From assembly GCA_964655785.1 (NCBI GenBank), contig CAZZNP010000002.1, positions 6,727 through 70,726 of the forward strand: a stretch of 64,000 bases of DNA. The letters run 5' to 3'. This DNA comes from an uncultured Gemmatimonadota bacterium. Lineage in GTDB: Bacteria; JAAXHH01. Positions 1-64,000 of the stretch are shown in pieces. The notes beneath the pieces were generated by a model. It saw only the letters and a list, made by a program, of their open reading frames with translations, did not search any database and was not told the origin of the DNA. Position 1 is the first letter of the stretch; each line of letters opens with the position of its first letter. The translations under genes were made by a program, and so were the position numbers.

Positions 1-12
1 AAAACGACAGGA

Positions 13-3000
13 TTAGGCCGCCACCGGCCACCTGTCGAGGATGTGGTCGAGGACCTCGGCGCGCGGTGCGAATGTCCTGGCGCGATACGAGATGATCTCG
101 ACGGAGCATCCATACTGCCTGAGGACCTGCAGGTCGTTGCCGGCGGGCCCCTCGATCTCGAGCCGGTCCGCGCCCATGACCCTGCGGCGCGCAAGGCGCC
201 AGCCGTTGACCAGGGGGAGCGGATTGCCGCGGCCCATGACGGTGTCATAGGCTTCCGTGCAGCTCATGGAGAAGGATCCGTCCAGGCCGAACGCGGTGCG
301 TACGGCGCGGGCCTGCGTGACGTCCAGCATGCGCCCGATGAGGGCCTCGCCGGTGTCCGCGGTGAGCCTGCGCACCCGAACGTTCTCCTCCGGCAGGCGG
401 TCCCAGACAGGCAACAGCAATCCGGATGCGAGCCAGAAGCGGCTTTCCCGGTATGCCGGAAGAGTCTGGGCCTCCTGGGCCCAAAGAGTGCGCCATGTCG
501 CCTCATCGGCGGGGCGCCAGGTGGAGGCCTCCAGTTCGGCAAGCGGCATGGTGTCCCGGGCCGCGGGCCGGACGAGGCGAACCCGCTGCTGGATCCCGCC
601 GTCGTCGAAGACGTGCGAGGGAGCCGGGATCACCACGGCGGAACGCTGTGAGCGTTCGTTGACGACAAGCCTGGGCGCTGAACCGTCCCGGGCCCCGATG
701 TCCAGGGCGCGATCGGCCGAGGTGGGCTTCAGCTCGTCACGGCGGAGGACCTCAACCAGCTCGGTGGCGGCTCCCGTACCCGGATGGGTGTAGAGAACCT
801 CGCGGCCGGCGATGGCCATGGAACCGGCGCGGATGGTCTCCACGCCGACCTCGAAAGTCCCGGCTTCCATCGCCTGGTCGATGTTCGCGTCGATCCTGGT
901 CTCGAGTTCCGTGAACAGTTCGTTCTGTTCGGCGATCGGGAGCGCCAGCAGCCGGTTCAGAAACCGCGACATCGGCGGCAGGTCCTCGCGGAGCGAACCC
1001 TCGTGCACGAGCTTGAGACCCGTGGCGTTTTCGAAATTCTCCACAGACCACCCGGGAATGCGGCCGAGCCAGAGGGACGAGAAGAACATCCGGAGGGCGG
1101 CCTTGGCGTACAGGCTTTCCAGGTTGTCGCTGGCCCTGAAAAGAGCCCTGTCCCCGCCCATGGCGGTCTGGGAATCCCGCTGGCCGCGCGTAATGGCGCC
1201 GAGACTGTCAAGACGCCTCGCGATCGTGGCGATGAAGCGCCTTTCGCCCTTGACGTCCGTGGTCACGGGTCGGAAGAGAGGCGCCGAAGCCTGGTGGGTG
1301 CGATGGGTGCGGCCCAGTCCCTGGATGGCCTGGTCGGCCCGCCAGCCGGGTTCCAGCAGGTAATGAACGCGGCGCTGAGTGTTCGCGCAGGAAAGATCCG
1401 CGTGGTAGCTGCGGCCGGTGCCGCCGGCCTGGCTGAAGACCAGAATTCTCTTCTTGCCGTCCATGAACGCCGCGGACTCGGAGAGGTTCGCGGACGCCGG
1501 TCGGTTACGAAGCGTCAGCCGCTCGCCCCGGGAATCCGCGATCCTGAGGATCCGGCGGGAGCGCCCGGTGACCTCGGCGACGGCATCGTGGCCGAAGTGC
1601 TGGACGATCCGGTCCAGGGCGGTGGGCACCGGCGGCAGGGAAGCGAGCTTCTCGACCAGGGCGTCACGGCGCTGGACCGCCTCCCGGCAAAGAACGGGGT
1701 TCCCTTCATCGTCGAATACAGGACGTGACAAGAGGTTACCGTTCTCGTCCTCGAAGGGCTCCTGCAGCTGAACCGGAAAACCGTGCTGCAGGAACTCGAT
1801 GACGTTCTCCCGGGGAGTGAGGTCGATATTGAGATCGTCCCACTCGGAGGGCGGGATCTCGGCGATGCGCCGCTCCATGAGCGATTCGCCGGTTGAGACC
1901 AGCTGAATCACGACAGACCTGTCATCATCCAGGTCGGTCTCGATGGCGCGGATGAGGCTGGGGCATTTCATGCCCGTCAGCAAATGCCCGAAGAAACGCT
2001 GTTTCGCGGATTCGAACAGGGAAAGGGCCGACGACTTGGCGGCCTTGTTGCGTGTCGCGTCGTCGTCGACGATCCCGGTGGCCTTCAGGGCCGCCTCGAT
2101 GTTCAGGTGAATCACCTTGAAGGCCTCGGCCCATGAATCGTAGATCCCGCGCTGCGCATCCGACAGCCGGTGTTCCAGGATGTCCACTTCCACGCCATCA
2201 TAGGACAGCGCCCTGGCCTGGTAGAGACCCAGGGCTTTCAGGTCCCGGGAGATCACCTCGAGGGCGGCCACACCGCCCGCCTCCATGGCGGCCACGAAAT
2301 CGGTCCTCGTCTCGAACGGCGTGTCCCCTGAAGCCCAAAGTCCCAGCCTGCCGGCGTATGCAAGACCGGGCACCGTGGTGGCGCCGGTGGCGGAGACGTA
2401 AGCGACCCGGGCATCGGGCAGCGCGTGCTGCAGCCTGAGGCCGGCGCGTCCCTGCTGGGAGGGCGCCACATCGCCCCTGTTGCCCTTGCCGCCTGCGGCA
2501 TTCGCCATCGCGTGAGCCTCGTCGAAGATCACAAGGCCGTCGAAGGAATGACGGGCCTCCTCATCCAGGCTGCCGGCGAGCCACTGCACGACCTGTTCCA
2601 GCCTGGAGGGCTTGTCCATGCGGGCCGGGGAACGCAGGGTAGAGTATGTGGCGAAAAGTATCCCCTCTCCATAGGGGATCATGTCCCCCTGGCGAAACCG
2701 CCCCAGGGGGATGACGTCGTCCGCCCTGCCGCCGAGAGAACACCAGTCCCTGCGGGCGTCCTCGAGGAGCTTGTCGGACAGGGAGAGCCAGAGCGCCCTC
2801 TTCCTGCCGCGGAGCCAGTTGTCGAGCAGGATGCCGGCGACCTGCCGGCCCTTCCCCGCCCCCGTTCCGTCCCCGAGCATCCAGCCGCGGCGGAACCGGA
2901 CCGGTGAAGACATTTTTTCATCTTCAGGACCAACCCCGTTACAGCTGGCATCTTCCGCATGGGAGCCTGTGGCTTCAGCACTCAAAAGAGTCTCCCAGCC

Positions 3001-4611
3001 GGAGCCGATCCGGATGCTGCGGTCGAGATGGCCGGAGAAGGCTTCGCCGGCGAGCACGACGCTTTCGAGTTGGGCGTCGGACAGAAGGCCTTCGGCGACC
3101 ACACGGTTCGGGAGTATGGGCCGGTAGGATGGGGCTGGATGGCATACGGCCGCCATGGCGCCGGACTGGACCAGGGGGGTCGGGTGTTCCACGGCGCCCG
3201 GGATCCGGACGGCGCCGGGACGCCATGCGGCGTAGGGGCCACTCCCGGAATCATCGGAAACATCGTCCCGGGAAACTGAAAAACCGGTATCGATTGTAAG
3301 TTCCGATACAGCGCCCCAGTCATGGGGAGTCCGCGGTGCGCCTCGAGTGCCGGCAACTCGCCGCGTTCCGGCACCGGTGCGAGATGTCGGCCGAGCTGCC
3401 GGCGGCATGGCCGGCCGGCCGAAGATGTCCGAATTGACCGGCTCCAGGGAAATACGATTCGGAACCCGGGAGATGACCGCCTCGAGGAGCTCGGCGGCAT
3501 CGGTGACGCGCTCCAGGGGATCGATATCGATGTTTGGCTCATCGCACCGGTCGAGGACCGTGAGCCTGGTTTCGACACTGGTGCCGCGCCTGGCATAGGC
3601 ACGACCGTCGATCGCGACGGACAATACGGTCCGCGCGGATCCTTCTCCGGCCGGCAGGGTGGAAAATGCGTTCTTCCAGTCTTCCCCTGCAGGGCTGCAA
3701 CCCGAGGACGTAAGAGCGACAAGTCGCCCGCCGGCGGGGAGCATGGAAAACGCGGACCGGATGTGGCGGAGGTCTGCATCGCTGCGGGTTCTGGATATAC
3801 CGGGCGACGTCGAGAACGGCGGATTCATGACGACGACGGAAGGCCGGACATCAGGCAGATAATCCGCCATGGATTCGGCATTGTGACGGCTTACGCGCGA
3901 TTCCGGAAAGAGAAGCGAAAGAACACCGGCGCGGACCGGGGCGAGCTCGTTCAGCACGAGCGCCCCGTGTGCCCGTCTACCCATGGCGCATTCGGCCAGG
4001 ATGGCCAGTATTCCGGTGCCCGCGGAAGGCTCCAGCACGACGTCGCCCGGGCGGACCGCCGCGGCCTTGAGAACGGCAAATGCCAGGGAAAGCGGCGTGG
4101 AGAACTGCTGCAGTCGGACCTGGTCCTGGCTGCGCCTGGTGTGGGAAGGCTCGAGGCCGGAGAGACTGTCCAGCATACGGAAGAGCTTCCTGGCACCTTC
4201 AGGGCCTTCACCCGCGGCTTCGGACATGGATGGCCAGTATTGGCGGAGAAAGAGCACCACGGAGGCCTCAGCGGCCTCGTAGGCGTCCTTCCAGAGCCAG
4301 GCGCCGGTGTCGTCGCCGGCGCCAAAGGCCTCGGTCATGGTGTCGCGAAGGATACGGCCGTCCAGGGGGCTGCCTGATTCGAGGATGGGAAGAAGGGACT
4401 GTGCGGCCGAGAACAGTACGGATGCCTTGTCCGGCGCCTGTGCGGTCCGGTCGCCGGAATTCGAAAAGATATCGGACACGGGCAATGCGGCCGTGCCGGA
4501 CAGTTGTTCGGGTTGATACATGAAACGCTCCTGTAGCTTCTGATTGATGAAAAACCGGATCAGAAGGAAAACTCCCTCGAATCCGGCCGGATCAATCTCT
4601 GGAAGAAACAC
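13..4611 (-). CDS. N6-adenine DNA methyltransferase fused to a DEAH-box (strawberry-notch-like) helicase. An alternative start at 4521 (MYQPEQLSG) is possible.
   Basis: SAM-binding motif VLEPSAGTGILAILAE and catalytic motif VVMNPPF lie in the N-terminal third. Helicase Walker A GDGTGAGKGRQ, DEAH box LVIFDEAHAM and motif VI QGLGRTHRTHQ follow downstream. A 1532-aa single ORF with consistent codon usage. Confidence 0.8.
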   Translation of the reverse strand: MFLPEIDPAGFEGVFLLIRFFINQKLQERFMYQPEQLSGTAALPVSDIFSNSGDRTAQAPDKASVLFSAAQSLLPILESGSPLDGRILRDTMTEAFGAGDDTGAWLWKDAYEAAEASVVLFLRQYWPSMSEAAGEGPEGARKLFRMLDSLSGLEPSHTRRSQDQVRLQQFSTPLSLAFAVLKAAAVRPGDVVLEPSAGTGILAILAECAMGRRAHGALVLNELAPVRAGVLSLLFPESRVSRHNAESMADYLPDVRPSVVVMNPPFSTSPGISRTRSDADLRHIRSAFSMLPAGGRLVALTSSGCSPAGEDWKNAFSTLPAGEGSARTVLSVAIDGRAYARRGTSVETRLTVLDRCDEPNIDIDPLERVTDAAELLEAVISRVPNRISLEPVNSDIFGRPAMPPAARPTSRTGAGTRRVAGTRGAPRTPHDWGAVSELTIDTGFSVSRDDVSDDSGSGPYAAWRPGAVRIPGAVEHPTPLVQSGAMAAVCHPAPSYRPILPNRVVAEGLLSDAQLESVVLAGEAFSGHLDRSIRIGSGWETLLSAEATGSHAEDASCNGVGPEDEKMSSPVRFRRGWMLGDGTGAGKGRQVAGILLDNWLRGRKRALWLSLSDKLLEDARRDWCSLGGRADDVIPLGRFRQGDMIPYGEGILFATYSTLRSPARMDKPSRLEQVVQWLAGSLDEEARHSFDGLVIFDEAHAMANAAGGKGNRGDVAPSQQGRAGLRLQHALPDARVAYVSATGATTVPGLAYAGRLGLWASGDTPFETRTDFVAAMEAGGVAALEVISRDLKALGLYQARALSYDGVEVDILEHRLSDAQRGIYDSWAEAFKVIHLNIEAALKATGIVDDDATRNKAAKSSALSLFESAKQRFFGHLLTGMKCPSLIRAIETDLDDDRSVVIQLVSTGESLMERRIAEIPPSEWDDLNIDLTPRENVIEFLQHGFPVQLQEPFEDENGNLLSRPVFDDEGNPVLCREAVQRRDALVEKLASLPPVPTALDRIVQHFGHDAVAEVTGRSRRILRIADSRGERLTLRNRPASANLSESAAFMDGKKRILVFSQAGGTGRSYHADLSCANTQRRVHYLLEPGWRADQAIQGLGRTHRTHQASAPLFRPVTTDVKGERRFIATIARRLDSLGAITRGQRDSQTAMGGDRALFRASDNLESLYAKAALRMFFSSLWLGRIPGWSVENFENATGLKLVHEGSLREDLPPMSRFLNRLLALPIAEQNELFTELETRIDANIDQAMEAGTFEVGVETIRAGSMAIAGREVLYTHPGTGAATELVEVLRRDELKPTSADRALDIGARDGSAPRLVVNERSQRSAVVIPAPSHVFDDGGIQQRVRLVRPAARDTMPLAELEASTWRPADEATWRTLWAQEAQTLPAYRESRFWLASGLLLPVWDRLPEENVRVRRLTADTGEALIGRMLDVTQARAVRTAFGLDGSFSMSCTEAYDTVMGRGNPLPLVNGWRLARRRVMGADRLEIEGPAGNDLQVLRQYGCSVEIISYRARTFAPRAEVLDHILDRWPVAA

Positions 4612-4646
4612 TCCACTCTGAATCGGTGGAGCGGCGGGATAAAAAC

Positions 4647-5030
4647 TCAGGGCGCCCGGGACTTCAGCCGGAAGGCGAAGATGTCGAGAACGTCCTGGGA
4701 CAGCGTAATTCCGCTCGAATGGCGGGCCGCTTCGGCGTACACGGATATCGGTTGGGACGGCCTGAAATACAGGTCACGCTGGATGGCGATGCCGAACCTT
4801 CCCTTGAACTTTTCGACCTCGGAAACATGGATCGTCCCCAGCTCAGGACAACCGAAGCCGAGATCGACCAGACCGTGGGCGATATCGGGGTCCGCCGGAT
4901 CAAGCCAGGCGATCAGCCACGTGGCCGGACCGGCCGGATCGAACAGACGGACCACCGGATGGTGGTCCGCATCGGGTTTCGCACCGTTCCTGAGCAGCTG
5001 CTCGCGCTGCTCGTCCGTGATCAGCTTCAT
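4647..5030 (-). CDS. DUF2958-family protein (plasmid/ICE-associated)
   Basis: MKLITDEQREQLLRNG...PVVRLFDPAGPATWLIAWLDP...GLVDLGFGCPELG pattern typical of DUF2958. 4-nt overlap with the upstream gene. Confidence 0.65.
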   Translation of the reverse strand: MKLITDEQREQLLRNGAKPDADHHPVVRLFDPAGPATWLIAWLDPADPDIAHGLVDLGFGCPELGTIHVSEVEKFKGRFGIAIQRDLYFRPSQPISVYAEAARHSSGITLSQDVLDIFAFRLKSRAP

Positions 5031-6820
5031 GACGTCGCCTCCTCCGGACCGGCATCCACCAGGTCCACGATGACCTTGCGGCCGCGTATCATGACGTCGG
5101 CGTTCACTCCGCCCGGGAACAGCCAGGTGACTTCCCTGCGGATAGCTTCGACGACCGTCTGCCGGCGGGCCTCCTCGTCATTAACCAGCAGGCGCGTGGC
5201 CAGGTGCACCGCTTCCTGTGTGGTCACCTCTTCCTGGCGCTCGCGGGAATCCGCGTCGACGTCGTCGGAGGGACAGAAGAATGTGTCCACGATGAGGTCG
5301 GCCAGGTCGAAGGGAGTGATCTCGCTGGATGAAGTCACGAGTGGCAGGCTGTCGTTCACCCATGCATCCGAACCGGAGGCAAATGCCACATCCGTGCTGA
5401 GATAGATCACGGGATTCCCACTGTCGACGGTGACGCCGACGCAGATTGCGTCGGGCCGGTCCGGAAGACGCCCTTCGTGAGATCCGTCGAATTCCGGAAT
5501 CGGGTAATCCTCGAGGCGGTATGACTGGCCCTTCAGCGTGACCTCGAAACGGATCTCCGTGATCCTGGCCAGGCGGTCGTACCACCCGTAACCCTCCAGG
5601 CGCCTGTTCGGCCGGAAGATCCTGTCCGCGATGCCGCCGCGTTCCGCGGCGCGCCAGAAGGCCTGCGCATGGTGCGGATCCATGTCGAAATCCATGAGCA
5701 GCGAGTCGGGGCCGATCGCCCGGGCAGCGGTACCGTCGTACCTTCGGTCGATATCCGCTGGGTCCGGACGCCACGGTAGGAGCTCGGCCGGCGGCTGGGG
5801 AATGTCGATGCCGGCCTCGCTGGCGCGATTCCAGTCCTCGAACGAGGGACGAGGATCGGGATCCCTGGACATGGCGCGATAGATCGCAAGCAAGGCCTTT
5901 TCACGGACCGTGTCCAGGAAGGGGGTCTGGACGGCCTCTCGCCGGGCCGGGAGCACGAGCTCGAGATCGGGACAGTGCGTGATATCGAGACGAACGGACC
6001 AGGGCCTTCTTTCCAGGGAATCGACAGACGGCAGCTGCAGGGGGAGCGTGAGCCCGTGGAAGTTCGTGTCGTGCTCGTGGCGCCCAAAGCGGTGCGTACG
6101 GAACACGCCGAAGTAAAGGCCGTCAAAGTGTTCGACGTGAATGCAGTTGTCGAGGTACATCTTGTTCACCAGGACCAGGCTTTTCGGCTCATACCCGGTG
6201 AGGTCGATGAATCGCACGGGCAGCGGGTAGTAATCCGCCGCCGGCCGAACGGCCTGAAGAACCGTATGGTGCATGTCCGGGAGGTTCTTCTCGACAGCGA
6301 AGGAAACCCTGGTGCCGGACCGCAGGGGTGCGTCGTCATCGGCTTCGACCGGGGCCTCGGACTGGCCCGAGAAATGCTCCGGAGTGAGACTGACGCGCCA
6401 TCCGGGCGCCGACGCCTCGACGTCGCTCATCGGGCGGGATACGACCGTGCAGCCGCGGCGGGCCAGGCTGAGAAAGCCCATGCCGGCGGCATCCTCGGAC
6501 TCGACCAGGCTGCAGCGCCAGCCGTTCTGGCCGTAGGAAAGGAGGACCGACGGATCCGCGATGCCAATGCCGTCGTCGGAAACGGTGACGATACAGGTGG
6601 AGTCGTCCGGACCGTTGGACAGGGTGACCTCTACCGTGACGGCGGATGCGCGGCGGGCGTTCTGGAACAGTTCGACGAAGATCTCGTCGATCGAGGCGGA
6701 ATACATGCGCGTGACGCGCTGGATCGCCTTGTCGTGGACCCGGGCGCGGATCCGCTCAGGGATAGGGGAAACTTGCGTATTCATGGAATTCTCCGTTGTT
6801 GAAATGAAAGGCTTGACCAC
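5027..6820 (-). CDS. GHKL-superfamily (Hsp90/MORC/sacsin-like HATPase_c) ATPase domain protein
   Basis: Bergerat-fold N-box IFVELFQNARRA and G1 box VSDDGIGI near the N-terminus. 597-aa ORF. Confidence 0.55.
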   Translation of the reverse strand: MVKPFISTTENSMNTQVSPIPERIRARVHDKAIQRVTRMYSASIDEIFVELFQNARRASAVTVEVTLSNGPDDSTCIVTVSDDGIGIADPSVLLSYGQNGWRCSLVESEDAAGMGFLSLARRGCTVVSRPMSDVEASAPGWRVSLTPEHFSGQSEAPVEADDDAPLRSGTRVSFAVEKNLPDMHHTVLQAVRPAADYYPLPVRFIDLTGYEPKSLVLVNKMYLDNCIHVEHFDGLYFGVFRTHRFGRHEHDTNFHGLTLPLQLPSVDSLERRPWSVRLDITHCPDLELVLPARREAVQTPFLDTVREKALLAIYRAMSRDPDPRPSFEDWNRASEAGIDIPQPPAELLPWRPDPADIDRRYDGTAARAIGPDSLLMDFDMDPHHAQAFWRAAERGGIADRIFRPNRRLEGYGWYDRLARITEIRFEVTLKGQSYRLEDYPIPEFDGSHEGRLPDRPDAICVGVTVDSGNPVIYLSTDVAFASGSDAWVNDSLPLVTSSSEITPFDLADLIVDTFFCPSDDVDADSRERQEEVTTQEAVHLATRLLVNDEEARRQTVVEAIRREVTWLFPGGVNADVMIRGRKVIVDLVDAGPEEATS

Positions 6821-6860
6821 TCTCTGTCATGGCCATGTCCATTACCCGATCGGGAACCCT

Positions 6861-7621
6861 TTACCTCTTCTGTTGCCGATGCCTGTGAATCCTGCCGCCC
6901 AGGGACTCGCCGGCGAAGAAAGTCCAGCCGGTATCGGTCTCCACACTGGAGATTTCGGCAAGGAGTTCCGGGTGATGGATTGCACCGTTGACCAGGTCAT
7001 CGCCACAGCCCATGATGCAGAACACGCAGGATTTGCGGCGGTTGGGGACGGCGGGTTCCGTATAGATCCAGAATGGCCGTTGCCCGAATGCGCGTATCGT
7101 GCGGAAGACCTCCCCCTCGGAGAGTTGGTGAATGGGAAGCCACTCATAAACTGTCCTGCCGGCAGCGGACAGGCGGGTGTGTATCGACCAGTCGGGTCTC
7201 CTGCTCCGATTGGAGGATTCCTCCGCCCTGAAGCCGACACAGCTGACCGCGAGAAACAGGCCTCGGCTGCGAAGGTCCTGGCGGATGAACCGTTCGATGG
7301 GTCCGCGCTTGAGATCACTGGTGCACTGGCGGTATCGCGGGGATGGCCAGCACGGCACATTCGGGTTCTTCCTGGCGCGGTCGCGTACCATCTCGAGGAA
7401 ATTTCTCCTGGCCCGGACCACGTGGAGCTTCTGCGAAATGTTCGACCGGATGTGCTCCAGGGTGCCGGGCCATTCCACATGGCCGAGGTCAGCGTGTACC
7501 ACCACGACCTGGTCATGGGGCACGAGCCGGCTGACCCGGGCATACATGGCTTGGCTGTCCTTGCCGCCGGAATGGGAGATATAGAAGATCGCCCCCGCAT
7601 CGATGAGCTCCTGCAGTGTCA
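6861..7621 (-). CDS. PAPS-reductase-family PP-loop ATPase (IbrA/DndC-like, short form)
   Basis: PP-loop motif ISHSGGKDSQ. The internal Met at 7621 is preceded by a GGAGG RBS, so the ORF-track N-terminal extension to 7805 is probably not translated. Confidence 0.75.
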
Positions 7622-7864
7622 TCTCACTGCCTCCCTGGGGCCGTTGATGACAGCGGCGACAGCCAGGTGTTTGCGGTCGGCAGTGGCGCGGTGGGTGGCC
7701 TTGCCGCGATCGTCCGTGAGCCAGGCGGTCCATTTGCCGCGGACGAACCCGCGATGCGGATTGGCGATCTGCCACTGATAGACGGATCCCGACCGATTGC
7801 CGCAAACCCAGGAATAGTCACGGCCCTTGCATTTGCGGCGGGTGTAGCGGATTTTCATTCTCAT
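7619..7864 (-). CDS. Small Cys-containing hypothetical protein, translationally coupled to the PAPS-reductase-like gene
   Basis: Strong AGGAGG RBS 6 nt upstream of the ATG at 7864. The stop overlaps the start of the next gene (ATGA). Confidence 0.45.
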   Translation of the reverse strand: MRMKIRYTRRKCKGRDYSWVCGNRSGSVYQWQIANPHRGFVRGKWTAWLTDDRGKATHRATADRKHLAVAAVINGPREAVR

Positions 7865-8259
7865 GGTGTCCTCCTGTGTCGGGTGGTCGTAAAAAAGCCG
7901 GCGCATGTGCGCCGGCCCTGGAAGGGAAATGTGAGTCGATCGTCAGTGAAGCCTGGTTGATCCGGCTGCCTGACGGTTCCTGCGCAATGACCTGGCGACG
8001 AACCGGGTCCACTGGTCGCGGGACAGTCCGAGCCTGGCATTGAACCGGTCACAGACCGTTTCAGCGGTCTTCAGGTTCAGGGCGATCAGTGAAGTCGGTA
8101 TCGAACCGGGCATACCGTCGACGAAGATCCGGATCTGCTGGGTCTCGCCGGGCGGCCCTGCCCCATAGTCGGGGCTGAAGCAGAAGTTGGGGATCGCCGG
8201 CAAATCATGTGTGTTGGTTTCCATGGGAATCACCTGCATGTTCGTTGGATGGGAATAAG

Positions 8260-8277
8260 GGGGCGGATGCCCGCCCC
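8260..8277 (-). terminator. Possible weak intrinsic terminator downstream of the ParB-like gene
   Basis: GGGGCGG-atgc-CCGCCCC hairpin followed on the minus strand by a short TTATT stretch, ~45 nt after the ParB-like stop. Confidence 0.25.
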
Positions 8278-8318
8278 TGGGGGGGGACGGGCACCGTAAC
8301 TTCAGAACCTGAAAGGAA

Positions 8319-10448
8319 TCAGTCGCCTTCGGCGAGAAACCCGGGAAGCTCCCTGGGTTCCGCTTCAGACGAAAGATCCGAATCGGGTTCCGAATCGGAT
8401 GAACCGGAGAATGCCTGGAATCCCGGCATGGTCCACCCAAGGGCAGCCGCGTGCTGCGCGGCGGTGAGGCCGGCGGAAGCACCGCCGTCATCGCTTTCGG
8501 AGAAAGCCTTCTCCATCGCCGCCGCGAGGTCCGCCTTGCGGTACTTCGAGCGGTCCTGGGCCCAGGTTCCCCCCAGGGTCTCGCCGGCGATCGCGAGGAG
8601 CTGGTCCTTGCGCAGGCGCGACCACAGCATGTCCGCGGTGGGCCGCACTTCCCTGGCGAAGTCGATGTCCAGCCGTGCGACGGTAGCCTCCAGTTCCGGG
8701 CGGTTGCCATACTCGAACGAGAGCTGGCCCTTCACGGTCCGGGCGACGGCCGCGGCGAACAGAGCTTCCTTCTTCTCCCGGGAGAGCTTCCGGAAAGCGG
8801 CGAAGCGTGCCCCGTCATCTTCCTCCTCCATCCAGTCAAGGGACAGCGAGGAAATGTCGTCGAGGGCGTCCTCGGAAGGACTCCAGGATGCGAAATCGTC
8901 ATGGTTCATCCTGACCATGGGCCGTTCGGCCGTGGGCCTGAAGGAAATGTCGAGAGCATCCCGATAAGCGCCATGGGCGTGATCGAACACGGCCCTGGCT
9001 GACTGGAACACCGCGAGGTCGAAGGCCGCCCCGAAGTCACCGGCGAGGTGGAACTTGACGATCCCCGCGCGGATGGCGCGGAGGTCATCGGCCAGGCCGA
9101 TGCCGACCCCGGCTTCCTCCCGCGCCCTCGCGCTGGGATTGGAACTCCTGGCTGAGCCGGATGGCGGCAGGATCGTGGTGTCGCCATCTTCGTTTGCATC
9201 GCCGGCATGATCGCCGCCATTCGCTGCAGAGCGATTGGGCTTCTTCTCTTCCGGTGTCGGCAGATCCTCGACCCTGACGAGACCCGAGATGACCTTGAGC
9301 TCCCCATCGCGGTCGATGGTGACGATGCAGCCTCCGATCGAGAGATCCTGCTTGCGGAATTTGGCGCGTTTCGCAATCCGTTCACGGATGGCGTCCACGC
9401 GGTTCTCCAGCTTTTCAGCCTCGTCCTCCAGCTTGTCGGTCCATTCGTCGTCCGGGATATCGGAGAGTTCGTCCATGCGGGCATTGATGCTCGCGAGGTC
9501 GGATTCTTCCTTCGCCGTGGGCTTGCCCGGCTCGGGCTCGATGCGGCCGTACTGATAGGTGGCGTTCCAGTCCACCTCCAGCATCGGCAATGCCCACTTC
9601 CACTTCGTGGCCAGTTCATCGGCCGCCGCCGTCAGTTTCTTCATGGCGAGGTCATTGAGCAGCGCCGGGTCATCGAACCATTCGCCGGATTCGTCCTCCT
9701 CGGCGAACAGGTCCCGCATGACCGGGCCGCCGGCGGCGACGTAGTCGTCCATACCGACGAACCGCGCCACGGATGAAGCGGAAGAAACACGCTCTTCGGT
9801 GAGCATCCGCCGGATCTGCCAGGCCGTGGGCCGGTAACTCTCGGCCGAGATCTGGTTCCAGACTGTCAACTGGCGATCCTGGTCGGTGGTCATGGCGAAT
9901 GCCTTCAACGCGGCCAGGTCCATCTCGCCGGCACGGTAGGCGTCGAGAAGTGCAGGAGCGGCATTGCCGAGCCGGAGACGCTGTTCCACGGTATTCTCGG
10001 AAATGCCGAAGCGGGCGGCGATGGTCGCCACGGTGGCTCCCTCCTGCATCAGCTTTGCGAACGAAACCACCTGATCGGCCGGGTGCATGGCCACACGAAC
10101 GACGTTTTCGGCCAGGGAAAGCTCGCTGGCGTCGTCGTTGTCCACGACCAGGCAGGGAACAGGCCGGTTCCTGGCGAAGCCACCGGCCGCGGCGATCGCG
10201 TTGAGCGCCTTGAGGCGGCGACCGCCGGCGATCACGGCGAACTTGCCCTTGGACCGGGATCCGGATTCAGGCCGGACGACCAGATTCTCGAGGAGTCCGT
10301 GCGCCTTGATGGAAGCCTCGAGTTCCGCGTGGGCGGCCTTGTCGGCCGAGGTTTTTCGCACGTTCTCAGGGGCGAGGACGAGCTGGTTAAGGGGGATTGT
10401 CCGGATGGCCTGTTCGGCCGCGGACGCGGTAGAAGAGTTGGATTTCAT
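8319..10448 (-). CDS. parB: ParB-like nuclease/partition-domain protein (large ICE-type ParB)
   Basis: N-terminal ParB/sulfiredoxin motifs LNQLVLAPENVRK, GLLENLVVRP and FAVIAGGRRLKAL. 709 aa. Confidence 0.8.
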   Translation of the reverse strand: MKSNSSTASAAEQAIRTIPLNQLVLAPENVRKTSADKAAHAELEASIKAHGLLENLVVRPESGSRSKGKFAVIAGGRRLKALNAIAAAGGFARNRPVPCLVVDNDDASELSLAENVVRVAMHPADQVVSFAKLMQEGATVATIAARFGISENTVEQRLRLGNAAPALLDAYRAGEMDLAALKAFAMTTDQDRQLTVWNQISAESYRPTAWQIRRMLTEERVSSASSVARFVGMDDYVAAGGPVMRDLFAEEDESGEWFDDPALLNDLAMKKLTAAADELATKWKWALPMLEVDWNATYQYGRIEPEPGKPTAKEESDLASINARMDELSDIPDDEWTDKLEDEAEKLENRVDAIRERIAKRAKFRKQDLSIGGCIVTIDRDGELKVISGLVRVEDLPTPEEKKPNRSAANGGDHAGDANEDGDTTILPPSGSARSSNPSARAREEAGVGIGLADDLRAIRAGIVKFHLAGDFGAAFDLAVFQSARAVFDHAHGAYRDALDISFRPTAERPMVRMNHDDFASWSPSEDALDDISSLSLDWMEEEDDGARFAAFRKLSREKKEALFAAAVARTVKGQLSFEYGNRPELEATVARLDIDFAREVRPTADMLWSRLRKDQLLAIAGETLGGTWAQDRSKYRKADLAAAMEKAFSESDDGGASAGLTAAQHAAALGWTMPGFQAFSGSSDSEPDSDLSSEAEPRELPGFLAEGD

Positions 10449-10974
10449 GGGAATCTCCAGGTTATGTGAAAAATACTTGACAATGGCTCTCTAAAGCCAT
10501 TTACAAGCGTATTAACCTCGCAACCCCACTCCACCTCTGCTAAAAAAGGGATAGGAAGATAGAAATACGTGAAGTAAACTTATAACCGATGAAAATAGGA
10601 TCAATTGAATAGAAAATGCCCAAAGTAACTAAATCAGAAATCGATAAAGGCACAGTGTCCTATAGCATTTTATTGGACGCAGAGGATAGATAAAGACTGG
10701 AGAAGGTGGTACGTGAACGACCAGGGATTCCGGAAGATGCAAAAGATACAAATGCGGCAATCATCCGGGAAATGATCCGAAACTGGGGTGAATTGATTGA
10801 AGAGTTGAATCGACTCCGCAACGAGAATAGAGATTTCAAGGAAGCCGAAGAGCTTGAAATGAGGCTTAAAATAGTAAAAAGCAGGAATACGGCGACGTAC
10901 CTGGAAGGATAGGGAGTAATTCAAAGAGCAATCCCGGACAGACATGAAATTGTCCATCCGGGAATTTTGAACAA
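10449..10974. promoter_or_regulatory. AT-rich ~0.5 kb intergenic region upstream of parB with a perfect palindrome and GGATAG-type repeats (candidate promoter/operator, parS or oriT)
   Basis: ATGGCTctctaaAGCCAT (6-bp arms) sits immediately next to a TTGACA hexamer at 10467-10472. GGATAG/GATAGA repeats occur at ~10549, ~10683 and ~10908. G+C is visibly much lower than the flanking sequence. Confidence 0.35.
10706..10912 (+). CDS. Possible small K/E-rich coiled-coil ORF (GTG start) inside the AT-rich intergenic region
   Basis: 68-codon ORF with poor RBS spacing. Could be non-coding. Confidence 0.15.
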   Translation: MVRERPGIPEDAKDTNAAIIREMIRNWGELIEELNRLRNENRDFKEAEELEMRLKIVKSRNTATYLEG

Positions 10975-12375
10975 TCAACTGAAGATCATGTCGACCCGCT
11001 CCCCCCATGGCTCCCGATACCGCTCATCGGGTATTCCACCCCAATTGACCCATACGACGCCGAAGGGGGGTTCGTCGGGATAACTGATACACTCCATATC
11101 AGTGAGGTATAGGCAGACTCCGGGCTGCTTGCCCTGCTCTTCCAGCCAGGAGAATCCCGGCCGAAAATCGGTCCCGCCACTGCCCTTGAGTACGATTTCA
11201 TCTGGCAGATCGGAATACGAATATTCCGATACGTCCTGTAGGATGGTGTCCACCTGCAGTACGGTGACATCTTCGGGCTGAAGTTCCATGACGACCTGAC
11301 GAACCTCGCCCCAGAACTCCGTGAGAATCTCGGGACGTGACCAGATGGACCCGGAGGTGTCGATGATCACGGCAATGCTGTTGATTCCCTCGGAACGTAT
11401 CGACGGCAGGTAGAGCCCACCATCGATGAAGCGCCGATTGGGCAGGCTCCAGCTGTAGTCGCGGCTGACGGCGTCCTTCATGTATCGGCGCAGCAGGGTA
11501 CGCCAGTCCATTATGCTCGTGTGAGCATCCTCGATCGTCTCCTTGACATGGCCGGGCACCCTGCCCTCGGCCTTGGCCAGATTCAGTGCCTGGTGCATGG
11601 CCTCGTCCCAGGCCTGCTCCTCGTCGATCTTCTGTTCATCCATGAGGCCGGCGCCGGCGTCATCATCCGGGGACGCGTCCATTACTTCACCGGTTCCGGA
11701 CGGGTCGTGGCTTTCCTGCGTATCCGAGCCGGTGGAATCCTGTGGATCGTTCCTGGGGTCATCATCGGACTGTTCCGGGTCTCTGGAGTCGTCATGGCCG
11801 CCATCATCATCCGATTCGTCGGGTTGACACTGCTGCACGGGATCATTCTGATCACCTGCAGAACCCGAATTCTCGGGATCCACGGATTTATCATCAGTTC
11901 CTGCAGATCCAGGCATTGACATGCCAGCATCAGACTGCGGGGCCCCATTGGACCCACCCTCTTCCTGATCGTGTTCATCCAGACGCGCGTAGGCTTCCTC
12001 CACGCTCATGTCATCCCATGATTCGGCATCGGCCGGCAGGGTGAACCCGGCATCCAGAAGCATGGAATGGGTGACATTCTGCGACGCCTTCTGCCACCGT
12101 TCCGGATCCCTGTCTCCCCTCCGAGTGTGGTGCTTCAGGGAACACGCGAGAACCACCCGGGCGATCGAGGTTTCGATCCGGTGCGCATCCGTCTCGGCGA
12201 CCCACCCGGGGGAATATCGGATATTCCGGCCGTCACATGCCAGCGTCTTCCGGGTGGAATCGGCCACAAGCGGCAGCCTGAGCGCCAGGCTGCCGAAGAA
12301 AGGTTGAGACCGAAGGAGCCCGCTCACGATATCGCTGACGCGCCGGGCCGACTCTGCCGTGATGCGGGAGTTCAT
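10975..12375 (-). CDS. VWA-domain protein with an N-terminal DUF2201-like putative metallopeptidase domain and a long acidic low-complexity linker (partner of the MoxR ATPase)
   Basis: C-terminal VWA/MIDAS-like motif AVIIDTSGSI. Start chosen at MNSRITAE (12375), which has a GGGAGG RBS and an ATGA overlap with the DUF3150 stop. A ~110-aa D/E/S-rich segment lies mid-protein. Confidence 0.6.
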   Translation of the reverse strand: MNSRITAESARRVSDIVSGLLRSQPFFGSLALRLPLVADSTRKTLACDGRNIRYSPGWVAETDAHRIETSIARVVLACSLKHHTRRGDRDPERWQKASQNVTHSMLLDAGFTLPADAESWDDMSVEEAYARLDEHDQEEGGSNGAPQSDAGMSMPGSAGTDDKSVDPENSGSAGDQNDPVQQCQPDESDDDGGHDDSRDPEQSDDDPRNDPQDSTGSDTQESHDPSGTGEVMDASPDDDAGAGLMDEQKIDEEQAWDEAMHQALNLAKAEGRVPGHVKETIEDAHTSIMDWRTLLRRYMKDAVSRDYSWSLPNRRFIDGGLYLPSIRSEGINSIAVIIDTSGSIWSRPEILTEFWGEVRQVVMELQPEDVTVLQVDTILQDVSEYSYSDLPDEIVLKGSGGTDFRPGFSWLEEQGKQPGVCLYLTDMECISYPDEPPFGVVWVNWGGIPDERYREPWGERVDMIFS

Positions 12376-13271
12376 GCCGCCTCCCGGGTGACAACCGGTG
12401 GTGAACCAAAATATCCGGCGAACTGTTCCTTCAGAGCCTCGGCATCCCGTTTCACCTGCCTGCGAACCACGGGATCGTAGATCTTCGAGGGCCGGAGGCT
12501 GTCCGGCTCCACGCTGGCAATGCGTTCCTTCACCTGCTCGCACAGCCGGGCGAGATCCTCGTCGCCGAAGATGTTGAGATTGGGAACGACGTCCACCAGA
12601 TCCCGAATGTTCTCGATCATCGAGTTCCGGAAAACCAGGGGCTTGCCGTTCTCATCTTCGTTCAGGCGATCGGCAACCTTTTCCACGGCTTCCCCGAGAC
12701 GCTTGTAGAGATCGCCCACGGCATCGTGGAGACGCTCACCTACATGACGCTCGATGTCGCGCCGGACCTTGTCCGTGTCGTCCGATGCCAGCCTGGCCAT
12801 GAAATGGTCGGCCGCCGGCACCGGAGTGATGTTGTATCGGATGCAGAACCTGCCGTGGAGGGAGTCCCTTGCGGGATATTCCTCGATGCGGAAGAGCTTT
12901 CCAAGATCGGAACGGGCCTGCTCGACGTTGTCGTCGTAGTCCCGGATGAACTGGGCTCTTTCACGCACCACCTTCTCCCGCATCTCATCGATGAGGCTGG
13001 TGTAGCGCTCGTAGTTGGCCACCGTGAGCAACCTACTGCCCTGGTCATCCCAGGGGAGCGTATTGGCGTAATGGAGAGTACGCGCCTTGCTCATGACCCC
13101 ATTGAGCACGGAGAAAGCCGATTTGGGCAGAAGCAGCTTGTTGTAACGGCCGGCGGAGGCACTGGCGTCATGGGTTGCGGCCACATGGTCACTGGCCTGG
13201 CGATCGTAGAGCCGGCCGGACCAGGCGGAAATCCGAAGGTGGACCAGCATCGCGTCTTTGTTGAGATTCAT
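12372..13271 (-). CDS. DUF3150-family protein
   Basis: MNLNKDAMLVHLRISAWSGR...NYERYTSLIDEMREK... pattern. Position between the MoxR and VWA genes is typical for this family. Confidence 0.55.
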   Translation of the reverse strand: MNLNKDAMLVHLRISAWSGRLYDRQASDHVAATHDASASAGRYNKLLLPKSAFSVLNGVMSKARTLHYANTLPWDDQGSRLLTVANYERYTSLIDEMREKVVRERAQFIRDYDDNVEQARSDLGKLFRIEEYPARDSLHGRFCIRYNITPVPAADHFMARLASDDTDKVRRDIERHVGERLHDAVGDLYKRLGEAVEKVADRLNEDENGKPLVFRNSMIENIRDLVDVVPNLNIFGDEDLARLCEQVKERIASVEPDSLRPSKIYDPVVRRQVKRDAEALKEQFAGYFGSPPVVTREAA

Positions 13272-13295
13272 GATGAATATTCTCCTGTGAAATGG

Positions 13296-14315
13296 TTAAG
13301 AGGTTTTGGCGGCGGCCCAGCGGATATAGGCCGGCGTCCGTTGCAGGTCCGGGTCCTGGCGAATGCAGGAGCCGACCAGGAATTCGCCGACCTCCCGCCT
13401 GAGGCGGGTGGCGTAGGCAACGATGGCGTCCACGTTGACGTCATTGGCCAACCGGTAGAGCGAGCCGCACAGCGCGATCAAGGCACTGGAGTTCTCCGGG
13501 ATATCGGCGTTCTCCGGATCGTCGATAACCGCACGCGGGTGGGGCAATTCGCGCCACACGTTGAGAAAGGCGGAAAATTCAACCGCCGCGGCTTCACCCA
13601 CGGTTCCCTTGAAGATCGCCCTTTCAGCGGCCGGATCGAGGCCGTTGCGGTGCCGCAGGACGTTGGAGACGAATTCCCAGGTCCTGGGGCACGGAAACGC
13701 TGGTTCCCTGGACTGCGGATCGAACACGTGCAGGAGATTCGGCCGGAACTGGATGAAGAACAGAACTTCAGGAGCAATGCCGCTGGAAGCGGCCCATGCG
13801 CACCAGTCATCGGGATCGACCCGGACCTCGATATGGACAAAACGGGAAGCCAGCGGTGTCGGCATCCGGTGGACGACGCCACGGTCGGATTCCCGGTTGC
13901 CACAGGCGATGACAGCTGCAGCGTCGGGCAGTTCGTATTCGCCGACACGTCTGTCCAGCACGAGCTGGTACATGCTTGCCTGGACCATGGGAACGGCGGA
14001 CGGAAGCTCTTCAAGGTTGATGAGCCACTTGCCGCTGTCGGTGGATGGCGGCAAGAACGCCGGCGGCGCCCAGCGGGTGCGTTCATCAGAATCACGCCAG
14101 GGGATGCCGCGGAGGTCCACGGGATCCAGCAGGAGAGCACGGACGTCGACATATTGCCGGCCGGCATCACTGGCCACCTGCTGGGCGATCTGGGACTTGG
14201 CTGCCCCTGGGGGCCCCCAGACCATCGTAGGTTGCTGGGCTTCGACGAGAACAGCCAGCGTCGAGGCGAGTTCGGACGGCCGCAGGGTGTAGTCTGCGGA
14301 AATGGATTGGGTCAT
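13296..14315 (-). CDS. MoxR-family AAA+ ATPase
   Basis: Walker A MVWGPPGAAKSQIAQ, Walker B/sensor region LINLEELPSA...ACGNRESD and box VII HRMPTPLASRF. The internal start at 14315 has a better-spaced RBS than 14378. Confidence 0.75.
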   Translation of the reverse strand: MTQSISADYTLRPSELASTLAVLVEAQQPTMVWGPPGAAKSQIAQQVASDAGRQYVDVRALLLDPVDLRGIPWRDSDERTRWAPPAFLPPSTDSGKWLINLEELPSAVPMVQASMYQLVLDRRVGEYELPDAAAVIACGNRESDRGVVHRMPTPLASRFVHIEVRVDPDDWCAWAASSGIAPEVLFFIQFRPNLLHVFDPQSREPAFPCPRTWEFVSNVLRHRNGLDPAAERAIFKGTVGEAAAVEFSAFLNVWRELPHPRAVIDDPENADIPENSSALIALCGSLYRLANDVNVDAIVAYATRLRREVGEFLVGSCIRQDPDLQRTPAYIRWAAAKTS

Positions 14316-14603
14316 TGCAATGCTCCGGAAATGGTGAATGGGAATGCCGGCACCCTCTCGGTTTCCCGGCTCACTCATCTCCAGGCATCACACGAACTCT
14401 ATTTCACTGAAAACAATGAATAAGTGTCCATCCCGCGACAAATTGCTACGTAACTGGACTACACTCGGAGGGTTGGTTATTCATATTACCTAGTTCATAA
14501 TTCGGCAGTTTCAGGAATTCGAGAACCAGATCTCGAAAAATCTAATAGAATCAGTAAAGTACTTCACCAATTCACCAGAAACACAGAGAGGAGGCACTAA
14601 AAT

Positions 14604-16256
14604 ATGGGGCAAAAAAGAATCCTCCTGATGGAACCCGGGTACCGGAACAAATACCCTCCCCTTGGGCTGATGAAGCTCGCGGCATATCACAAGGCCCGCG
14701 GGGACTACGTAAAGTTCACAAAAGTGGGTTTCGGCAAGGACGAGGGGATGTCATCACTGCTGGAGGCCCCATGGGACAGGGTTTACGTCACTACGCTGTT
14801 CAGCTTTGAATGGAAACGGACAGCCGAGGCCATTGATCGGGCAATCCAGATCGCGGCAATGCAGCCGGAGAGAGTCTTTGTGGGTGGAATCGCCGCCTCT
14901 TTGATGCACGATGACTACCAGAATGAACCCAAGTGGGCTGGAGTCCGGTTCATAAAGGGACTTCTGGTGGGATCACCCGCGGAGTCCCTGAAACTGTCAG
15001 CTGACGATTACGATTTCGGTGCGGATGACCTGTCAGGGCGCCCAATTGAAGAACGGACCCCGGATTACGAGATTCTGTCAGACATCAGCTACACCTACCC
15101 GGTACGAGACGCCTATTTCGGCTACGCATCGAGAGGCTGCGTCCGGAAATGTGCGTTTTGCGGAGTGCCCAAGCTCGAAGGCCCACAGCGTGAAATGCCA
15201 CCCCTGACGGAACTTGTGAATGGAATCGACGCTGCCCACGGGGTCAAGAAGGACATGGTGCTGATGGACAACAACATCACCGCATCCGCCCGATACAAGG
15301 AAGTAATCGCCGAATTGCGGGATCTGGGATTCGAGTCCGGAGCCACAATTACAAATCCTAGCGGCCGGAAAGTGAAACGGCGCGTGGATTTCAACCAAGG
15401 AGTCGACGCCAGAATTCTGGCCAAGTCGCCGATGTACCTCAAGGAAATGTCCAGTATCTGCATCAGCCCGCTACGCATCGCGTTCGATCATATCGGGATG
15501 AAGAAGGTCTACGATGTGGCCATCAGGATGGCGGCAGACAACGAAATCACGTCGCTGTCGAATTACATGCTTTACAACTTTATGGACTCGCCCAGTGACC
15601 TGTATGAGCGAATGAGGCTGAATATTGCACTAAACGAGGAGCTGGGGATCAGGATCTGGTCGTTTCCCATGAGATACCAGCCTGTGACACTCAAGGAGCG
15701 TACTCACGTGGGAAAATTCTGGAACCGATACTACTTGAGATCTTTCCAGATCATGCTCCAGGCAACCCATGGTCTGGTCAGTGGTAATCCGTCTTTCTTC
15801 AGGCGGGCATATGGCGAGGACAAGCACGAATTCGAGCATCTACTCAGCTTGCCCCACGCCTTCATTTTCCACCGGGACCACTACGAATTTGAAGACGGAA
15901 GACCAGTTCTAGATGAATATTTTGGGCACCGCAAACGTTTGTCCGAGAGTCAGGAGAAAGAATTGATCGGATACCTAGCGGGACCGGATGGTGCAATATC
16001 CGGTCTACCAAGGAAGCACTACACGAAGCTGATAAGCGACAGCACGATAGCCCCGGCAATTCGTGAAGTTTTGAGATTCCACACCCTCGATACCAGGCAC
16101 CGGCTTGGTTCCGAGGACAAGAAAATCCTGCCAGTATTTTCACAACTCAATCCTGACCCTGTCATGCCCGAAGAGGATGAACACGTGGAAGACGCTGGCC
16201 TTTACGATGATGATGCAACGCAACAAGACATAAGAGATAAACGCGTAAGCGTCTAA
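14604..16256 (+). CDS. Radical SAM enzyme with an N-terminal B12-binding-like domain (class B rSAM-like)
   Basis: N-terminal ILLMEPGYRNKYPPLGLMKLAAY (B12-binding-domain-like) and the CxxxCxxC cluster YASRGCVRKCAFCGVP. GAGGAGG RBS. Lies in the AT-richer island. Confidence 0.8.
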   Translation: MGQKRILLMEPGYRNKYPPLGLMKLAAYHKARGDYVKFTKVGFGKDEGMSSLLEAPWDRVYVTTLFSFEWKRTAEAIDRAIQIAAMQPERVFVGGIAASLMHDDYQNEPKWAGVRFIKGLLVGSPAESLKLSADDYDFGADDLSGRPIEERTPDYEILSDISYTYPVRDAYFGYASRGCVRKCAFCGVPKLEGPQREMPPLTELVNGIDAAHGVKKDMVLMDNNITASARYKEVIAELRDLGFESGATITNPSGRKVKRRVDFNQGVDARILAKSPMYLKEMSSICISPLRIAFDHIGMKKVYDVAIRMAADNEITSLSNYMLYNFMDSPSDLYERMRLNIALNEELGIRIWSFPMRYQPVTLKERTHVGKFWNRYYLRSFQIMLQATHGLVSGNPSFFRRAYGEDKHEFEHLLSLPHAFIFHRDHYEFEDGRPVLDEYFGHRKRLSESQEKELIGYLAGPDGAISGLPRKHYTKLISDSTIAPAIREVLRFHTLDTRHRLGSEDKKILPVFSQLNPDPVMPEEDEHVEDAGLYDDDATQQDIRDKRVSV

Positions 16257-16278
16257 GAATCAACCCTGAGGAGTTACC

Positions 16279-17757
16279 ATGCCGAAGAACACCGAACCAG
16301 CATCCCTGGTGGGAGCGGATATACTGAACCTGGTTACAACCGGTATGTACCACACCCCACTTGCAATTTACCGGGAATACATTCAGAACTCGGCTGACGC
16401 GGTCGAAAAGTCCAAGTGGCGTGACCAGGGACGAGTAGAGATCTCAATCAATCCAGGAAGCAACAACGTCAAAATCAGGGACAATGGCCCTGGACTGTCA
16501 CCTGAACAGGCAATACGGAATCTGATACCAATTGCGAGGAGTTCCAAGCAGCGCGGTGTAGACCGCGGCTTCAGAGGAATCGGCCGGCTTTCAGGCCTAG
16601 CGTTCGCGGAAAAAGTTACCTTCAGAACGAGAAGCAAGAAAACACAGCCGATAACCGAGGTTTCCTGGGACGGAATATCCCTACGTGCGAATGCTGTCTC
16701 CAATTCGGATCCGGAAAAGATCATCAGAAACTGTGTACAGGTATCGGAAATAGATGACAGTGGATGGCCAAATAACTTCTTCGAAGTGGAGATTGAAAAA
16801 ATATCCAGATATGCGGCGGACAGGATCCTGAACCGAGAAGCTGTCCGAAGATATATTGCAGAGGTGGGGCCGGTTCCCATGTCAGAATCGTTTCCGCTTG
16901 CGAAGGACGTAGAGGCTCTCTTCCCGGATGAAAACAGACTTCTAGCACTGGAAGTCACCTTGGAAGGAGAGGAAGAGCCGATACGGCGCATGCATGGTTC
17001 CGGCCTCAAGTTTTCGGAAGACCGGAAGGATACCTTTAGGGAAATAGAAAGAATCAGAATTCCGGCTGTTGACAGCGAAAAAGATGCAGCAATCGGGTGG
17101 ATCGCTCACACATCATATCTGGGGGCAATCCCAAAAGACATGGGGGTACGAGGGATCCGGCTCAGAGAAGGGAACATACAGATCGGAGATGAAGACGTCC
17201 TAGATCCTCTGTTCAAGGAAGAACGCTTCAACAGGTGGTGCATAGGGGAATTACACGTGATCGATTCACGGCTCCTGCCGAATGGTCGCCGTGATTATTT
17301 CGACCCCAGCCCACACGTGAGACATGTTGAAAATCATCTTGAATCAATCATCCACGGGGTTGTGAAAAGATGTCGGAGTGCTTCATCTAACCGGGTACAG
17401 TCGAGGAAGCTACATACGGTACTGGAACACATGGACAGTGCATATAGTATTGCTGGCTCGGGTTATCTGAAAGCGGCAGACGCCAAGGCCCTCATAGCGG
17501 AAGCCCTGGAAAAATTGCAAGAGCTCGAAGACAACATGCCCGAAGGAGGCCTGATATATCAACAAAACGGGAAAAAGCTAATTGAACTCAAAACGAAACT
17601 GAACGGATTCAAACCAAGGAGAGGCCGGCCGTCCCTGGAAAACGTCCGCAGCGGGGAGGTTGCTACCTACCAGAGAATATTCAGGGCGCTGACGGAATTT
17701 TGCCATTCTCCGGCAATTGCCAAGGAGATGATCGAGGGAGTTCTAAAACACGCTTAG
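16279..17757 (+). CDS. GHKL ATPase (HATPase_c_3 / MORC-like)
   Basis: N-box REYIQNSADA, G1 box IRDNGPGLS and G2 box FRGIGRLSGLAF. 22-nt gap after the rSAM gene; same strand and composition. Confidence 0.75.
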   Translation: MPKNTEPASLVGADILNLVTTGMYHTPLAIYREYIQNSADAVEKSKWRDQGRVEISINPGSNNVKIRDNGPGLSPEQAIRNLIPIARSSKQRGVDRGFRGIGRLSGLAFAEKVTFRTRSKKTQPITEVSWDGISLRANAVSNSDPEKIIRNCVQVSEIDDSGWPNNFFEVEIEKISRYAADRILNREAVRRYIAEVGPVPMSESFPLAKDVEALFPDENRLLALEVTLEGEEEPIRRMHGSGLKFSEDRKDTFREIERIRIPAVDSEKDAAIGWIAHTSYLGAIPKDMGVRGIRLREGNIQIGDEDVLDPLFKEERFNRWCIGELHVIDSRLLPNGRRDYFDPSPHVRHVENHLESIIHGVVKRCRSASSNRVQSRKLHTVLEHMDSAYSIAGSGYLKAADAKALIAEALEKLQELEDNMPEGGLIYQQNGKKLIELKTKLNGFKPRRGRPSLENVRSGEVATYQRIFRALTEFCHSPAIAKEMIEGVLKHA

Positions 17758-17825
17758 CACAGTAGTTCCTGACTCGTGGTTCACGAGTTAATAAAACACC
17801 AATTCACCCCCAGGTAGTCGATTGC

Positions 17826-20132
17826 ATGGACAAAGAATATCTAACACCCATCATTGCAGGAGACGAGATCACGTCTGAACTTAGGCGAAGACGTAGCAAG
17901 GATAGATTTCAAACGATTAAAGCGACGAATAAAAGCCGTCTTGCTGAGAAAGTAAAGCTGGAAACGGAAGAAGGATGGAAAGTAGCAAAGAAAAACAAAA
18001 AATCTACCCGAATGGCGAAGGAAAAGCCGGGCGATGAACAACTGGAGGATGAAATCTGGTGCATGCTTGCACGGATGGGATTCAAGGAATTGAGCCATGG
18101 TCGTCAGTTCACAGTATCGGTAAGAGACGGCCAAAATCCAAGACAGATCGACGTATTCGCCAAGGATGACGAGACAACAATAATCGTCGAATGTACGCAT
18201 AGAAAAACACCAGGAAGAAAAAACATGTCCTCCCTGATTGAAAAGATACAGGCTATTAGAGGGGATACGATCAATTCAATCCGTAAGCACTATGGGAGGG
18301 AGAGTGCACTGAAGTTCGGGGCAGTAATCGCCACAAGGAATATAGATTGGAGCGAGGCCGATCTTGAGAAATGTGCAAATGCAAGAATTAGCGTACTTAC
18401 GGACGGTGAGATTGACTACTATAACGCATTGATAGCGCATCTGAAAAAAGCCGCCCGCTACCAGTTCCTCGCACATATCTTCGGAGGACAGAAAATTGAA
18501 GGACTGGTTACCACAGTACTCGCGACACGTGGAAAAATGGGGGGAAATTATTTTTATACATTCATGGTGAGTCCGGACGCACTTTTAAAAATTGCATATG
18601 TAGGACACAAGGCAAGCAGGGATACAGAGAACATAGAAACATATCAACGAATGCTGCAATCAAATCGGTTAAGGAAAATCGCGGAATACATTAATGAAGG
18701 TGGGAAATTTCCCACCAATATCGTCTTGAACCTGAAAACTAAGAAGAGGAACGACCTAAGATTCGAAGTGATCGAGAAACTTGGTAATGAAGCTCTCGGA
18801 AAATTGCATCTTCCACCGAATTACGCATCTGCTTGGGTCATCGATGGACAACACCGCCTCTATGGATACGCATATGCACGAGAAGGCGAAGGGTTCAAAG
18901 CGGACAAGACTACTCTACCCGTTTTGGCGTTTGAGAATCTGCCGTCAAAAGATGAAATGGACCTGTTCATCGATATTAACAGCAAGCAGGTAAAGGTAAG
19001 CACTAGTTTACTTGTGGAGCTCTATGCCGAGCTACACTGGGGCTCAGATGATTCCGATGAAGCATATGAAGCACTCTTGTCCAGGATAGCGTCAAAACTG
19101 AATTCCGAAAAAACGTCACCTCTTCGTGACAGAATGGTTGTCAGTGGAAAAAAGAAGACACCACACAGATGTCTGACACAAACGTCAATACGTGATGGAC
19201 TTGAAAAAGCTAAATTGATCGGATCCATGACAAAAGACGGATTCATCCCGGGACCTCTATCAACAGGCAAGCAAGACGCAAATCAGGAGCATTTAAAAAA
19301 GAGCGTATCAGTTCTGTCTGCCTGTCTGAATTTGTTTGCCGAACAGCTCAATGATCACTGGAATACAGGAGATGGCCCGGGTGGATATTTATGCACCAAT
19401 ATCGGAGTCAGAGCCATCTTTCATGTGATCAAGGACATAGCTGATCATTATCATCAAAAAAGTGGACATAACCTTTGTTACCTATCAACTGATGAAACAA
19501 TATCTACATTATCGCCATATTTACAAATATTGGTTGATTATTTCAAAGATGCATCCCCTCAGGAGATTCAGGATTTTAGGGGGATAGGATCTTCATTGGT
19601 GGCGGTTCGAAAACAATCATTCGGAATGGAAGCCCAAATTAACGAAAAAATAAATGAATTTTGCCCTGTAGAACTCAGAGAGTACCTAGATTCAAGGGAT
19701 GAAGCAGGAACACATGATGCGACAATATTGGTTAATCAAATACATTCGAAACTTTCAAAATATGTCATTGATACTTTGAAAAAAGAACACGGAGAAGAAA
19801 ACAAGGCATGGTGGACATTAGGAATCCCTAAAAATATTAGGATCGAATGCGCTAAGAAATGGGAAGAAGAAAACCGTAAAGGAGAGGAAGAAGGACAGCT
19901 ATTGTTGATCAACTACAAAGATATATGTCTCTTGAATTGGGAATTATTCAAGGACGTAATATCATTCGACGCTAGAGATAAAGAAAATAAAAGAGAAAAC
20001 ATAAAATGGATAATTGAATTGAATGAGATAAGAAGAATAACAGCCCATCCAGAAAGGGGAGTTCTAAATAAAGAGCAAGTGATAAAAGTCAATGAGATTT
20101 ATGAAAAACTGATTGAATATTTACCAGAATAA
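17826..20132 (+). CDS. DGQHR-domain (DndB-like, ParB-fold) protein with a possible N-terminal PD-(D/E)xK-like domain and a C-terminal HEPN-like Rx4H motif
   Basis: Exact DGQHR motif in WVIDGQHRLYGYAYA at the protein centre. The N-terminal region IDVFAKDDETTIIVECTHRK resembles a restriction-endonuclease-fold motif. C-terminal NEIRRITAHPERG fits the HEPN Rx4-6H signature. 768 aa, lowest G+C in the window. Confidence 0.7.
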   Translation: MDKEYLTPIIAGDEITSELRRRRSKDRFQTIKATNKSRLAEKVKLETEEGWKVAKKNKKSTRMAKEKPGDEQLEDEIWCMLARMGFKELSHGRQFTVSVRDGQNPRQIDVFAKDDETTIIVECTHRKTPGRKNMSSLIEKIQAIRGDTINSIRKHYGRESALKFGAVIATRNIDWSEADLEKCANARISVLTDGEIDYYNALIAHLKKAARYQFLAHIFGGQKIEGLVTTVLATRGKMGGNYFYTFMVSPDALLKIAYVGHKASRDTENIETYQRMLQSNRLRKIAEYINEGGKFPTNIVLNLKTKKRNDLRFEVIEKLGNEALGKLHLPPNYASAWVIDGQHRLYGYAYAREGEGFKADKTTLPVLAFENLPSKDEMDLFIDINSKQVKVSTSLLVELYAELHWGSDDSDEAYEALLSRIASKLNSEKTSPLRDRMVVSGKKKTPHRCLTQTSIRDGLEKAKLIGSMTKDGFIPGPLSTGKQDANQEHLKKSVSVLSACLNLFAEQLNDHWNTGDGPGGYLCTNIGVRAIFHVIKDIADHYHQKSGHNLCYLSTDETISTLSPYLQILVDYFKDASPQEIQDFRGIGSSLVAVRKQSFGMEAQINEKINEFCPVELREYLDSRDEAGTHDATILVNQIHSKLSKYVIDTLKKEHGEENKAWWTLGIPKNIRIECAKKWEEENRKGEEEGQLLLINYKDICLLNWELFKDVISFDARDKENKRENIKWIIELNEIRRITAHPERGVLNKEQVIKVNEIYEKLIEYLPE

Positions 20133-20173
20133 AATAGTGATTTCTAAAAATATCCCATACCCAACAATTCGTC

Positions 20174-20431
20174 ATGTCCATAAAGCCAACTGTTGAACAA
20201 CATGCCTGTTTGGTCAACGGAAAATTCATTTATTCCAGTTATCGGCACGCCCTCGCCGCGACCGATCCCCTGGCTTTCAAAGACAAAGAAAAGGGAAAGG
20301 AACGCAAGAGAGGGCATCGTACGTTCAAGAACAAGGGGCGTGTGACTATCGGGGAAAACGAATACAGACGCATCGATAACGGGCAGTCCCTAGGCAATCT
20401 GCTGGCAGATCTACTGGCTTTCAATAAATAA
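20174..20431 (+). CDS. Hypothetical small basic protein
   Basis: 85-codon ORF directly downstream of the DGQHR gene in the AT-richer island. No recognisable motif. Confidence 0.3.
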   Translation: MSIKPTVEQHACLVNGKFIYSSYRHALAATDPLAFKDKEKGKERKRGHRTFKNKGRVTIGENEYRRIDNGQSLGNLLADLLAFNK

Positions 20432-20464
20432 TCAGAACTTACTTAGCTTGGAAACAGTAAACCA

Positions 20465-21064
20465 ATGGAAGTAAATACTGGTATTGAGATCTGTCTTATC
20501 TCCTACTCGCAAATCATTACCGTTATGTCAACGGCAATAATCGCGGCATCGGCAGTAGTCACAGCCGTACTATCGTGGCGCCTCATATGTGATAACCGAA
20601 CTTTGGCCAAGGTGGGTACTGACCCGGAAGTGATTGCTCACTTGGCAGCAGACCCATTTCGACCCCTTGTCAATCTCGTTTTAGCAAATGTAGGGCGTGG
20701 TCCGGCAAAACAAGTTGAATTCGAACTTATTCTCGAAAAATCCCACTACGACCGCATTGTGCTGAGAAAGGAGCCAGATCGAAAGCCATTTGGATTCCTA
20801 CTTCAGGGAGAAAAAACAGAAATGCTATTTGGCGACCATAGAATGTTTGGAACGGGAGATGAGCGAGCAAAGAACGCGTTACAACCATTTCAAATTAAAA
20901 TTAAGTGGCAAAACCTCAGAGGGAAAAAGTTTGAAGAAAAATATATTCTAGATGTACGTCAGTTTCTCGGACTCCCACCGAACAGTTCCCTATACTCTCC
21001 TCTTTCAAAAATTGCCGATTCATTGGCTAAGATCGAAAAAACGATATCCCGCAGGAACTCTTGA
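20465..21064 (+). CDS. Hypothetical membrane-anchored protein (single N-terminal TM helix)
   Basis: N-terminal hydrophobic segment IITVMSTAIIAASAVVTAVLSW followed by a soluble domain. Last gene of the AT-richer island. Confidence 0.4.
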   Translation: MEVNTGIEICLISYSQIITVMSTAIIAASAVVTAVLSWRLICDNRTLAKVGTDPEVIAHLAADPFRPLVNLVLANVGRGPAKQVEFELILEKSHYDRIVLRKEPDRKPFGFLLQGEKTEMLFGDHRMFGTGDERAKNALQPFQIKIKWQNLRGKKFEEKYILDVRQFLGLPPNSSLYSPLSKIADSLAKIEKTISRRNS

Positions 21065-21148
21065 TTGACAGGTCCGCTGACGGATTGGAGGCGATGGGTG
21101 AATTCATTTACGTTGCAATGCCTGTCGTCAGGCAATATCCCCACCCGG

Positions 21149-21691
21149 CTACAGCAGCCGATAGATGCTGGCCCGGCTAAGTTCATACTTTTCCGCTAGG
21201 TCCCGGATCCGGACGCCGGCGGCGCGCTCACGGCGAAGCTCGGCAACCTGGCCCTTGGTGAGTTTCGAGGGAGGGCCGAATCGCACCCCCTCGTTACGGG
21301 CCCTCGAGATTCCTTCCGCCTGGCGCTCTTTCCGGAGGTGCACCTCGAACTCGGCGACAGCGGCCAGTATCCCGAATACGAGCTTGCCGGCCGAGGTCGT
21401 GGTGTCGATCGCCTGGTCGAGCACGACGAAGCCGACGTCGTTTTCCTGCAACTGCTCGAGGATCCGGTGCAGGTCCAGGGTAGAGCGCGCCAGGCGGTCG
21501 AGACGGGTGATCACCAGAACGTCGCCGCGGCGGACGAACCGGAGACATTCCTTCAGCGCCGGCCGGGCCGCGGTCCGTCCGGAGCGTTTCTCCTGGAAGA
21601 TCTCATCGCAGCCGTATTCCTGGAGTTTCTCGAGCTGCAGGTCCAGGTTCTGTCCGATGGAGCTGACCCGGGCATATCCCACTGTCGCCAT
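21149..21691 (-). CDS. Serine recombinase (resolvase/invertase, Hin-Gin-Tn3 resolvase family)
   Basis: N-terminal catalytic VGYARVSSIGQNLDLQ, the RLDRLAR motif and a C-terminal HTH (GVRIRDLAEKYELSRASIYRLL). Confidence 0.85.
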   Translation of the reverse strand: MATVGYARVSSIGQNLDLQLEKLQEYGCDEIFQEKRSGRTAARPALKECLRFVRRGDVLVITRLDRLARSTLDLHRILEQLQENDVGFVVLDQAIDTTTSAGKLVFGILAAVAEFEVHLRKERQAEGISRARNEGVRFGPPSKLTKGQVAELRRERAAGVRIRDLAEKYELSRASIYRLL

Positions 21692-21820
21692 GTCTCATAA
21701 TGTCTTGAGGTAGTGAGACTGCAATTATAAGACGACTTATAAGACGGTCATATCCCTGATTTCGGACCGTCTCGTAAAGTGTACAATGTAAGACACGTAA
21801 TATGCTGGCGTCTTGAGACT
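21691..21820. promoter_or_regulatory. Candidate res/recombination site: cluster of inverted repeats built on GTCTC/GAGAC and AGACGG cores upstream of the recombinase gene
   Basis: TGTCTCA (21691), GTCTTGAG (21702), TGAGACT (21714), AAGACGAC (21729), AAGACGGTC (21741) paired with GACCGTCTC (21765), AAGACACG (21790) and GCGTCTTGAGACT (21808). Confidence 0.4.
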
Positions 21821-21870
21821 CCCAGCACCGTGGGGCTACACTAGGAATCTTTCGTTACAGGAAAACAGCC

Positions 21871-22485
21871 ATGGCCACCAAGGCGGCAACGAAGGCTATG
21901 CCAAGGGCTACCTACCAGGACGTCCTCGATGCACCACCGCACAAGGTAGCGGAGGTCATTGAGGGAACCCTGTATCTGAATCCAAGACCGGCGTCCAGAC
22001 ATACCAGGGCAAGTTCTGTTCTTGGCAGTAGTATCGGGACGCCCTACGACTATGACAGAAATGGTCCCGGTGGATGGTGGATCCTCGACGAGCCGGAGCT
22101 GCACCTCGGCGAGGACATCCTGGTGCCCGACTTGGCGGGGTGGCGCCGGGAGCGGATGCCGGAATATCCTGATGTGAAATTCTTCACCCTGGCGCCGGAT
22201 TGGGTATGTGAAATTCTCTCCCCGTCTACGAGGGCGATCGATCAGGGCCTGAAGCGTGCAATCTACGCCCGGGAAGGGGTGACATGGCTCTGGTTCGTCG
22301 ACCCCGACGTCCGCACTCTGGAGGCCTTCGAACTGCGTGATGGCCAATGGCTTCTCCTGAAAACCCTGACCGAGAGTGATGCAGTGTCCCTGCCCCCGTT
22401 CGAAGCGATCAGTTTCAGTCTCGGGGATCTGTGGCCCTACAGTGGTGAGAAATCCGTTTCCGAAAATGGAGAGGAGGTGACCTGA
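21871..22485 (+). CDS. Uma2-family (DUF820) endonuclease
   Basis: Uma2 signature layout: EVIEGTLY near the N-terminus, VPDLAGWRRERMPE, and the catalytic-region motifs PDWVCEILSPST...D...K...YAREGV.W.WFVDP. Confidence 0.7.
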   Translation: MATKAATKAMPRATYQDVLDAPPHKVAEVIEGTLYLNPRPASRHTRASSVLGSSIGTPYDYDRNGPGGWWILDEPELHLGEDILVPDLAGWRRERMPEYPDVKFFTLAPDWVCEILSPSTRAIDQGLKRAIYAREGVTWLWFVDPDVRTLEAFELRDGQWLLLKTLTESDAVSLPPFEAISFSLGDLWPYSGEKSVSENGEEVT

Positions 22486-22493
22486 AATCCGGT

Positions 22494-22676
22494 ATGGACA
22501 AGACGAACCTCATCGTGCTGGTCATACTGTTCGTAGCTGCCGCCCTTGCAGCAACGTTCTGGCGGGCCGTGCGCAGCACGCAGATGAGAAAGGAAAGGAA
22601 CGACAGAAGATCCGCCAGGCGGCACAGGAAAATCACCCGGCAGTACCGGGAGGAACAGGACCGGCTCGGCGAATAA
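22494..22676 (+). CDS. Possible small membrane protein
   Basis: 60-codon ORF with one hydrophobic helix and a basic tail. Weak evidence. Confidence 0.2.
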   Translation: MDKTNLIVLVILFVAAALAATFWRAVRSTQMRKERNDRRSARRHRKITRQYREEQDRLGE

Positions 22677-22956
22677 TCCGGTCAGGCAAGGTGGTGATTC
22701 CGCACATTCCCGGAACCGGAATTTCCCGGCAGGTGGGGCGGACCCCGCAGGCCTTCAGCTGAAGAATCGTCGAAAAGCCGGCCCGGCGTGGGGAATCGGG
22801 GTTCAGAATAGGCCCGTTTTTTGACATTCCGGGCCACTCGGCAAGGGTGAAACACGTAACAGATCACTGTACGGCCCGAAATGGATGGGATCAGGATGCA
22901 TTTGGCAGCCAGATCGGCAAACCGAAGTACCTGAATCCGCCCGGCCGGTAGAACAC

Positions 22957-25900
22957 TCAGTCAAACAGATCACGTCCCCCATGTGTAGGGGGCCCGGTTT
23001 CTACCGGCACTGCCTGATCCGGCAGCAAGCCGGAGACGATCTCCTCGATTTCCCGGCCAGCGTCACTTGAGTGGACAGCGGCTCGAATCGCCTTTGATAT
23101 GCCAACCTGGCTCATCCCGGGTTTCCCTGCAAGGGCTTCACTGGCTGCCTCCTGTGCCAGTTTCTCGGTTTCCTCGCACAGCTTCGCCAGTCGCCGGTGT
23201 TGATCGATATCTTTGTTGAAACAGGGTATCGGGACCTTCCACCACGGATGAAGATGAAAGTCCCTGCCGCTCCCTCTGCATTGCCTGAAGGCCGTTTCCA
23301 GGCATGCGGCATTCAGCAGGGCAACCAGATATCCGGCTTCTTCCTTGTCCCGCACAGCCATCCAGTAAAGTTTCGAGCTCACAACAAAATTGCCAGTCGT
23401 TATCCTTGCAGCCCGCATGATGTCCCCGGAGGTTGGATAGAGAACAATCCATCCGTTGGTGTTTTCAGAGTCGAGTTGTGCCGACAGCTTTGACTGGAAA
23501 TCGAATTGCTTAAGTAAGGCCTTCGGCGTCGATTTCCCCTTTCCTGCCCTGCTTTCGTAGATCTCGTCCAGTTCACGCCAGAATGAACATTCATTGCCGG
23601 GGTTCTCAAGCAAGAATCCCTTTGTGTCCACCGGCACGATGCCCTTCACAGGCCGCACCGGGGGGATGTACGCCACCATCTCGGTTGAAGTAAGAACCGG
23701 ACGTACCCAGTGTGCCGGCATCAATCCGGTCTGGGGCCTGACCTCTTTCCACGGTTCCTTTGTCGATCGCATTGTCGTGACACGGACCATGCCTTCATGA
23801 TTCGGTCCTTCGATTTCATCCAACAGCGCAAGCACGTGGGGAACCAGTGTCGCGCCCTGCTTAATCATGACCGAATTCAGATATCCGGACTTCTTCTGCG
23901 GAAGCTGGGCGGGAGCCTCGCTGAATCCGAATTTCCGCCTGGCCGATTCCAGGGACTCTGATGACTTCGGACGTACGCCCCTGACCTTCAGCCGGGCTTC
24001 CAGTGTGCCGGGGCTGATGCCTTCGGATATATCGAACGCACAGTGCTCCATCAGTAGGCAACTGCGGGTTGCATCACCGCTACCGAATGGCTGCAACTGC
24101 TCCAGGTCGACCGATTGCCGCAAGGTGTTTCGATGAACTGACCGGAACGGCTCCCATTGCCCAGCAGCGATGGCGGATTTCTTCACCAGCCAGGATGCGG
24201 GGTTGCTCTCCGGTTTGGCCATGTAAAGCTTCCTGGCCGCCAGAATGAAATAGCTGGCGATATCGGAGTGAGGGGCCTGTTTCCCGGCACCGGTCAGACC
24301 CAGAGACCTGCCGTACTGTTCCAGAGTTCTCTTCCGGTCCGTGGCCTGTATCTCCGCCAGCTTCACCCAGGGTGGATTGGCCACGATCCGATCGACCTTT
24401 TTCTGTGCCAGAAGGTGGGGAGCGGCGATGTTGATCGTGTACCAGGTCCAGACCGAGTTGCCCTCGGCAGCAATGATCTCGGTCAGGGCCTGGTGGCAAT
24501 GTTCCAGCCGCTCGGATTCCACTTCCGACAGGGATTCCTTCAGGAACCCGGGCAATGGTTGACCCGCGGTCGCGGCACTGACAATCTCACGCATGTCGTT
24601 GGCAAACGTCCCTCTCCGGACGAATTTCATGGGGACCCGTATCTCCCTTTTTTCCGGAGTCTCGACCCTCATCAGGTCCTCGGTGTGTTCGAACAGGGAC
24701 TTCTGGTTTCCGGAATCGGCCTGCAGAGAATCACCCAGGTGCACCTGGAACGACTGGCCGCCCATGGTCGGCGGCGCCGGCAGGATCCTCTCCAGGTTCA
24801 CGCGTGCGAGTTCCACTGCCACGGGATGGATGTCGATCCCGTTGACCAGGCGTGAAACGATGTCGGCCCGCTGCACCGGTGTGAATGACTGCATTGACTT
24901 TGACGCCAGCAAACGGCGGGCCGCATGGAGAAGGAACGTGCCGGAACCGCAGGTGGGGTCGAGAACCCCGACTCCCCGAACTTCCGTACCACCGCGGATG
25001 GAGGCTATCGCGGCATTGATGGCCCGCTCCATCCATTGCTCGTCGAGAACCTCCTCCACCATCAGTGCAGCCAGCCAGTCCGGGGTGTAGAATTCACCGA
25101 AGACCTTCCGATCATGCGCGCTCACGTTATGATGGTACAGGCTGCGCAGGACATCTTCCTCGCGCCTCCGCCAGTCGTACGAGGTAACAAGCCTGTACAG
25201 TTTCCCTGCCCACTTCCGCCCACGCTCGAATTCCAGCACCCATGCGGCGAAACCATCACGTACCGCCGTCTTCCAGTCCGAACCCGAATTGGCCGGAAAC
25301 AGGGAGTGGGAAACCAGGCGGACCACTGCGATCAGGAAGCTGTGGGTGACGAACAGCCTGTCCTTCCCGGCTTCGTCGCCGGGAACCATGCCGGACGTTC
25401 GCATCATGTCCAGCCAGAGATCCCTTTTGGTCCGGGTAGGTCCTGCTGCATTAGCGGGAAGCGCAGCGTAAAGGCTGAAGAGTTCATTCCTGAGGGAGGT
25501 GAAGAGTGCTCCCGGATCCCCCGGTATCCACTCCTTGCCGAAATTCCTTTCGGCCAGAAGCGAGTGGAGGAATTCGGCCAAGGGAAGGGCCTCGTTCATG
25601 AATCTCAGGGGCGATCCGACAGGTTCCCCGATGGATTGAGGCCGATGGCTGTATTCATACACGTGCCAGTGCCGGCCGTCGGTCACAATGCCCACCCAGT
25701 TGCTCCGGACGAACTCAACGTCGTCGAAGGGAATCCTGCCCAATTCCCGGTTGATCTCGCCGATGACGTAACGGTCCAGCTGTTGCCGCGGCGACTCCGA
25801 CAGCCTTCCTTGCTGGGGTTTGTCAGGCTCTGCCGCCAGCGGATATGCCTTCAGCTCGATGAATGTCCTGCGATTGGGCAGATAAATGTCCGCCTCGCCG

Positions 25901-26067
25901 TCAACAGTCGTGTAGTGGGATTCGATCGACCCGACCTTGATTTCCCGAAGCAGGGCCTCAAGATCGGACTGCAGGTTGCCTTCCCTTTCGTGCCGCTCAA
26001 GGGGGTGGTTGAGAAACGCGGATGCAGCATCGAGGACTGCCTGACCCGGTGGCTTGCCCCGGGTCAT
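22957..26067 (-). CDS. Type IIG (MmeI-like) restriction-modification enzyme: N-terminal PD-(D/E)xK nuclease, gamma-class N6-adenine methyltransferase and C-terminal target-recognition region
   Basis: N-terminal D-x10-ELK (GEADIYLPNRRTFIELKAY). MTase motif I GVLDPTCGSGTFLLHAA and motif IV IVANPPWVKL. A 1036-aa single polypeptide. Confidence 0.8.
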   Translation of the reverse strand: MTRGKPPGQAVLDAASAFLNHPLERHEREGNLQSDLEALLREIKVGSIESHYTTVDGEADIYLPNRRTFIELKAYPLAAEPDKPQQGRLSESPRQQLDRYVIGEINRELGRIPFDDVEFVRSNWVGIVTDGRHWHVYEYSHRPQSIGEPVGSPLRFMNEALPLAEFLHSLLAERNFGKEWIPGDPGALFTSLRNELFSLYAALPANAAGPTRTKRDLWLDMMRTSGMVPGDEAGKDRLFVTHSFLIAVVRLVSHSLFPANSGSDWKTAVRDGFAAWVLEFERGRKWAGKLYRLVTSYDWRRREEDVLRSLYHHNVSAHDRKVFGEFYTPDWLAALMVEEVLDEQWMERAINAAIASIRGGTEVRGVGVLDPTCGSGTFLLHAARRLLASKSMQSFTPVQRADIVSRLVNGIDIHPVAVELARVNLERILPAPPTMGGQSFQVHLGDSLQADSGNQKSLFEHTEDLMRVETPEKREIRVPMKFVRRGTFANDMREIVSAATAGQPLPGFLKESLSEVESERLEHCHQALTEIIAAEGNSVWTWYTINIAAPHLLAQKKVDRIVANPPWVKLAEIQATDRKRTLEQYGRSLGLTGAGKQAPHSDIASYFILAARKLYMAKPESNPASWLVKKSAIAAGQWEPFRSVHRNTLRQSVDLEQLQPFGSGDATRSCLLMEHCAFDISEGISPGTLEARLKVRGVRPKSSESLESARRKFGFSEAPAQLPQKKSGYLNSVMIKQGATLVPHVLALLDEIEGPNHEGMVRVTTMRSTKEPWKEVRPQTGLMPAHWVRPVLTSTEMVAYIPPVRPVKGIVPVDTKGFLLENPGNECSFWRELDEIYESRAGKGKSTPKALLKQFDFQSKLSAQLDSENTNGWIVLYPTSGDIMRAARITTGNFVVSSKLYWMAVRDKEEAGYLVALLNAACLETAFRQCRGSGRDFHLHPWWKVPIPCFNKDIDQHRRLAKLCEETEKLAQEAASEALAGKPGMSQVGISKAIRAAVHSSDAGREIEEIVSGLLPDQAVPVETGPPTHGGRDLFD

Positions 26068-26208
26068 ATTTCCGCACCGCCGGCAGTGTGCGGGGTACCG
26101 AGTCCTGAATTGTCGGCCGACCCTCCGGCGTCATGGGCGCCGGTGACGTGAAATTGATGGGATTGACTGGAAGGAAGTCGGGAACCGGGTTCAGCCGCTA
26201 CATATAAT

Positions 26209-26272
26209 CGGACCTGCGGACCTGCGGACCTGCGGACCTGCGGACCTGCGGACCTGCGGACCTGCGGACCTG
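26209..26272. repeat. Perfect tandem repeat, 8 copies of the octamer CGGACCTG
   Basis: Read directly: (cggacctg)x8 at 26209-26272, ~140 bp upstream of the Type IIG gene start. A TATAAT-like hexamer sits immediately adjacent at 26203-26208. Confidence 0.95.
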
Positions 26273-26333
26273 CCCTTCTTTTAGCCTACCATGTTCCGCT
26301 GCAGCTGTCATTTTCGATTTACCGCATTCCTGG

Positions 26334-26633
26334 TCAAATGAAACCACGGGCCGCGGCGGGGTGCTTGAACAGATGCTCATACAGATCCAGCTTCCTGTCC
26401 ATGTAGTGGTCCGCGGGGCTGGGAAACCCCGTCGTCACGATGCCGGGGAAGCAGGGAATCCGATAGGACGTGGCGGAAAGGCGGTCGCCCAGATATTCCA
26501 GTTTCATCGCTTCAATCCGTTCAGAATGATCATTCGCAGCGGCACAGGGAATCCGCCAGTCCGGAAGAGGAGTTGTACCGGCGTGGTTGCCGGCCGTCAA
26601 GTCATCGATGCTCCAGGGCTTCTGCTGCCACAT
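26334..26633 (-). CDS. Hypothetical small protein downstream of 26647-26952 (possible two-gene operon or frameshifted single gene)
   Basis: 99-codon ORF, 13-nt gap from the previous stop, in a different frame. Confidence 0.3.
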   Translation of the reverse strand: MWQQKPWSIDDLTAGNHAGTTPLPDWRIPCAAANDHSERIEAMKLEYLGDRLSATSYRIPCFPGIVTTGFPSPADHYMDRKLDLYEHLFKHPAAARGFI

Positions 26634-26646
26634 GGATCCGCATTGC

Positions 26647-26952
26647 CTAGATATCTACCGGAAATTTACGATTCTTGTTTCTCCCGTGGTACCCAAAATT
26701 CCCGGGTGTTTCCAGTGCCGCATGGATAGCGGCCTCGATCTCATCCTCAGTGATTTCGACAGGATTCGGGCACGTGAAGACTCTCTCCAGGTGACGGATA
26801 CCCCCATCGTCACATAGCCGGACAAGTTTGATTTCACACGCCTCCCAGTGATAGATCGCCTTTCGGACGACAAGGCCCTCGCGGACGCAATCGGCCCAGG
26901 AGCCGCCCCAGGCGCGAGTCACTCCATCGAATTTGGTGACAAGGTAGATCAT
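26647..26952 (-). CDS. Hypothetical small protein (start at internal Met MIYLVTKF)
   Basis: Coding-like ~101-aa segment. The upstream extension of the ORF looks non-coding. Confidence 0.3.
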   Translation of the reverse strand: MIYLVTKFDGVTRAWGGSWADCVREGLVVRKAIYHWEACEIKLVRLCDDGGIRHLERVFTCPNPVEITEDEIEAAIHAALETPGNFGYHGRNKNRKFPVDI

Positions 26953-27064
26953 TCCGAAATTCCGATATACATCCCGGGGAGGATTTGTATAATTTCCGGC
27001 GCCGGATTTCAAGGCCGGAACGAATAAACTCGAATCAAGAACCAAAACCGACCGGGGTACTGCG

Positions 27065-27463
27065 ATGGACGAATACAAGGCCGAAAACAACGAAACAGTG
27101 GAATTCCTCAGGGGGGAGATACCCGAACAGGTGAGATCGGTGAAGAGGGTGGCCACCGTGGTCTATGGCCTGCAGGCGGTATCGTTCTTCCTGGGGGGCC
27201 TGACGCTCCTGATCGGCGTGGTGATCAATCATCTCAAGAACCGGGACGCGAGGGGCACCTGGCTTGAATCCCATTTCAGGTGGCAGATCAGGACGTTCTG
27301 GTTCGGCCTGCTGTGGTCGCTGCTTGGGATACCGGTCAGTTTCGTTACCCTTGGCGTCGGGATGTGGATCGTGTACCCGGCGCTTCTCGTCTGGCTTGTC
27401 TTCAGGATCGCCAAAGGCTGGCTGAGGCTGACGGACGGCAAGGAGATGTACGTGAATCCATGA
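27065..27463 (+). CDS. Small integral membrane protein (DUF4870-like)
   Basis: Two long hydrophobic segments (VSFFLGGLTLLIGVVINHL, WFGLLWSLLGIPVSFVTLGVGMWIVYPALLVWLVF) around a conserved-looking RGTWLESHFRWQIRTFW core. Confidence 0.5.
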   Translation: MDEYKAENNETVEFLRGEIPEQVRSVKRVATVVYGLQAVSFFLGGLTLLIGVVINHLKNRDARGTWLESHFRWQIRTFWFGLLWSLLGIPVSFVTLGVGMWIVYPALLVWLVFRIAKGWLRLTDGKEMYVNP

Positions 27464-27562
27464 CCGGAATGACCGGCGAACACAGCGAACTGTCCGGGGA
27501 CCCTGGTGTTTCCGAACTGTGAAGCAACAGGCAGGAATTCCCGGGGGTGGTGTCATCCCGGT

Positions 27563-27931
27563 TCACCGGCCGCCCCGGTGATTTCTTGCCGGCCTGATCC
27601 GAACACGGTTTCGGGTGATGACGATGATTGTGCCTGTCTGCATTTCGTGCGCATGATGTTCGATGAGGTCCCGGATGGCCGCCGCTTCGCCGGCGACGCC
27701 CAACCCTTCGAACCGAACAATACAGGGAAGGGGCTGCCGGAGAGGGGACGGAAATTCCCCGAAGGTCCCGTCCGGGGTGAGAACCACGCGCCTCTCCCGG
27801 GACGCGAGGTCAAGCAGGGCCCGGTCGGAGGCTGCATATCCGGCCCGAACCGCAAGGGCGTCATGGCCGAGGCCGTCCAATGTCTCTTGCAGAACACCCG
27901 ATGCGGCACACACATCGAGAAGGAACTTCAC
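27563..27931 (-). CDS. DUF5615-family (Mut7-C/PIN-like) putative toxin
   Basis: MKFLLDV...VLTPDGTFGE... pattern. 4-nt overlap with the upstream DUF433 gene. Confidence 0.6.
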   Translation of the reverse strand: MKFLLDVCAASGVLQETLDGLGHDALAVRAGYAASDRALLDLASRERRVVLTPDGTFGEFPSPLRQPLPCIVRFEGLGVAGEAAAIRDLIEHHAHEMQTGTIIVITRNRVRIRPARNHRGGR

Positions 27932-28185
27932 AGGTCATCCCGAAAGGGGATACGCTCATATACATGGTCGCCGGTCATCGACCGGTGGACGAACAGCAGG
28001 CATGCCCGGATATCCTCGGGTTCCAGAAACGGGTATTCCCGGAGAATTGTTTCGTCCGTATCGCCGGCAGCCAACTTTCCGATGATGTGTTCCACGGCGA
28101 CCCGCATGCCGCGGACGATCGGTTTGCCGCCGAAAATCTCGGGGTTCACGGTAATGCGTTGCAACAGATCAGTTTCCTGCGTCAT
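27928..28185 (-). CDS. DUF433-family putative antitoxin
   Basis: NPEIFGGKPIVRGMRVAVEHIIGKLAAGDTDETILREYPFLEPEDIRACL is the classic DUF433 signature. Confidence 0.7.
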   Translation of the reverse strand: MTQETDLLQRITVNPEIFGGKPIVRGMRVAVEHIIGKLAAGDTDETILREYPFLEPEDIRACLLFVHRSMTGDHVYERIPFRDDL

Positions 28186-28291
28186 GGTCTTGCCTTATCT
28201 AGCCCTGTTCCCGGATATGTTGCGTTTCCGGGCGCGGCCATGCTCCCTGCATCCGGAAAAGCGCAGCATGGCAATCATGAGTCCCCCGACG

Positions 28292-28324
28292 AAAAAAACC
28301 GCCGGGGGTTCAGGCCGGCGGCTG
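28292..28324 (-). terminator. Rho-independent terminator (minus strand)
   Basis: The minus-strand sequence reads GCCGCCGGCC-tgaaccc-CCGGCGG followed by TTTTTTT, a GC stem-loop plus T-tract. Confidence 0.5.
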
Positions 28325-28548
28325 GAGTGTCAAGAATGTTTGTCGAACGTCGCACCGGAAATTGCAACGGTGCGGTGTGGATTATACACCGAACCGGAAC
28401 CCGGGCGGCAGGTCTGATCAGGTCTGATTCACCCGATGCTTCGCAGCTGAAGGAACCGGAACGCAGGACTGCTCACCTGGAAGCCCCGAAATCGGCCGTC
28501 AGGTCGTCCCGCTCCAAGGTGCCGGTAACCCCCGGAGTCGATAATTGG

Positions 28549-28770
28549 TCAAATCGTGTCAGAAAATCCGTTCTGTTTCGATGCTCTTCGTTCCTTGAAA
28601 TGCGTCTGGATAACGACGAAGACAGTGAACAGGAACATGACCAGTAAGAAGAGCGCCCCATACCATCCGATAACCTTCAGCCACTTGATGTCGTTAACAT
28701 AGCCCGGTAAGAGCGTTAAGTGAAAAAAGATAACAATATACACGAGGGTTTCATATTCATTTTTGTACAT
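28549..28770 (-). CDS. Small AT-rich membrane protein (hypothetical)
   Basis: 73-codon ORF with two hydrophobic helices. Low G+C relative to its neighbours. Confidence 0.3.
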   Translation of the reverse strand: MYKNEYETLVYIVIFFHLTLLPGYVNDIKWLKVIGWYGALFLLVMFLFTVFVVIQTHFKERRASKQNGFSDTI

Positions 28771-29075
28771 TTGAGATCCTGAACGCCACTATGGCGCCTT
28801 TCTAGGGATTCCGCTACTCAAGTCCACTAAAGCGCAGTTTTCAGTGTCTACACGATCCTGCAGCGATATATGGCAATGTGAACACAGGTCGGGTTCGACC
28901 CACCAGCATGCACCGTAATCCTCGTGCCAGCAGGCGTTCAATTCCCAGCAGCTGCATGAACGGCAGCGCCGCCACCCTGGCGGCGCTGGTGGACCATGCA
29001 GATAATCGTCGTGAGAGGTGTTTTCAAGTGAAGCAATGGCGACATACCCCTACGGTTGAGAAAATAGAATACGGC

Positions 29076-29906
29076 TCATCTGGAAGCCCCGAAAGAGCCG
29101 CTGATCATGTCCCGTAGGAATACGCCGCCGACCTCTTCGTGATTCGGGCCATAGAAACGCCCCTGGATGCCCGTACCGCTGAACACGCCGGAGTCGTCGA
29201 TGGGCAGTCCATCCCATTCGATCGAAGGACGGGTAATGCCGGTGGAGGTGTACGCGATGTCCGTGAAGGACACGTCGATGGCCGGAAGATTGAAATCCGG
29301 AATATCCAGTTCTGCAGAACCATCGACTCGCTGGCCAATGGTGTCGCTCATGGAGACGTCCACCCCAACCATGATCCCATTCCATGAAGCGCCCCCGGAT
29401 ACTGGCCTGGAGTCACTCGCCTTGCCGATTGACCAGGTGGCAACACCCCATGATTGATCGTCGATCATGGATTCACTGGCAACCAGGTCCTCAAGGATGT
29501 TGTGGTTATTCCTGACATAGAACATGCTGTACTCCATCCAGCCGGCATAGTCGCGGTAATCCGTCCGGGTGGTCTGAGTCAGGCTGCCGACGACCGGCTT
29601 GGGGCCGGTCTGAAAAATGGCTTCGGCCCTGTGAACACCGGCTTCAATGCCAAGATACTCGAGAGAACGAGAGAAGATGACATCTGCCTGGAAGCCGTTG
29701 CTGAAGCTGGTTCCCCCAAGTTGCCATTGATTGGCGTTCCGCGAGGTGATGCCTGCGTGGATGACCGTATCTGCAGCACCAGCCAGTTCCAGGATGGAAT
29801 CGGAAATGTCATCGGAACTCAGATGGGTTGATTTGGCCCCTCCCCCGCAACCGGCGAGGGATATGGCTGCAAGAAGGGTCAGAATTCTTCCTGGATTGGT
29901 AAGCAT
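29076..29906 (-). CDS. Surface-lipoprotein-type protein with a TbpB/fHbp-like C-terminal 8-strand beta-barrel handle domain
   Basis: Signal peptide and lipobox MLTNPGRILTLLAAISLAGCGG (start at 29906, GGAG RBS). C-terminal GIQGRFYGPNHEEVGGVFLRD...SGSFGASR matches the handle-domain end motif of Slam-dependent lipoproteins. Confidence 0.6.
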   Translation of the reverse strand: MLTNPGRILTLLAAISLAGCGGGAKSTHLSSDDISDSILELAGAADTVIHAGITSRNANQWQLGGTSFSNGFQADVIFSRSLEYLGIEAGVHRAEAIFQTGPKPVVGSLTQTTRTDYRDYAGWMEYSMFYVRNNHNILEDLVASESMIDDQSWGVATWSIGKASDSRPVSGGASWNGIMVGVDVSMSDTIGQRVDGSAELDIPDFNLPAIDVSFTDIAYTSTGITRPSIEWDGLPIDDSGVFSGTGIQGRFYGPNHEEVGGVFLRDMISGSFGASR

Positions 29907-30277
29907 GGATTGACTCCGGTTGATTCTGGATATCCCGGCGCAAAATGGTGCCGGGCCGTGCTTACCAACGCACGTTGAGGTGCCCTGCCTATTCGTCCGG
30001 AGCGGGTCATGACTCCCTCCCCTTGATGGACTGTTGTATTCAACAGGCGACCCGACTCGGGGCGCGCGTTGGTAAGTGGGTGGAACTGTATCACCGGATC
30101 GGAAATTATTCATCTTGCTTGTCCTTGAATGATTGGGTTTGGATTCATATGCATCCAGGGGGAATTGCCACATCCATGATGCGACAGATTGGACTAATAC
30201 GAGGTCGGTCAGATTCTCGGTGGCGAGCGCCGGACTGGGCGGGACTGTTGTCAGCATCTCCATGCGCAGGCGCCCGA

Positions 30278-33200
30278 TCATCGCCGGGCACCACAACGGT
30301 TGATAATTTCGGAACTAAGGCTGAAGCACAGACGCGGGCCACAGGTAAGGATCAAAGGATTCAGGTGAGGCAAGGTATACTGCTGTGGCTGCTGAATGTT
30401 TCTGCCATAAAAATTGGCTCCGTTCGGTCCAACCACTTCGTAGATACTCCAGATTCCGCATGACGACCCTGAGTCAGCAAAAAACAGCAGTTCATTGATG
30501 TTGTAAACGGAAGAATCGCTGCAGTCTCCGGGTTGTGTGTGACTGTAACTGGCATAATCCAGTCCTCTACGCTGGGTGACGCCCACGGAAACCCGGATTC
30601 CCATGCTGTAATCCCAGGTTTCAGCCCCGCAAAATGCAGTGCATGTACTGGCATTCCAACCTGCTCTCGGATCCAGGTCGTCCGGACGTGGGCATACTGG
30701 TGGCGGCGCCGCGTCGTTGTCCCGGACGGTGACGGACGCAGACGAACGCGATCCCACGGTGTAACCGCTTCCGACGGCGATCAGAGCCCCGACCTGCCCG
30801 TCCGGCTCGTCGTTCGCATCATCCACGGTGGGAACGGAGTACGTGACAACTGTGTGCCTAGCGGGAAGAGTAACGGCGTTCGGTCCTTCGACGGACGATG
30901 CCAGGAAATCCGAAGTCGCGTCATCCGACACGGTCAGGCCAATGACGATGGGCGCGGCGGATCCCAGGCTGGCCTCGAGGGTGAATACCGCATTGCCACC
31001 TTCGGTGACGGGGACACCGCCCCTGATGCTGATTTCAGGCGTGCTTGGGGGCGCCGCGTCATTGTCCCGGACGGTGACGATGGCGGACGACGGGGAGCCT
31101 GTCGTGAAGCCGCTGCCGCCCGTGATCCTGGCCGAGACCTGGCCGTCCGGCTCGTCGTTCGTATCATCGATGGTGGGAACGGAGTACATAGCGATCGTGC
31201 TCCCTGCGGGCAGCGTGACGGTACTGGGGCCTTCGGTCGAAGACGCCAGGTAATCGGAAGTGGCGTCATCGGAAACATTCAGGCCGATAGTGATTGCCGC
31301 GGTGGACGTCCGGTCGGCCGTGACGGTGAAGACCGCGTTACCGCCCTCGGTCACCGAGACGCCCCCGCGGATGGTGATTACGGGCAAGACAGGGGACGCC
31401 GCGTCATTGTCGTGGACGGCGACGGTGGCGGACGACGGGGAGCCTGCCGTGTAGCCGCTGCCGCTCGCGATCCTGGCCGAGACCTGCCCGTCCGGCTCGT
31501 CTGCACTGTCGTCCTCTGTGCGTACGGAATACGTGGCCGATCTTGCTCCCGCCGGAAGTGTGACGGACTTGCGCCCCTCGCTGGTCGATGCCAGGAAATC
31601 GGAAGCGGCGTCATCCGAGACGTCCAGGCTGACGCTGATGGCCGTGGCGGATGCCCGGCTGGCACGCAGGGTGAACGCCGCAGTGCCGCCCTCGGTGACA
31701 GCACTGCCCCCGGTAATGGTGATTGCGGGTATCGCCGGCAGCGGCGCATCGTTGTCCCGGACGCTGACGTACGCGGACGAGGGAATACCGGTGGTGTAGG
31801 AGGAGCGCCCGGTAATCCGGACAGTGACCCGCCCGTCCGGTTCATCGGTGGTGTCATCCACCGTGGGCACGGAATACCGCACCGTCGTGGCCCCTGCAGG
31901 AAGGGTCACGCTTCGGTGACCCTCGCTGGACGATGCCAGGAAATCGGAGGTGGAGTCATCCGAGACGTCCAGGCTGACGCTGATGGCCGTGGTGGAGGCC
32001 CGACTGGCCCGCAGTGTGAACACCGCGTTGCCGCCCTCGGTGACGGCGCTGCCCCCGGCGATGGTGATTACGGGCTTGACGGACGGCGCCGAATCGTTGT
32101 CCCTGACGATGATGGACGCGGAGCGCGATCCGATGGTGTAGCAAGGGGAACCGACGATGCGCACCGTGATGATCCCATCCGGCTCGTCGACGCTGTCGTT
32201 TTCCGTGAGCACGGCGTACGTGGCCGATCTCCCCCCCGCCGGCAGGCTGACGGTCTTGCGGCCTTCCGCGGACGCTGCCAGGAAATCGCCCGAAGCATCA
32301 TCCGAAACGTCCAGGCTGACGCTGACGGCCGAGGCGGACGTCCTGTTCGCCCGTATGGTGAACGAGGCCCTTCTTCCCTCGACGATCGCACCGTGGCCGC
32401 CGATGCTGATCACGGGTTTCGGGGACGGCGTTCCGGGGCAATCGTTGTCGCTGATGCCGACGGACGCGGATTCGGGCGCGTAGGGGACATAGCCGGATCC
32501 GCTCAGGACGCGCGCGGTGACCTGCCCGTCCGGTTCGTCGATGGCGTCATCCACCGTCGGCACGGTCCAGGTGACGGAGGAGGTCCCGCCGGGGAACGTG
32601 ACGGTCTTCCTGCCTTCGTCCCCCGCCGCCACGAAATCCGCCGACGCATCGTCCGAAACGGAAAGCGCGACGGTCGCCGCCGAGGAAAAGGGAACCGTGG
32701 GCCTGAGCGTGAAAACCGCATTGCCGCCTTCCGTGACCGCACTTCCTCCGGTGATGGAGACGCCGGGCACGGCCGGGGGCAGCGTCGGAGGCGGGAGCGT
32801 GTCCGTCGGGCTCCAGGCGACGCAGGACGGGACGCCGCCGCTGATGGCGAGCAGCTGGTCCGGACTGCAGTTGAGGCCCGCCAGCCGGACGAGGAACCGG
32901 GCGCGGTCCCGGTCGAGGACCTCCCCGCCGATGACGAGCCGCTCGTTGATCAGGAATCTGTCGACGTCCTCGATATCGTTGCCGCCCAAATTGAGATCGC
33001 CGGCCATGTCCCGGGTGCCGTCCCGGACGAGCAGTTCCTGGACCCGGTCGCCGGGCTCGTGTCCGGGGATCGGGATCTCGATCTCGACGACGGATGTCGT
33101 CCCCGCCCTCGCCTGCCCGGGAAATTCGGATCGCACCTCGGCGGCGAGCCGTGCATCCAGCAGGTCGGTCCGGATGACGATCGGCAACGTCGGGTGGTTG

Positions 33201-33553
33201 GGCGGTGTTGGCGCATCCAGTTCAAGCAACTGCCCCACGCCGTTGCGGGCGTTGGCCGCCAGGACCGGGGCCAGGGCGGAGAGGTCGGACATGGAGGAAG
33301 GCCAGGTGTTGTTGTTCTCGAGGCGCCAGGAATACAGAACCTCCGCAGTTGCGATGATGATATCACGGGTGCTGTCGACCTTTGCTTTCTCCAGTTCGCC
33401 GAGTTCCCTGTGGTACCAGGCGGCGACCATGAGGGACACGACCAGGGCCGCGCCGGTGGCGGCGAGCAGGGCGAAACCGCGCTGCCGGCCGAGCGGGCCG
33501 GTGGAGCCGGTTTCGATGTTGCGGGACACGGATGGGTCATGTGATGGTTTCAT
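30278..33553 (-). CDS. pilV: PilV-like type IVb minor pilin/adhesin, long variant with eight Calx-beta-like repeats and a Cys-rich C-terminal domain
   Basis: N-terminal region paralogous to the upstream short PilV-like protein (MKPSHDPS...RGFALLAATGAALVVSLMV, then ...EIEIPIPGHEPGDRVQELLVRDGTRDMAGDLNLGGNDI...). Eight ~100-aa repeats each contain ...TEGGNAVFTL...SDD..SDF...VP(T/I)(V/I)DD..DEPDG.V(T/S)(A/V)R. The ORF-track N-terminal extension to 34132 was rejected because it overlaps the upstream gene. Confidence 0.6.
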   Translation of the reverse strand: MKPSHDPSVSRNIETGSTGPLGRQRGFALLAATGAALVVSLMVAAWYHRELGELEKAKVDSTRDIIIATAEVLYSWRLENNNTWPSSMSDLSALAPVLAANARNGVGQLLELDAPTPPNHPTLPIVIRTDLLDARLAAEVRSEFPGQARAGTTSVVEIEIPIPGHEPGDRVQELLVRDGTRDMAGDLNLGGNDIEDVDRFLINERLVIGGEVLDRDRARFLVRLAGLNCSPDQLLAISGGVPSCVAWSPTDTLPPPTLPPAVPGVSITGGSAVTEGGNAVFTLRPTVPFSSAATVALSVSDDASADFVAAGDEGRKTVTFPGGTSSVTWTVPTVDDAIDEPDGQVTARVLSGSGYVPYAPESASVGISDNDCPGTPSPKPVISIGGHGAIVEGRRASFTIRANRTSASAVSVSLDVSDDASGDFLAASAEGRKTVSLPAGGRSATYAVLTENDSVDEPDGIITVRIVGSPCYTIGSRSASIIVRDNDSAPSVKPVITIAGGSAVTEGGNAVFTLRASRASTTAISVSLDVSDDSTSDFLASSSEGHRSVTLPAGATTVRYSVPTVDDTTDEPDGRVTVRITGRSSYTTGIPSSAYVSVRDNDAPLPAIPAITITGGSAVTEGGTAAFTLRASRASATAISVSLDVSDDAASDFLASTSEGRKSVTLPAGARSATYSVRTEDDSADEPDGQVSARIASGSGYTAGSPSSATVAVHDNDAASPVLPVITIRGGVSVTEGGNAVFTVTADRTSTAAITIGLNVSDDATSDYLASSTEGPSTVTLPAGSTIAMYSVPTIDDTNDEPDGQVSARITGGSGFTTGSPSSAIVTVRDNDAAPPSTPEISIRGGVPVTEGGNAVFTLEASLGSAAPIVIGLTVSDDATSDFLASSVEGPNAVTLPARHTVVTYSVPTVDDANDEPDGQVGALIAVGSGYTVGSRSSASVTVRDNDAAPPPVCPRPDDLDPRAGWNASTCTAFCGAETWDYSMGIRVSVGVTQRRGLDYASYSHTQPGDCSDSSVYNINELLFFADSGSSCGIWSIYEVVGPNGANFYGRNIQQPQQYTLPHLNPLILTCGPRLCFSLSSEIINRCGARR

Positions 33554-33567
33554 GGGTCTGGTCGGGA

Positions 33568-34425
33568 TCATGGCGATGTCGGCGGACAGGCGGGCGGCGG
33601 CGGACAGGGAGGGCACGGGCAGAGCGCGCCGCAGGTCGCACAGGACGGGGACCAGCAGGACGCCGTGGTGCCGCTGATGGTCACTCCGGTGGCGCAGCCG
33701 AGGCCGGCCGCGCCGTTCAGGAAACGGACGATGTTCGGGGAGACGGGATTGCCGCCGATCTCGACTTCGGTGTTGACGCGCACCTCTTCGGCGTTGCTGA
33801 TGTCGTTGGTTGCAAGGCCGAGGTCCCCGGTCATGTCCCGGGAGCCGTCGAGGCGAAGGAGCGAGTCCCTGGCGGGCTCGTGTCCCGGGACGGGAACCTC
33901 GATGGATACGACGCTCCCGGTCCTTGTCGCCAGGCCCAGGAACTCCCGCTCGAGGAGTTCGGCGAAGTCCGCATCCTCCATGTCCGTCTCGATGACGATG
34001 GGGGCGTTCGAAGTCGCCGGCGTCGGCACACGGAAGGAGTATGGCTTGCCAACGCCGTTCCGGCCTCCCGGGGGCGTGGTATTGGCGAAAGCGGGTGCGT
34101 AGGCGGCCAGGGCTGCGAAGTCGGCGGGCCATGCAGCCGGCTCCGGTGGCGTCTGCGATGGAAATTCGCTGATGCGGTATGCGGAAACGGCCTCGGCCAG
34201 GATCAGCATGCCCGCCCGGGTATTGTCGATCTGTGCGCTGGCGAGGGACCGGTCGAGTTCCCGGGTGAACAGACCCACCAGCATGGCGGTCACGAACAGG
34301 ACGGCGGTCGCCTCGATGAGGCTGAAGCCGCCTTGACGGGAAAGGAGGGAAAGGCGGAATCGGTACGGGTCGGCCGTGGACTGACCAACCGGCGATGCGC
34401 CGGTGCTGGGGTGGCTCCGGTTCAT
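33568..34425 (-). CDS. pilV: PilV-like type IVb minor pilin (short variant) with a prepilin-type N-terminus
   Basis: Prepilin cleavage/methylation motif QGGFSLIEATAVLFV. The central domain ...SIEVPVPGHEPARDSLLRLDGSRDMTGDLGLATNDI... is shared with the long variant. Confidence 0.65.
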   Translation of the reverse strand: MNRSHPSTGASPVGQSTADPYRFRLSLLSRQGGFSLIEATAVLFVTAMLVGLFTRELDRSLASAQIDNTRAGMLILAEAVSAYRISEFPSQTPPEPAAWPADFAALAAYAPAFANTTPPGGRNGVGKPYSFRVPTPATSNAPIVIETDMEDADFAELLEREFLGLATRTGSVVSIEVPVPGHEPARDSLLRLDGSRDMTGDLGLATNDISNAEEVRVNTEVEIGGNPVSPNIVRFLNGAAGLGCATGVTISGTTASCWSPSCATCGALCPCPPCPPPPACPPTSP

Positions 34426-34667
34426 CGGGAACCTTCTGTTCCGGACAGGGAATTATGGATGTTCATCAGCTCCTCCCGGATTTGGTGCTGGGATTCCAGC
34501 AGATTTCGGTCGAACTCGTTCCGCAGCTGCATGTATTTGAGATCCTGTTCCAATAACATGTTGTTCATATTCATCAGCACCACGGTGAGGGCGCCAAGAA
34601 CCGACAGGAGGAGCCAGCCGGTCACGTGGATGGCCCAGGGCACGGATGATCCGGACAAGGGGCCCAT
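34422..34667 (-). CDS. Small hypothetical membrane protein (AT-richer)
   Basis: 81-codon ORF with one hydrophobic helix. Its stop overlaps the pilV-short start. Confidence 0.25.
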   Translation of the reverse strand: MGPLSGSSVPWAIHVTGWLLLSVLGALTVVLMNMNNMLLEQDLKYMQLRNEFDRNLLESQHQIREELMNIHNSLSGTEGSR

Positions 34668-34736
34668 GGATTTTCTTTTCAGTTGTGTTTGCGTTCATGG
34701 TTCGGTACCGAAGGGTTACGAATGGAATTGAATGGA

Positions 34737-35861
34737 TCACGCGACATCGACGTTGCCGCTGCCGCCCCAGCCCAGCTGCCCGGCCAGATGGGAAATGGCG
34801 TCCGGGAAGAGCAGCCAGGCGATCGCCGCTCCGGCGAGCCAGGGGCCGAGGGGCACGAGCCGCGCCGGACTGCTCCTGCCGATGAGGATCAGGAAACCGT
34901 GCGTGACGAGTGCGGCGCCGGTGGCCAGGATCGCGACCTGGAGGAGGCCCGCGATGCCGGCCCACGCGCCGATCGCGGCGGCCAGCTTGCAGTCGCCGAG
35001 GCCGAGACCGGCACGGCCGGTGATCCGGAACCATCCCTCCCGGAAGACCCGGAATATGCAATAGCCGGAAGCGGCGCCAATGACGGCCTGGTCGAGGGGC
35101 ACGAACCCGCCATGTATGTTTGCCGAGAGCCCGAACCACGTCAGCGGCAGAACCAGGACATCCGGCAGGACGAGGTGCTCGATGTCGATCACGGCGAGGG
35201 AAAGCAGCACTGCCGCGAAGACCAGCGCCGCGGGGACCACGGGATCGTAGCCGTAGCGCCAGTGGATCATGGTGAACAGGACGGCCGTCAGGAGCTCGAC
35301 GACGGGATACCGCACCGGGATCGGCCGGCCGCAGCAGGCGGTCCGGCCGTGGAGCCACAGCCATCCGATCACGGGCGTCGCCAGCAACCCCGGAATGGGG
35401 GTGCGGCAGTGGATACACAGGGACCGCCCCGTGGCGAAATCCGGCGGAAGATCCTCCAGTTCCCGGTCAGCGGCCTGGATATAGTCCAGCTCCGCCCAGG
35501 CCCGCGCCCGGGCAAGCCTGACTTCCCTGGGGGGAGTCCGGGAAATGATGACATTCACAAGCCCCCCGATGACGAGGCCGAACAGGAACGAGGTTGCCAA
35601 CTGCTGCAGCGTAAGCGGCTGCCCGGCAACGGTGCTCCAGGCGGTCATCCAGTCGATCATGCTTCTGCCCCCGGAATCCGGCATCAGCCCCTGCAGCGCC
35701 TGGAGGGTATGCAGGCCGTGGGGATCGTTGGCCAGGAACAGGGCGAGGCCGAGGATGATAACCCCCATGGCCAGCGAAACCAGGCGCCCCGTATTTTCAG
35801 GGATGATTGTCATGGGCTTCCTGTTGCGGCTGCCTGCGGGATTCCGGGTATTCATCGGCAT
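34737..35861 (-). CDS. Prepilin peptidase (A24 family, PilD/PilU-like). The true start is probably an internal Met (MTII or MGVIILG).
   Basis: Cys pairs CIHCRTPIP...CCGRPIP. Polytopic membrane profile and the catalytic-region motif GLGDCKLAAAIGAWAG. Confidence 0.75.
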   Translation of the reverse strand: MPMNTRNPAGSRNRKPMTIIPENTGRLVSLAMGVIILGLALFLANDPHGLHTLQALQGLMPDSGGRSMIDWMTAWSTVAGQPLTLQQLATSFLFGLVIGGLVNVIISRTPPREVRLARARAWAELDYIQAADRELEDLPPDFATGRSLCIHCRTPIPGLLATPVIGWLWLHGRTACCGRPIPVRYPVVELLTAVLFTMIHWRYGYDPVVPAALVFAAVLLSLAVIDIEHLVLPDVLVLPLTWFGLSANIHGGFVPLDQAVIGAASGYCIFRVFREGWFRITGRAGLGLGDCKLAAAIGAWAGIAGLLQVAILATGAALVTHGFLILIGRSSPARLVPLGPWLAGAAIAWLLFPDAISHLAGQLGWGGSGNVDVA

Positions 35862-35871
35862 TCGGCGGAAC

Positions 35872-36327
35872 TCAGCAGCCTTCGTCGGACATCAGCCAGC
35901 GGAACCCGCTCCGGTTTCCGGTGGGGTTCCTGAAAACCGGAATCTCGATGTGGCCGGATGCGCGGGCCGCCCCGGGCAGGACGAGGAACACCGAGTTGGC
36001 CAGATCGTCCCGGGGCGCCCGGTATCGCACCAGGACGCCGTTGCCGGCGCCCCCGGGGCGGGACTGGAGGCGGATGCTCCAGCGGTCCGGATCGAGCACA
36101 CCGGGTGTGGACCGGCCAAGTCTTTGGGCTGCCTGCGACATGTTCTCCGGAGACGCCGGCAGTGGATCGCCGCAAAGATGCCTGGCATAGTCCAGTGCCA
36201 GGATCCGGGCCGCCTCGAGGTCCGCGCGGAGGCCCGCCTCCTCACCCCGCTCCAGCCAGAACCTGAACCCCGCGGCGGCGGCCATGGCAGCCAGGCCAAT
36301 CAGCACTGCAGTGCGAAAAAGGGACAT
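35872..36327 (-). CDS. Hypothetical exported protein of the pil cluster
   Basis: Signal-peptide-like N-terminus MSLFRTAVLIGLAAMAAAAG. No recognisable catalytic motif. Confidence 0.35.
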   Translation of the reverse strand: MSLFRTAVLIGLAAMAAAAGFRFWLERGEEAGLRADLEAARILALDYARHLCGDPLPASPENMSQAAQRLGRSTPGVLDPDRWSIRLQSRPGGAGNGVLVRYRAPRDDLANSVFLVLPGAARASGHIEIPVFRNPTGNRSGFRWLMSDEGC

Positions 36328-36440
36328 GATTGGCGGTCAGCCGAGACGGAAAACCGGGGTGCGGCCCGAACAGTCCCGGGACGGGTTCGCCGGGACGCCC
36401 ACGATCCTGGCGTCCCGGTGCAGTACCGGCTTCCGCATCA

Positions 36441-36983
36441 TCAGTTGATCTGGAACGTCAGGGTATAGGGTCCGGACCCTGCGCAGGCGGGCGCGGGAGA
36501 CGCCTTGACCGCCTTGATGTTCTTTACGCGGGCCTCGATCTGCTCGCATCCCTCCTGGGAATCGAACTCGTAGGTGATCTCGGCGTCCGCGTCGGAGTTC
36601 TTTTCGACGATGGTGATGTCCAGGCCATAGGCGTTCTCCTCGACGCCGTCGGTGTATTTCTGCAGGCCGTAGCCCTCGTCCTTCAGCTTGGTGACGGTGA
36701 TGCCGTCGTAGTCGCCGTTGATGGTCCGGAACTTCTGGCCGGCGATGATCAGGTCGACGGCCTCGGAATAGGACTGCTCCACGTTGGTGTTGAAGAACAT
36801 CTCCTGGATCTTCGGGATCGCGAACGCGATCACGATGGCCCCGACCGCGAGCACGGCCAGGGCCTCGACCAGGCTGAACCCGGCAAAGCGGTGGGCCGGA
36901 TGGAGCACGGCCCCGGTGGCTGCGGGTACGGTCGACGCGGATGCGGACGCTGCGGATGGATCGATGGTTGCGGATGTGTTCAT
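36441..36983 (-). CDS. pilS: Type IVb major pilin (PilS-like) with a prepilin N-terminus
   Basis: AGFSLVEALAVLAVGAIVIAFAIP prepilin motif after a ~30-aa leader. C-terminal Cys pair. Confidence 0.7.
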   Translation of the reverse strand: MNTSATIDPSAASASASTVPAATGAVLHPAHRFAGFSLVEALAVLAVGAIVIAFAIPKIQEMFFNTNVEQSYSEAVDLIIAGQKFRTINGDYDGITVTKLKDEGYGLQKYTDGVEENAYGLDITIVEKNSDADAEITYEFDSQEGCEQIEARVKNIKAVKASPAPACAGSGPYTLTFQIN

Positions 36984-37059
36984 ATCGTTTACCTGCTTGA
37001 TGAATTGAATGGATTGGGTTTGAAAGTCAGAAGAAGCCGAAACGGGAACCTGAAAGGAA

Positions 37060-38079
37060 TCACTGGTAGGTGGTCACGCTGTCGTACATCGAATAGATGC
37101 CGTCGAACAGCTGCGCGAAGCCGAGCACGATGCCGGCCAGCAGCACGATGCGGAAGAGCCGGTTCAGGACGCCGAGCTGGCGGTCCAGCATCTGGCGCTG
37201 GACGTCCATGAGGGTCCGGTAGCCGACCTCGTACCGGGCGAGTTCCCGGCCCGGGACCAGGCCCTTCAGCAGCGCGGCGAACCTGGGCTTCAGCACGCCC
37301 CCGGCCAGGGCGTCCTCGAGCCGCATGCCCCTGGTGACGATGAGGTCGTGGGCGCTCACGGCGTGGTGACGCAGGTAAGGGCTGCCCCGGTAGACGTCGG
37401 CGATGTGCTCCAGGATGACCTGCCCGACGGCGCCGTTCCGGGCCATCATGGCGGCGATCCGGCAGAACCGGATGCCGATCCTCAGCCGTTCGATGGTGTC
37501 GAAGGGTTCCAGGACCTGCCGCACCGGCCCGGTCCAGCGTTTCACGACCCATGTCACGGTGACCGTCAACGTGCCTCCGGCCCCGAGAAGAACGGGCATC
37601 CATTGCTGCAGCATGAGGGAAGCGTCGTAGAGGGGGTTGCCCTCGCCGGACAGCCGCATCCGTCCGAAGAACCCCTCGGCACTGAAGATCAGGAATACGA
37701 GGATCCCGAGGATCATCGCGAAATAGGCGTTGGGCACCAGCACCCGGCGGAACACCCCCGGGATGTCCCCGTCCCGGTCCGCCAGCCTTCGCAGGGCCTC
37801 CGGCATGCTGCCGTATTTCGCCGCCACGGTGAGGATGGCCACGTCCTCGGCGGGCAGCAACCCGGTCGAGGCCATGCCATCGACGGCGGGACGGCCCTCG
37901 TATTCCGCCTGACCGCCGGCGCCGGCCAGCTCGCGGATGCCGCCCGGGAGGCCGTCGAGTTCGGCCAGTTCCCGGCAGGCGCGGGACGCCACGAACCCCG
38001 CGTCGACCTGGGCCGACAGCAGCCGGTAGAACATCAGCCGGTCGTTTTTCGGCAGCTTCCAGAGCCGGCGAATGCTCAT
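37060..38079 (-). CDS. pilR: Type IVb pilus inner-membrane platform protein (PilR-like, GspF/TadC family)
   Basis: T2SS-F-like alternation of cytoplasmic domains and TM segments. Position between the pilin gene and the PilQ ATPase matches the R64/PAPI-1 order. Confidence 0.65.
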   Translation of the reverse strand: MSIRRLWKLPKNDRLMFYRLLSAQVDAGFVASRACRELAELDGLPGGIRELAGAGGQAEYEGRPAVDGMASTGLLPAEDVAILTVAAKYGSMPEALRRLADRDGDIPGVFRRVLVPNAYFAMILGILVFLIFSAEGFFGRMRLSGEGNPLYDASLMLQQWMPVLLGAGGTLTVTVTWVVKRWTGPVRQVLEPFDTIERLRIGIRFCRIAAMMARNGAVGQVILEHIADVYRGSPYLRHHAVSAHDLIVTRGMRLEDALAGGVLKPRFAALLKGLVPGRELARYEVGYRTLMDVQRQMLDRQLGVLNRLFRIVLLAGIVLGFAQLFDGIYSMYDSVTTYQ

Positions 38080-38327
38080 GAGGAGCCTCCGGAAGCAACA
38101 TCGTCGTCCCGATCTTCACCGTCCCCTGGTCCCGCACGGTTTGAACGGCGTGGGTTAATGAATTTCCTTTCGAACAGGAGATAGGACAGGACTACGACGG
38201 CCGCAATGAAAGCCAAGAGCGCAACATGCGGCCAGGAAAGGTCCGGCGAGGATTCGACCCGAAGGACCAGGTAATACAACATAAACGCGACCAAAGAGAA
38301 CCCAGCCGTGAGAGCCAAAACGTTCAT
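38076..38327 (-). CDS. Small membrane protein (start at MNVLALTAGF)
   Basis: Two hydrophobic helices. Its stop overlaps the pilR start. Confidence 0.3.
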   Translation of the reverse strand: MNVLALTAGFSLVAFMLYYLVLRVESSPDLSWPHVALLAFIAAVVVLSYLLFERKFINPRRSNRAGPGDGEDRDDDVASGGSS

Positions 38328-38430
38328 GAAACACCCCCGGACACCGGCACGGCCTGGCCTTCCTTGGCCCCGCCACCCCACTCCTTTACCGGATTACGGT
38401 GGATTCCGCGATCGGCCATTGCCGCCGGGA

Positions 38431-38760
38431 TCAGGCAATGCCCAGCAGTATCACGACCGCGCCGACTACGACGCCGGCCGCGAAGGAGACGACGACCGCG
38501 AAATAGGTCAGGGGATTTTTCAGGAGATCTTTCAGGTGGTTTTCCGGGGAATTCATGTTGCTGTCTCCTGTCTGGAGGGTTGGAGGTATGGGACTGGTCC
38601 CGACCGGCGGTGCGTGGCGACGCTGCCGCACATACCGCAGAAGGCGTCGAAGACGGGCATGAGGCGGCCGGAGAGCGGATCGCGCGCGACCCGGGACGAT
38701 ACGGACCGCCGGCAGGTCGGACATGGTTTCCATGTTGTGCATATTGTTCATGATGTTCAT
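38431..38760 (-). CDS. Small hypothetical membrane protein
   Basis: C-terminal TM helix TYFAVVVSFAAGVVVGAVVILLGIA. Confidence 0.3.
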   Translation of the reverse strand: MNIMNNMHNMETMSDLPAVRIVPGRARSALRPPHARLRRLLRYVRQRRHAPPVGTSPIPPTLQTGDSNMNSPENHLKDLLKNPLTYFAVVVSFAAGVVVGAVVILLGIA

Positions 38761-38811
38761 GAGACGCCCCCGGATTCGGCGCCATGGGGCAGTTGTTCAT
38801 CTTCGCCTCCA

Positions 38812-40425
38812 TCAGGTCCCTCCGGATGCCGGAACGGCGGCGCTTTCCCTGACGCCGGCGCTCCACTCCCCGATGATCGCCTCGGTCAGCTCGGGATCGA
38901 TCAGGCCCGACAGCACCTTGTCCCTCGCGTGCTGCTGCTTGGTCTGGACCTTGAACTGCTCCTGCATGTAGTGCTGAAGCTCCCACAGGCGGTTCCCCGC
39001 GATCAGCTGGTGGGCCTCCTTGCGGTCGAGCCCGAGGGGCAGCACTTCCGCGACGAGGGTCTGGCCGACGACGCCGCCCACGCAGCGGGGATTTCCGGGG
39101 CCGCAGCCGTCCGGGTTGACGTAGCGGGCGGCATCGCCGAACAGGGTCCGGTAGCGGTCCGCGAGGTTTGGATCGGCGGGTTCCTCCCGGCAGCAATCCG
39201 GGCACACCAGCGGCACCAGGTTCTGGTTGACGATGCCCGCGCAGAATTCACGCAGGGTCAGCAGGTGCGGATCGATGCCGAGGTTGGTCAGGCGCGGTAT
39301 CGCGGCCACGCAGCTCTGGGTGTGCAACGTGGAAAACACCCGCTTGCCCTGGATCGCCATGTTCTGCGCCGCCCGGGCCGTACGCTCGTCGCGGATTTCC
39401 CCGAGGACCAGGGCATCCGGATTCTGCCGGACCGTGGAAGCGAGGACCCTGGCGAAGAAAGCCTCGGGATCTTCCCGCCGATGGTCGATTTCGCAGTGGG
39501 TGACGTTGGGGAATTCGACCTCGACCGGGTCGGCGATTTCGATCATCCGCTGTCCGCGGGGGGTGTCCTTCATGAGCGACGCCAGGGTGGTCGACTTGCC
39601 CGAGTTGGTTTCCCCGGTGATCAGAATCAGTCCCCCCGGGCTGCGGCACATTCTGGTGATGTACCCCTGCTGGCGCGGGTTGTATCCCGCCTCGGCCAGG
39701 GGCAGAACGAACTGCGGGTCGCGGATCCGGCAGCTGAGCGCGGCGCCCCGGACCTCCGGCAGGGAATTCGCCCTGACGCGGTAGAGCTTCCCCGCGTGCC
39801 AGTGGGAGAAGGAGGTGTCCGAGGGGGTGATGTCCTCCCAGGAGTCGTTCTCGCTGCGTGAGAACAGGCCCGTGGCGATCTCCTTTCCCGCCTGGGCGGT
39901 CATCCGGTCGATCTCCCGCACCAGGCCGTAGGTGCGGATCGACAGGATGGCCACGTCGTCGAGGTTCCGGATGTCCAGGTAGAAGTCGCTCGCCCTGGCG
40001 TCGATCGCCAGGCCGAGCACGTGGTCCACTGCGAGGTTGGCCTGCCTGGCCGCCCGCACCGTCTCCGAGCCGCTCTTTTTCCGGGGCTGGGCCTGGGACT
40101 GCACCTTCTGGCGGAAATCGTGGGGAGCGAGGTACACGACATTGGCCTCGCCGGCGGACGTGGCCAGCATCTCCCTGAGCGGCTGCAGGAACATGGCGTC
40201 CGTTCCCTCGATTGCGTGCAGCGCGCCCCGGTCGTCGACCAGGACCCGGTCCTGCAGGCTCATGTCGACGACGAACTTGCGCGCCTCCCGGATTTTTCTT
40301 GCGTCGGCTGCAGGCGCATGGACCGTGCCTGGAGGACCGCCCGCAGACGAAGACCCTTCCGGATTTCGCCCGGGCCATCCGTCGGGATTTCGCTGCTTTC
40401 TTTTCAGGATTCTTTTCAGGAACAT
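38812..40425 (-). CDS. pilQ: Type IVb pilus assembly ATPase (PilQ-like, GspE/VirB11 family)
   Basis: Walker A LILITGETNSGKSTTLASL, Asp box RMIEIADPVE and His box RVFSTLHT. 537 aa. Confidence 0.8.
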   Translation of the reverse strand: MFLKRILKRKQRNPDGWPGRNPEGSSSAGGPPGTVHAPAADARKIREARKFVVDMSLQDRVLVDDRGALHAIEGTDAMFLQPLREMLATSAGEANVVYLAPHDFRQKVQSQAQPRKKSGSETVRAARQANLAVDHVLGLAIDARASDFYLDIRNLDDVAILSIRTYGLVREIDRMTAQAGKEIATGLFSRSENDSWEDITPSDTSFSHWHAGKLYRVRANSLPEVRGAALSCRIRDPQFVLPLAEAGYNPRQQGYITRMCRSPGGLILITGETNSGKSTTLASLMKDTPRGQRMIEIADPVEVEFPNVTHCEIDHRREDPEAFFARVLASTVRQNPDALVLGEIRDERTARAAQNMAIQGKRVFSTLHTQSCVAAIPRLTNLGIDPHLLTLREFCAGIVNQNLVPLVCPDCCREEPADPNLADRYRTLFGDAARYVNPDGCGPGNPRCVGGVVGQTLVAEVLPLGLDRKEAHQLIAGNRLWELQHYMQEQFKVQTKQQHARDKVLSGLIDPELTEAIIGEWSAGVRESAAVPASGGT

Positions 40426-40429
40426 GGAA

Positions 40430-41221
40430 CTACCAGGTGATGGGATGGGTCGTGCCGTCGACGTCCAGGGTGATCAGGATGCGGCCGTCGGCCAGGGACC
40501 TGAGCGACGCGAGGCGGACCTCCCGGCCGTGGAAGCGCACCGCCCTGCCCTGCTCCAGATGCGCGCTCATCCCGTCCGCCTCGATCCAGACCGCGGGTTT
40601 GCCGGCTGTTCCCGCAGTTCCTTGTCCGGGCGCGGGGAACTGCACAAACCGTATACCGCTCCGGTCCGGCTCCCAGTCGGGAGCGGAGGTTTCCATGATC
40701 CCATTCTCCACGGGATCCGGAAAACCGTCCGGCACGGGGATTTCCGGCGCCGTCTGCAGGAACAGGGCCATTTCCGCGCGCAGGGACTCCACCTCGGCCC
40801 GCAGTTGCAGGATTTCGCCGTCCCGGCCATAACCACCGGCGGAATCCGCCGGCGGCGGCATCGAGGCCATCGCGGAGCGCCAGCGGTCGTCCGTTGAAAG
40901 GGTGCCGTCCAGGAGCGACAGGATCGGCTGGCGCAGGGGCCGGACCTGTTCCAGGAGCTGGCCGATCTCCGCCAGGGTGGCCAGCAGGTCCCGCTGGCGG
41001 CGGGCCAGGACCAGATCCCGGTCGAGTGCCGCCGCATCGTCGCCGGCCGTGAATCCGGCGGGAACGCCCGCATCTGCGGCCTGGTGGCTGTCCGCATGGA
41101 TTGCACCTGCAGATCCCATGGCGAGGATTCCCCCGAGGAAAAATGCGCAACAGGTTTTCCCGGTTTTTGCGGCTGTGCCGATCCGATTTCCGGCGCCCAT
41201 GATGGTGTTCAGGATATTCAT
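40430..41221 (-). CDS. PilP-like pilus assembly protein (hypothetical)
   Basis: Position between the pilQ-like and pilO-like genes. N-terminal signal-like segment. No firm motif. Confidence 0.4.
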   Translation of the reverse strand: MNILNTIMGAGNRIGTAAKTGKTCCAFFLGGILAMGSAGAIHADSHQAADAGVPAGFTAGDDAAALDRDLVLARRQRDLLATLAEIGQLLEQVRPLRQPILSLLDGTLSTDDRWRSAMASMPPPADSAGGYGRDGEILQLRAEVESLRAEMALFLQTAPEIPVPDGFPDPVENGIMETSAPDWEPDRSGIRFVQFPAPGQGTAGTAGKPAVWIEADGMSAHLEQGRAVRFHGREVRLASLRSLADGRILITLDVDGTTHPITW

Positions 41222-41258
41222 GTCAGTTTTGTGCGTTTTGCGAGTTTTTTACCGATGC

Positions 41259-42614
41259 CTAAAAGGAAAGAATCTCGAGGTGAATCGCGCAGGACTGCGG
41301 GCGCCATTCGCCCAGGGCGCAGTCCGCGCTGACCAGCGTGCCGGGCAGGCCCCGTACGCCTTCGGCAAGGATGCGCAGTTCGCCAACCGCGGCGTCCCCG
41401 AGGTCCGCCCGCCATCCGGTCCTGGTCAGTTCCCGGGTGAAAGTGTTCGCTTCCTGATCAATCCGCCGGGGCAGTTCCGTGGGACCGGACGCGAAGGCGA
41501 TGTCATGGGGCAGTCCGGCCATGTGCCGGATCACCGCGACGGAGTCCGTCTCCGGAACCCTCGGCGCCCCGGCCGGCATGTTGGCCGGCAGGGAAACGGA
41601 CCAGCCCCCGGGAGTGAACCGGAACGCCCCGCCGTTGCCGGCGGCCAGGGCCTCGGCTGCCGATGGATACCGCCTGGGCTGGCTTCTTCCTTCCAGGTGG
41701 AGTTCCCCGCCGGCGTATCCGAACCGGGCGATGCCGTCCCCGTAGAGCCCTTCCGCCCGGGACAGCCAGACGGACAGCCGGACGAGTTCGCCTGCCGCGC
41801 CGTGGGGCACTTCCGGGACGATTTCGCGCATCTCCGGCATCTCGACTTCCACCACGGGTCTGTCGGCCAGGCCGAGGAATGCCAGCACGCCTCTGACGAG
41901 CGACTCCACCGGGGCGTCGGCCAGGTCGATCTCCCCGGCCATTTCCATCGCCGGCCGAAGCATGAGCAGACCCACGACGGAGATTGCCGCCAGGCCCATC
42001 AGGAGGAAATGACTGGCATGGAAAAGGCCGCTGCGGGCGAAGGCCAGCGGGAGCGGCTGCAGGCGGATGCCGACCAGGGAGAACGGCGCCCGCTCCATCG
42101 GCACGGCGGCGTCCACCTCCCCGGCGGTGCCCGCGGGCCGGTCCCCGACCTGCCAGGCAAACACGGGCAGCCCGGGGGAGGCCTCCCCGGTCACCCGGGC
42201 GAGGGCCTGGTCCGCCGGCAGCACCCGTTCGTCGACGATCATGCGCGCGGACACCGTGCACACGTACACCCGCTCGTCGAGCGGCACCAGCACGTAAAAG
42301 TCCGCCGGCCGCGAATCGTCCCCGGGAAACGGCGCACCGTCCCCGGGCTGTTCATCCCCGGGAACGCCTCCGTGCAGCCACCGCATGATGCCGGCGGCGA
42401 TGCAGGCGCCGGACTGCCCCGCGGCCCACCAGTGTTCGGCATGGCCTGCCCGGAGGAACAGCGCCGCACGGGCCCGGTGCTGACGCATGTGGCGGCCAGC
42501 CTGGCGCGATCGGGCGAGGCGGCGCGAGCCCCCGCCGGGCAGGCTGATCAGATTCGCTTCGTAGACCAGCTGGATGCGCCTTCCCCCGATCGAGTCCTTC
42601 ACCGCGTATGACAT
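41259..42614 (-). CDS. PilO-like pilus assembly protein (hypothetical)
   Basis: Position and size (451 aa) match R64/PAPI-1 PilO. Internal TM segment HFLLMGLAAISVVGLLML. Confidence 0.4.
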   Translation of the reverse strand: MSYAVKDSIGGRRIQLVYEANLISLPGGGSRRLARSRQAGRHMRQHRARAALFLRAGHAEHWWAAGQSGACIAAGIMRWLHGGVPGDEQPGDGAPFPGDDSRPADFYVLVPLDERVYVCTVSARMIVDERVLPADQALARVTGEASPGLPVFAWQVGDRPAGTAGEVDAAVPMERAPFSLVGIRLQPLPLAFARSGLFHASHFLLMGLAAISVVGLLMLRPAMEMAGEIDLADAPVESLVRGVLAFLGLADRPVVEVEMPEMREIVPEVPHGAAGELVRLSVWLSRAEGLYGDGIARFGYAGGELHLEGRSQPRRYPSAAEALAAGNGGAFRFTPGGWSVSLPANMPAGAPRVPETDSVAVIRHMAGLPHDIAFASGPTELPRRIDQEANTFTRELTRTGWRADLGDAAVGELRILAEGVRGLPGTLVSADCALGEWRPQSCAIHLEILSF

Positions 42615-42658
42615 TTTTTCGGTTTCTCCTGTTACTTTCCGGTATTCGGGAAGACCCG

Positions 42659-43837
42659 TCAGTCTCTGGACGCACCGAATGCGCCGACGATGGAACCGTG
42701 CTCGAACACGCCGCCGGCCCCCTGGTGCCGGTCGCCGTAAAACCAGCCATCGAGCCGGCTGTCCGTGGAATCGGACGAGAACGAGCCATGAAGGACCGGG
42801 AGATCACGCCATTCCATGTCATCGACCGTAGCGTCCGAGCCCAGCGTCCGGATACGCGGCCGGATTCCGGTGAAGGAGACATCAACCGAGGGTTCGTCGA
42901 AATCTTCCAGGGTGATCAGGGCCCGCCCGGATACGGCTCCGCCGCCCCGGGAATCCATGCCGACCATCGCCCCGGACCAGCTGGCGGCCCCGTCGAGTTC
43001 CTTTGGATCCGTGCCCGGGAAATGCGGCACCCACGAGATCCCCATCACATCCCCGTCCCCGCCGGGATCCACCACCGCGAATGCGCTCCCGCCGTCCCAC
43101 GCGCCCCAGGCCGTGGCGTCCATGGCGTCTTCCGCGTCTTCAGCACTTTCGGCCACCTCAGGATCGTACTGCCGAACATCCTCCCGGGCGTCTTCCGGCG
43201 GCAGCAGACCCTGCAGGTCGTTCTCAGTGACATGGGTGACCAGAAAATCCGGAGTTGCGCTTCCCAGGCGCTCCCCGTCACGCCAGTCCCAGGGCGCAAG
43301 ATGCCGGCCGGCATGGACCCCCCGCCCCCTGTCCCTTGCCGCCTTCTCCTCCTCGCCGTAATCCGGACGGGAACGGGGGTCGTTGACGGCATGGCCATCA
43401 CGGACCAGGGCCGCACCGAATTCCACGCCGCCGGCGGAGCATGACCCCACGATCCGGTCGTAGCTTCTCTGTCCGGAGTCCGTGCAGCTGACGGTACCAG
43501 CCGAGACCAGCTCCTCGAGGGCCTCCGTCGCGGCCTGCCCGCAGGCCCATTCCATGCCGTCGGCATCCAGGCACGACTGGTCGCTTTCGGGTGCGTCTAA
43601 ACCCCGCAGCCTCCAGCGGTCTCCGCCGAGTTCGATGGTGTCGCCATCGATCACGCGGATTTCCGGGGATTCTTCCATGGATTCGTCTGCCTGGCACTCG
43701 CCCCAGCAGGCGCCTTCGAACGAGCCCCCGCAGGAAACGAGCAGCGCACCCAGCGCCGTCACGCAGGCAATACGGCCAGCTGCCGCCGGTTTCATGTTCA
43801 TAGGGTTGCCTCGCTTGTCTTCTGTGTCATATTTCAA
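42659..43837 (-). CDS. Secreted lipoprotein with an N-terminal thermonuclease (SNase-like) domain fused to a TbpB-like C-terminal beta-barrel handle domain
   Basis: Signal peptide and lipobox MKPAAAGRIACVTALGALLVSCGG. SNase motifs IRVIDGDTIEL, RLRGLDAPESDQ and ...YGEEEKAARDRGRGVHAG. C-terminal RLDGWFYGDRHQGAGGVFEHGSIVGAFGASRD parallels the lipoprotein at 29076-29906. Confidence 0.65.
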   Translation of the reverse strand: MKYDTEDKRGNPMNMKPAAAGRIACVTALGALLVSCGGSFEGACWGECQADESMEESPEIRVIDGDTIELGGDRWRLRGLDAPESDQSCLDADGMEWACGQAATEALEELVSAGTVSCTDSGQRSYDRIVGSCSAGGVEFGAALVRDGHAVNDPRSRPDYGEEEKAARDRGRGVHAGRHLAPWDWRDGERLGSATPDFLVTHVTENDLQGLLPPEDAREDVRQYDPEVAESAEDAEDAMDATAWGAWDGGSAFAVVDPGGDGDVMGISWVPHFPGTDPKELDGAASWSGAMVGMDSRGGGAVSGRALITLEDFDEPSVDVSFTGIRPRIRTLGSDATVDDMEWRDLPVLHGSFSSDSTDSRLDGWFYGDRHQGAGGVFEHGSIVGAFGASRD

Positions 43838-43865
43838 ACTGCCATCCGCCGTATCCGGACAGTAA

Positions 43866-45509
43866 TCATCCGCTGCTCCCCACCACGGTGGCTGTGACCA
43901 TCATCACCACCTCCCGCTCCCGGGAACTGCGGTTTCTGGAGGTTCCGAGACCGAAACGGCCGAAGAAGGGAATGCTGGATTTCTCTTCCCGGGTCTCGGA
44001 TTCCGACAGCGAAGCCAGCAGCCTGGTCTCGCCGTCCTTCAGCGAGATCGACAGCAGGCGGTTGAAGTCGTCCGTGATGTGCGTTTCCCCGCGAACGTCC
44101 CCGAAGTTGTAGCTGGTCGTGCCCACCAAGGATGACCGGGAGAAACCGAGGGTGAGTGTGATCCGCCCGTCGACCCTCGCAGTGGGCTGCAGGTGCACCA
44201 CGAGCCCGGTTCTGAGGTCGTCGAACTCGACTTCCGTGGAACGCTGTCCGTCCACCACCTCCTGGCTGATCTTCGAGATGTACTTGCGGGTCCGGGTCAG
44301 GTCCACGCTCGCGATCCGGTTGTTCACGATCTCCACGGTGTCGTCATAGGCGATCGTGGCGTCACCCAGCGTGTCCAGCCACTGGGCCACGGCGCTGCTG
44401 CCGGTCCAGCGCTTTCCGTCTTCCGCGAGCGCGCCGCCGATGGCCGCGCCGCCCTCGCTCCGGATCGTGTCTCCGAAGATACTGGTGGAAGAGCCGTCCC
44501 CTGGCACGGGCAGAACCGCCGCCGTCGACGAGCCGAGCAGGAGTTTCAGGGGCAGTTCCGAGCTTCTCCGGATGAGGTTCAGCGCCAGGTCCCTCTTCTT
44601 CCCGTCACGGAAGTCGACTTCGAACAGGCTCAAGGTGATGCGCACCACCTGGCTCGAGTCCCCATTGAAACGGTCCAGCAGCGCCGCCACCCTGTGCATG
44701 GCGTTCGGCTTGGCCGTCACGACCAGCAGGTTCGCGCTGGGCGCCACCGTCACGGACGTCCTCGGGTCCGCAGCGCCCGAATGGATTTGCCCGGCTTCAG
44801 CGGAAATGCCCCCCGGTTCCGGATCGAACGGCGCGGCAGCGGCACCCGCGCCCCCGGCGCCGAGACCGAGCGCGTTCCGGACCTGGGCGACGATTTCGTC
44901 CGTGTAGGGGTCCAGCCCCAGGCTCATGCCGTTGTCCGCCACGCTGCCGCCACTCTCGTTCAGATTGCGCAACCCGAGGCCCGCGCTGTATTCGCCCGGC
45001 TGGCTGGACAGGGTGAACCAGCGGGTCTCGATGTCGCTGACGAGCACCACGCCATCGTCAATGCTCCAACTCCAGTTCGCCTGGCGCGCGACGGTGTCCA
45101 GATGCTCGCGGATGGTGCGGGCGGAGGGGTCGGGGCGCACCATGGGAATCTCCCACAAGCCGCCGATTTCGAGCTCCAGGCGAACCGGCCGATTCTGCGC
45201 CAGGGCCCGAATGGCGTGGTCGGCACGGAACTCCCGGTAGCGACCCCGGAAGGGAAGGTCCAGCCAGGCCTCCGCCGCGGGCACCCGGATCTCCTCCAAC
45301 TCGTCGAGGCGGTCCCGGGGCCTGCCGCCGGCCAAAGCCTCCTCCCGGATCCGCTCGATCTCCTCCTGTGCGGCTTCCAGGGCGCCGGGGGCGGGCTCAG
45401 CGGCCTCGTCAGTTTTCATCCCGCCGGCGCAGCCGGTGACCAGCAGGATGGCCAGAGAAATGGCCGTATTCGGCATCGTGGAATTCATAATCATCGGTTT
45501 CATGGGCAT
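43866..45509 (-). CDS. pilN: Type IVb pilus secretin lipoprotein (PilN-like)
   Basis: Lipobox LLVTGCAGG. C-terminal secretin-domain motif SSIPFFGRFGLGTSRN. Confidence 0.75.
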   Translation of the reverse strand: MPMKPMIMNSTMPNTAISLAILLVTGCAGGMKTDEAAEPAPGALEAAQEEIERIREEALAGGRPRDRLDELEEIRVPAAEAWLDLPFRGRYREFRADHAIRALAQNRPVRLELEIGGLWEIPMVRPDPSARTIREHLDTVARQANWSWSIDDGVVLVSDIETRWFTLSSQPGEYSAGLGLRNLNESGGSVADNGMSLGLDPYTDEIVAQVRNALGLGAGGAGAAAAPFDPEPGGISAEAGQIHSGAADPRTSVTVAPSANLLVVTAKPNAMHRVAALLDRFNGDSSQVVRITLSLFEVDFRDGKKRDLALNLIRRSSELPLKLLLGSSTAAVLPVPGDGSSTSIFGDTIRSEGGAAIGGALAEDGKRWTGSSAVAQWLDTLGDATIAYDDTVEIVNNRIASVDLTRTRKYISKISQEVVDGQRSTEVEFDDLRTGLVVHLQPTARVDGRITLTLGFSRSSLVGTTSYNFGDVRGETHITDDFNRLLSISLKDGETRLLASLSESETREEKSSIPFFGRFGLGTSRNRSSREREVVMMVTATVVGSSG

Positions 45510-45875
45510 TCAGTCATCTCTCGGGGTTCTGTTCCGGGATATGCTCCGGAGCAGTTCGTGAAGGCGGGCACGGGACCTGTCGTACGACATGGCTAGGTCC
45601 TGGAACGCCCGAAAAGTCACACGGAAGGCCATGAAGAGAATTGCCAGCAGGACAAAGAGCAAAATGAGCGTTGCCGGGAATCCGAGGTTCCCGGGTCCTC
45701 CCAGGAAATCGGTCGCCTCCATATGCAGGAAAATGCAAAGCCACACGTTCGCCATACCGCACAGGTAACGAAGGACCCCGTTGCGGCGAATGACCCGGTT
45801 TGCATGCCAGGCCACGTTCACGACCGCCTGCAGCAGGCGGAGAAATGTGGGACGGGATTTCACAGGGGCATTCAT
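45510..45875 (-). CDS. Small membrane protein (start at MNAPVKS)
   Basis: ATGA overlap with the upstream gene. Two TM helices. Confidence 0.35.
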   Translation of the reverse strand: MNAPVKSRPTFLRLLQAVVNVAWHANRVIRRNGVLRYLCGMANVWLCIFLHMEATDFLGGPGNLGFPATLILLFVLLAILFMAFRVTFRAFQDLAMSYDRSRARLHELLRSISRNRTPRDD

Positions 45876-46102
45876 GAGACCAGAGCCCTCCCCGGGCCGG
45901 TGGCCATGTATGCGGCCACGAGATAGGCGGTGATCAGGAGAATCACGATGCCGGAGATCACGAAGGTGATCCGCCGGCACTTCCGGTCGCCGGTGGAGCG
46001 GTAGAAGCCGATTCCGCCAGCGATGAGACCGATTCCGCCCAGTCCGCCCAGGATGAACATGATGGACAGGTCGAGCAGTACGCGGACGAGGGCATCGCTC
46101 AT
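45872..46102 (-). CDS. Small membrane protein (start at MSDALVRV)
   Basis: Gly-zipper-like TM segment FILGGLGGIGLIAGGIGF. ATGA overlaps on both sides. Confidence 0.35.
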   Translation of the reverse strand: MSDALVRVLLDLSIMFILGGLGGIGLIAGGIGFYRSTGDRKCRRITFVISGIVILLITAYLVAAYMATGPGRALVS

Positions 46103-46410
46103 TCGGACTCCCCACGGGAGTTCTTCCCGAGCCGCGATTTCTCGGCCGACCACAGCAGAACGATCCCCGGGAGGGACGGTTTCCCGAACCACCATTTGCC
46201 CGTGAGAAGCCTCCAACTGACCATGTCCCAGAACAGGGCGGATACGAGGAGGGTCAGCACGGGGGTCACCCAATGCCCCGTGAACGCGAGCGCCGCCACC
46301 AGGACCAGGGCAATGATCCGGGACGCCCACACGACCACGGGAAATGGCGAAAAGGCGTAATGGAAGTACATCAGTATCGGAAACAGTCCGTGCAGGATCC
46401 AGGCGGTCAT
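46099..46410 (-). CDS. Small membrane protein (start at MTAWILHG)
   Basis: Three hydrophobic helices. The rest of the long ORF upstream of 46410 looks non-coding. Confidence 0.35.
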   Translation of the reverse strand: MTAWILHGLFPILMYFHYAFSPFPVVVWASRIIALVLVAALAFTGHWVTPVLTLLVSALFWDMVSWRLLTGKWWFGKPSLPGIVLLWSAEKSRLGKNSRGESE

Positions 46411-46618
46411 GGCGCAGCTCCGAAGGATCGGTTGGTTATGGGGGAAATCCCTCTCATGGCAGCAGACCCTGTGTGTCCTGTGGGCGAGAGGCGCGGGAGT
46501 GTGGTCAGGCGGTGGGCAACGCGCCGTCGTTGTCCACGGGCTGTCCACGCGGCCCGAAGGGACCGCGCCGGCCCGCAGGGCTCGTCCACAAATACACAGG
46601 GTTTTTTCATCTTCCGTG

Positions 46619-47542
46619 TCATGGCGTCTCCAGGTCTCCGGCCGCCCGACCGGACGGGTAAGGATCCGTCCGCAGGCGATAGAAATCGATCGCGTCCGGG
46701 CGGTCCGGGTCCGGAACCCCGGCAAGCCCGAAACGCTCCTCGAGGAGCCTGAGCAGGCCCGGGAGGCCTTCGCCATTGTCCCTGGCGAGCAACTCCGGCG
46801 CCGGCACCTTCCAGTCCACCAGCCATTCGGGCGAGGACGATGTGTTCCACCGGCCCATACGCGCGCCGCACTCGCGGACCAGGCGCCCGAGGTTGTCGCG
46901 CAGGGAACCTGTGCGAAGGAGCAGTACCCGGCACGCTGTGTTCCCGGGAGAAAGCCCCGGAACGGCTGCCGCGAGATCCGGAAGGCCTGTGCCGCCCTTC
47001 CGGCCTTCCCCGTCCGGAGACGGAGCGGCGGCGGCGGGCAGAAGAACCGGAGTCCCCGGCCGTACCGCCGCGCCGGCGGCGCCGATCGTTGCCGCCCCGG
47101 TCTCAGGGGCGGTTCCGGCGACCCGGGCAGTGGTCGGAGATTGTCCGGACGCCGCGGATACCCCGCCGGCTGCATCCGATGCGGCCCGGACGGGATCTGT
47201 AGGTTCCGCCTGCGCCGGCATGGCCAGTGGATACGCCGCCCGGACGGTCCGCCCGCCCTGCCTGGCCACCAGGAGCAGGCTGCCGGACTTGGCGGGCCGT
47301 CCCCCGTCGTCGAGGATCACCACGGCGATGTCGCCGTGGCGCGCGATCCCGACCTCGAGACCGCGTCCCGGGGTCTCGAATTCGAATTCCCCCTCTGCGA
47401 GTTCCGTGATCCGCACCTCGCCGGCCGCATGGCCCGGGGCGCGCTGCTCGTACCAGCTGATGGTCACGGCCGAAGCATCGAGCGCCGTCAGCATCAGCGC
47501 TGCAGCGGACGCAGACAGGAGCCGGTTCCCCGGGATGCTCAT
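46619..47542 (-). CDS. PilL-like pilus-cluster protein with an N-terminal signal peptide
   Basis: Start at MSIPGNRLLSASAAALMLTALDASA (signal peptide). An Ala/Pro-rich linker, then a conserved-looking C-terminal WKVPAPELLARDNGEGLPGLLRLLEERFGLAG. Confidence 0.45.
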   Translation of the reverse strand: MSIPGNRLLSASAAALMLTALDASAVTISWYEQRAPGHAAGEVRITELAEGEFEFETPGRGLEVGIARHGDIAVVILDDGGRPAKSGSLLLVARQGGRTVRAAYPLAMPAQAEPTDPVRAASDAAGGVSAASGQSPTTARVAGTAPETGAATIGAAGAAVRPGTPVLLPAAAAPSPDGEGRKGGTGLPDLAAAVPGLSPGNTACRVLLLRTGSLRDNLGRLVRECGARMGRWNTSSSPEWLVDWKVPAPELLARDNGEGLPGLLRLLEERFGLAGVPDPDRPDAIDFYRLRTDPYPSGRAAGDLETP

Positions 47543-48363
47543 GCGCCACCTCCCCCGCTTCGCCTGGCGCGTGCAAAGTCCACGTGCTCGCACACAATGT
47601 CGAAGATGCCCTCCATGGCCGTCAGCAACACGCGCGGATCCTCCGTACCGGCGAATGCCTCCAGGATCTCGTGACACATGTCATACCGTTGATTCAGGCC
47701 ACGCGGATCCTCCGGGTTGTGGTTTTCCCATCGCACGGCCGCGTATTCGGCCGCGATCGCCAGGAGGGCCTCGGCCCCGGGCGTGAGGACCTCGGCCTCG
47801 AACAGCCGCGGCGAATCAGGCGGAACCGGCTTCAGCAGTCGGCCCTCGCGGTATCGGTACCGGGGCCTGACAACGTATGCAGTGTCCGACAACCACCATC
47901 GCCTCCGCGCCGCAAGCCCTTCCTCATTCCCCAGATCCGGCTGATGGATAACGACGGATCGCCGCATCATCCATTCCCGCCACCCGTCGCTGACCTCCGG
48001 CTCTTCACAGACCAGCAGGACTTCTTTCGTTCCCACCCCATTCAAATCATTCAATACCGAATCCAGGACCTCCGCATCTTCATTCACGTACCTGCCCTCA
48101 TCCTCGTTCCAACGCCGCAATATCCGACCCCGCAAATCATCGAACGCGAGGTTGTCGATCACCGCCAGCGCCGGCGCGGCGGCCGCGACGGCCGACCAGT
48201 CGTCAGCCGCATGAACCACGCCGTCAGGCAGGGTTTCCGGATGATCCCTGGTCGAGATCGCGACGGCCTCACCCTCATGCAGGACTTCGCGGACCCGCTT
48301 GAGTACGGTCGGAGACCGGAAGCAGTTGTTCAGGGTGCTTGACAGGAAAATCTTCATGGGCAT
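47539..48363 (-). CDS. Hypothetical protein, paralog A of a tandem pair
   Basis: MPMKIFLSS...VLKRVREVLHEGEAVAIS...ALAVIDNLAFDDLRG aligns by eye with the 48380-49264 product. Confidence 0.5.
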   Translation of the reverse strand: MPMKIFLSSTLNNCFRSPTVLKRVREVLHEGEAVAISTRDHPETLPDGVVHAADDWSAVAAAAPALAVIDNLAFDDLRGRILRRWNEDEGRYVNEDAEVLDSVLNDLNGVGTKEVLLVCEEPEVSDGWREWMMRRSVVIHQPDLGNEEGLAARRRWWLSDTAYVVRPRYRYREGRLLKPVPPDSPRLFEAEVLTPGAEALLAIAAEYAAVRWENHNPEDPRGLNQRYDMCHEILEAFAGTEDPRVLLTAMEGIFDIVCEHVDFARARRSGGGGA

Positions 48364-48379
48364 CTACGGTGTACGGGAT

Positions 48380-49264
48380 TCAGTGCAGCTTGCGACGGCC
48401 GATGGGATGCACGGATGCCGGCACCGATTGGCCGGAGGCGTTCGCGGTTCCGGCAGCCTTCGCACCGTCGGTTCCCTGGAGCCGCTGCAGGTAGTGCCTG
48501 ACGAAGTTCGCGAGGTAGCTGAAGTCCTCCTCGAGCTCCCGGCAAAGGCGGATCCGTTCGGTGATGGGTTTCCCGGCCATCAACCGGTTCAGGAGCCGGA
48601 CAGGGCCCTCCGCGGTCGTGGTGGACGTGATGATCGGCGCATGGCCATCCCTGTGATGGATGTCGGAATGTTCCGCGGCCAGTGCCAGCAGCAGGTGCGA
48701 CTGGGGGGATCGGATACCGGCGCAAATACTCGATTCGCCATCTTCCGGCACCGGAAACAGGTCGGCCGGAACCTGTCGGCCGAACGAGGTGACGGACCAG
48801 GTACGCCATGGCGTGGATTTCGCCAGGTCCCAGCGGATCGACACGCCCCAGCTGGCCAGCTTCTCCTGCCACGCCCCGCTGATCGCGTCGTTGCACGATA
48901 CCAGCATGACTTCCTCCGTGCCGGCCCGTTCCTCGAGCAGGTCGAGCATCTTGCGGAACTGGTGGCCGGCGACCTGGACCGGGGGGTTGTGGGGCATTTC
49001 CTGCAGGCTGAGCAGCTCCTCCCCGTCCGGATCGGTGAAGTCGAGGGCGTCGACGATGGCGACGGCCGGCCGGATGGCGTGGAAGGCGTTGAAGGCCTTG
49101 CCCACGCGCCTCACCAGGACAGCGCCGCCCTCGAGGCCGTCAAAGGCCGGATCGCCGGAGCTGATCGCGACTTTCTTGCCCTGGCCGAGCAAGAGCCTGG
49201 TCCGGGCCAGGACCTCGGCGGGCCGCAGGCAGCCTTCAGCTGTGGGGTACAGGGAGATTTTCAT
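48380..49264 (-). CDS. Hypothetical protein, paralog B of a tandem pair
   Basis: MKISLYPTAEGCLRPAEVLARTRLLLGQGKKVAIS...PAVAIVDALDFTDPDG, same N-terminal layout as paralog A. Confidence 0.5.
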   Translation of the reverse strand: MKISLYPTAEGCLRPAEVLARTRLLLGQGKKVAISSGDPAFDGLEGGAVLVRRVGKAFNAFHAIRPAVAIVDALDFTDPDGEELLSLQEMPHNPPVQVAGHQFRKMLDLLEERAGTEEVMLVSCNDAISGAWQEKLASWGVSIRWDLAKSTPWRTWSVTSFGRQVPADLFPVPEDGESSICAGIRSPQSHLLLALAAEHSDIHHRDGHAPIITSTTTAEGPVRLLNRLMAGKPITERIRLCRELEEDFSYLANFVRHYLQRLQGTDGAKAAGTANASGQSVPASVHPIGRRKLH

Positions 49265-49459
49265 GGGCGTATCACCTGATTTCTTGATTCAGTGGGTTGC
49301 AGGGTCCTCCGGACGCCGGGGATGGGAAGGAGTACAGGATGTCCCAGGACCGGGAAATTCAGGGGAAATTCAGCCCGTCCCTTTATAATCTGTCCTATGG
49401 TGGAGCCCCGGATTTGGACCGGGATGCCGCCGGTTCCGGTATTCCGGGAAACTGCTATA

Positions 49460-49720
49460 ATGACCGTAGATTCAAGCATGGCTGAAATGGCTGAACCTTC
49501 TATTGATGAACTTGCGCGGCAGTTTGCCGTCCTGGAGGAACGCATGAACACCAAGCAAGCCGAGTACAAGACCGACATAGCGCGTCTCGCCGAGGACATG
49601 GCGAAGCGGGATACAGATGCAGCGAAGCGGGAAACCCGTATGCTGATCGCTGTTATCAGCGTGATGGCTCTCGGCCTGGCAATCCTTGGATTCATGCAGT
49701 TCGGCGCAGGCACTCCCTGA
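49460..49720 (+). CDS. XhlA-like small protein: N-terminal coiled coil plus C-terminal TM helix
   Basis: FAVLEERMNTKQAEYKTDIARLAEDMAKRDTDAAKRE (heptad-like) followed by MLIAVISVMALGLAILGF. Start uncertain (49460 or 49478). AT-richer block. Confidence 0.4.
   Translation: MTVDSSMAEMAEPSIDELARQFAVLEERMNTKQAEYKTDIARLAEDMAKRDTDAAKRETRMLIAVISVMALGLAILGFMQFGAGTP
49522..49581. repeat. Direct repeat copy 1 (~60 bp), inside the XhlA-like gene
   Basis: gtttgccgtcctggaggaacgcatgaacaccaagcaagccgagtacaagaccgacatagc is repeated at 49736-49794 with one indel and one substitution. Confidence 0.9.
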
Positions 49721-49735
49721 TCCGGAATCTGGCAA

Positions 49736-49794
49736 GTTGCCGTCCTGGAGGAACGCATGAACACCAAGCAAGCGGAGTACAAGACCGACATAGC
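49736..49794. repeat. Direct repeat copy 2, creating a GGAGG-ATG start for a 41-codon truncated paralog
   Basis: See copy 1. The two copies are 214 bp apart. Confidence 0.9.
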
Positions 49795-49882
49795 CAAGCT
49801 GGAAAACCGGATTGTCTTTGTCGTCCTGGGGGCCGTTGGCCTAGCCACGGCAGTCCTTGGCCTCCTGATCGCATTCGACTGA
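49757..49882 (+). CDS. Truncated XhlA-like paralog (41 aa: short coiled-coil remnant plus TM helix) created by the duplication
   Basis: MNTKQAEYKTDIAKLENRIVFVVLGAVGLATAVLGLLIAFD. GGAGG RBS 5 nt upstream. Confidence 0.3.
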   Translation: MNTKQAEYKTDIAKLENRIVFVVLGAVGLATAVLGLLIAFD

Positions 49883-49905
49883 GCCGCTACTCGCCGAATT
49901 GACCA

Positions 49906-50148
49906 ATGAGTGAAAAGACCGACAACCTGGTGTTGGAGCACCTCAAATCGATCCGGGCGGATCAGTCCAGTCATGACAGGAAGTTCGATGAGATCCTGAG
50001 TCGCCTTGCGCACCTTGAAACCATGGTGGCCCGGCAGGGCCGCGATCTTGCGGAACTGGTATCCATGCGTGTCGAGGATCGTCACAGCGTTGATGGTTTG
50101 CGCCAACGGATCGAACGGATCGAGCGCCGGTTGGAACTGGTCGATTGA
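49906..50148 (+). CDS. Small coiled-coil protein (hypothetical)
   Basis: 80-codon ORF. Heptad-like ...LSRLAHLETMVARQGRDLAELVSMRVEDRHSVDGLRQRIERIERRLELV. Confidence 0.35.
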   Translation: MSEKTDNLVLEHLKSIRADQSSHDRKFDEILSRLAHLETMVARQGRDLAELVSMRVEDRHSVDGLRQRIERIERRLELVD

Positions 50149-50199
50149 GCAGTCTGTAAATTGCACTAACCTGAAACTGAGAAGAGGTACAGAACGACA

Positions 50200-50526
50200 A
50201 TGGAAACCCTCGCATCCATCTGGAAAGCCATCGACGATTCGAACGTCCTCTGGATGTTCGAAGCCGCCTGGCCGTTTATCCAGTTTGTCGGGGTTCTCCT
50301 GGCTATCTGCGCGGTTGGCCTTGTATGGCTTTGGTTGGCGCATACCTTCGGAGACGATGACGACTTCGAGGACGAGGAAGAAGAAATTCCCGTGCTTGGT
50401 CTTACACCTGAGCAAGAGAAAATTAACGAAGAAATGATAGAAGACCATAAGGCGGCTATCATTTTGGATATGTACCCTGATGCATCGAAAGACCAATTCT
50501 TCCGCGACGAACTCTTGAGGTCCTGA
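50200..50526 (+). CDS. Small membrane protein with an acidic C-terminal tail (hypothetical)
   Basis: TM helix FIQFVGVLLAICAVGLVWLWLA followed by DDDDFEDEEEE. Confidence 0.35.
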   Translation: METLASIWKAIDDSNVLWMFEAAWPFIQFVGVLLAICAVGLVWLWLAHTFGDDDDFEDEEEEIPVLGLTPEQEKINEEMIEDHKAAIILDMYPDASKDQFFRDELLRS

Positions 50527-50531
50527 TACCT

Positions 50532-52151
50532 TCATCCTCTACCTACCAGCCGGTATCTCTTGGCAACTCCCGCTGCATAATCTCCCGCCTTACCGATTCC
50601 CTTGCTCGCTGCACCCGCGGCGGCGCCCGAAGTGGCACTGATGCCACCTTTCTGTGCTGCTTGGCCAGCTGCTTGGATGCCTCCTGTAATTGCCTGAGTA
50701 AGAGCAGCGTCCCGAAATAATCCGCTAGCTGCCTGGGCTGCATTAAGTCCAGCTGTATTCATCACAGCGAGCCAAATGACGGGACCAAACATGTATAGCG
50801 TCGCAAGTACCAGGTTAATGATGATCTTCTTGTTCGACTCCTCGAACATGTCGGCGCCCAGACCCACGAATGAAAACCAGCCTTCGGAAGCGGTCATGGA
50901 TTGAATGAGGTGGTTGTCGAACCATCCGACCATGGCCAGGATCGCCTGAACGAAAATCAGGCTGAAGACGAGGAACGACAGGTTGAGCACAGCGCCGATG
51001 CTGAAGGAAGAGAACAGCAGTGCGAAGGGAATGAAGATCACGACCAGCATGAGCATCATGGCGGCCAGGATCGGCATCACCTGTTTCATCGTGTTGAGGA
51101 ACAGTTCGGCGAATACCCAGGTGACAGCAAGGCCCGTACTCGCGAGCGCATCTCCGGCCAGGTTGAACGCGCCGGAGAAGAAGTTCCCGTCCTCGTCGGT
51201 CCCTGCGATGGTCTGGGTTGCCTGGAAATTCTCGAGCATTCCCCTGACGAGCAAATCCTCCTGCTCCAGCCGGTTTTCGATGCCCAATCCCCACTTGAAG
51301 TGCCCGAAGATCTTGTCCATGGTTCCCTGGTCCTGCCTGGCGTACTCGAGCAGCCCGGTCCGGATGCTCCGCCACCAGTGACCGCAGGTACTGCCGCCGA
51401 CGCGGCTGGCCAGTTCGGGCGATTGCTGGATATAGAGGGGCCTGGGCGCCGCCTCGCACCAGGGATCTTCGCCGCAGGGAGCGTAACCTCCGCGCATCCT
51501 GATCAGGTAGGGGCTCCCGGGCCAGTCGAGCTGGGCGTCCTCGCCGGCCGCCGGCACCAGGTCCTGCTGCCGGAGGACCTCGTAGTTCCGTTTGGCGGGC
51601 ATGTAACACCCGAGATAGAAGTCCCTGTATTCCGCGCCCAATGCCGGATCCTCGATGTTCCGGGTGGCCATCAGCATTTTAGCTTCCCTGAGATCGCTGT
51701 ATGCCGGCAGGCTTTCGGTCACGGCATGGGTGATTCCGGACGAGAGGTTGTGCAGCAGCAGCCACCAGGCGGGAATCCTCACCGCGGCGGTGGCGGTCCC
51801 GAAGTGATCGGCGTAGGTGGTGGGATCGGTTGTGCCGTTGACCTCGTCCGGGACGGTGCCGTCGACCTGCTTTGGCGGCTGGAACTTCACGTCGCTGGGT
51901 TCGACGTTGTACAGGGGCACCATGCAGGTCATCAGCACCACGATCGCGGCCACGGTGCTCTTGACGTGCAGGACAGCGGTCTCGTGGCTGCCCTCCTTCT
52001 CCTCACCCAGGGATTTCGCGCTGTTCCGGAGCAGCATCCAGAGGAACGGCAGCATGAGGAGACCCGTCTCCCACAGGATTCCGAAGATCACGTTGTAGAG
52101 CATCCACCCGAGGAGGGTGGTGTGCAGTTCGAGGAAGGTGCTTACGTACAT
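50532..52151 (-). CDS. traG: TraG-N-like conjugative mating-pair stabilisation/pore membrane protein
   Basis: Polytopic N-terminus, large periplasmic middle, a further TM cluster and a Gly/Ala-rich C-terminus (GGIQAAGQAAQKGGISATSGAAAGAASKGIG), as in F-type TraG N-domain proteins of ICEs. Confidence 0.6.
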   Translation of the reverse strand: MYVSTFLELHTTLLGWMLYNVIFGILWETGLLMLPFLWMLLRNSAKSLGEEKEGSHETAVLHVKSTVAAIVVLMTCMVPLYNVEPSDVKFQPPKQVDGTVPDEVNGTTDPTTYADHFGTATAAVRIPAWWLLLHNLSSGITHAVTESLPAYSDLREAKMLMATRNIEDPALGAEYRDFYLGCYMPAKRNYEVLRQQDLVPAAGEDAQLDWPGSPYLIRMRGGYAPCGEDPWCEAAPRPLYIQQSPELASRVGGSTCGHWWRSIRTGLLEYARQDQGTMDKIFGHFKWGLGIENRLEQEDLLVRGMLENFQATQTIAGTDEDGNFFSGAFNLAGDALASTGLAVTWVFAELFLNTMKQVMPILAAMMLMLVVIFIPFALLFSSFSIGAVLNLSFLVFSLIFVQAILAMVGWFDNHLIQSMTASEGWFSFVGLGADMFEESNKKIIINLVLATLYMFGPVIWLAVMNTAGLNAAQAASGLFRDAALTQAITGGIQAAGQAAQKGGISATSGAAAGAASKGIGKAGDYAAGVAKRYRLVGRG

Positions 52152-52158
52152 GGCGGCG

Positions 52159-52539
52159 TCACAGGATCAGGCGGAGCGAGCCGAGCACCTCGATCAATGC
52201 GGCGCAGCCCGCGAGCGCGAGCCTGGCGCGGTCGAGGTCCTCTTCGCGCACGCCGCGGAGGATCGGCCCGTACCAGATCACGACGAGGTATACCGATATC
52301 CGGATCAGCAGAAGGAGGACCCACGACTCTTCCATCCACTGCAGCGTGGCCATGGGGTCCAGGTCCGGAAACCCGGCAACCAGGATCCCGGCCGCGGCCA
52401 GCATGAACAGGGCCATCCAGGCACCGGCGCGGAGCAGCTGCCGGAACCAGGACCTGACAGGACCTCCCGCGGCGGATCGCGGCGGATTCCGGCCGGACGG
52501 CATCCGACGGGGAAACAGGATGCGTAGCGAACCTGTCAT
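52159..52539 (-). CDS. Small membrane protein of the transfer region (start at MTGSLRIL, ATGA-coupled)
   Basis: Hydrophobic core MALFMLAAAGILVAGF and ISVYLVVIWYGPIL. Confidence 0.4.
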   Translation of the reverse strand: MTGSLRILFPRRMPSGRNPPRSAAGGPVRSWFRQLLRAGAWMALFMLAAAGILVAGFPDLDPMATLQWMEESWVLLLLIRISVYLVVIWYGPILRGVREEDLDRARLALAGCAALIEVLGSLRLIL

Positions 52540-53897
52540 CGGAACACCGCCCCTTCCGTCGCGGGCGCCGATGGGAATCCGCCGCCGCCCCGGACCGGGG
52601 CTGACCCGGCACGGCTGTGCCGCATGAGCCTGGCGGCGGTGGACGAGGCGGCCCTGGTACGGATCTCGTATTCGTCCCGGAGGAGCCGCGCCTCCATCTC
52701 GAGGAGCGCGATCGCGTCCTCCCTGACCAGCTCCCGGGCCGGGGAGGCCTCCACCTCCGGAAGGCGAGAGCCGGCAAGCAGTATTCGCCTGGCCAGGTTG
52801 ACCTTCTCCATGGCGCGAAGGAGCGCAATTTCGGTGGAGATGCGGTTGATGGCGATCGCCCTCATGTCGGGTCTCATGCTTCCCAGGGTCCACAGGAGGG
52901 ACGGAGTGATGGACAGGCCCGGCACGCCCATGCCGACAAGTTCTTCAGGCGTCGGCCGGGATCCGGACATTTCTCCCTCGACAGCGGCGGTGAGTTTCCC
53001 GGATGTTTCGACGGCATCCTCGTGCATGCCGGCATTGATCCCTCTTGGCGGCTGGCCGGATGGGGGCGTGGTACGGGCGTTGGTGATCACCGTCTCGCCG
53101 GTCATCTCCAGTATTTCATCGGCGGCATCGTCGGGAGTCGGCCAGTACACTTTCATGCGTGAAGGCGGGGCCCCTGGCGGAGCGCCGCCGCCGGCGGCAT
53201 CGGCGTCATCGAGGAGCTCGTAACCCGCCTTGGCCACATCCTCGACGACCGGGATCACGCGGGTGTCGCTGTCGTCGCAGAAGTAATCATCCCCCCCGAT
53301 CCAGGTGATGCAGCCGTGCTTTTCGGACACTTCCTCCTGGACCTCGTCCACCGGCGCACCGGACCCCGCGGATTTCCGCCAGGTGTCCCGCTGGCCGAAT
53401 TCGATCCAGTCGTAATACGGGTTCTCGCCGGCGAGGATCTGGTTTTCCGCATCCTGGCAGGACTTCACCCCGAGGCGGTATTCGTCCTCGTACCGGAGCA
53501 TCATGTTCTCCATCATGTTGGCGAGGTTGGGGTTCGCCTGGCGCAGGAGATACAGGGGCAACGAAGCCACGGCGCCGGTGGCGGCATAGGTCAGGCTGTC
53601 GACGGCCTGGTCGAGACCGCGGGTAAGGTTGCCGAACATGTGGCGGAGGTTGTCGCTGAGATCGAACTGGCCGCATGAATAGCCCAGGGCGAGGGACCCT
53701 GCGCCCCGGATCCGGGTATGGCGGCCGTATCCGACGGGCCCGCCGAGCGCCTGCCCGCCCCCGATCTCGTAGTAGATGAGATCGTCGAGCCAGGCGCCGT
53801 CCTGCTGGGCCATCCCGGCCGCGGGAACCGCGGCGGCCAGGAATCCGGTCAGGGCCACCGCCCCGGCATTTCGTACTGTTTTTCCTGTTCTTTTCAT
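52536..53897 (-). CDS. TraH-like periplasmic conjugative transfer protein (ICE PFL_4711-like)
   Basis: Signal peptide MKRTGKTVRNAGAVALTGFLAAAVPAAGMA. Size and position next to the TraU-like gene. Confidence 0.5.
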   Translation of the reverse strand: MKRTGKTVRNAGAVALTGFLAAAVPAAGMAQQDGAWLDDLIYYEIGGGQALGGPVGYGRHTRIRGAGSLALGYSCGQFDLSDNLRHMFGNLTRGLDQAVDSLTYAATGAVASLPLYLLRQANPNLANMMENMMLRYEDEYRLGVKSCQDAENQILAGENPYYDWIEFGQRDTWRKSAGSGAPVDEVQEEVSEKHGCITWIGGDDYFCDDSDTRVIPVVEDVAKAGYELLDDADAAGGGAPPGAPPSRMKVYWPTPDDAADEILEMTGETVITNARTTPPSGQPPRGINAGMHEDAVETSGKLTAAVEGEMSGSRPTPEELVGMGVPGLSITPSLLWTLGSMRPDMRAIAINRISTEIALLRAMEKVNLARRILLAGSRLPEVEASPARELVREDAIALLEMEARLLRDEYEIRTRAASSTAARLMRHSRAGSAPVRGGGGFPSAPATEGAVFR

Positions 53898-53907
53898 CTT
53901 GGAATCA

Positions 53908-54903
53908 TCAAAACCGGATCTTTGCAATCGTTTTCCCGGAACCCGGGCAGCAATCATGGAGCGGCCAGTAGACCCACCCGTAACCGCCCTCCCCCGGTCC
54001 GGAGACGTTCTCCCGGTCCTGGTAGTAGTTCCGGTCCTCGCCGAAGGTGTTGCACTGTTTCTCGCTGCGGGGATGGATCATCTGCCACCGGTCTGTTTTC
54101 TCGTCGCTCTCCGATATGCCGGGCACCCGAAGGTAGAGGTGAGGCTGGCCCGCCCGGGTGGCGATATCGACGGCCCGCTGCGCGGCCACGGCGCCGGCGA
54201 GGACGTCGTGGTACTGGCGCACGTGGCCCTGGCGCGGGTGGACCGTGCCCCACATGCCGGCGGGAAACCTGCCGATGGTCCGGAGGCCGGGGACCCAGGT
54301 GGCCGGGTAGAGCTGCTCGGTGATGCCGGTCCGCCAGCTGGCAGCATCTACCTCGCTGGAGAAGTAGAGTGCCATGGGCCTGACTTTCGTTGTGCAGGCA
54401 ACCGGCACTGCCCCGCCCGAAAGCCACTGGCGGAATGCCAGGGTGGCGGGATTGCCGATGACGGAGATCTCCTTGAACCGGAGATTGGCGTCGGACTGGG
54501 TGCCCGCGTCAGCGGTCCCTGCCGTCCTCGTGGCGGTCCCGTGGCCGCCGCCGAGGGGTACGCCCGCGGTGGCCCGGGAAACGGCGTCAGCGGCCGCTGC
54601 GAGCGGTTCGCCGTACAGGACCTTTCCTTCCGTCCACGGGTTGTCCCCGGGTTCGTTGTAGGCGGACACGACCAGGTCGGGGATCCGGTGCTCGACCCAG
54701 GGATAGGCCTTGATCCGGCAGCCGAAGAACCCGCACTTGAGCTTGAGGCAGATTCCGACGATCTTCCAGTCGAGGCAGTCCACTGCGGTCGTGGCTTCCA
54801 CGACGTCGGCGCTGGTGAAGGAGGAATCGGCGCGCGGGGCGGCCGGGACCGCGAAAACCATCAAACACCACGTCAGAAAAACTGGTACGGATGGAGTTCT
54901 CAT
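53908..54903 (-). CDS. traU: TraU-like conjugative pilus/pore assembly protein
   Basis: Signal peptide. Conserved Cys pattern CLDWKIVGICLKLKCGFFGCRIKAYPWVEH and C-terminal GWVYWPLHDCC as in F-type TraU homologs. Confidence 0.6.
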   Translation of the reverse strand: MRTPSVPVFLTWCLMVFAVPAAPRADSSFTSADVVEATTAVDCLDWKIVGICLKLKCGFFGCRIKAYPWVEHRIPDLVVSAYNEPGDNPWTEGKVLYGEPLAAAADAVSRATAGVPLGGGHGTATRTAGTADAGTQSDANLRFKEISVIGNPATLAFRQWLSGGAVPVACTTKVRPMALYFSSEVDAASWRTGITEQLYPATWVPGLRTIGRFPAGMWGTVHPRQGHVRQYHDVLAGAVAAQRAVDIATRAGQPHLYLRVPGISESDEKTDRWQMIHPRSEKQCNTFGEDRNYYQDRENVSGPGEGGYGWVYWPLHDCCPGSGKTIAKIRF

Positions 54904-55352
54904 GAACCCACCTCCGCATTTCGCTGGTTCCGGTACCGCGTGACCGCGCGCCGAAGGTCGCGACCATACCAGACTGCGCGGTCGTCGAAAACGATCGCAG
55001 GCAGGTGCGTGATTCCTTCCTTCCGGATCCTGTACAGCGCCTGCCAGGCTGTTTTCAGCTCCAACTGCAGAGCCGGGGACAGGCGATTCGTTGCGGCGGA
55101 TTCACGACTGTTTTCAGGAATACGGTCGAGGCCTTCGGCGAGCCGGGCCTCGATGGCGATGACACGGTCCAGGTAGATGATCCTCGTGCGGGCCTCTTGG
55201 GCAGCCGGCACATGCACGGGCATGGACGACACGGTATAGATATCAATTTTCTCCGGAATGCCGGAGGCGAAGGCAGACATGGTCCCTGTGAGCAAAAGGG
55301 TCGTGAAACACAGGTTTTTCATGGCAGCGTTCACTGGCATTTCCAGGCGCAC
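54900..55352 (-). CDS. DUF1525-like small periplasmic ICE protein (PFL_4709-type)
   Basis: Signal peptide. IDIYTVSS...LPAIVFDDRAVWYG pattern. Position between the TraU-like gene and the TraC side. Confidence 0.45.
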   Translation of the reverse strand: MRLEMPVNAAMKNLCFTTLLLTGTMSAFASGIPEKIDIYTVSSMPVHVPAAQEARTRIIYLDRVIAIEARLAEGLDRIPENSRESAATNRLSPALQLELKTAWQALYRIRKEGITHLPAIVFDDRAVWYGRDLRRAVTRYRNQRNAEVGS

Positions 55353-56638
55353 TGGTGCGGGCGTTCCCAGCGCACTGCGTCGCGCCAGGTGTGTTCGGTG
55401 AATTCCGCCCTGGGCCTGTTTTCCTGCCTGAGAATTGCCAGGCGTCCCGGGTTGTTGGATTTGTTTTCATTAACGGTCTTTCCCTCGTACCTGAGGAAAA
55501 GGCTCTCCGCGTAACGGGATTTGGCATTCAGGACAATGGAGGTTCTAAGGAGCGCCGCGAACGGATGGTATGCGGCATGGATGCCGAATCTCTGCAGGGG
55601 CATGAACTCGATGTCCACCAGCTGGCTCAGCAGGCAATGCATGTCCTCCGGCCAGCGTTCGTGCTTGAGGTAATGCCAGAGGTGGTTGTTGCGCATGGTT
55701 CCATACCAGCACCCCAGGGTTTCCAGGATTCGGCCGGCGGCGACCTCGGGGTCCATGTAGATGTTCCTGCGTGAAAACGCCCCGTACACGATCCTGAGCT
55801 CCATGTCCTCATCAGACGGAATCCGGTCAGGCGTATTGTCGGGATACGGGTAATGCCCCCGGTTGTATGTGTGTATTTCCAGCTCGGCGATCCGGTCATC
55901 CGCCAGGGCGAAACGGGGCGCGCCCCGGATAGCCGCAGCGGAATGGTCGAGTCTCTGCCTGACCGGCCTCGGTCCCCCGATGCCGTCACCCAGGAGATCT
56001 GCGACCAGGCGTCCGGTCGTGTCGTAGGCATGATCGCAGCGGGTGCATCTTTCGCTCTCCGGCATGGGAGGCTGATCGTCGTCCAGGGCGGTGGGCTCGT
56101 GTTTCCGCCGGCTGAAATTACGGACCTTCTCCGCCAGGGCATCCACCGCCTCCCTGAAGGTTCCGTGCTTGCTTGCGATGTCATCGGGGCCATGGCGCCA
56201 GACCGACTCCCGCTTCCCTTCGCGGATGACGGTTTCCAGGTACCTGTACAGGATTTCATCATCGGATTCCCCACCGACTTCTTCCCATGTCCGCACGAGG
56301 ATGCTGACCCAGGAGTAATTCCGTTCGTGTTCGTTGTGACAGAAGACATGGCCGTACCAATTGGCCGTCTTGAACGGTTCCGCTTCAAACCCTTTCGACA
56401 CCAGCACCAGGAGTTCCGGAGCGTGGGTGTGGGACCATGGCCCCTGATTGCAGTAATGCCATCTCCTGGCATCCGTATTGCCGGCGCAGTCCGGGTTTGC
56501 GGCGACCGCGTCTTCAATGTCGACGATGCCGGGACAGGCAAACCGATGCTGTTCCTCGATCGGCAGTGTCGCGAAATCGCCGGGTGCATGGCGTTTTCGG
56601 GCGCTGTTGTCGGATGCAGTGGTCATCGTCATGCTCAC
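55331..56638 (-). CDS. Cys/His/Trp-rich hypothetical protein inside the transfer operon
   Basis: 435-aa ORF with C/H clusters (RFACPG, WHYCNQGPWSHTH, FCHNEHERNY, CTRCDHAY, HTYNRGHYPYP). No T4SS family recognised. Ends overlap both neighbours. Confidence 0.4.
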   Translation of the reverse strand: MSMTMTTASDNSARKRHAPGDFATLPIEEQHRFACPGIVDIEDAVAANPDCAGNTDARRWHYCNQGPWSHTHAPELLVLVSKGFEAEPFKTANWYGHVFCHNEHERNYSWVSILVRTWEEVGGESDDEILYRYLETVIREGKRESVWRHGPDDIASKHGTFREAVDALAEKVRNFSRRKHEPTALDDDQPPMPESERCTRCDHAYDTTGRLVADLLGDGIGGPRPVRQRLDHSAAAIRGAPRFALADDRIAELEIHTYNRGHYPYPDNTPDRIPSDEDMELRIVYGAFSRRNIYMDPEVAAGRILETLGCWYGTMRNNHLWHYLKHERWPEDMHCLLSQLVDIEFMPLQRFGIHAAYHPFAALLRTSIVLNAKSRYAESLFLRYEGKTVNENKSNNPGRLAILRQENRPRAEFTEHTWRDAVRWERPHQCAWKCQ

Positions 56639-59478
56639 GAAAGCCTCCTTTCCCGTATCCGCTCGGCGACCAGGTCAACCGCTTGCAGTTCGGTCGCGAG
56701 GCCATGTTCCTCCATGAGCCGCATCCGTTCGGCCACTTCGGATTCCTCGGTTTGCGCGAGCGCCATGGCGATCGCCGGCGGCACGTTCCGGAACAGCATG
56801 GGGGGACGTCCGGAAAGGAGCACCCCTTCGGAGTAGCGCCCTGGCGCCCGCCTGGCCTCTTCGAGCAACAGGCGGTCCTCTTCGGTGAGGCGGCGGAACC
56901 GGGATATCTCCTCGATTTCCTCCTTGGGCATGGACAGGCAGAACCAGAACTCGCACATGTTCAGGATCTGCCTGGTCTCGTCCGGGAAATCCTGCAGGCT
57001 CTGGGTGGCCATCCAGAGCCAGAGGCCCCATTTGCGCCACATTTTCGCGCCGCGGATCAGGTATCCGGCCAGGTGGGGGTTGGTCGTGGTGATGTGTGCC
57101 TCGTCGATCATGACGACGGACTGCCGGCCGCTGCCGCGGCGGCGCTCGGCGTCGCGCTGGATGACGTTCATCAGTCCGATGAAGGCGATGGACAGGATGT
57201 CCCGGGTCTGGTCGTCCTTGGCGAGCCGGCCGAAATCGACGATGGTGACGTCCACCTCCGGCCATGGATCCCCCGGGCGGTTGAATATCCGGTTGCGCGC
57301 GCCGTCGAGGAAGAGCTTGGCGTTGGCGTTCAGCCTTGCGAGGTTCTCGGCGCCGATGCCGTCCACGGGGTTCTCAAAGCCCGAGGGAACGCGGCCGCCG
57401 GCATATTCCTCGAGGACCTTGACGAAATCCGAGACGGTGGCATGGTCGGCTCCGCGCTCATGCGCGGCCCGGGCTGCGTCCACCAAGGCGGAACGGACAT
57501 AGGTGCGGTCGCTCCGGGAGAACCGGCGTTCCTCCATCGGATCGAGGCCAGTGATGATCATCTGGGCCGCGGCCTCCATCTCGCCCAGGTAGTCGGTGAA
57601 GTCGTCTTCCGGGGCCACTGGGGCCACGGAAGGTGCGTTCTCTTCGTCGGACGCTTCGCCGATCGCTAGGGGATTATGTTCCTGTTCCAGTAGTCTAGCG
57701 GAACTGGCAAACGGCGGCAGCGAGACGTCGCCACGGTCGAGCCGGACATGATTGACCGTGAGGCCGCGGCTCCGGAAGTAGTCACCGATGAGGCGGAACG
57801 AGTCGCCGACGTCGATGATGTAGAGGTGGGGCCTGTGGATGGCCATGACCTGCATGGCGAGGTAGTTGAGGAGCGCGCTCTTGCCGGTGCCGGTGGGACC
57901 GAGGATCAGGCTGTGCGGGGCCTTGTCGCGGTCATCCGGGTGCAGGATGTCGAGCCTGACCGGTTGCCCCGCCCGGTCGAAGAATGTAAAGCCTGGCCGG
58001 CCACTGCCCTGGGCCTTGCCCCAAAGGGGCGATGCGGCCATGGCGTTCGCCAGCCACTGGTGGCGTTCGCGCATCAGCCAGCGGTTGAACCTGGGACTGT
58101 ATCCCGCGGGGAGGTAGCGGATGTATTCGTCGAGTGGGAACAGGTTCGATCCCGGGTCGACGGTTTCGATGCCTTCGTTGGTGCAGAGGCTCTGGATCCT
58201 CGCGAGGCGGTCCTCGAGGTCGTGCAGGTCCTGGCCGCGGACGAAGAAGCCCATGACGGTGGGGAACATGTGGTTGCCTTCGGCCAGGGCGGTCTGGCAG
58301 TCGGCCACGTCGCCGCGGACGAGGACGCTCTGCGGGTTGCTGCTTCGCGACCTCCTGGCGATGAAGTCGAGGTGGACGGAGATCTCGTCCTGTGGCGTGA
58401 TCACGAACTGCAGGGTGAAGATCGTGTTCGTGGGGAGGCGGTCGAAGAAGGCCGCGGCGGTTCGTCCGCGCCCGGCGGATTTCTCCAGCGTGAGGAGGCC
58501 GGCACGGGGCTCTGTCCGGAAGCCGACGGCCGGCAGGTAGCGGTGGGGCATGTCTGCGAACCACCAGGCGCCGTTTTCCGTGTCGGATCTGGGGTGGTGC
58601 TTCAGCACCGAGTGGCAGAGGTCGAAGGTGGCGAGGAATTCGCTCTCGTCCGGATCGCCGTGTTCCGCGAGGTGGTCCCAGGCGTCCCTGCCGGCGAAGG
58701 AAGGATTCAGCCAGGGAAACATCCAGTTCGAGAACGCTCCGGGCGCGATCCTGTGGCTTGGGATGCCGGCGGCCGACAGGCCGAGGGAGAGGTGCTGTGC
58801 GAGCTCGTCGACCTCGTTGATCGGCCATCGGCCGGCGCGGTCCGGGTAGGCGGCAGGATCGAACCGCCGGTAGAGCACGAGGCGGCAACGCCTGACGCGG
58901 CCGCCCCAGCGCACGCCGGTGACGTCCTCGAAGATGCCGCCGGGCTTGCCGATGTCCATCAGGTGGGATCTCATGATTGCGTGGAAATCCCGGCTGTAGC
59001 GGTCATCTACGCTGCCGATCTCGGCCGCGTACTCATCCAGTCTCCTGGCGGCATCGAGCAGCGGTTCGTCCTGGAGGTAGAGCTGGACGATCCAGGGGTC
59101 TTTGGAACGCTGCGGGATGACGCCGATGGCCGAGACCATCTGGTCAAGCATGTTCTCGAGTTGCCTGGGGGAGCGTGCTTCCGCATCCACGGTGTCGAGT
59201 TCCAGGATCGCGGCGGCGGACGGCCAGTCCTGCAGCAGGAACAGCCGGGTATCCCGGTCCCAGGAACGGACCGGCAGGAAACGGGCGAAAGACGGCGGAG
59301 GCGAATACATGTCCTGTTGTTCGGACCGGGAGAGCCTCGGCTCGTCGTCGGCGGCAAGCCCGAAGGAGATCCCGAGCCTGCGGATCCGTTCGAACCACGC
59401 GGGTCGCGGCCCTGGCGGAGAGGCGACATCGAGGTCCCGGTACCGGGGAGGAATCGTGTTGCCGGCCGTACCCGTCAT
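56635..59478 (-). CDS. traC: VirB4/TraC-family conjugative transfer ATPase
   Basis: Walker A ILGPTGTGKSALLNYL, Walker B VVMIDEAHIT. 948 aa from the internal start MTGTAGN (59478; GAGGGGG RBS, ATGA overlap with the upstream lipoprotein gene). Confidence 0.85.
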   Translation of the reverse strand: MTGTAGNTIPPRYRDLDVASPPGPRPAWFERIRRLGISFGLAADDEPRLSRSEQQDMYSPPPSFARFLPVRSWDRDTRLFLLQDWPSAAAILELDTVDAEARSPRQLENMLDQMVSAIGVIPQRSKDPWIVQLYLQDEPLLDAARRLDEYAAEIGSVDDRYSRDFHAIMRSHLMDIGKPGGIFEDVTGVRWGGRVRRCRLVLYRRFDPAAYPDRAGRWPINEVDELAQHLSLGLSAAGIPSHRIAPGAFSNWMFPWLNPSFAGRDAWDHLAEHGDPDESEFLATFDLCHSVLKHHPRSDTENGAWWFADMPHRYLPAVGFRTEPRAGLLTLEKSAGRGRTAAAFFDRLPTNTIFTLQFVITPQDEISVHLDFIARRSRSSNPQSVLVRGDVADCQTALAEGNHMFPTVMGFFVRGQDLHDLEDRLARIQSLCTNEGIETVDPGSNLFPLDEYIRYLPAGYSPRFNRWLMRERHQWLANAMAASPLWGKAQGSGRPGFTFFDRAGQPVRLDILHPDDRDKAPHSLILGPTGTGKSALLNYLAMQVMAIHRPHLYIIDVGDSFRLIGDYFRSRGLTVNHVRLDRGDVSLPPFASSARLLEQEHNPLAIGEASDEENAPSVAPVAPEDDFTDYLGEMEAAAQMIITGLDPMEERRFSRSDRTYVRSALVDAARAAHERGADHATVSDFVKVLEEYAGGRVPSGFENPVDGIGAENLARLNANAKLFLDGARNRIFNRPGDPWPEVDVTIVDFGRLAKDDQTRDILSIAFIGLMNVIQRDAERRRGSGRQSVVMIDEAHITTTNPHLAGYLIRGAKMWRKWGLWLWMATQSLQDFPDETRQILNMCEFWFCLSMPKEEIEEISRFRRLTEEDRLLLEEARRAPGRYSEGVLLSGRPPMLFRNVPPAIAMALAQTEESEVAERMRLMEEHGLATELQAVDLVAERIRERRLS

Positions 59479-59936
59479 CTGAGCACCCCCTCGCGGAAGG
59501 CCTCGCCGGGGAGGGCGAAGTTCGGACCCGACTCGTACAGGTAGAAGACGGTGAGGTATCCGGGCACCGGGTGTCCCGCCGCGGACAGGTGGGGGAAGAC
59601 ATACAGGCCGATGCGCGGATTGCGGAGTTCCGGAAACAGTGCGGACAGTTCGTTGCCGGCGGACCGGGTCCATGCGGCGGCCCCATCATGCCCGCCAGGG
59701 TTCCAGCCCACGGCATCTCCGAGCAGCTCCGTGGCGGTTCCGGAGCCGTACCAGATGTCCTCGGTCGTGGGACCGCCCGTCTCGAAGATTTCCTCGCGGA
59801 CCGGGGTGCTGCATCCGGACATGGAGAATACGGCGGCGATGATGAAGACCAAGGTGAGGCCAACGATGACGGCGCCGCCATCGTGAAGTTGTTTAGGCCG
59901 GAGACTGCGCAGCCATGTCATGACCCTGGCAAGCAT
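59475..59936 (-). CDS. Conjugative-transfer-region lipoprotein
   Basis: MLARVMTWLRSLRPKQLHDGGAVIVGLTLVFIIAAVFSMSGC signal/lipobox. The ORF-track N-terminal extension overlaps the upstream gene in another frame. Confidence 0.5.
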   Translation of the reverse strand: MLARVMTWLRSLRPKQLHDGGAVIVGLTLVFIIAAVFSMSGCSTPVREEIFETGGPTTEDIWYGSGTATELLGDAVGWNPGGHDGAAAWTRSAGNELSALFPELRNPRIGLYVFPHLSAAGHPVPGYLTVFYLYESGPNFALPGEAFREGVLR

Positions 59937-61312
59937 CAGTCGAGCCCCCCGGGCCTGACCGCGGATTCCGCGGTGGAGAGTGAGGACACGTGACGGACCC
60001 TGCGGCCCTCGGGCGGCCAGTCGATGGGTATTGCCTGGGTGACATTGAGCGTGAGGACCTGGCCAGGAGGGACCACCACCGCGTCGAAGGCCTCCAGGGC
60101 GCGTTCCGCGATGATCCTGGACCATTCGTCGATACCGCCCGCGATGCCGCGTCCCAGGGCGTATTCCGCGGGATCTCCGGTGATTGCCCGGGTGACGGCC
60201 GTACCGTCCCGGATGGTCGTCGCCTGCTGTTCGCTCCATGCCCGGGCAAAGCTGGAGGCGGCGGTAGCCGAAGCGATGCCGGCGATGTTCTCCTGCAGGT
60301 TGGATACGAACCTGCCCGGGATACAGGGAAAACCCTGTTCGTTGGATATCCAGCCGATATTGCCGCCGGGGCCGCCCTGTGTAGCGATCGTTCCGTCGCG
60401 GAATATGAAGGTGACCTGGCTGAGGCGCCCGGACACGCAATGCAGCGTGGCGTCGCCCCGGGCGGTACCGGACCAGATCGCCTGTTCCAGCTCGGGCAGG
60501 AACTGGCTGTTCGCAAGCAGGTTGTCGCGGCCGGTGATCACCTTGAAGGGGAACGGATCGACCACCTCGCCGCCCTGCGGGACCCTACCGATCAGCGCCG
60601 TCAGGCCGCGTGAGCGGACCAGGGTGGCGTCCGCGGGGATGGTATAGGCCGGCACCGGAGGGGGCGGCGCATCCTCTTCCTGGGGCGCCAGGAGACTGGA
60701 TCCGCCCAGGGTCTGGAAATCGCCCAGCGAGGCGAGGCCGCCGTCCGCGCCCGGACCGCCGATGGGATCTGGCGATGCGGAGGCGAACCAGACGTATCCG
60801 TCGGCGCCGGGCACGCCCCGGCCGGCTGCCGGGGCCCCTCCGCCCGCGACCGGGTAGTCGTCGCCGGTGCGTGCCTCGAAATCGCGCAGCCGTCTCTCCA
60901 CACTGGCCAGGATGTCTTCGCGGAGGCGGGCATTGTCCGCTTCGGTACTGCCGCTTTCGGACAGGGTTTCCTGATCGGTCCTGATGGCGGACAGTTCCTC
61001 GGTGATCATGAGGAGCCTGTCGCCCATGTCGCCGATGCCGGTAGAAATATTGTCGGACAGTTCCTCGACCCGCGTCCGGATGGATTCCTGGTCGGCGGCG
61101 AGGGCCTGGACGGTCTCGCCGGGGCGGTCCGCCGCGGCGTCGCCGGCGGACGGTCGGACGGCTACGGGATCCTGTCGTGATCCGGACGGTCCGGATGCGG
61201 GCGCTGTCGAGGGTCCCGAGACGAATCGCATTCCGACGATGGCCACGGCCACCAGGGAAACGAGCCCGACGCCGAGGATCAGCATCTTGTTCTGCCGGTT
61301 GCGGACCGCCAT
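59936..61312 (-). CDS. ICE mating-pore protein (PFL_4705-type, TraB/VirB10-position), bitopic
   Basis: N-terminal TM MLILGVGLVSLVAVAIVG, an Ala/Pro/Gly-rich linker, then a conserved-looking C-terminal domain. ATGA-type coupling with both neighbours. Confidence 0.5.
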   Translation of the reverse strand: MAVRNRQNKMLILGVGLVSLVAVAIVGMRFVSGPSTAPASGPSGSRQDPVAVRPSAGDAAADRPGETVQALAADQESIRTRVEELSDNISTGIGDMGDRLLMITEELSAIRTDQETLSESGSTEADNARLREDILASVERRLRDFEARTGDDYPVAGGGAPAAGRGVPGADGYVWFASASPDPIGGPGADGGLASLGDFQTLGGSSLLAPQEEDAPPPPVPAYTIPADATLVRSRGLTALIGRVPQGGEVVDPFPFKVITGRDNLLANSQFLPELEQAIWSGTARGDATLHCVSGRLSQVTFIFRDGTIATQGGPGGNIGWISNEQGFPCIPGRFVSNLQENIAGIASATAASSFARAWSEQQATTIRDGTAVTRAITGDPAEYALGRGIAGGIDEWSRIIAERALEAFDAVVVPPGQVLTLNVTQAIPIDWPPEGRRVRHVSSLSTAESAVRPGGLD

Positions 61313-62319
61313 CAGCCGCCGGCCTCCTCGGCATGGAGGTGGATGCCGAGGGACGCCTCGAACGGCTGGTCGGAGACCAGGTACAGCGCCGTGGCGTCTC
61401 CGGGACGGAGCCGGCCGTGATGGAAAGACGCCGCGCGCCAGTGTCCGACGATCTGCCGCGGGTCCAGCCGGATGGGGCGTTTTTCCAGGTTGGTGACGCG
61501 GATCGCCGTGATCACGAGGCCCCCCTCCTCCCAGCTGGCGATGGGGGTGGATTCGACGCGGACGCCCCGGATCAGCCTTACGGGTGTTTCGATCACCGGC
61601 ACGCTGCGCAGGCCAGGACGTTCCGATTGCAGCCTGGGCGGCGAATAGAGGCGCTGCGCGGCGTGACGCACCAGGTCGACGTAGCCCGGTGCGGGAGCGG
61701 GATGCGGAAGCGCGGCCGCGGGGATCGAGGGCGTTTCGGGTTCGGACTCGCCGGCATCCCCGGGAGCGGTGGAGATTTCGAGGGGGCCTGCAGGGCCCGC
61801 ACCGGTGACCGCCAGGATGTCGAGCGGGACGATCTGTCCGGATGAGAGCTGCACCCTTGCGCGGGTGGAAACGGCGCGGTTCGCGGTGATGAGGAGGTAG
61901 CGGTCGTAGATCTCAAGGTTGAAATGGGGAGCGACCGCGGGTTCGAGGCCGAAACGGAATGGCTGTTCGAACTCGAGGCGGCGTTCATGGCCGACGCCCA
62001 GCACGACCTGTACCGGTGCGCCCGCGTATTCGACCCTGACGGGCGAGAGTGCGACCGGATTATCGGGAATCAGCCCGAAGTCCCGCATCATTCTTTCATC
62101 TTCCGCCGGTGACTCCGGAAGATCGACCCGGAAGAGCACGTCTTCCGCCCGCTGCTGCGCGGAAGCGGGACGGATCGAATCCACGAACAGCGCGATGAAG
62201 ACACCGCCCCAGAAGAGGACGATCACGAGGCAGAAGAAGAGAAACTCACCGACGGACAGGGCCGGCTGTTTCATGAAGTGCCTGATTGATCGAAGTGTGT
62301 AATTCATAGGCCCGGTCAC
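61312..62319 (-). CDS. ICE transfer protein (PFL_4704-type, TraK/VirB9-position), GTG start
   Basis: N-terminal TM FLFFCLVIVLFWGGVFIALFV, then a periplasmic domain. GTG at 62319 overlaps the upstream stop. Confidence 0.45.
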   Translation of the reverse strand: MTGPMNYTLRSIRHFMKQPALSVGEFLFFCLVIVLFWGGVFIALFVDSIRPASAQQRAEDVLFRVDLPESPAEDERMMRDFGLIPDNPVALSPVRVEYAGAPVQVVLGVGHERRLEFEQPFRFGLEPAVAPHFNLEIYDRYLLITANRAVSTRARVQLSSGQIVPLDILAVTGAGPAGPLEISTAPGDAGESEPETPSIPAAALPHPAPAPGYVDLVRHAAQRLYSPPRLQSERPGLRSVPVIETPVRLIRGVRVESTPIASWEEGGLVITAIRVTNLEKRPIRLDPRQIVGHWRAASFHHGRLRPGDATALYLVSDQPFEASLGIHLHAEEAGG

Positions 62320-62672
62320 AGCTTTCGTCGGCTGGTTTCAAAATACCTGTCCAACGTCGTATCGAGTCGAAGAAAGCACATAATCAGGAATGTCCAGGCA
62401 ACCGCAAGGAAAAACGCAATGGGAAAGCTGTTGAAATAGAAGACAGCTACGCATATTGCGAAGCAGACATAAAAGAGGACTTTCTTCAGCCGAACCAACC
62501 AGACAGCATTGCGCCTTCCCACGGAGTGATGCAGAGGCAGGAATGTTCTGTCGAGGAAATTCACGACCCGTTCGCTGCCGGAATCCAGGGCACGCCCCAG
62601 CAGGACGAGGGACACGATGGCGGTTGCCAGCACAAGCAATGATGTAAGGAGCGTGAGGAACAAGGGATTCAT
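62316..62672 (-). CDS. Small polytopic membrane protein inserted between transfer genes (hypothetical)
   Basis: 118-codon ORF with 3-4 hydrophobic helices, AT-richer than its neighbours, overlapping both flanks by 4 nt. Confidence 0.35.
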   Translation of the reverse strand: MNPLFLTLLTSLLVLATAIVSLVLLGRALDSGSERVVNFLDRTFLPLHHSVGRRNAVWLVRLKKVLFYVCFAICVAVFYFNSFPIAFFLAVAWTFLIMCFLRLDTTLDRYFETSRRKL

Positions 62673-63436
62673 GAATCTGCCCCCGTAACGGAGATCCGCA
62701 CCGGCTCGCGCAGGAACCCGTCGAGCTGCATTCCCCAGACGTTGCCGGCGGGGTCCACGTCTGACTGGACCACGCGAACCTCGTAACGGATGTGGATGTC
62801 CTTGACCCGTGTCGCGCCGATCGTCTCGAGGAGTCGGTAGTCCATGGTCACTGACCAGACGCCGTCCCCGGTCCGGATCACGCGCTCGGGGGAATAGAGG
62901 CGGGCGGAAATCGGGAACAGCGCCCTGCCCCTTCCCGCCAGTTCGTTGATGCCGGCGCGGTTGGTGAGCCTTGCATGGTCCTCGAGGAGCTGCCGGCGGA
63001 AAGACGGCGTGAGGAATGGCGCCTGGGAATCGATGGATGCCAGGTAGTCGTGTTCGCCGTCGGCGGGCCAGTGGTAGAGGTTCTGCAGGGTGATCGCGGC
63101 GAAGCCGTACACCGCGGCCGGCGAGGGGGTGGATGCGGTGATGAAGGAGCCCCGGGTGACGTCGGGAGGCACATAGACGGTAATCCAGTCCCTGGAGGAC
63201 ATCAGCGCCACTGACAGGACGATCAGGGCGGCGACCAGTGCGATGATGATGAGAAGCAGCGCGCGGTTGATTGCGCGGACGGTTTCGATGGTCTGGGCAT
63301 AGCCGGGTCCGAACCGTTCCAGAATGCCGGGTGTGGATACGGATGGATTGGATGAGGAGTCGGTCCCGGCCGAAGGCTCGGGCCGGCCCCGGCGGCGAAT
63401 CCAGGGAATCGAAGGCATGGAAAACCTGATCGTCAC
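62669..63436 (-). CDS. ICE transfer protein (PFL_4703/DUF2895-like), bitopic
   Basis: TM ALLLIIIALVAALIVLSVALM after a basic N-terminus. Periplasmic C-terminal domain. Confidence 0.45.
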   Translation of the reverse strand: MTIRFSMPSIPWIRRRGRPEPSAGTDSSSNPSVSTPGILERFGPGYAQTIETVRAINRALLLIIIALVAALIVLSVALMSSRDWITVYVPPDVTRGSFITASTPSPAAVYGFAAITLQNLYHWPADGEHDYLASIDSQAPFLTPSFRRQLLEDHARLTNRAGINELAGRGRALFPISARLYSPERVIRTGDGVWSVTMDYRLLETIGATRVKDIHIRYEVRVVQSDVDPAGNVWGMQLDGFLREPVRISVTGADS

Positions 63437-63795
63437 CGGATATGCCTCATGGGTTCCCAGTGACCGTCTTCGGAAACGAGATCCGGGATGGGTTCGATCC
63501 TGTGGCGAATCCTGTGGAACAGCTGCACCGGATAGCCCTCGGGCTGTTGGCGCTTGAGATTCACGATCGTGCCGCGGAGCAACATGGCGGAAACGAGCCC
63601 TGCCAGACTGCCCACCAGGATGCAGAAGTGAAAGGCAATAACAAGCGATGTGAATGCCGCCGTGACGAAGAACACCGCGAACCCCACCGTGATGGTCATG
63701 AGGAATTCGGTGCCCGTCAGGCCACCGACCATGACCGGCTGGTGCGAGATCCTGAGGGAACTCGGCAGGCGGAGTTGTGGTTCCGTGTCCGTCAT
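63433..63795 (-). CDS. Small conjugative-transfer membrane protein (TraL/VirB3-position)
   Basis: Two TM helices (FLMTITVGFAVFFVTAAFTSLVIAFHFCILVGSLAGLVSAML). ATGA-coupled to the downstream gene. Confidence 0.45.
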   Translation of the reverse strand: MTDTEPQLRLPSSLRISHQPVMVGGLTGTEFLMTITVGFAVFFVTAAFTSLVIAFHFCILVGSLAGLVSAMLLRGTIVNLKRQQPEGYPVQLFHRIRHRIEPIPDLVSEDGHWEPMRHIR

Positions 63796-63804
63796 GCCTG
63801 AAAA

Positions 63805-64000
63805 TCAGTTACCTGTGCCGCCCGTGCCGCCAGTGATCAAGGTGACCGCCTCGCTTCCCTCCCCGACAAGGTAGACCGTGAATGCGATCATGATGATGGC
63901 GACGAGGATGCCGAGCCCGAACCTTGCCAGCCCCCCTTCCCGGTCCTGCATTACGCGTATGGCGCCGGTGATGATGATATAGCCGGCGGTGGCGAAACCT
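63805..64000 (-). CDS. C-terminal fragment of a membrane protein (PFL_4702-type pilin-like transfer protein), truncated by the window edge
   Basis: My own translation of the minus strand: ...GFATAGYIIITGAIRVMQDREGGLARFGLGILVAIIMIAFTVYLVGEGSEAVTLITGGTGGTGN* with the stop at 63805. Confidence 0.4.
   Translation of the reverse strand, partial: GFATAGYIIITGAIRVMQDREGGLARFGLGILVAIIMIAFTVYLVGEGSEAVTLITGGTGGTGN

Follow-up and report, generated by a model that had tools for sequence, protein, structure and literature searches.

Three large genes in a low-G+C segment of bacterial DNA raise the question of whether they form one system and, if so, what that system does. The segment lies in a stretch of 64,000 nucleotides from an uncultured Gemmatimonadota bacterium, and we refer to the whole analysed stretch as the window. 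A sequence-only reading had proposed that a radical-SAM (rSAM) enzyme, a GHKL ATPase and a DGQHR protein act together there in defence or DNA modification.

The island and its surroundings

The low-G+C island is sharply bounded, at about 14345-21100, and lies within ICE cargo. It holds three intact, co-directional genes (g1, g2 and g3), followed by two smaller ORFs (g4 and g5). The features are as follows.

14345..14603, + strand: leader/promoter of the rSAM-GHKL module, at the island's left edge (G+C 0.44)
14604..16256, + strand: g1, radical-SAM enzyme (550 aa; G+C 0.53)
16279..17757, + strand: g2, GHKL (MORC/Hsp90-like) ATPase (492 aa; HATPase_c_3; G+C 0.51)
17826..20132, + strand: g3, multidomain partner, nuclease-like/DGQHR/HEPN (768 aa; TIGR03187; G+C 0.41)
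20174..20431, + strand: g4, ORF in the same island, not conserved with the system (85 aa; G+C 0.48)
20465..21064, + strand: g5, ORF with a hydrophobic N-terminus, not conserved with the system (199 aa; G+C 0.44)
21149..21691, - strand: serine recombinase (resolvase), possibly a mobility gene, at the island's right edge (Pfam Resolvase 1.9e-43; G+C 0.65)
21871-22485: Uma2
22957-26067, - strand: N6_Mtase/Eco57I-type fusion protein
34.7-62 kb: conjugation genes TraG_N, TraC_F_IV, T2SSE, secretin and prepilin peptidase

The ORFs and their spacing (22 nt between g1 and g2, 68 nt between g2 and g3) are as first described, and no terminator-like site was found on the + strand between g1 and g5. The low G+C that had been noted against richer surroundings is also evident, with genes at 0.41-0.53 versus flanks at 0.63 (a MoxR-like gene) and 0.65 (the resolvase). 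Of the neighbours named at that time, the serine recombinase, Uma2 and the Type IIG R-M gene (the N6_Mtase/Eco57I-type fusion) were located, and the conjugation genes agree with the proposed ICE backbone. The leader matches no Rfam family.

It had been suggested that g4 and g5 may belong with the three larger genes. Neither has a family match in Pfam, PADLOC, NCBIfam or PHROGs. A tblastn search covering 138 related loci (L140-L223 left out) gave no match to either, and they recur only in L081, where Logan has assembled this same DNA a second time. They are not part of the system.

Domains of the three proteins

The domain calls made by eye hold for all three proteins, and every hand-read motif is present. 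In g1, a B12-binding-like Rossmann domain at the N-terminus precedes the CxxxCxxC cluster (CVRKCAFC, aa 179-186, nt 15138-15161), and the C-terminus carries an acidic VEDAGLY tail (nt 16185-16205). HMM matches to Radical_SAM (E=1e-4) and B12-binding (E=0.006) are both under the Pfam cut-offs. The fold matches cobalamin-type rSAM methylases and is of the B12-binding class (TsrM, TokK, MgmA), unlike viperin. No PDB sequence matches g1 at E<=1, and its identity to the class B rSAM enzymes (TsrM, TokK, CysS, MgmA/QCMT) and to the non-cobalamin AprD4 is 9-14%. No auxiliary cluster cysteines are conserved in the rSAM.

The best family-level match of g1 is phrog_9298 (3.1e-37, aa 5-377), from Bacteroides/Phocaeicola LoVEphage-type phages and Clostridium phage phiCT453B. 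These phage proteins are shorter than g1 (about 305 aa), have neither its C-terminal third nor its VEDAGL tail, and show no GHKL or DGQHR neighbour. In a Phocaeicola phage, one family member has DNA methyltransferases and a PAPS reductase among its neighbours.

The GHKL motifs of g2 are an N box (EYIQNSADA, nt 16375-16401), a G1 box (DNGPG, 16480-16494) and a G2 box (GFRGIGRLSG, 16567-16596). HATPase_c_3 matches over its cut-off (3.5e-11), and there are weak matches to HtpG/Hsp90/MutL/TopoVI-B/BbrUII.

In g3, the exact DGQHR motif lies at aa 340-344 (nt 18843-18857). Its DndB/DpdB-like character is borne out by TIGR03187 (7.6e-60; 203 bits, cut-off 58.85) and the DndB Pfam family (1.3e-15). 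The best match in the defence library is DpdB (2.2e-19). The equivalog scores fall far short of their cut-offs, at 62.6 bits versus 300 for DpdB and 23.7 versus 328 for DndB. The N-terminus has a restriction-endonuclease-like fold (core at nt 18147-18197), and Foldseek matches the first ~220 aa to Cdn1, VC1899, Card1, Can2 and Hjc. Since the core reads E-C-T rather than ExK, this nuclease-like domain may be inactive. The C-terminus is HEPN-like, with an Rx4H motif (nt 20031-20054), a weak HEPN_Swt1 match, and residues R736 and H741 invariant across 38 homologues. The two terminal domains of g3 are additions to the earlier description.

A constant core with exchangeable cassettes

Across the genome loci, it is the rSAM-GHKL pair that forms the constant core: the two genes are neighbours in 79/80, and at least one recognised partner cassette is present in 76/80. 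At least four cassettes are interchangeable, the g3-type protein being one of them.

Cassette A, 53/80 loci: two ParB-like proteins, a small PD-(D/E)xK nuclease and an SNF2 helicase
Cassette B, 14/80 loci: a NurA-like protein, HerA and a second GHKL
Cassette C, 8/80 loci, plus this window: the g3-type protein
Cassette D, alone in 3/80 loci: a GHKL together with PIN_8 or a different partner

The ParB-like proteins of cassette A are ParB/Srx-like and its helicase resembles ZorD/DpdE. PD...EAK is invariant in the small cassette protein. In cassette B, the HerA match (6.6e-34) accompanies the NurA-like gene, and the PIN_8 and GHKL pair is likewise seen among the cassettes. These parts are typical for restriction-type systems, and no conventional methyltransferase is found among them. 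The pair stands without a recognised cassette in four loci (L002, L053, L060 and L068).

The triad had been treated as the unit, with its conservation as a neighbourhood set as the test. The triad is indeed kept elsewhere, in Algicella marina, on pNL1 and on many metagenome contigs; the unit itself has to be redrawn as the pair, with g3 in only a tenth of the genome loci. In the closest relative, L001, nucleotide homology (14345-17768, 82.6%) spans exactly the leader, g1 and g2. It stops 11 nt past the g2 stop codon, where an SNF2/ParB-like cassette takes the place of g3. The rSAM-GHKL core is inherited and exchanged as a single block. Within it, the rSAM evolves most slowly (62-91% identity in the genome loci, versus 37-87% for the GHKL), and its VEDAGL tail motif co-occurs with the GHKL. 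Because the arrangement recurs in well over 100 independent loci, it is far beyond chance.

Could g3 nevertheless be an enzyme that works alone, an abortive-infection or type IV-like DGQHR-HEPN protein, sharing a common defence island with an unrelated rSAM-GHKL pair? Its low frequency beside the pair, its G+C (0.41 versus 0.52) and the swapping of modules, by which the parts are physically separable, would suit such a coincidence. So would three distant g3-like genes that lack an rSAM though their flanks are long (L106, L133 and L137). Seen from the g3 side, however, the linkage is close. An rSAM and/or GHKL gene is present in 26/34 loci with g3 relatives of at least 40% identity, and in seven of the remaining eight the contig stops close to the gene or measures ~3 kb or less. 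Down to ~30% identity, an rSAM lies next to nearly every g3 relative whose flanks are long enough, and this holds for either gene order and either orientation; the relatives at 28-33% identity adjoin a short rSAM of ~410 aa. All 12 full-length plasmid matches abut a DGQHR gene, and in two plasmid loci inspected this gene (335-350 aa) overlaps the rSAM start. Together with the tight, terminator-free spacing in the window and the near-constant presence of some partner cassette, these observations make coincidental clustering very unlikely.

A B12-class rSAM could also act on a peptide or small molecule, in a cofactor or biosynthetic pathway (RiPP, lipid or antibiotic tailoring). However, no recurrent transporter, precursor peptide or other biosynthetic gene lies near the pair, the recurrent neighbours are all nucleic-acid enzymes, and no biosynthetic family is matched in NCBIfam or Pfam. 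The lack of conservation of g4 and g5 points the same way. This context separates g1 from the class B enzymes and AprD4, and we regard a biosynthetic role as extremely improbable.

Mobile and chromosomal settings

Versions of the system are found on conjugative plasmids of cultured Alphaproteobacteria (Novosphingobium, Rhizobium and others) and in IMG/VR contigs, and the Algicella ICE copy sits between T4CP and Trb genes. Serine recombinases lie ~1.5-2.7 kb away or nearer in 6/9 IMG/VR loci of the 55%-identity clade. These settings, the ICE cargo in the window and the phage rSAM relative among DNA methyltransferases would all suit a function that serves the element. The rSAM-GHKL pair would then modify ICE, plasmid or phage DNA against the restriction of the recipient, or take part in element competition or maintenance, while the nuclease cassettes hit rivals or enforce addiction. 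Many copies are chromosomal, however, with housekeeping neighbours such as MutS, sulfate permease and sensor kinases. In addition, HEPN, PD-(D/E)xK, HerA-NurA and SNF2 are the usual content of defence modules. Location does not discriminate between the two, because defence systems commonly ride mobile elements. We consider an element-serving function quite unlikely.

Comparison with known systems

No such system is named in PADLOC, NCBIfam or literature searches. On the island, PADLOC matches only g3, via its DGQHR and HEPN parts; the system is not represented in the models for dnd, ssp, dpd, BREX, DISARM or viperin, in agreement with the sequence-only reading, which had set the island apart from all of these.

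DGQHR/ParB-like domains are known in DNA-modification systems, namely in DndB, DpdB and COG1479 (PMC3632139). In Dnd/Ssp, DndC (an Fe-S enzyme), DndD (a DNA-handling ATPase) and DndB (DGQHR) parallel the rSAM, GHKL and DGQHR proteins. One modification core (DndABCDE) likewise has alternative restriction partners (DndFGH, SspE or PbeABCD), and carriage on mobile islands is shared. However, the island has no DndA/C/D/E or SspABCD homologue, the SMC-like DndD has a GHKL as its counterpart here, and DndC is a PP-loop enzyme outside the radical-SAM superfamily (PMC10853773).

The likeness to Dpd, which places 7-deazaguanine in DNA, lies in a DGQHR/ParB-like protein coupled to a DNA-modifying enzyme, in the DpdE-like helicase of cassette A, and in a modification core (DpdA/B/C) joined to a larger restriction module. 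In Dpd, DNA modification by DpdA depends on the DpdB ATPase, and restriction comes from DpdD-K (PMC10164549). Here, there is no TGT-like DpdA and no DpdC, the enzyme is a radical-SAM protein, the core includes a GHKL ATPase, and the restriction-like modules differ and interchange.

The MORC/paraMORC operons are also mobile and encode a GHKL ATPase whose ATP-binding motifs are intact, alongside SWI2/SNF2 helicases and nucleases of the restriction fold; a part in looping or remodelling DNA has been predicted for them (Iyer, Abhiman & Aravind 2008; PMC2292703). Those operons pair with DNA methyltransferases and Vsr, whereas here a radical-SAM enzyme takes the place of the methylase and ParB-like proteins are added; that paper mentions neither radical-SAM nor ParB. 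The GmrSD/SspE/COG1479 (DUF262) proteins share with g3 a ParB-like DGQ(H/Q)R NTPase fused to a nuclease and/or HEPN, in association with DNA modification (PMC3632139; PMC4619093). However, g3 belongs to the DGQHR/DndB branch (TIGR03187, PF14072), not DUF262, lacks HNH/DUF1524 and is genetically tied to the rSAM. Viperin and Ophion also place a radical-SAM enzyme within a candidate anti-phage system. In contrast, g1 has no match to the PADLOC viperin models and is of another rSAM class, and the PHP and PRTase partners of Ophion (rSAM+PHP+PRTase; bioRxiv 10.1101/2025.09.30.679545) are missing here.

A possible mechanism

We suggest that a Dnd/Dpd-like modification-plus-restriction mechanism is the best reading, with a probability of roughly 0.45; it draws throughout on gene context and analogy. 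In its favour count the constancy of the core pair, the restriction-type parts of the cassettes, the deep rSAM-DGQHR linkage, the slow evolution and methylase-like fold of the rSAM, and the phage relative among DNA methyltransferases. The rSAM would mark the host's own DNA by radical chemistry. DNA would be clamped or remodelled by the GHKL ATPase, which may be recruited via the acidic VEDAGL tail of the rSAM. A ParB-like DGQHR NTPase would assist the rSAM, as DpdB assists DpdA. The swappable cassettes would recognise the mark and direct their attack at incoming DNA that lacks it. In g3, the nuclease-like domain would carry out the attack, and the HEPN RNase would act as a suicide arm or a back-up. 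The roles first proposed (rSAM as modifier, DGQHR protein as sensor or effector, GHKL as motor) are compatible with this mechanism. Against it, no defence system is known in which an rSAM installs a self-mark on DNA. The pairs without a cassette, the g3-like genes without an rSAM and the E-C-T core of the g3 nuclease-like domain also count against this reading, and a HEPN RNase would suit abortive infection no less well than restriction.

That last point leads to an infection-triggered effector that acts with no permanent mark on DNA. Invading DNA or an infection cue would be detected by the GHKL and/or ParB-like proteins, which would then activate the rSAM. The rSAM would make a toxic or chain-terminating nucleotide or damage nucleic acid directly through H-atom abstraction, and abortive infection would be completed by the nuclease and HEPN cassettes. 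Antiviral rSAM effectors are already known (viperins and OpnA of Ophion), the invariant Rx4H at the g3 end is typical of abortive-infection RNases, and no separate self-protection gene is visible. Moreover, DGQHR/COG1479 fusions with nucleases and HEPN have been proposed as cell-death modules (PMC3632139). The rSAM itself argues otherwise, in its lack of viperin likeness by model and by fold, and a nucleotide-handling partner (kinase, PRTase) is absent. The extreme conservation of the rSAM beside fast-changing partners is also more in keeping with a housekeeping-like modifier than with an arms-race effector. We judge such an effector unlikely.

By analogy with Dnd and Dpd, the modification-plus-restriction reading would make this most likely a new DNA-modification-based defence. 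Whatever its chemistry, the island is very probably one member of a large, horizontally mobile and unnamed multi-gene family, a real and conserved modular system.

A low-G+C island in the cargo of an ICE

The island consists of five genes, with a serine recombinase gene to its right:

14604-16256, + strand, g1: radical-SAM enzyme (rSAM), 550 aa
16279-17757, + strand, g2: GHKL ATPase, 492 aa
17826-20132, + strand, g3: nuclease-like/DGQHR/HEPN-like protein, 768 aa
20174-20431, + strand, g4: small ORF, 85 aa
20465-21064, + strand, g5: small ORF, 199 aa
21149-21691, - strand: serine recombinase, right of the island

The sequence-only reading had described tightly spaced, co-directional genes of low G+C, and this holds. 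All five genes are on the + strand, with gaps of 22 nt (g1-g2) and 68 nt (g2-g3), and the terminator scan found no terminator-like site on that strand between them. Their G+C contents are 0.53, 0.51, 0.41, 0.48 and 0.44 for g1 to g5, against 0.63 for the flanking MoxR-like gene and 0.65 for the resolvase gene. The island therefore has sharp bounds, near 14345 and near 21100, and a mosaic interior. Repeats at its boundaries are just short ones at chance level, promoter and terminator scans gave background levels, and no Rfam family, riboswitch or other leader RNA included, matches anywhere in the window. At 14345-14400, the conserved leader opens with a G+C-rich inverted repeat (GCCGGCACCCTCTCGGTTTCCCGGC) that L001, the closest relative of the window, keeps as well. 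The repeat may be a terminator belonging to the gene upstream, or a site of recombination.

Beyond the recombinase lie genes for a Uma2 nuclease and an N6_Mtase/Eco57I-type fusion protein, and those for a prepilin peptidase, T2SSE ATPase, secretin, TraG_N and TraC_F_IV at 34.7-62 kb show that a conjugative element is present. The context first proposed, with a serine recombinase, Uma2, a restriction-modification (R-M)-type gene and an ICE, is borne out by these genes. To the left is a MoxR-like ATPase/DUF3150/DUF2201-vWA cluster, which is found on Burkholderiales plasmids too, and farther left are ParB, a PAPS-reductase-domain protein, another GHKL protein and a Strawberry-notch-type helicase. 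Upstream of the island, at 5027-10448 on the - strand, a 597-aa GHKL-domain protein, a PAPS-reductase-domain protein (6861-7805) and a 709-aa ParB stand in a row, which may be ICE backbone or another DNA-modification-like trio. A role for g1 as the radical-SAM effector of a vWA-MoxR system (PMC7159879) was rejected, because MoxR-like, DUF3150 and DUF2201/vWA genes occur in none of 80 rSAM loci, lie on the opposite strand and match plasmid/ICE backbone clusters. In one metagenome contig (L106, Ga0316207_10001597) a g3-like gene of 40% identity, with no rSAM, has MoxR-like and DUF2201 genes close by, similar to those in the left flank of the window; the two may share a cargo-insertion hotspot of one ICE family.

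A conserved pair with exchangeable cassettes

We fetched 80 loci (L001-L080) with g1 from species-representative genomes; they are 62-91% identical and nearly all come from MAGs of many phyla. By tblastn, g2 lies directly 3' of g1 in 79 of the 80. A g3 match is present in only about ten, upstream or downstream, and g4 and g5 match in none, which speaks against the suggestion that these two small ORFs belong to the system. Calling and clustering the ORFs that neighbour the pair gave the following partner sets.

Table. Exchangeable cassettes beside the rSAM-GHKL pair in 80 loci
Cassette A: ParB-like (~344 aa), small protein (~150 aa), SNF2 helicase (~492 aa), ParB-like (~336 aa); 53 loci
Cassette B: ~364-aa protein, ~565-aa protein, second GHKL; 14 loci
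Cassette C: g3-type protein; 8 loci
Cassette D: GHKL (~620 aa) and ~336-aa protein; 11 loci (3 alone, 8 with A)
Cassette E: PIN_8 protein and GHKL; 2 loci, both with A
No recognised cassette: 4 loci (one short contig, one without GHKL, one disrupted)

Cassette A occurs on either side of the pair and is inverted once. The window and L001 share 82.6% nucleotide identity over 14345-17768, that is, the leader, g1 and g2; the homology stops 11 nt past the g2 stop codon, after which L001 has cassette A and the window has g3. At the level of nucleotide sequence, this comparison makes the modularity explicit. The rSAM is the slowest-evolving part. The system is conserved, mobile and modular, and its recurrent partners are all nucleic-acid enzymes; no conventional methyltransferase is found among the cassette genes scanned. 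That the genes instead form a biosynthetic pathway is exceedingly improbable in our estimate.

The SNF2 helicase of cassette A resembles ZorD and DpdE, and the DrmD, BrxH, ZorD and DpdE models match only this generic helicase, in other loci. The ~340-aa proteins of the same cassette (cluster c0) give weak, consistent matches to ParB, sulfiredoxin and SbnI, and their IDGNTRL motif aligns with IDGQHRL of g3, though the overall hhalign comparison is not significant. On the basis of these weak PDB and NCBIfam matches, we treat them as putative ParB/Srx proteins. The small cassette A protein has an invariant PD...EAK motif. In cassette B, the ~565-aa protein is HerA (E=6.6e-34 to PDB 7f6d). The gene 5' of it (cluster c6) has no PDB sequence match and is labelled NurA-like because it is homologous to a gene annotated as an exonuclease beside HerA in Marinitoga camini virus 1. 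In this Thermotogae provirus (L223, 5998-9824), a 30%-identical rSAM adjoins the HerA and NurA-like exonuclease genes, which are homologous to cassette B.

Two further units recur beside the system. One is a PIN_8-domain protein with a GHKL ATPase (L140, 3090-6643; L141, 11218-14734; L009; L075), and the other is a GHKL (~620 aa) with a ~336-aa protein weakly similar to NF047698 (PP_RS20740 family). Each of these units has the look of a separate, unnamed module built on a GHKL. The explanation that independent systems are merely co-located is very unlikely. In a clade of more distant relatives, at about 55% identity, a conserved ~235-241-aa gene follows the GHKL gene (L082, 15664-16371; L088; L105; L112), and it has no NCBIfam match and no similarity to g4 or g5.

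Features of the rSAM, the GHKL ATPase and g3

All motifs quoted in the sequence-only reading are found (CVRKCAFC in g1; EYIQNSADA, DNGPG and GFRGIGRLSG in g2; DGQHR in g3), and HMM searches returned the expected domains, namely Radical_SAM and B12-binding, both below cut-off, for g1, HATPase_c_3 for g2 and DGQHR for g3. The CxxxCxxC motif of g1 is CVRKCAFC at aa 179-186, of which C179, C183 and C186 are invariant in 38 homologues. The Pfam Radical_SAM score is 23, under the cut-off of 29.5, and the B12-binding match is likewise under its cut-off. No PDB relative of g1 is found by sequence at E<=1; its predicted fold matches rSAM enzymes, the nearest being B12-class. Only one further cysteine is invariant besides the three of the cluster, so no auxiliary cluster is indicated. 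The best family match is the phage family phrog_9298 (3.1e-37), one member of which, in Phocaeicola phage PV4-TP1 (L222, 5974-6891), has DNA methyltransferase genes and a PAPS reductase gene around it. At E<=1e-30 the g1 family comprises 238 cluster representatives (50% identity), a number that rises to 775 at E<=1e-10; a word-indexed search with g1 returned thousands of proteins.

Homologues of 680-824 aa have no Pfam domain in their extra regions. The long forms of the rSAM, as opposed to the short ones without a GHKL, have a disordered linker, then a near-invariant C-terminal motif, VEDAGL(F/Y). The strict pattern is present in 80 of the 95 rSAMs followed by a GHKL, and 12 of the other 15 have a one-residue variant, leaving only L109, L110 and L113 without it. 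The motif is absent in short forms that lack the GHKL. We infer that the tail is a docking peptide for the GHKL.

The N, G1 and G2 boxes of the Bergerat fold are intact in g2, which scores 43.7 bits for HATPase_c_3 (cut-off 25) and has no more than remote similarity to HtpG/Hsp90, MutL, Topo VI-B and the BbrUII/HgiDII restriction-enzyme family. For g2 alone, an ATP-dependent role as chaperone or reactivase of the rSAM, and not as a DNA clamp, is an alternative that its Hsp90-like matches and the acidic rSAM tail would allow. However, the same neighbourhoods also pair paralogous GHKLs with PIN_8 and with HerA-NurA nucleases, which points to a role on DNA.

The DGQHR family model (TIGR03187) matches g3 at aa 233-538 with 203 bits (cut-off 58.85), and the DGQHR motif itself, at aa 340-344, is invariant among homologues. 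In the structure model of g3 (pLDDT 78.8), the N-terminal ~220 aa have Foldseek matches to Cdn1, VC1899, Card1, Can2, AF1548 and Hjc at E=3e-3 to ~1. D109 and E122 are conserved there, with E-C-T in the third position instead of the ExK of PD-(D/E)xK nucleases. The C-terminal domain is predicted to be helical and includes RRITAH (Rx4H) at aa 736-741, with R736 and H741 invariant. It matches HEPN_Swt1 weakly (20.4 bits, cut-off 27.5) and PADLOC PDC-M34B at 4.3e-5, and PF18731 is precomputed for three homologues.

Distribution in MAGs, plasmids, ICEs and phages

The 62-91% identical relatives come from MAGs of more than 10 phyla, with names that include Poribacteria, Poriferihabitaceae, Spongiihabitans, Binatia and Dehalococcoidia. 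Judged by these names alone, the hosts are apparently mostly sponge symbionts, which implies very extensive horizontal spread within that habitat. A metagenome scan with g3 alone found nothing, and a rescan with an alignment of g3 homologues gave 57 loci. At 40% identity or more, an rSAM and/or GHKL lies beside the g3 relative in 26 of 34 loci, with gene order and orientation varying. Of the eight remaining loci, seven are on contigs that end near the gene or are ~3 kb or shorter, so that only L106 truly lacks the pair. Relatives at 28-33% identity represent a two-gene DGQHR-rSAM form: the rSAM beside them is shorter (402-430 aa, with ~40% identity over aa 4-425), and there is no GHKL.

Each of the 12 full-length rSAM matches in PLSDB, which come from Novosphingobium, Rhizobium, Bradyrhizobium, Mesorhizobium, Agrobacterium and Roseomonas, has a gene with a DGQHR domain annotation immediately beside it. 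On pNL1 and pR132505, a short DGQHR protein (335-350 aa; Pfam DndB) overlaps the rSAM start and the GHKL follows; alongside are a long g3-type gene or cassette A and a PIN_8/GHKL pair. The g3-rSAM-GHKL set of Algicella marina is in an ICE, between the coupling protein and Trb genes. With this set and the metagenome loci, the triad recurs as a neighbourhood elsewhere; had it not, the sequence-only reading would have been refuted on its own terms. The oldest link is that of the rSAM with DGQHR and the tightest is that of the rSAM with the GHKL, g3 itself being optional.

IMG/VR contigs of the 55% clade repeat the cassette A arrangement, often with a serine recombinase. Besides its position at the system edge in the window, such a recombinase lies within ~1.5-2.7 kb in six of nine IMG/VR loci of this clade (L144, L146-L150), and it may mobilise the module. 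With the system on plasmids and in ICEs, it could also work for the mobile element, for instance by modification that counters restriction or in competition between elements; we regard this as quite unlikely.

Comparison with known systems

The sequence-only reading had stated that the genes do not match dnd, ssp, dpd, BREX, DISARM or viperin systems, and every comparison made for these, and for Ophion, was negative. The DGQHR domain of g3 is nearer DpdB than DndB and falls far under both equivalog cut-offs (62.6 bits against 300 for DpdB NF041060; 23.7 bits against 328 for DndB TIGR03233). For g1, g2, g4 and g5 there is no PADLOC/NCBIfam match to DndA/C/D/E or DndFGH, and the PAPS_reduct-domain gene 7 kb upstream of the island is on the other strand and is unlinked to the system in other loci. 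DpdA (TGT-like) and DpdC have no match within the island, nor do g1-g5 have PADLOC matches to Ssp (SspABCD/SspE), BREX (PglZ/PglX) or DISARM (DrmA/B). For prokaryotic viperins (pVip), g1 has no PADLOC match. Ophion combines an rSAM (OpnA) with a PHP (OpnB) and a PRTase (OpnC) protein (bioRxiv 10.1101/2025.09.30.679545), and neither a PHP nor a PRTase domain is found in the island.

The operon of SF2 helicase, restriction-fold nuclease and methyltransferase that characterises MORC/paraMORC R-M (PMC2292703) is not found. An SNF2 helicase and a PD-(D/E)xK protein are present in cassette A of relatives but absent from the window. The system looks like those operons with an rSAM in the place of the methylase and with extra ParB-like proteins; the 2008 paper makes no mention of either (PMC2292703). 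Neither PADLOC v2 nor NCBIfam includes a model in which g1 or g2 is a system component. Literature searches on rSAM+GHKL, rSAM+MORC, DGQHR and sponge+defence+rSAM found no description; most subscription journals were outside their scope, and an earlier description is possible.

Proposed mechanism and significance

By analogy, the system would belong to modification-linked modular defence, a known class. In Dpd, DpdA modifies DNA only with the DpdB ATPase, and DpdD-K restrict (PMC10164549). In Dnd, the ParB-like protein DndB carries a HEPN fusion, and proteins of the COG1479 type are linked to DNA-modification systems (PMC3632139). The GHKL ATPases of R-M operons are predicted to loop DNA (PMC2292703). 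We suggest, with a probability of about 0.45, that the rSAM writes a mark on host DNA, aided by the GHKL and ParB-like NTPases, and that the swappable nuclease/motor cassettes would attack DNA without it. The HEPN-like domain may serve as a suicide arm. In the division of labour first proposed, g1 would modify, g3 would sense and act, and g2 would regulate or drive. That reading is borne out in part and refined: the triad does recur as a neighbourhood, and the unit is the rSAM-GHKL pair plus swappable cassettes. An rSAM effector triggered by infection, with no standing mark, is in our view unlikely.

A more specific form of the host-mark proposal is doubtful. Here a B12-class rSAM would install a chemically new DNA mark, for example an alkyl or methyl group put by radical chemistry on an unactivated carbon of a base or sugar, delivered by a MORC-like GHKL clamp and ParB-like NTPases. 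The mark would be the self-signal of a widespread restriction-type immunity with freely swapped SNF2/ParB-like, HerA-NurA, DGQHR-HEPN and PIN-GHKL modules. If true, a radical-SAM enzyme would for the first time be credited with writing an epigenetic or defence mark on DNA. The phage relatives in phrog_9298 possibly use a mark of similar kind in counter-defence.

The comparison has a value that does not depend on the mechanism. It describes a family of hundreds of 50%-identity clusters that is missing from PADLOC v2, NCBIfam and the literature found. Its architecture of a core plus swappable cassettes is clean, and it extends over more than 10 phyla and the plasmids and ICEs of culturable Alphaproteobacteria. 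As its hosts include the culturable Novosphingobium aromaticivorans DSM 12444 (pNL1), Rhizobium leguminosarum WSM1325 and Algicella marina, the system is directly testable. Chemistry of a categorically new kind would be at work if the rSAM does mark DNA. Should the mechanism hold, it would give radical-SAM enzymes a new job, possibly with a new natural DNA modification, and would be the fourth chemistry of modification-based bacterial immunity, after methylation, phosphorothioation and 7-deazaguanine.

Follow-up and report, generated by a model that had tools for sequence, protein, structure and literature searches.

What does a DGQHR protein about twice the size of DndB do beside a radical SAM gene and a GHKL ATPase gene in an uncultured Gemmatimonadota bacterium? 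The locus lies within the window, the whole 64,000-nt stretch of DNA that was analysed. The sequence-only reading had proposed a 768-aa ORF with a DGQHR core, twice DndB size and flanked by two nuclease-like domains. The ORF with its core is confirmed: the opposite strand is riddled with stops, and the core matches TIGR03187 at 203 bits (cutoff 58.85, E 7.6e-60, residues 233-538). The size estimate is also correct, as the DndB and DpdB models have 350-370 positions and cover only the middle third of the protein. The features of the protein are as follows.

17826..20132, + strand: 768-aa REase-DGQHR-HEPN protein (ATG start; ORF listing)
17826..18521, + strand: PD-(D/E)xK restriction-endonuclease-fold domain, residues 1-232
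18522..19439, + strand: DGQHR (DndB-type ParB/Srx-like) domain, residues 233-538 (TIGR03187, Pfam DndB, PADLOC DpdB)
19737..20114, + strand: Swt1/Abi2-type HEPN domain, residues ~638-763 (Rx4H)

From N- to C-terminus the protein thus combines a PD-(D/E)xK domain like those of FokI and AF1548, a DGQHR domain of DndB type and a HEPN domain of Swt1/Abi2 type, and this architecture defines an old and widespread family. Homologues number 2585 representatives at 50% identity with E<1e-3, and 478 with E<1e-30, with members across many bacterial phyla and in archaea. The three-part, full-length architecture is retained down to ~28% identity (at least 150 cluster representatives). Phage genomes yielded isolated DGQHR domains and no full-length relatives. 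Conservation of motifs was assessed in 40 divergent representatives of 27-55% identity, in which the short motifs are retained beyond chance. Searches of PDB chain sequences with the 768-aa protein and with the family profile gave nothing useful. The full-length, multi-domain model was too loose (pTM 0.45) and had no Foldseek match at E<1e-3, and the N-terminal domain was therefore modelled alone.

The central domain also matches Pfam DndB (PF14072; 57.8 bits, cutoff 29.1) and the PADLOC DpdB model (E 2e-19). Its signature motifs, as defined in PMC4619093, are a QR pair, DGQHR and FxxxN, and all of them are invariant in 40/40 divergent relatives: Q274-R275, the pentapeptide D340-R344 (residues 340-344, nt 18843-18857) and F381...N385. 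Since this domain was modelled poorly, with pLDDT <50 at residues 340-358 and 378-394 of the full-length prediction, its assignment to the ParB/Srx fold rests on HMMs and motifs.

Residues 1-232 have the alpha-beta-beta-beta-alpha-beta core fold of the PD-(D/E)xK superfamily. The D...ExK-like segment previously proposed here therefore stands as to its fold but not as to ExK, the actual motif being D109...E122-C-T124 within IDVFAKDDETTIIVECTHRK (residues 108-127, nt 18147-18206). The candidate active site consists of E74/D75, D109, E122 and T124, the last replacing Lys. Among the divergent representatives D109 is kept in 38/40, E122 in 34/40 and C123 in 39/40. Position 124 is Thr in 37/41 radical-SAM-linked members, including the window copy, and Lys in 36/39 methyltransferase-linked members, and D109, E122 and E74/D75 are nearly invariant within the T clade. 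BamHI (ExE) and BglII (ExQ) are active REases that lack this Lys. DNase activity of the window copy, with T124 in place of the canonical Lys, is putative, and two clade-specific basic residues, K140 and R171, might be candidate stand-ins for the missing Lys. When the N-terminal 232 aa served as the query, the only homologues recovered were fragments of this family; no other architecture bearing the domain appeared, and the alignment could hardly be deepened. Likenesses to the Type IIS cleavage domains of FokI and BspD6I, to the CRISPR-ancillary REases Can2 and Card1 and to AF1548 amount to 7-18% sequence identity; these proteins have no architecture in common with the 768-aa protein, which is ExT rather than ExK.

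At the C-terminus, the predicted HEPN Rx4-6H motif is borne out by an all-alpha HEPN fold carrying R736-x4-H741 (nt 20031-20048) within NEIRRITAHPERG (residues 733-745, nt 20022-20060). Across the distant representatives R736 is kept in 34/40 and H741 in 31/40, with ~20% lacking the R or the H; both residues are kept in 74/75 complete genomic homologues and in 35/36 complete radical-SAM-linked members. The best HMM is Pfam HEPN_Swt1, which scores 20.4 bits with the whole protein and 22.2 with the domain alone, under its gathering score of 27.5, and matches 8/40 relatives at E<=0.01 (best 3.2e-6). The best structural match of HEPN fold is AbiF, at overall rank 4. A C-terminal HEPN domain with Rx4H is common to the 768-aa protein and the Swt1/Abi2 (AbiD/AbiF) HEPN RNases.

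The sequence-only reading had suggested a self-contained effector, which the protein is not: its gene is paired with a two-gene cassette.

14604..16256, + strand: probable radical SAM enzyme of 550 aa, opening the cassette (sub-threshold HMMs, CxxxCxxC)
16279..17757, + strand: GHKL (Bergerat-fold) ATPase, 492 aa (HATPase_c_3)

The first product scores below cutoff with both Pfam Radical_SAM (23 vs 29.5 bits, E 1e-4) and Pfam B12-binding (16.9 vs 32.1 bits, E 5.6e-3), and its N-terminus is a Rossmann-like (B12-binding-domain-like) module. Its cluster motif can be read directly in RGCVRKCAFCGVP (nt 15132-15170) as C179-x3-C183-x2-C186, and these are the only Cys conserved among 35 radical SAM homologues. 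Its homologues make up at least 7338 clusters at 90% identity with E<=0.001, and NCBI annotates relatives as 'radical SAM protein'. Beyond the cluster motif the protein matched no characterised subfamily or solved structure; PDB searches with the protein or its profile gave nothing useful, the profile returning weak cluster-motif matches to RimO-like proteins. The second product matches Pfam HATPase_c_3 (43.7 bits, cutoff 25, E 3.5e-11) and, weakly, the NCBIfam BbrUII/HgiDII restriction enzyme family. Its motifs REYIQNSADA, IRDNGPGL and RGFRGIGRLSG are conserved, and Bergerat motifs I-III, of the types ExxxNxxD, DxGxG and GxxGxG, are conserved in 34 homologues. PADLOC models recognise neither gene.

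The partners of the big gene were analysed in 85 loci, 80 of which fall into two partner classes. Radical SAM and GHKL genes lie within 10 kb of it in ~41 loci, window included, and the radical SAM gene adjoins it in ~40. An N6-adenine DNA methyltransferase adjoins it in 39 loci, being either of the D12 (PF02086, E 7e-52) or of the MT-A70 (PF05063, E 4e-30) class. Neither class occurs in any of the radical-SAM-linked loci of this analysis, nor has the window a D12 or MT-A70 homologue, and by this measure the locus is not a classical methyltransferase R-M system. Members of ExK type, for instance that of Paenibacillus peoriae KCTC 3763, go with the methyltransferase and those of ExT type with the fixed radical SAM-GHKL cassette, a correlation that amounts essentially to one ancient split with two exceptions and hence to few independent events. 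The methyltransferase-linked and radical-SAM-linked groups form separate clades in an NJ tree. The exceptions, L045 and L077, are ExK members inside the methyltransferase clade that nevertheless have a radical SAM partner, and the partner was therefore swapped more than once. The order radical SAM-GHKL is kept in 34/35 loci, and pairwise distances of the two proteins are correlated (r = 0.54 for the big protein and the radical SAM protein in a Mantel test, with 0/2000 permutations as high; r = 0.83 for GHKL and radical SAM). The big gene stands before or after the cassette, or convergent or divergent to it, and the linkage outlives rearrangement. Many loci encode a separate small DGQHR protein together with the big one; the three-gene form in the window has no such protein.

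A radical SAM enzyme and an ATPase hold the place that a DNA methyltransferase has in related systems, which points to an undescribed R-M-like defence. On balance, we think it probable that an R-M-like defence module of three genes sits here on a horizontally acquired island, and that the 768-aa protein is its effector ('restriction') subunit. The DGQHR domain would bind DNA and NTP and act as a switch that reads the presence of a self-mark on DNA, a role modelled on the ParB/Srx-type domains of DpdB, DndB and SspE/GmrSD. Where the DNA is foreign and lacks the mark, the switch would license the N-terminal DNase domain, with the HEPN RNase as a second effector that may be suicidal. The radical SAM enzyme would fill the methyltransferase slot and write a protective, radical-SAM-dependent mark on host DNA, to which an ATP-driven GHKL clamp would deliver it; self-marking by radical SAM chemistry is the step of this reading that we infer. 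The Lys-to-Thr change alongside the partner switch may then represent an adapted active site, not necessarily a dead one. The more specific proposal, that a cobalamin-domain-type radical SAM enzyme and the GHKL protein make a chemically new DNA mark in place of the N6-methyladenine self-label, and that the REase-DGQHR-HEPN reader attacks unmarked DNA with RNA as a back-up, is tentative and less likely, and would mean that a canonical radical SAM enzyme modifies DNA directly inside a defence system; RNA, protein or a nucleotide could be the radical SAM substrate instead of DNA.

The features of the T clade also bear on a different and rather unlikely reading, namely that the DGQHR protein is a targeting or regulatory ATPase that loads or restrains the radical SAM machinery, with a degenerate, DNA-binding REase domain and a HEPN domain that is a structural or RNA-binding remnant. 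DpdB and DndB provide precedents in their action for DpdA and DndCDE, respectively (PMC10164549, PMC10853773), and the big protein may supply in the window what a small DGQHR protein does elsewhere. The fixation of K124T in the radical-SAM-linked members suits this reading, but the near-invariance of D109, E122 and E74/D75 in the same clade would be unexpected if the site were dead, and R736 and H741 are retained there. The coexistence of small and big DGQHR proteins in many loci likewise argues that the big one is not simply a DndB-like partner.

Relatives are carried on an ICE with T4SS genes, on the conjugative plasmid pNL1 and as cargo of a Tn7-like transposon. This consistent carriage on ICEs, plasmids and Tn7-like elements, the Abi2/AbiF type of the HEPN domain and the part of ParB/Srx enzymes in plasmid conflict (as cited in PMC10853773) would all suit a module by which mobile elements bring about abortive infection or addiction. 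Its toxin would be the HEPN RNase, perhaps with the DNase, the radical SAM-GHKL pair would neutralise it or sense infection, and the benefit would be element stabilisation or inter-element competition. We find this doubtful, somewhat more so than the regulatory ATPase, because it leaves unexplained a methyltransferase as the partner in half of the family as well as the invariant DNA-binding DGQHR domain and the REase fold.

Fusions of a ParB-like domain to an HNH, PD-DExK or HEPN nuclease are an established theme in defence (PMC3632139, PMC3710099). SspE, GmrSD and BrxU resemble the 768-aa protein in fusing a ParB/Srx-type NTPase with DGQ(Q/H)R to a nuclease in modification-aware defence. They differ in consisting of DUF262 and DUF1524 HNH domains, whereas the 768-aa protein has PD-(D/E)xK and HEPN domains and another ParB-like subfamily, and in that its relatives pair with methyltransferases, implying restriction of unmodified DNA. 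A Type IV-like or PT-sensing-like enzyme, in which the DGQHR NTPase would sense modified invader DNA and trigger the nucleases while the radical SAM-GHKL pair did sensing, signalling or nucleotide chemistry, shares the ParB-like NTPase-plus-nuclease design of the DUF262-DUF1524 enzymes (PMC4619093, PMC3632139) and has SspE among the weak structural matches, but is the least probable of these readings given that 39 sister-clade loci encode the protein in tandem with an adenine-specific DNA methyltransferase, a signature of unmodified-DNA restriction, and that no DUF262 or DUF1524 Pfam match was found in the 768-aa protein or its 40 relatives at E<=0.01.

The likeness to DndB and DpdB lies in the central 300 residues, with their QR pair, DGQHR and FxxxN, and in the co-encoded complex non-methyltransferase enzyme, possibly acting on DNA; DpdB itself is an ATPase needed for the DNA-modifying enzyme to act in base insertion (PMC10164549). 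Both are single-domain proteins, however, whereas the 768-aa protein is twice their size with REase and HEPN flanks, and its partners are radical SAM and GHKL proteins rather than DndACDE or DpdA/C. Neither the operon in the window nor the related loci showed a TGT-like (DpdA) neighbour. These wrong partners rule out a classification as DndB or DpdB, as do equivalog scores far under the cutoffs (DndB, TIGR03233, 23.7 vs 328; DpdB, NF041060, 62.6 vs 300; DGQHR_dnd_1, 102 vs 450). The joining of HEPN with ParB-like and REase domains in R-M settings is a theme of Anantharaman et al. 2013 (PMC3710099), whose Table 1 lists a ParB-HEPN fusion as 'ParB (Saro_3948), mostly active'; radical SAM/GHKL partners and the methyltransferase alternative go unmentioned there. 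The only homologue found in N. aromaticivorans is SARO_RS17535, on pNL1, and the supplement of that paper holds nothing to equate Saro_3948 with the REase-DGQHR-HEPN family. MORC/paraMORC GHKL ATPases likewise sit inside R-M-like operons (Iyer, Abhiman & Aravind 2008, PMC2292703), but that work gives no radical SAM, ParB or DndB association, whereas here the GHKL gene is in fixed linkage with a radical SAM gene. Ophion (rSAM+PHP+PRTase; bioRxiv 10.1101/2025.09.30.679545), a radical-SAM defence system, is unrelated.

The family is abundant, mobile and spread over bacterial phyla and archaea, yet no description of the REase-DGQHR-HEPN, radical SAM and GHKL triad was found in the searchable literature. 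If the preferred reading, an R-M-like module with a radical-SAM-made self-mark, is right, the family is a natural experiment in which one effector scaffold works with an adenine methyltransferase or with radical SAM chemistry. The existence of a new DNA modification would then be open to a direct test. The family also offers a case for how a ParB/Srx-type switch governs two different nucleases, and for what the ExT variant of the PD-(D/E)xK site does.

In the window, a scan for promoters and terminators over 14300-21800 did no better than shuffles, and no tRNA marking an integration site was found. The genes further downstream are as follows.

20174-20431, + strand: small ORF, 85 aa, directly 3' of the 768-aa gene
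20465-21064, + strand: small ORF, 199 aa, following the first
22957-26067, opposite strand to the 768-aa gene: type IIG enzyme, a separate fused R-M gene

The two small ORFs follow with gaps of 41 and 33 nt within the low-GC stretch; they have no family match and no counterpart in the 85 related loci, and, being conserved nowhere else, are doubtful as members of the module. The module itself occupies a stretch of 41-53% GC, compared to 61.5% GC for the whole window, and is neighboured by the type IIG R-M gene, Uma2 and a recombinase.

The open reading frame proposed in the sequence-only reading was borne out: it runs from 17826 to 20132 on the + strand, starts with ATG and encodes 768 aa, and inspection of the reading frames showed that the strand opposite the gene is closed. 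The peptides quoted in that reading were located at residues 108-127 and 733-745, and DGQHR itself at residues 340-344. The DGQHR domain forms the middle third of the protein (residues 233-538) and scored well over the curated cutoffs of TIGR03187 (203 bits; cutoff 58.85) and Pfam DndB (57.8 bits; cutoff 29.1). The signature motifs of the domain, a QR pair, DGQHR and FxxxN (PMC4619093), are all invariant in an alignment of 40 divergent relatives. Identification as DndB or DpdB was rejected, as the protein lies far under the DndB, DpdB and 'DGQHR_dnd_1' equivalog cutoffs; a GmrSD/SspE-type enzyme was also rejected. A sequence search of solved structures returned none related to the protein or its family.

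Judged by its sequence relatives, the protein is a member of a family rather than an isolated case. More than 120 full-length homologues at 61-78% identity were found in a 90%-cluster database, and when the 50%-identity representatives were searched exhaustively, 2585 matched at E<1e-3, 478 of these at E<1e-30. The three-part layout and the length of 750-790 aa are retained among members down to ~28% identity, and the family has genomic copies in Proteobacteria, Acidobacteriota, Chloroflexota, Firmicutes, Bacteroidota, Spirochaetes, Verrucomicrobia and several archaeal lineages. Many database entries of 140-400 aa, some from long contigs, are N-terminal fragments of this family, suggesting that the gene is often truncated or pseudogenised, or that assemblies are broken there.

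The claim that both flanks are of nuclease type held at the level of fold, the protein belonging to the PD-(D/E)xK and HEPN folds as well as to the DGQHR domain family. Residues 1-232, modelled alone from 30 sequences, gave a pLDDT of 93 and a pTM of 0.88, and Hjc, NERD or Card1_endonuc HMMs match some relatives. The sole HMM match on the C-terminal flank was HEPN_Swt1, under its gathering score (E 6.4e-4 with the whole protein, 1.8e-4 with the domain alone); it also matches 8 of the 40 relatives, at best with 3.2e-6. R736 is retained in 34/40 and H741 in 31/40 distant representatives, and the RH pair in 74 of 75 complete homologues from genomic loci. The family-level N-terminal motif is canonical (E74/D75 in the first helix, D109 and E122-C123-K124), with one exception: in the window protein and its clade the motif Lys is replaced by Thr, so that the supposed ExK site is in fact ExT. 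Apart from this Lys, neither of the outcomes that would have refuted the sequence-only reading, a lack of nuclease-like folds in the flanks or of conserved motif residues among homologues, was seen. This replacement may reflect an adapted active site, for which sequence comparison offers the clade-specific residues K140 and R171 as candidates for a relocated basic residue. Alternatively, it may mark lost DNase activity, in which case the protein may be a regulator or loader.

The notion of a self-contained effector did not survive inspection of the neighbourhood. The gene belongs with a tight, same-strand cassette, with gaps of 22 nt between the two cassette genes and 68 nt before the DGQHR gene:

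14604-16256, + strand, predicted radical SAM enzyme, 550 aa, with CxxxCxxC
16279-17757, + strand, GHKL ATPase, 492 aa, with intact Bergerat motifs

The CxxxCxxC motif lies within RGCVRKCAFCGVP and contains the only Cys residues conserved across 35 homologues. The radical SAM protein also has a conserved N-terminal 'ILLxEPGYxNKYPPLGLMK' module with a weak Pfam B12-binding match (E 5.6e-3), which we take to resemble the B12-binding-like domain of class B radical SAM enzymes. HMM and sequence/profile searches matched its family to no characterised radical SAM subfamily.

We surveyed 80 further genomic loci of homologues of the DGQHR protein with up to 10 kb of flank on each side. Radical SAM and/or GHKL genes were found at ~41 loci, the window included, where the proteins are at least ~39% identical to the query. 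They were absent around a more distant clade, in which the only recurrent neighbour, at 39 loci, was a same-strand DNA methyltransferase of the D12 class (PF02086, E 7e-52) or the MT-A70 class (PF05063, E 4e-30); neither class occurred at any surveyed radical-SAM-linked locus. At the third REase motif position, 36/39 methyltransferase-linked proteins have Lys and 37/41 radical-SAM-linked proteins have Thr, a correlation that represents in essence a single old split and not many independent events. The two groups formed separate clades in a neighbour-joining tree. Two related loci, L045 and L077, encode ExK proteins inside the methyltransferase clade yet have radical SAM (plus GHKL) partners, indicating that partner exchange occurred more than once.

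An adenine methyltransferase encoded in tandem with a nuclease-bearing protein is the hallmark of a restriction-modification pair. As the radical SAM-GHKL cassette takes the methyltransferase's place in the clade of the window, it is most likely the source of the protective modification there. By analogy with the role proposed for MORC-type ATPases in restriction-modification systems (PMC2292703), we infer that the GHKL protein may act as an ATP-driven DNA clamp or loader. The DGQHR domain would be an NTP-dependent DNA switch, given that DpdB is an ATPase needed for the exchange of DNA bases (PMC10164549) and that nuclease fusions of ParB/Srx domains are an established theme in defence (PMC3632139, PMC3710099). 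Type IV-like and abortive or addiction readings are less well supported, because neither accounts for the methyltransferase alternative.

The module in the window differs from a classical methyltransferase-based restriction-modification system. A 2013 catalogue already lists HEPN fusions with ParB-like and REase domains (PMC3710099). In the literature searched (subscription journals lay outside its scope), we found no description of the radical SAM-GHKL partnership, nor of the methyltransferase alternative or the coupled ExK-to-ExT change. In the window module, PADLOC models picked up nothing beyond the DGQHR and HEPN parts of the large protein. The system would be modification-based defence in a new form, meriting experimental follow-up.

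The order radical SAM then GHKL was found at 34/35 loci, and the distances of these two proteins are correlated (r = 0.83). The DGQHR gene lies before, after, convergent with or divergent from the cassette, and its distances correlate with those of the radical SAM protein at only r = 0.54, a value reached in 0/2000 Mantel permutations. In the window, the DGQHR gene is nearest to that of related locus L003 (69%); the radical SAM gene is nearest to those of L002/L010 (one same contig), L012 and L013 (68%) and reaches only 52% with L003. GC content is also uneven: 53% (radical SAM), 51% (GHKL) and 41% (DGQHR gene) in a window of 61.5%. Together, these results indicate that effector and cassette are functionally linked but reshuffled, and the uneven GC and different closest relatives suggest that the module was assembled via recombination between related systems.

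The three-gene set recurs in an ICE of Algicella marina that carries T4SS genes, in MAGs, on Novosphingobium aromaticivorans plasmid pNL1 and on an Agrobacterium plasmid. At some loci a small separate DGQHR protein (~340 aa) precedes the radical SAM gene. Such a four-gene version (small DGQHR, radical SAM, GHKL and a convergent large DGQHR protein) is carried as cargo by a Tn7-like transposon with TnsA, TnsB-like, TniB and TniQ at loci L087-L089 (2253-13576), adjoined by an AIPR abortive-infection gene; the identical radical SAM protein of these loci is indexed in 78 blocks of a sequence collection. What looks like a decayed copy lies at L090/L091 (5079-10211): an intact radical SAM gene is flanked by a 333-aa gene and by a 153-aa stub in the place of the GHKL gene, with split SNF2 helicase fragments upstream and no large DGQHR gene inside 8 kb. 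At ~10 loci the module is adjoined by genes for a ~650-aa PIN_8-like protein and for a GHKL ATPase (L004 15850-19403; L005 5329-8651; also L006, L025, L026, L028, L029, L037 and L038), the latter a paralogue of the module GHKL at ~29% identity. This pair, absent from the window, may be a companion system or second effector arm.

The window module is itself surrounded by the following genes:

13-4611, - strand, Strawberry-notch-type helicase, 1532 aa
5027-6820, - strand, GHKL-like protein
8319-10448, - strand, ParB-N/HTH protein, 709 aa
10975-12543, - strand, DUF2201 metallopeptidase/VWA protein
13296-14378, - strand, MoxR-like AAA gene
20174-20431, + strand, small ORF, 85 aa, 41 nt past the DGQHR gene
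20465-21064, + strand, small ORF, 199 aa, hydrophobic N-terminus, after a 33-nt gap
within 21149-26067, - strand, serine-recombinase fragment, 180 aa, XisF-like, N-terminal part only
21871-22485, + strand, Uma2-family putative restriction endonuclease
22957-26067, - strand, type IIG restriction-methyltransferase, 1036 aa

The two small ORFs had no family match and no counterpart at 85 related loci. Just downstream, 21149-26067 holds further defence and mobility genes. The DUF2201/VWA and MoxR-like AAA genes resemble a MoxR-VWA pair, and the - strand block at 13-14378 looks like ICE or plasmid cargo.

Follow-up and report, generated by a model that had tools for sequence, protein, structure and literature searches.

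An octanucleotide tract upstream of a restriction-modification (R-M) gene in the window (the whole 64-kb stretch of DNA analyzed here) appears to be a simple-sequence repeat that is genuinely hypermutable and lies in the region controlling a mobile, Type IIG-like R-M gene, and it is probably a mutational dial on this defence gene. That the length of the tract changes R-M expression in one way or another we consider somewhat better than an even bet. The specific reading that we prefer, to which we give a rough probability of 0.35, is that the tract would form the self-folding 5′ end of the R-M leader and be faced by an antisense unit, with its length tuning expression. The features on which the description is based are as follows.

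26209–26272, minus strand: octanucleotide tract of eight perfect units, CAGGTCCG x8 on this strand and CGGACCTG x8 on the plus strand (Tandem Repeats Finder, regular-expression search and direct reading)
26068–26208, minus strand: leader of 141 nt, from the tract to the R-M ATG (alignment of six haplotypes and reading frames)
22957–26067, minus strand: gene of 1036 aa for a Type IIG-like fused restriction endonuclease-methyltransferase (open reading frame, PADLOC, Pfam and motifs)

Tandem Repeats Finder applied to the window reports the array at 26209–26273 with a period of 8, 8.1 copies, 100% matches and a score of 130, and both a regular-expression search and direct reading give precisely eight copies of CGGACCTG on the plus strand at 26209–26272, the unit being read as CAGGTCCG on the strand of the R-M gene. 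The R-M ATG lies 141 nt downstream of the tract end, and the first-pass annotation of this DNA, which described a perfect array of eight 8-bp units about 140 bp upstream of the R-M gene, is borne out; so is its association of a simple-sequence repeat with an R-M gene, with a perfect repeat lying beside a Type IIG-like gene. No other tandem array with a unit of 2–9 bp is present in the window at four or more copies (five or more for units of 2–3 bp), and the sole homopolymer run of at least eight is a G8 at 8279–8286. Eight perfect tandem octamers cannot have arisen by chance, and because the tract is present in independent assemblies from several samples it is not an artefact of a single assembly.

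The length of the tract varies among its relatives. It is assembled end to end in the window at 64 bp (8 units), and is bridged at 63 bp in L003 (a 7-bp CAGTCCG unit and 7 full units), at 71 bp in L002 (the 7-bp CAGTCCG unit and 8 full units) and at 135 bp in L004 (the 7-bp CAGTCCG unit and 16 full units). L002 and L003 have identical R-M proteins and leaders and their tracts differ by one unit, and the flanks adjacent to the tract are identical among the 63-, 64-, 71- and 135-bp alleles over 16 nt upstream and 27 nt downstream. Features expected of a contingency locus are therefore present: a perfect, slip-capable repeat of a short unit, reaching 16 full units plus the 7-bp unit in relatives, and a copy number that differs between close relatives. 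The comparison of copy number among related strains that had been suggested in the first-pass annotation thus reveals variation, although it is drawn from short-read assemblies, which may collapse tracts. Five other assemblies break or have a gap within the tract, with breaks in four scaffold assemblies (L005/L079, L006/L074, L071) and an N-gap in L070, and the Logan contigs L001, L072 and L078 reach about 30 bp into it before ending. These interruptions may be an indirect sign of length heterogeneity inside single populations. Where a contig ends in the tract it holds 56–65 bp of it, consistent with k=55 assemblies, and the bridged lengths of 63 and 64 bp equal 55+8, the size produced by a k=55 de Bruijn assembler after one turn of the repeat cycle, so that 7–8 units may be a lower bound; the lengths of 71 and 135 bp are not explicable by this effect. 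That short-read assemblies break at this octamer locus or may collapse it is also a practical warning.

A second line of evidence comes from the sequences beside the tract. The leader of the window allele shares 71–76% identity with those of the other alleles, a divergence of 24–29% that predicts about 15 differences per 60 bp. The units of the tracts nevertheless match exactly when the window is compared with the other alleles, except that alleles other than that of the window lack 1 nt of the first unit. A perfect tract beside so diverged a leader indicates continuing slippage, with ongoing gain and loss of units homogenizing the array, as the first-pass annotation had proposed.

The tract appears to be part of an R-M cassette. 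All of the close R-M homologs from other metagenomes that were traced to contigs (89–93% amino acid identity) carry the octamer tract, and in each of these alleles 141 nt separate the tract from the ATG, including those with a different upstream context. The upstream limit of the cassette is defined by the following features.

26322–26324, no strand: left boundary of the R-M cassette (blastn onset of homology with relatives in other contexts)
26334–26633, minus strand: truncated umuD-like open reading frame of 99 aa, ending about 10–12 nt before the cassette boundary

In blastn comparisons the match to L003 begins at window position 26324 and that to L070 at 26322, with entirely different sequence further upstream, and thus the tract and about 50 nt upstream of it move with the gene. 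Residues 59–95 of the umuD-like product match residues 15–51 of UmuD (PDB 8gmt_B, E=4.8e-5), and its match to NCBIfam PRK10276 (1.8e-6) is under the curated cut-off; the frame stops at the position of UmuD residue ~55 and the remainder of UmuD is absent. R-M homologs at 69–70% identity (L073, L075 and L076) have no upstream repeat, and a simple-sequence repeat upstream of the gene is found at 0/80 distant homolog loci from JGI metagenomes, the few short runs at these loci lying inside or after the matched gene; these two sets rule out the upstream repeat as a recurrent trait of the enzyme family. An exact search for the downstream tract junction gave no match among JGI metagenome contigs and viral contigs, and a search of plasmid DNA for further alleles gave none either. 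The octamer itself occurs elsewhere, at 63 loci with at least three units (3–13, perfect) in species-representative genomes, but these are not copies of this locus, as the flanks at the 18 that were inspected are unrelated and all are in unrelated taxa. Judging from these alignments, the tract is a slippage-prone repeat within the control region of a mobile R-M cassette itself.

The product of the R-M gene is matched by the PADLOC model REase_MTase_IIG (E=2.4e-34) and scores above the cut-off for the Pfam families N6_Mtase and Eco57I. Its translation contains a nuclease motif (D60..E71-L-K73) together with DPTCGSGTF and NPPW, all of which are invariant across an alignment of 15 sequences; the protein is thus a single chain with an N-terminal PD-(D/E)xK motif and the motifs of a gamma-class N6-adenine methyltransferase, as expected of Type IIG enzymes. 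Similarity to MmeI is weaker: Pfam MmeI_Mtase reaches 19.8 bits where its cut-off is 27, the MmeI structure (PDB 5hr4) gives a weak sequence match (E=8e-4 over ~90 residues), and with a poor AlphaFold model (pLDDT 61.7) the top Foldseek match is MmeI at a non-significant level (E=0.03, TM 0.2). We accept the description Type IIG-like, with membership of the MmeI family as a possibility only. The window is a conjugative element, encoding a PFL_4706-type TraC, type IVB pilus proteins and ParB, with defence-type cargo close by (a DGQHR protein, Uma2 and a resolvase). The closest named relatives of the TraC share 57–64% identity and are from Gammaproteobacteria metagenome bins; TraC proteins of known plasmids share 32–36% at most.

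Several candidate signals flank the tract at short distances.

26283–26311, minus strand: candidate cassette promoter P_up, −35 hexamer ATGACA at 26311–26306 and −10 hexamer TAGGCT at 26288–26283 (pattern scan and conservation)
26203–26208, plus strand: perfect TATAAT immediately adjacent to the tract and directed into it, on the strand antisense to the R-M gene
26182–26208, minus strand: 27-nt block ATTATATGTAGCGGCTGAACCCGGTTC (alignment of six haplotypes and reading frames)
26276–26282, plus strand: U-run TTCTTTT, two nt past the tract on this strand, terminator-like with the tract hairpin

First, the P_up hexamers are separated by a spacer of 17 nt that ends in TGG (TG at 26291–26290), and the predicted start is at about 26277–26275, i.e. 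3–5 nt before the tract. A pattern with a −35 matching at least 5/6, a spacer of 16–18, TGn and TAnnnT has one occurrence in the 128,000 positions of both strands of the window, and this is P_up. The hexamers and the TG are retained in three sequence variants in which the spacer varies, and all five differences between the window and L003 in this region fall in the spacer. The −10 hexamer has only 3/6 consensus matches and a stricter scan with a promoter tool did not call P_up; both P_up and the reverse TATAAT are consensus matches identified after the fact. Secondly, the TATAAT at 26203–26208 is one of six perfect copies of this hexamer on both strands of the 64-kb window, and at a 17-nt spacer it is preceded by GGGAAC in the window (2/6 matches to a −35) and by GTGAAC in relatives (3/6). 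The 27-nt block is invariant in the five alleles that cover the whole of it, and L006, which covers the last 13 nt, is identical there too; its plus strand reads GAAC, 17 nt and TATAAT, so that it includes part of the −35. The block also contains TAG (26200–26198) and TGA (26193–26191) in two frames, and a near-palindrome, TGAACCCGGTTC. Thirdly, the U-run belongs to a class of heptamers (at least six T) found about once per 1000 positions in the window, and its flank is invariant in all alleles. Plus-strand RNA from 26214 to 26290 has a predicted fold of −29.0 kcal/mol (z=−3.2), one long hairpin because CUGCGG self-pairs via G.U pairs, ending 2 nt before UUCUUUU; the sense RNA has z=−1.3. The tract hairpin and the U-run resemble an intrinsic terminator for an antisense transcript, and with the TATAAT added the set resembles a short antisense RNA unit that faces P_up, with its promoter, hairpin and terminator. 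Each of the three flanking signals (P_up, TATAAT and U-run) is rare in the window, the sequence of which is 61.5% G+C.

The mechanism that we propose draws these signals together. Transcription from the cassette promoter (ATGACA, 17 nt ending in TGn, TAGGCT) would start 3–5 nt before the tract, and the repeat would constitute the first 64 or more nt of an R-M leader of about 210 nt; the octamer tract is thus predicted to be transcribed within a 5′-UTR, in the style of the hmw genes (see below). Once transcribed, the repeat would pair with itself to give a hairpin that grows, by about 4 kcal/mol, with each added unit. On the opposite strand, the TATAAT and the U-run that bracket the tract would specify a short antisense transcript with the repeat as its body, aimed at the forward promoter and predicted to run from about 26214–26216 to about 26282. 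Gain or loss of a unit would then change the length of the 5′ hairpin, the extent of sense-antisense overlap and the distance between the face-to-face promoters, and the level of R-M expression could thereby be set in a graded or threshold manner, closer to the hmw repeat than to a −35/−10 spacer. Since the tract lies between ATGACA-17-TAGGCT and the reverse TATAAT, the idea in the first-pass annotation that a change in unit number alters the spacing of promoter elements survives in this modified form. Against length-tuning we note that no link from tract length to expression emerges from the computations, with flat accessibility of the R-M start and background levels of pairing with the leader, and that because sense and antisense RNAs change together, slippage might have little effect.

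These computations concern the leader and the start of the R-M gene, where three further features are predicted.

26135–26194, minus strand: C-rich, G-poor, rut-like stretch (C 26, G 9 here; C 22–24, G 10–11 in relatives)
26122–26146, minus strand: conserved leader hairpin, CCGGCG..CGCCGG here and CCGGCATC..GATGCCGG in relatives (RNAalifold)
26042–26066, minus strand: hairpin UGACCCGG..CCGGGUCA, starting at the U of the R-M AUG (minimum-energy folds)

Among the six haplotypes the leader has 46 variable sites and 0 indels, and one of its frames is without stops and ends in ATGA at the R-M start. An excess of C over G of at least 12, as in the rut-like stretch, is seen in just 2.6% of 60-nt segments of the window. 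In the leader hairpin one pair is preserved through changes on both sides (RNAalifold), and the hairpin at the AUG is present in the predicted minimum-energy fold of every allele but is not significant against shuffles; the R-M Shine-Dalgarno sequence is weak (GGTG/GGGG). A structured leader is rejected, as the stability of the single-sequence fold is that of shuffled sequences (z=0.15) and the RNAalifold covariation terms are ~0. Pairing of the repeat with the leader, as in hmw, is likewise rejected, the energies of −44 to −51 kcal/mol being equalled by a fraction of 0.20–0.44 of random 161-nt segments of the window. Nor does the tract appear to occlude the R-M ribosome-binding region, the predicted accessibility of which is the same with any number of units between 0 and 18, because the tract pairs with itself, contributing about −4 kcal/mol for each unit. 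No Rfam family matches the window at its gathering score, the match close to the locus being at chance level, and tRNA genes are absent from the window. No conserved promoter candidate is seen within the leader, either in a tool scan of the window, L003, L004 and L070 or on inspection of the six-haplotype alignment. An invertible promoter, suggested by the neighbouring resolvase, is not indicated, with no convincing inverted repeats around the region.

The flat accessibility is also what would be expected if the repeat did no switching at all, which we regard as a real possibility though on the unlikely side. The self-complementary repeat may be only the stem of a terminator or of an antisense hairpin, or it may be a neutral hitch-hiker with no role, and in either case its length variation would be a tolerated by-product of slippage. 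A tract that folds on itself at any length while predicted access to the R-M start is unchanged, a hairpin and U-run on the plus strand, and an octamer that expands readily, as its perfect tracts at unrelated loci demonstrate, are all in keeping with this explanation. It accounts less well for the maintenance of the tract at a fixed position in all alleles of the clade through 24–29% leader divergence and moves between contexts, for the presence on its flanks of three individually improbable signals, and for a frame architecture like that of an upstream open reading frame.

This last feature is the basis of the main rival reading, unlikely but as concrete as the promoter-distance idea, and one that is absent from the first-pass annotation.

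26198–26311, minus strand: candidate upstream open reading frame of the window allele, with ATG at 26311, 13 codons, the tract and DYM-stop, 37 aa (predicted OFF frame)

The frame starting with ATG 26311 reads through the repeat, and because the unit is 8 bp, copy number decides the frame in which it exits. In the open frame, ribosomes would cover the C-rich leader and reach the R-M start (translational coupling and protection from Rho), and in the other two the leader would be bare and the gene OFF. The ATG and its 39-nt spacing to the tract are retained, free of indels and stops, in three variants. Beyond the tract, two frames stop after 8 and 15 nt (TAG and TGA), and the third is open for 47 codons to a TGA that overlaps the R-M ATG (ATGA), in six of six haplotypes and in a leader that is free of indels despite its many variable sites. 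In L002 (71 bp) there is a continuous open reading frame, 3031–3354, ending in ATGA at the R-M start; in the window (64 bp), L003 (63 bp) and L004 (135 bp) the upstream frame exits into the two stop frames. The rut-like stretch after the early stops, the weak R-M Shine-Dalgarno sequence and the AUG inside a predicted hairpin count in its favour, and Rho attenuation that depends on an upstream open reading frame is established elsewhere (PMC12360218). The conserved start and the stop overlapping the downstream start are therefore present, but a ribosome-binding site and evidence of coding are not: the ATG has no Shine-Dalgarno sequence, though other genes of the element use one, and no frame has a coding signature, with variable sites distributed 19/15/12 by codon position and no third-position excess. 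ATG 26311 also forms part of the −35 hexamer of the best promoter candidate, and would thus lie outside that transcript. The openness of the frame over five haplotypes is at most suggestive (P ~0.06–0.11 by column shuffling), a second frame is nearly open as well, and the reading frame is not called by gene callers.

In a variant of the antisense scheme, which we consider quite unlikely, an antisense RNA gene complete in itself and hypermutable would have the repeat as its body, with the TATAAT firing into the tract. The (CGGACCUG)n transcript would be a single long G.U-stabilised hairpin ending at UUCUUUU, atop the start of the facing R-M promoter, and slippage would set the length of the antisense RNA and its terminator as well as the spacing of the face-to-face promoters. 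If true, this would be a contingency locus operating via convergent transcription, and not by a frameshift or a −35/−10 spacer.

TAAA repeats upstream of nadA in Neisseria meningitidis act as a distal promoter spacer, and by analogy the R-M promoter could lie inside the 141-nt leader, with the tract shifting how far, or on which face of the helix, an upstream element lies from it. An 8-bp unit is about three quarters of a helical turn, such that the phase would shift with each unit, and there is an A-rich flank, CTAAAAGAA, just upstream of the tract; we nonetheless find this very unlikely, as the tool scan of the window, L003, L004 and L070 and inspection of the six-haplotype alignment show no conserved promoter-like site in the leader, and the sole strong forward candidate sits upstream of the tract. 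A version based on the first-pass annotation, in which the repeat changes the distance between the −35 and −10 elements of the R-M promoter and the neighbouring TATAAT serves as the −10, is almost certainly wrong: a perfect TATAAT does adjoin the tract, but it is on the strand opposite the gene (the gene strand reads ATTATA), between the tract and the gene and directed away from the latter, and so cannot be the R-M −10 element, and tracts of 63–135 bp exceed any 16–18-bp spacer of the gene's own promoter. Mechanisms beyond those listed take the remaining probability.

With respect to known systems, the closest analogue by position and behaviour is the repeat of hmw1A and hmw2A of Haemophilus influenzae, a 7-bp (ATCTTTC)n repeat in the 5′-UTR that is transcribed, forms a long RNA hairpin and exerts graded control, pairing with a downstream G-rich region and with RNase III processing shown (PMC12721329). 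Shared with it are a unit that is not a multiple of 3, a position upstream of the open reading frame and not inside it, many copies and large length variation. It differs in that the octamer pairs with itself, with pairing to the leader at background level and no long hairpin between the repeat and the downstream region, and in that an R-M enzyme is encoded here, by a conjugative element from an uncultured bacterium. In terms of the gene, the nearest counterpart is cj0031c of Campylobacter jejuni, where a homopolymer run of G within the coding sequence forms the repeat and shifts the frame of the enzyme itself. Both loci encode a single-polypeptide restriction-methylation enzyme with a hypermutable simple-sequence repeat, but here the octamer is 141 nt upstream of an intact reading frame. 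The cj0031c enzyme is a phase-variable Type IIG protein, the switching of which alters methylation, transcripts and phage restriction (PMC4889913).

In a phasevarion survey of Type I and Type III R-M genes, which counted octanucleotide units, the repeats considered are within hsd or mod reading frames only (PMC7383803). The octamer tract has in common with these a perfect array of short units not divisible by 3 that is linked to an R-M gene, but it is outside the R-M reading frame, which is intact (1036–1037 aa) in all alleles; the classical architecture with the repeat in the coding sequence does not apply, as in-frame stops separate the tract from the R-M ATG. In attenuation by Rho and translational coupling that depend on an upstream open reading frame, translation of that frame responds to a physiological signal (reviewed in PMC12360218). 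The likeness is in a short frame ahead of a C-rich leader with its stop overlapping the downstream start (ATGA), and the difference is that here the state would putatively be set by a heritable frameshift in the repeat. The RepG system is similar in having a length-variable leader repeat that is targeted by a base-pairing RNA, but RepG is trans-encoded and its repeat is a homopolymer, whereas here the putative antisense RNA is cis-encoded and made of the repeat itself. Antisense RNAs transcribed from reverse promoters in the EcoRI R-M system reportedly modulate its expression, in work by Mruk, Liu, Ge and Kobayashi that appeared in Nucleic Acids Res in 2011. Promoters firing against the direction of the R-M gene are common to the two systems, although the EcoRI reverse promoters are inside the coding region and have no repeat.

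Repeat-driven R-M switching is known mainly from host-adapted pathogens, with the repeat normally inside the coding sequence of the enzyme. The locus described here departs from these cases in that the octamer lies outside the reading frame and is carried along by a Type IIG cassette that resides on a conjugative element, and in that its control region is densely populated with predicted signals (a forward promoter, a reverse TATAAT, a U-run and frames like those of an upstream open reading frame). The predictions of the two concrete models are opposed, with a period of three units expected from an upstream open reading frame and a monotonic or threshold dependence on length from a hairpin or antisense RNA. 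Should tract length indeed set expression, restriction could be low or off when a mobile element arrives in a new host, and the state of its defence could diversify within a population.

The truncated umuD gene directly upstream of the R-M cassette (the Type IIG-like restriction-methyltransferase gene with its leader and octamer tract) seems to be the point at which the cassette was inserted. Residues 59-95 of this ORF align with UmuD residues 15-51, a stretch that covers the GFPSPA cleavage-site region. The reading frame stops at a position equivalent to UmuD residue ~55. In one contig with a close R-M allele (L070) an extra 1.5 kb separates the umuD remnant from the cassette, and contains ORFs of 119 aa and 176 aa on the opposite strand. 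A Uma2-family nuclease and a serine recombinase adjoin the R-M gene in all contexts examined (the window, L002, L004, L070 and L071); inverted repeats bounding an invertible segment were sought near the recombinase and R-M genes, and none were found. The features in and around the cassette, and a homopolymer elsewhere in the window, are as follows.

8279-8286: G8 homopolymer, just beyond the 3' end of a ParB-like ORF (8319-10448, minus)
14604-16256: 550-aa protein without family matches
16279-17757: HSP90-like ATPase
17826-20132: DGQHR/DndB-DpdB-like protein, in a low-G+C region
21149-22485: Uma2-family nuclease (PADLOC PDC-S03) and resolvase/invertase-type serine recombinase
25997-26134, minus (3284-3421 in L002): 45-aa ORF, with its ATG inside the conserved leader hairpin
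26334-26633, minus: truncated umuD, 99-aa ORF

The HSP90-like and 550-aa protein genes lie just upstream of the DGQHR/DndB-DpdB-like gene, the G+C content is low (0.34-0.48) across 18000-21000, and the segment from 14604 to 21000 looks like a separate defence module adjoining the cassette.

Within the leader, the invariant block downstream of the tract contains a near-palindrome, TGAACCCGGTTC (26182-26195, minus), in place of which the relatives have the complete 13-bp palindrome TGAACCCGGTTCA; this element could be an operator for some regulator. The 45-aa ORF extends across the R-M start in a different reading frame. Its window and L002 versions are equally long, but the portion of the peptide encoded upstream of the R-M gene shows poor conservation, and the ORF is probably not a genuine gene.

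The G8 run is the only other repeat-like run (homopolymer of at least 8) in the window. On a larger scale, a 1284-aa ORF (30278-34132, minus) contains 4.1 copies of a 345-bp unit with 74% matches (30705-32112) and probably encodes a repetitive surface protein; the adjoining ORF (29076-30296) has a weak match to a TbpB-type lipoprotein barrel.

Short-read assemblies systematically stop or gap within the octamer tract (L001, L005, L070, L071, L072, L074, L078 and L079); Logan contigs carry ~30 bp of repeat at the breaks, and the scaffold assemblies carry 56-65 bp. The copy numbers of the tract in public data are therefore unreliable, and the element is fragmented at this position in metagenome bins.

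The octamer itself, CAGGTCCG, is partly self-complementary, and forms perfect arrays of 3-13 units at 63 loci (L007-L069) in unrelated high-G+C genomes, including Acidovorax delafieldii 2AN (13 units), Exilibacterium tricleocarpae (10 units) and many in Streptomyces. At the 18 of these loci that were inspected the flanks are unrelated to the R-M locus, and the octamer appears to expand repeatedly and independently across genomes.
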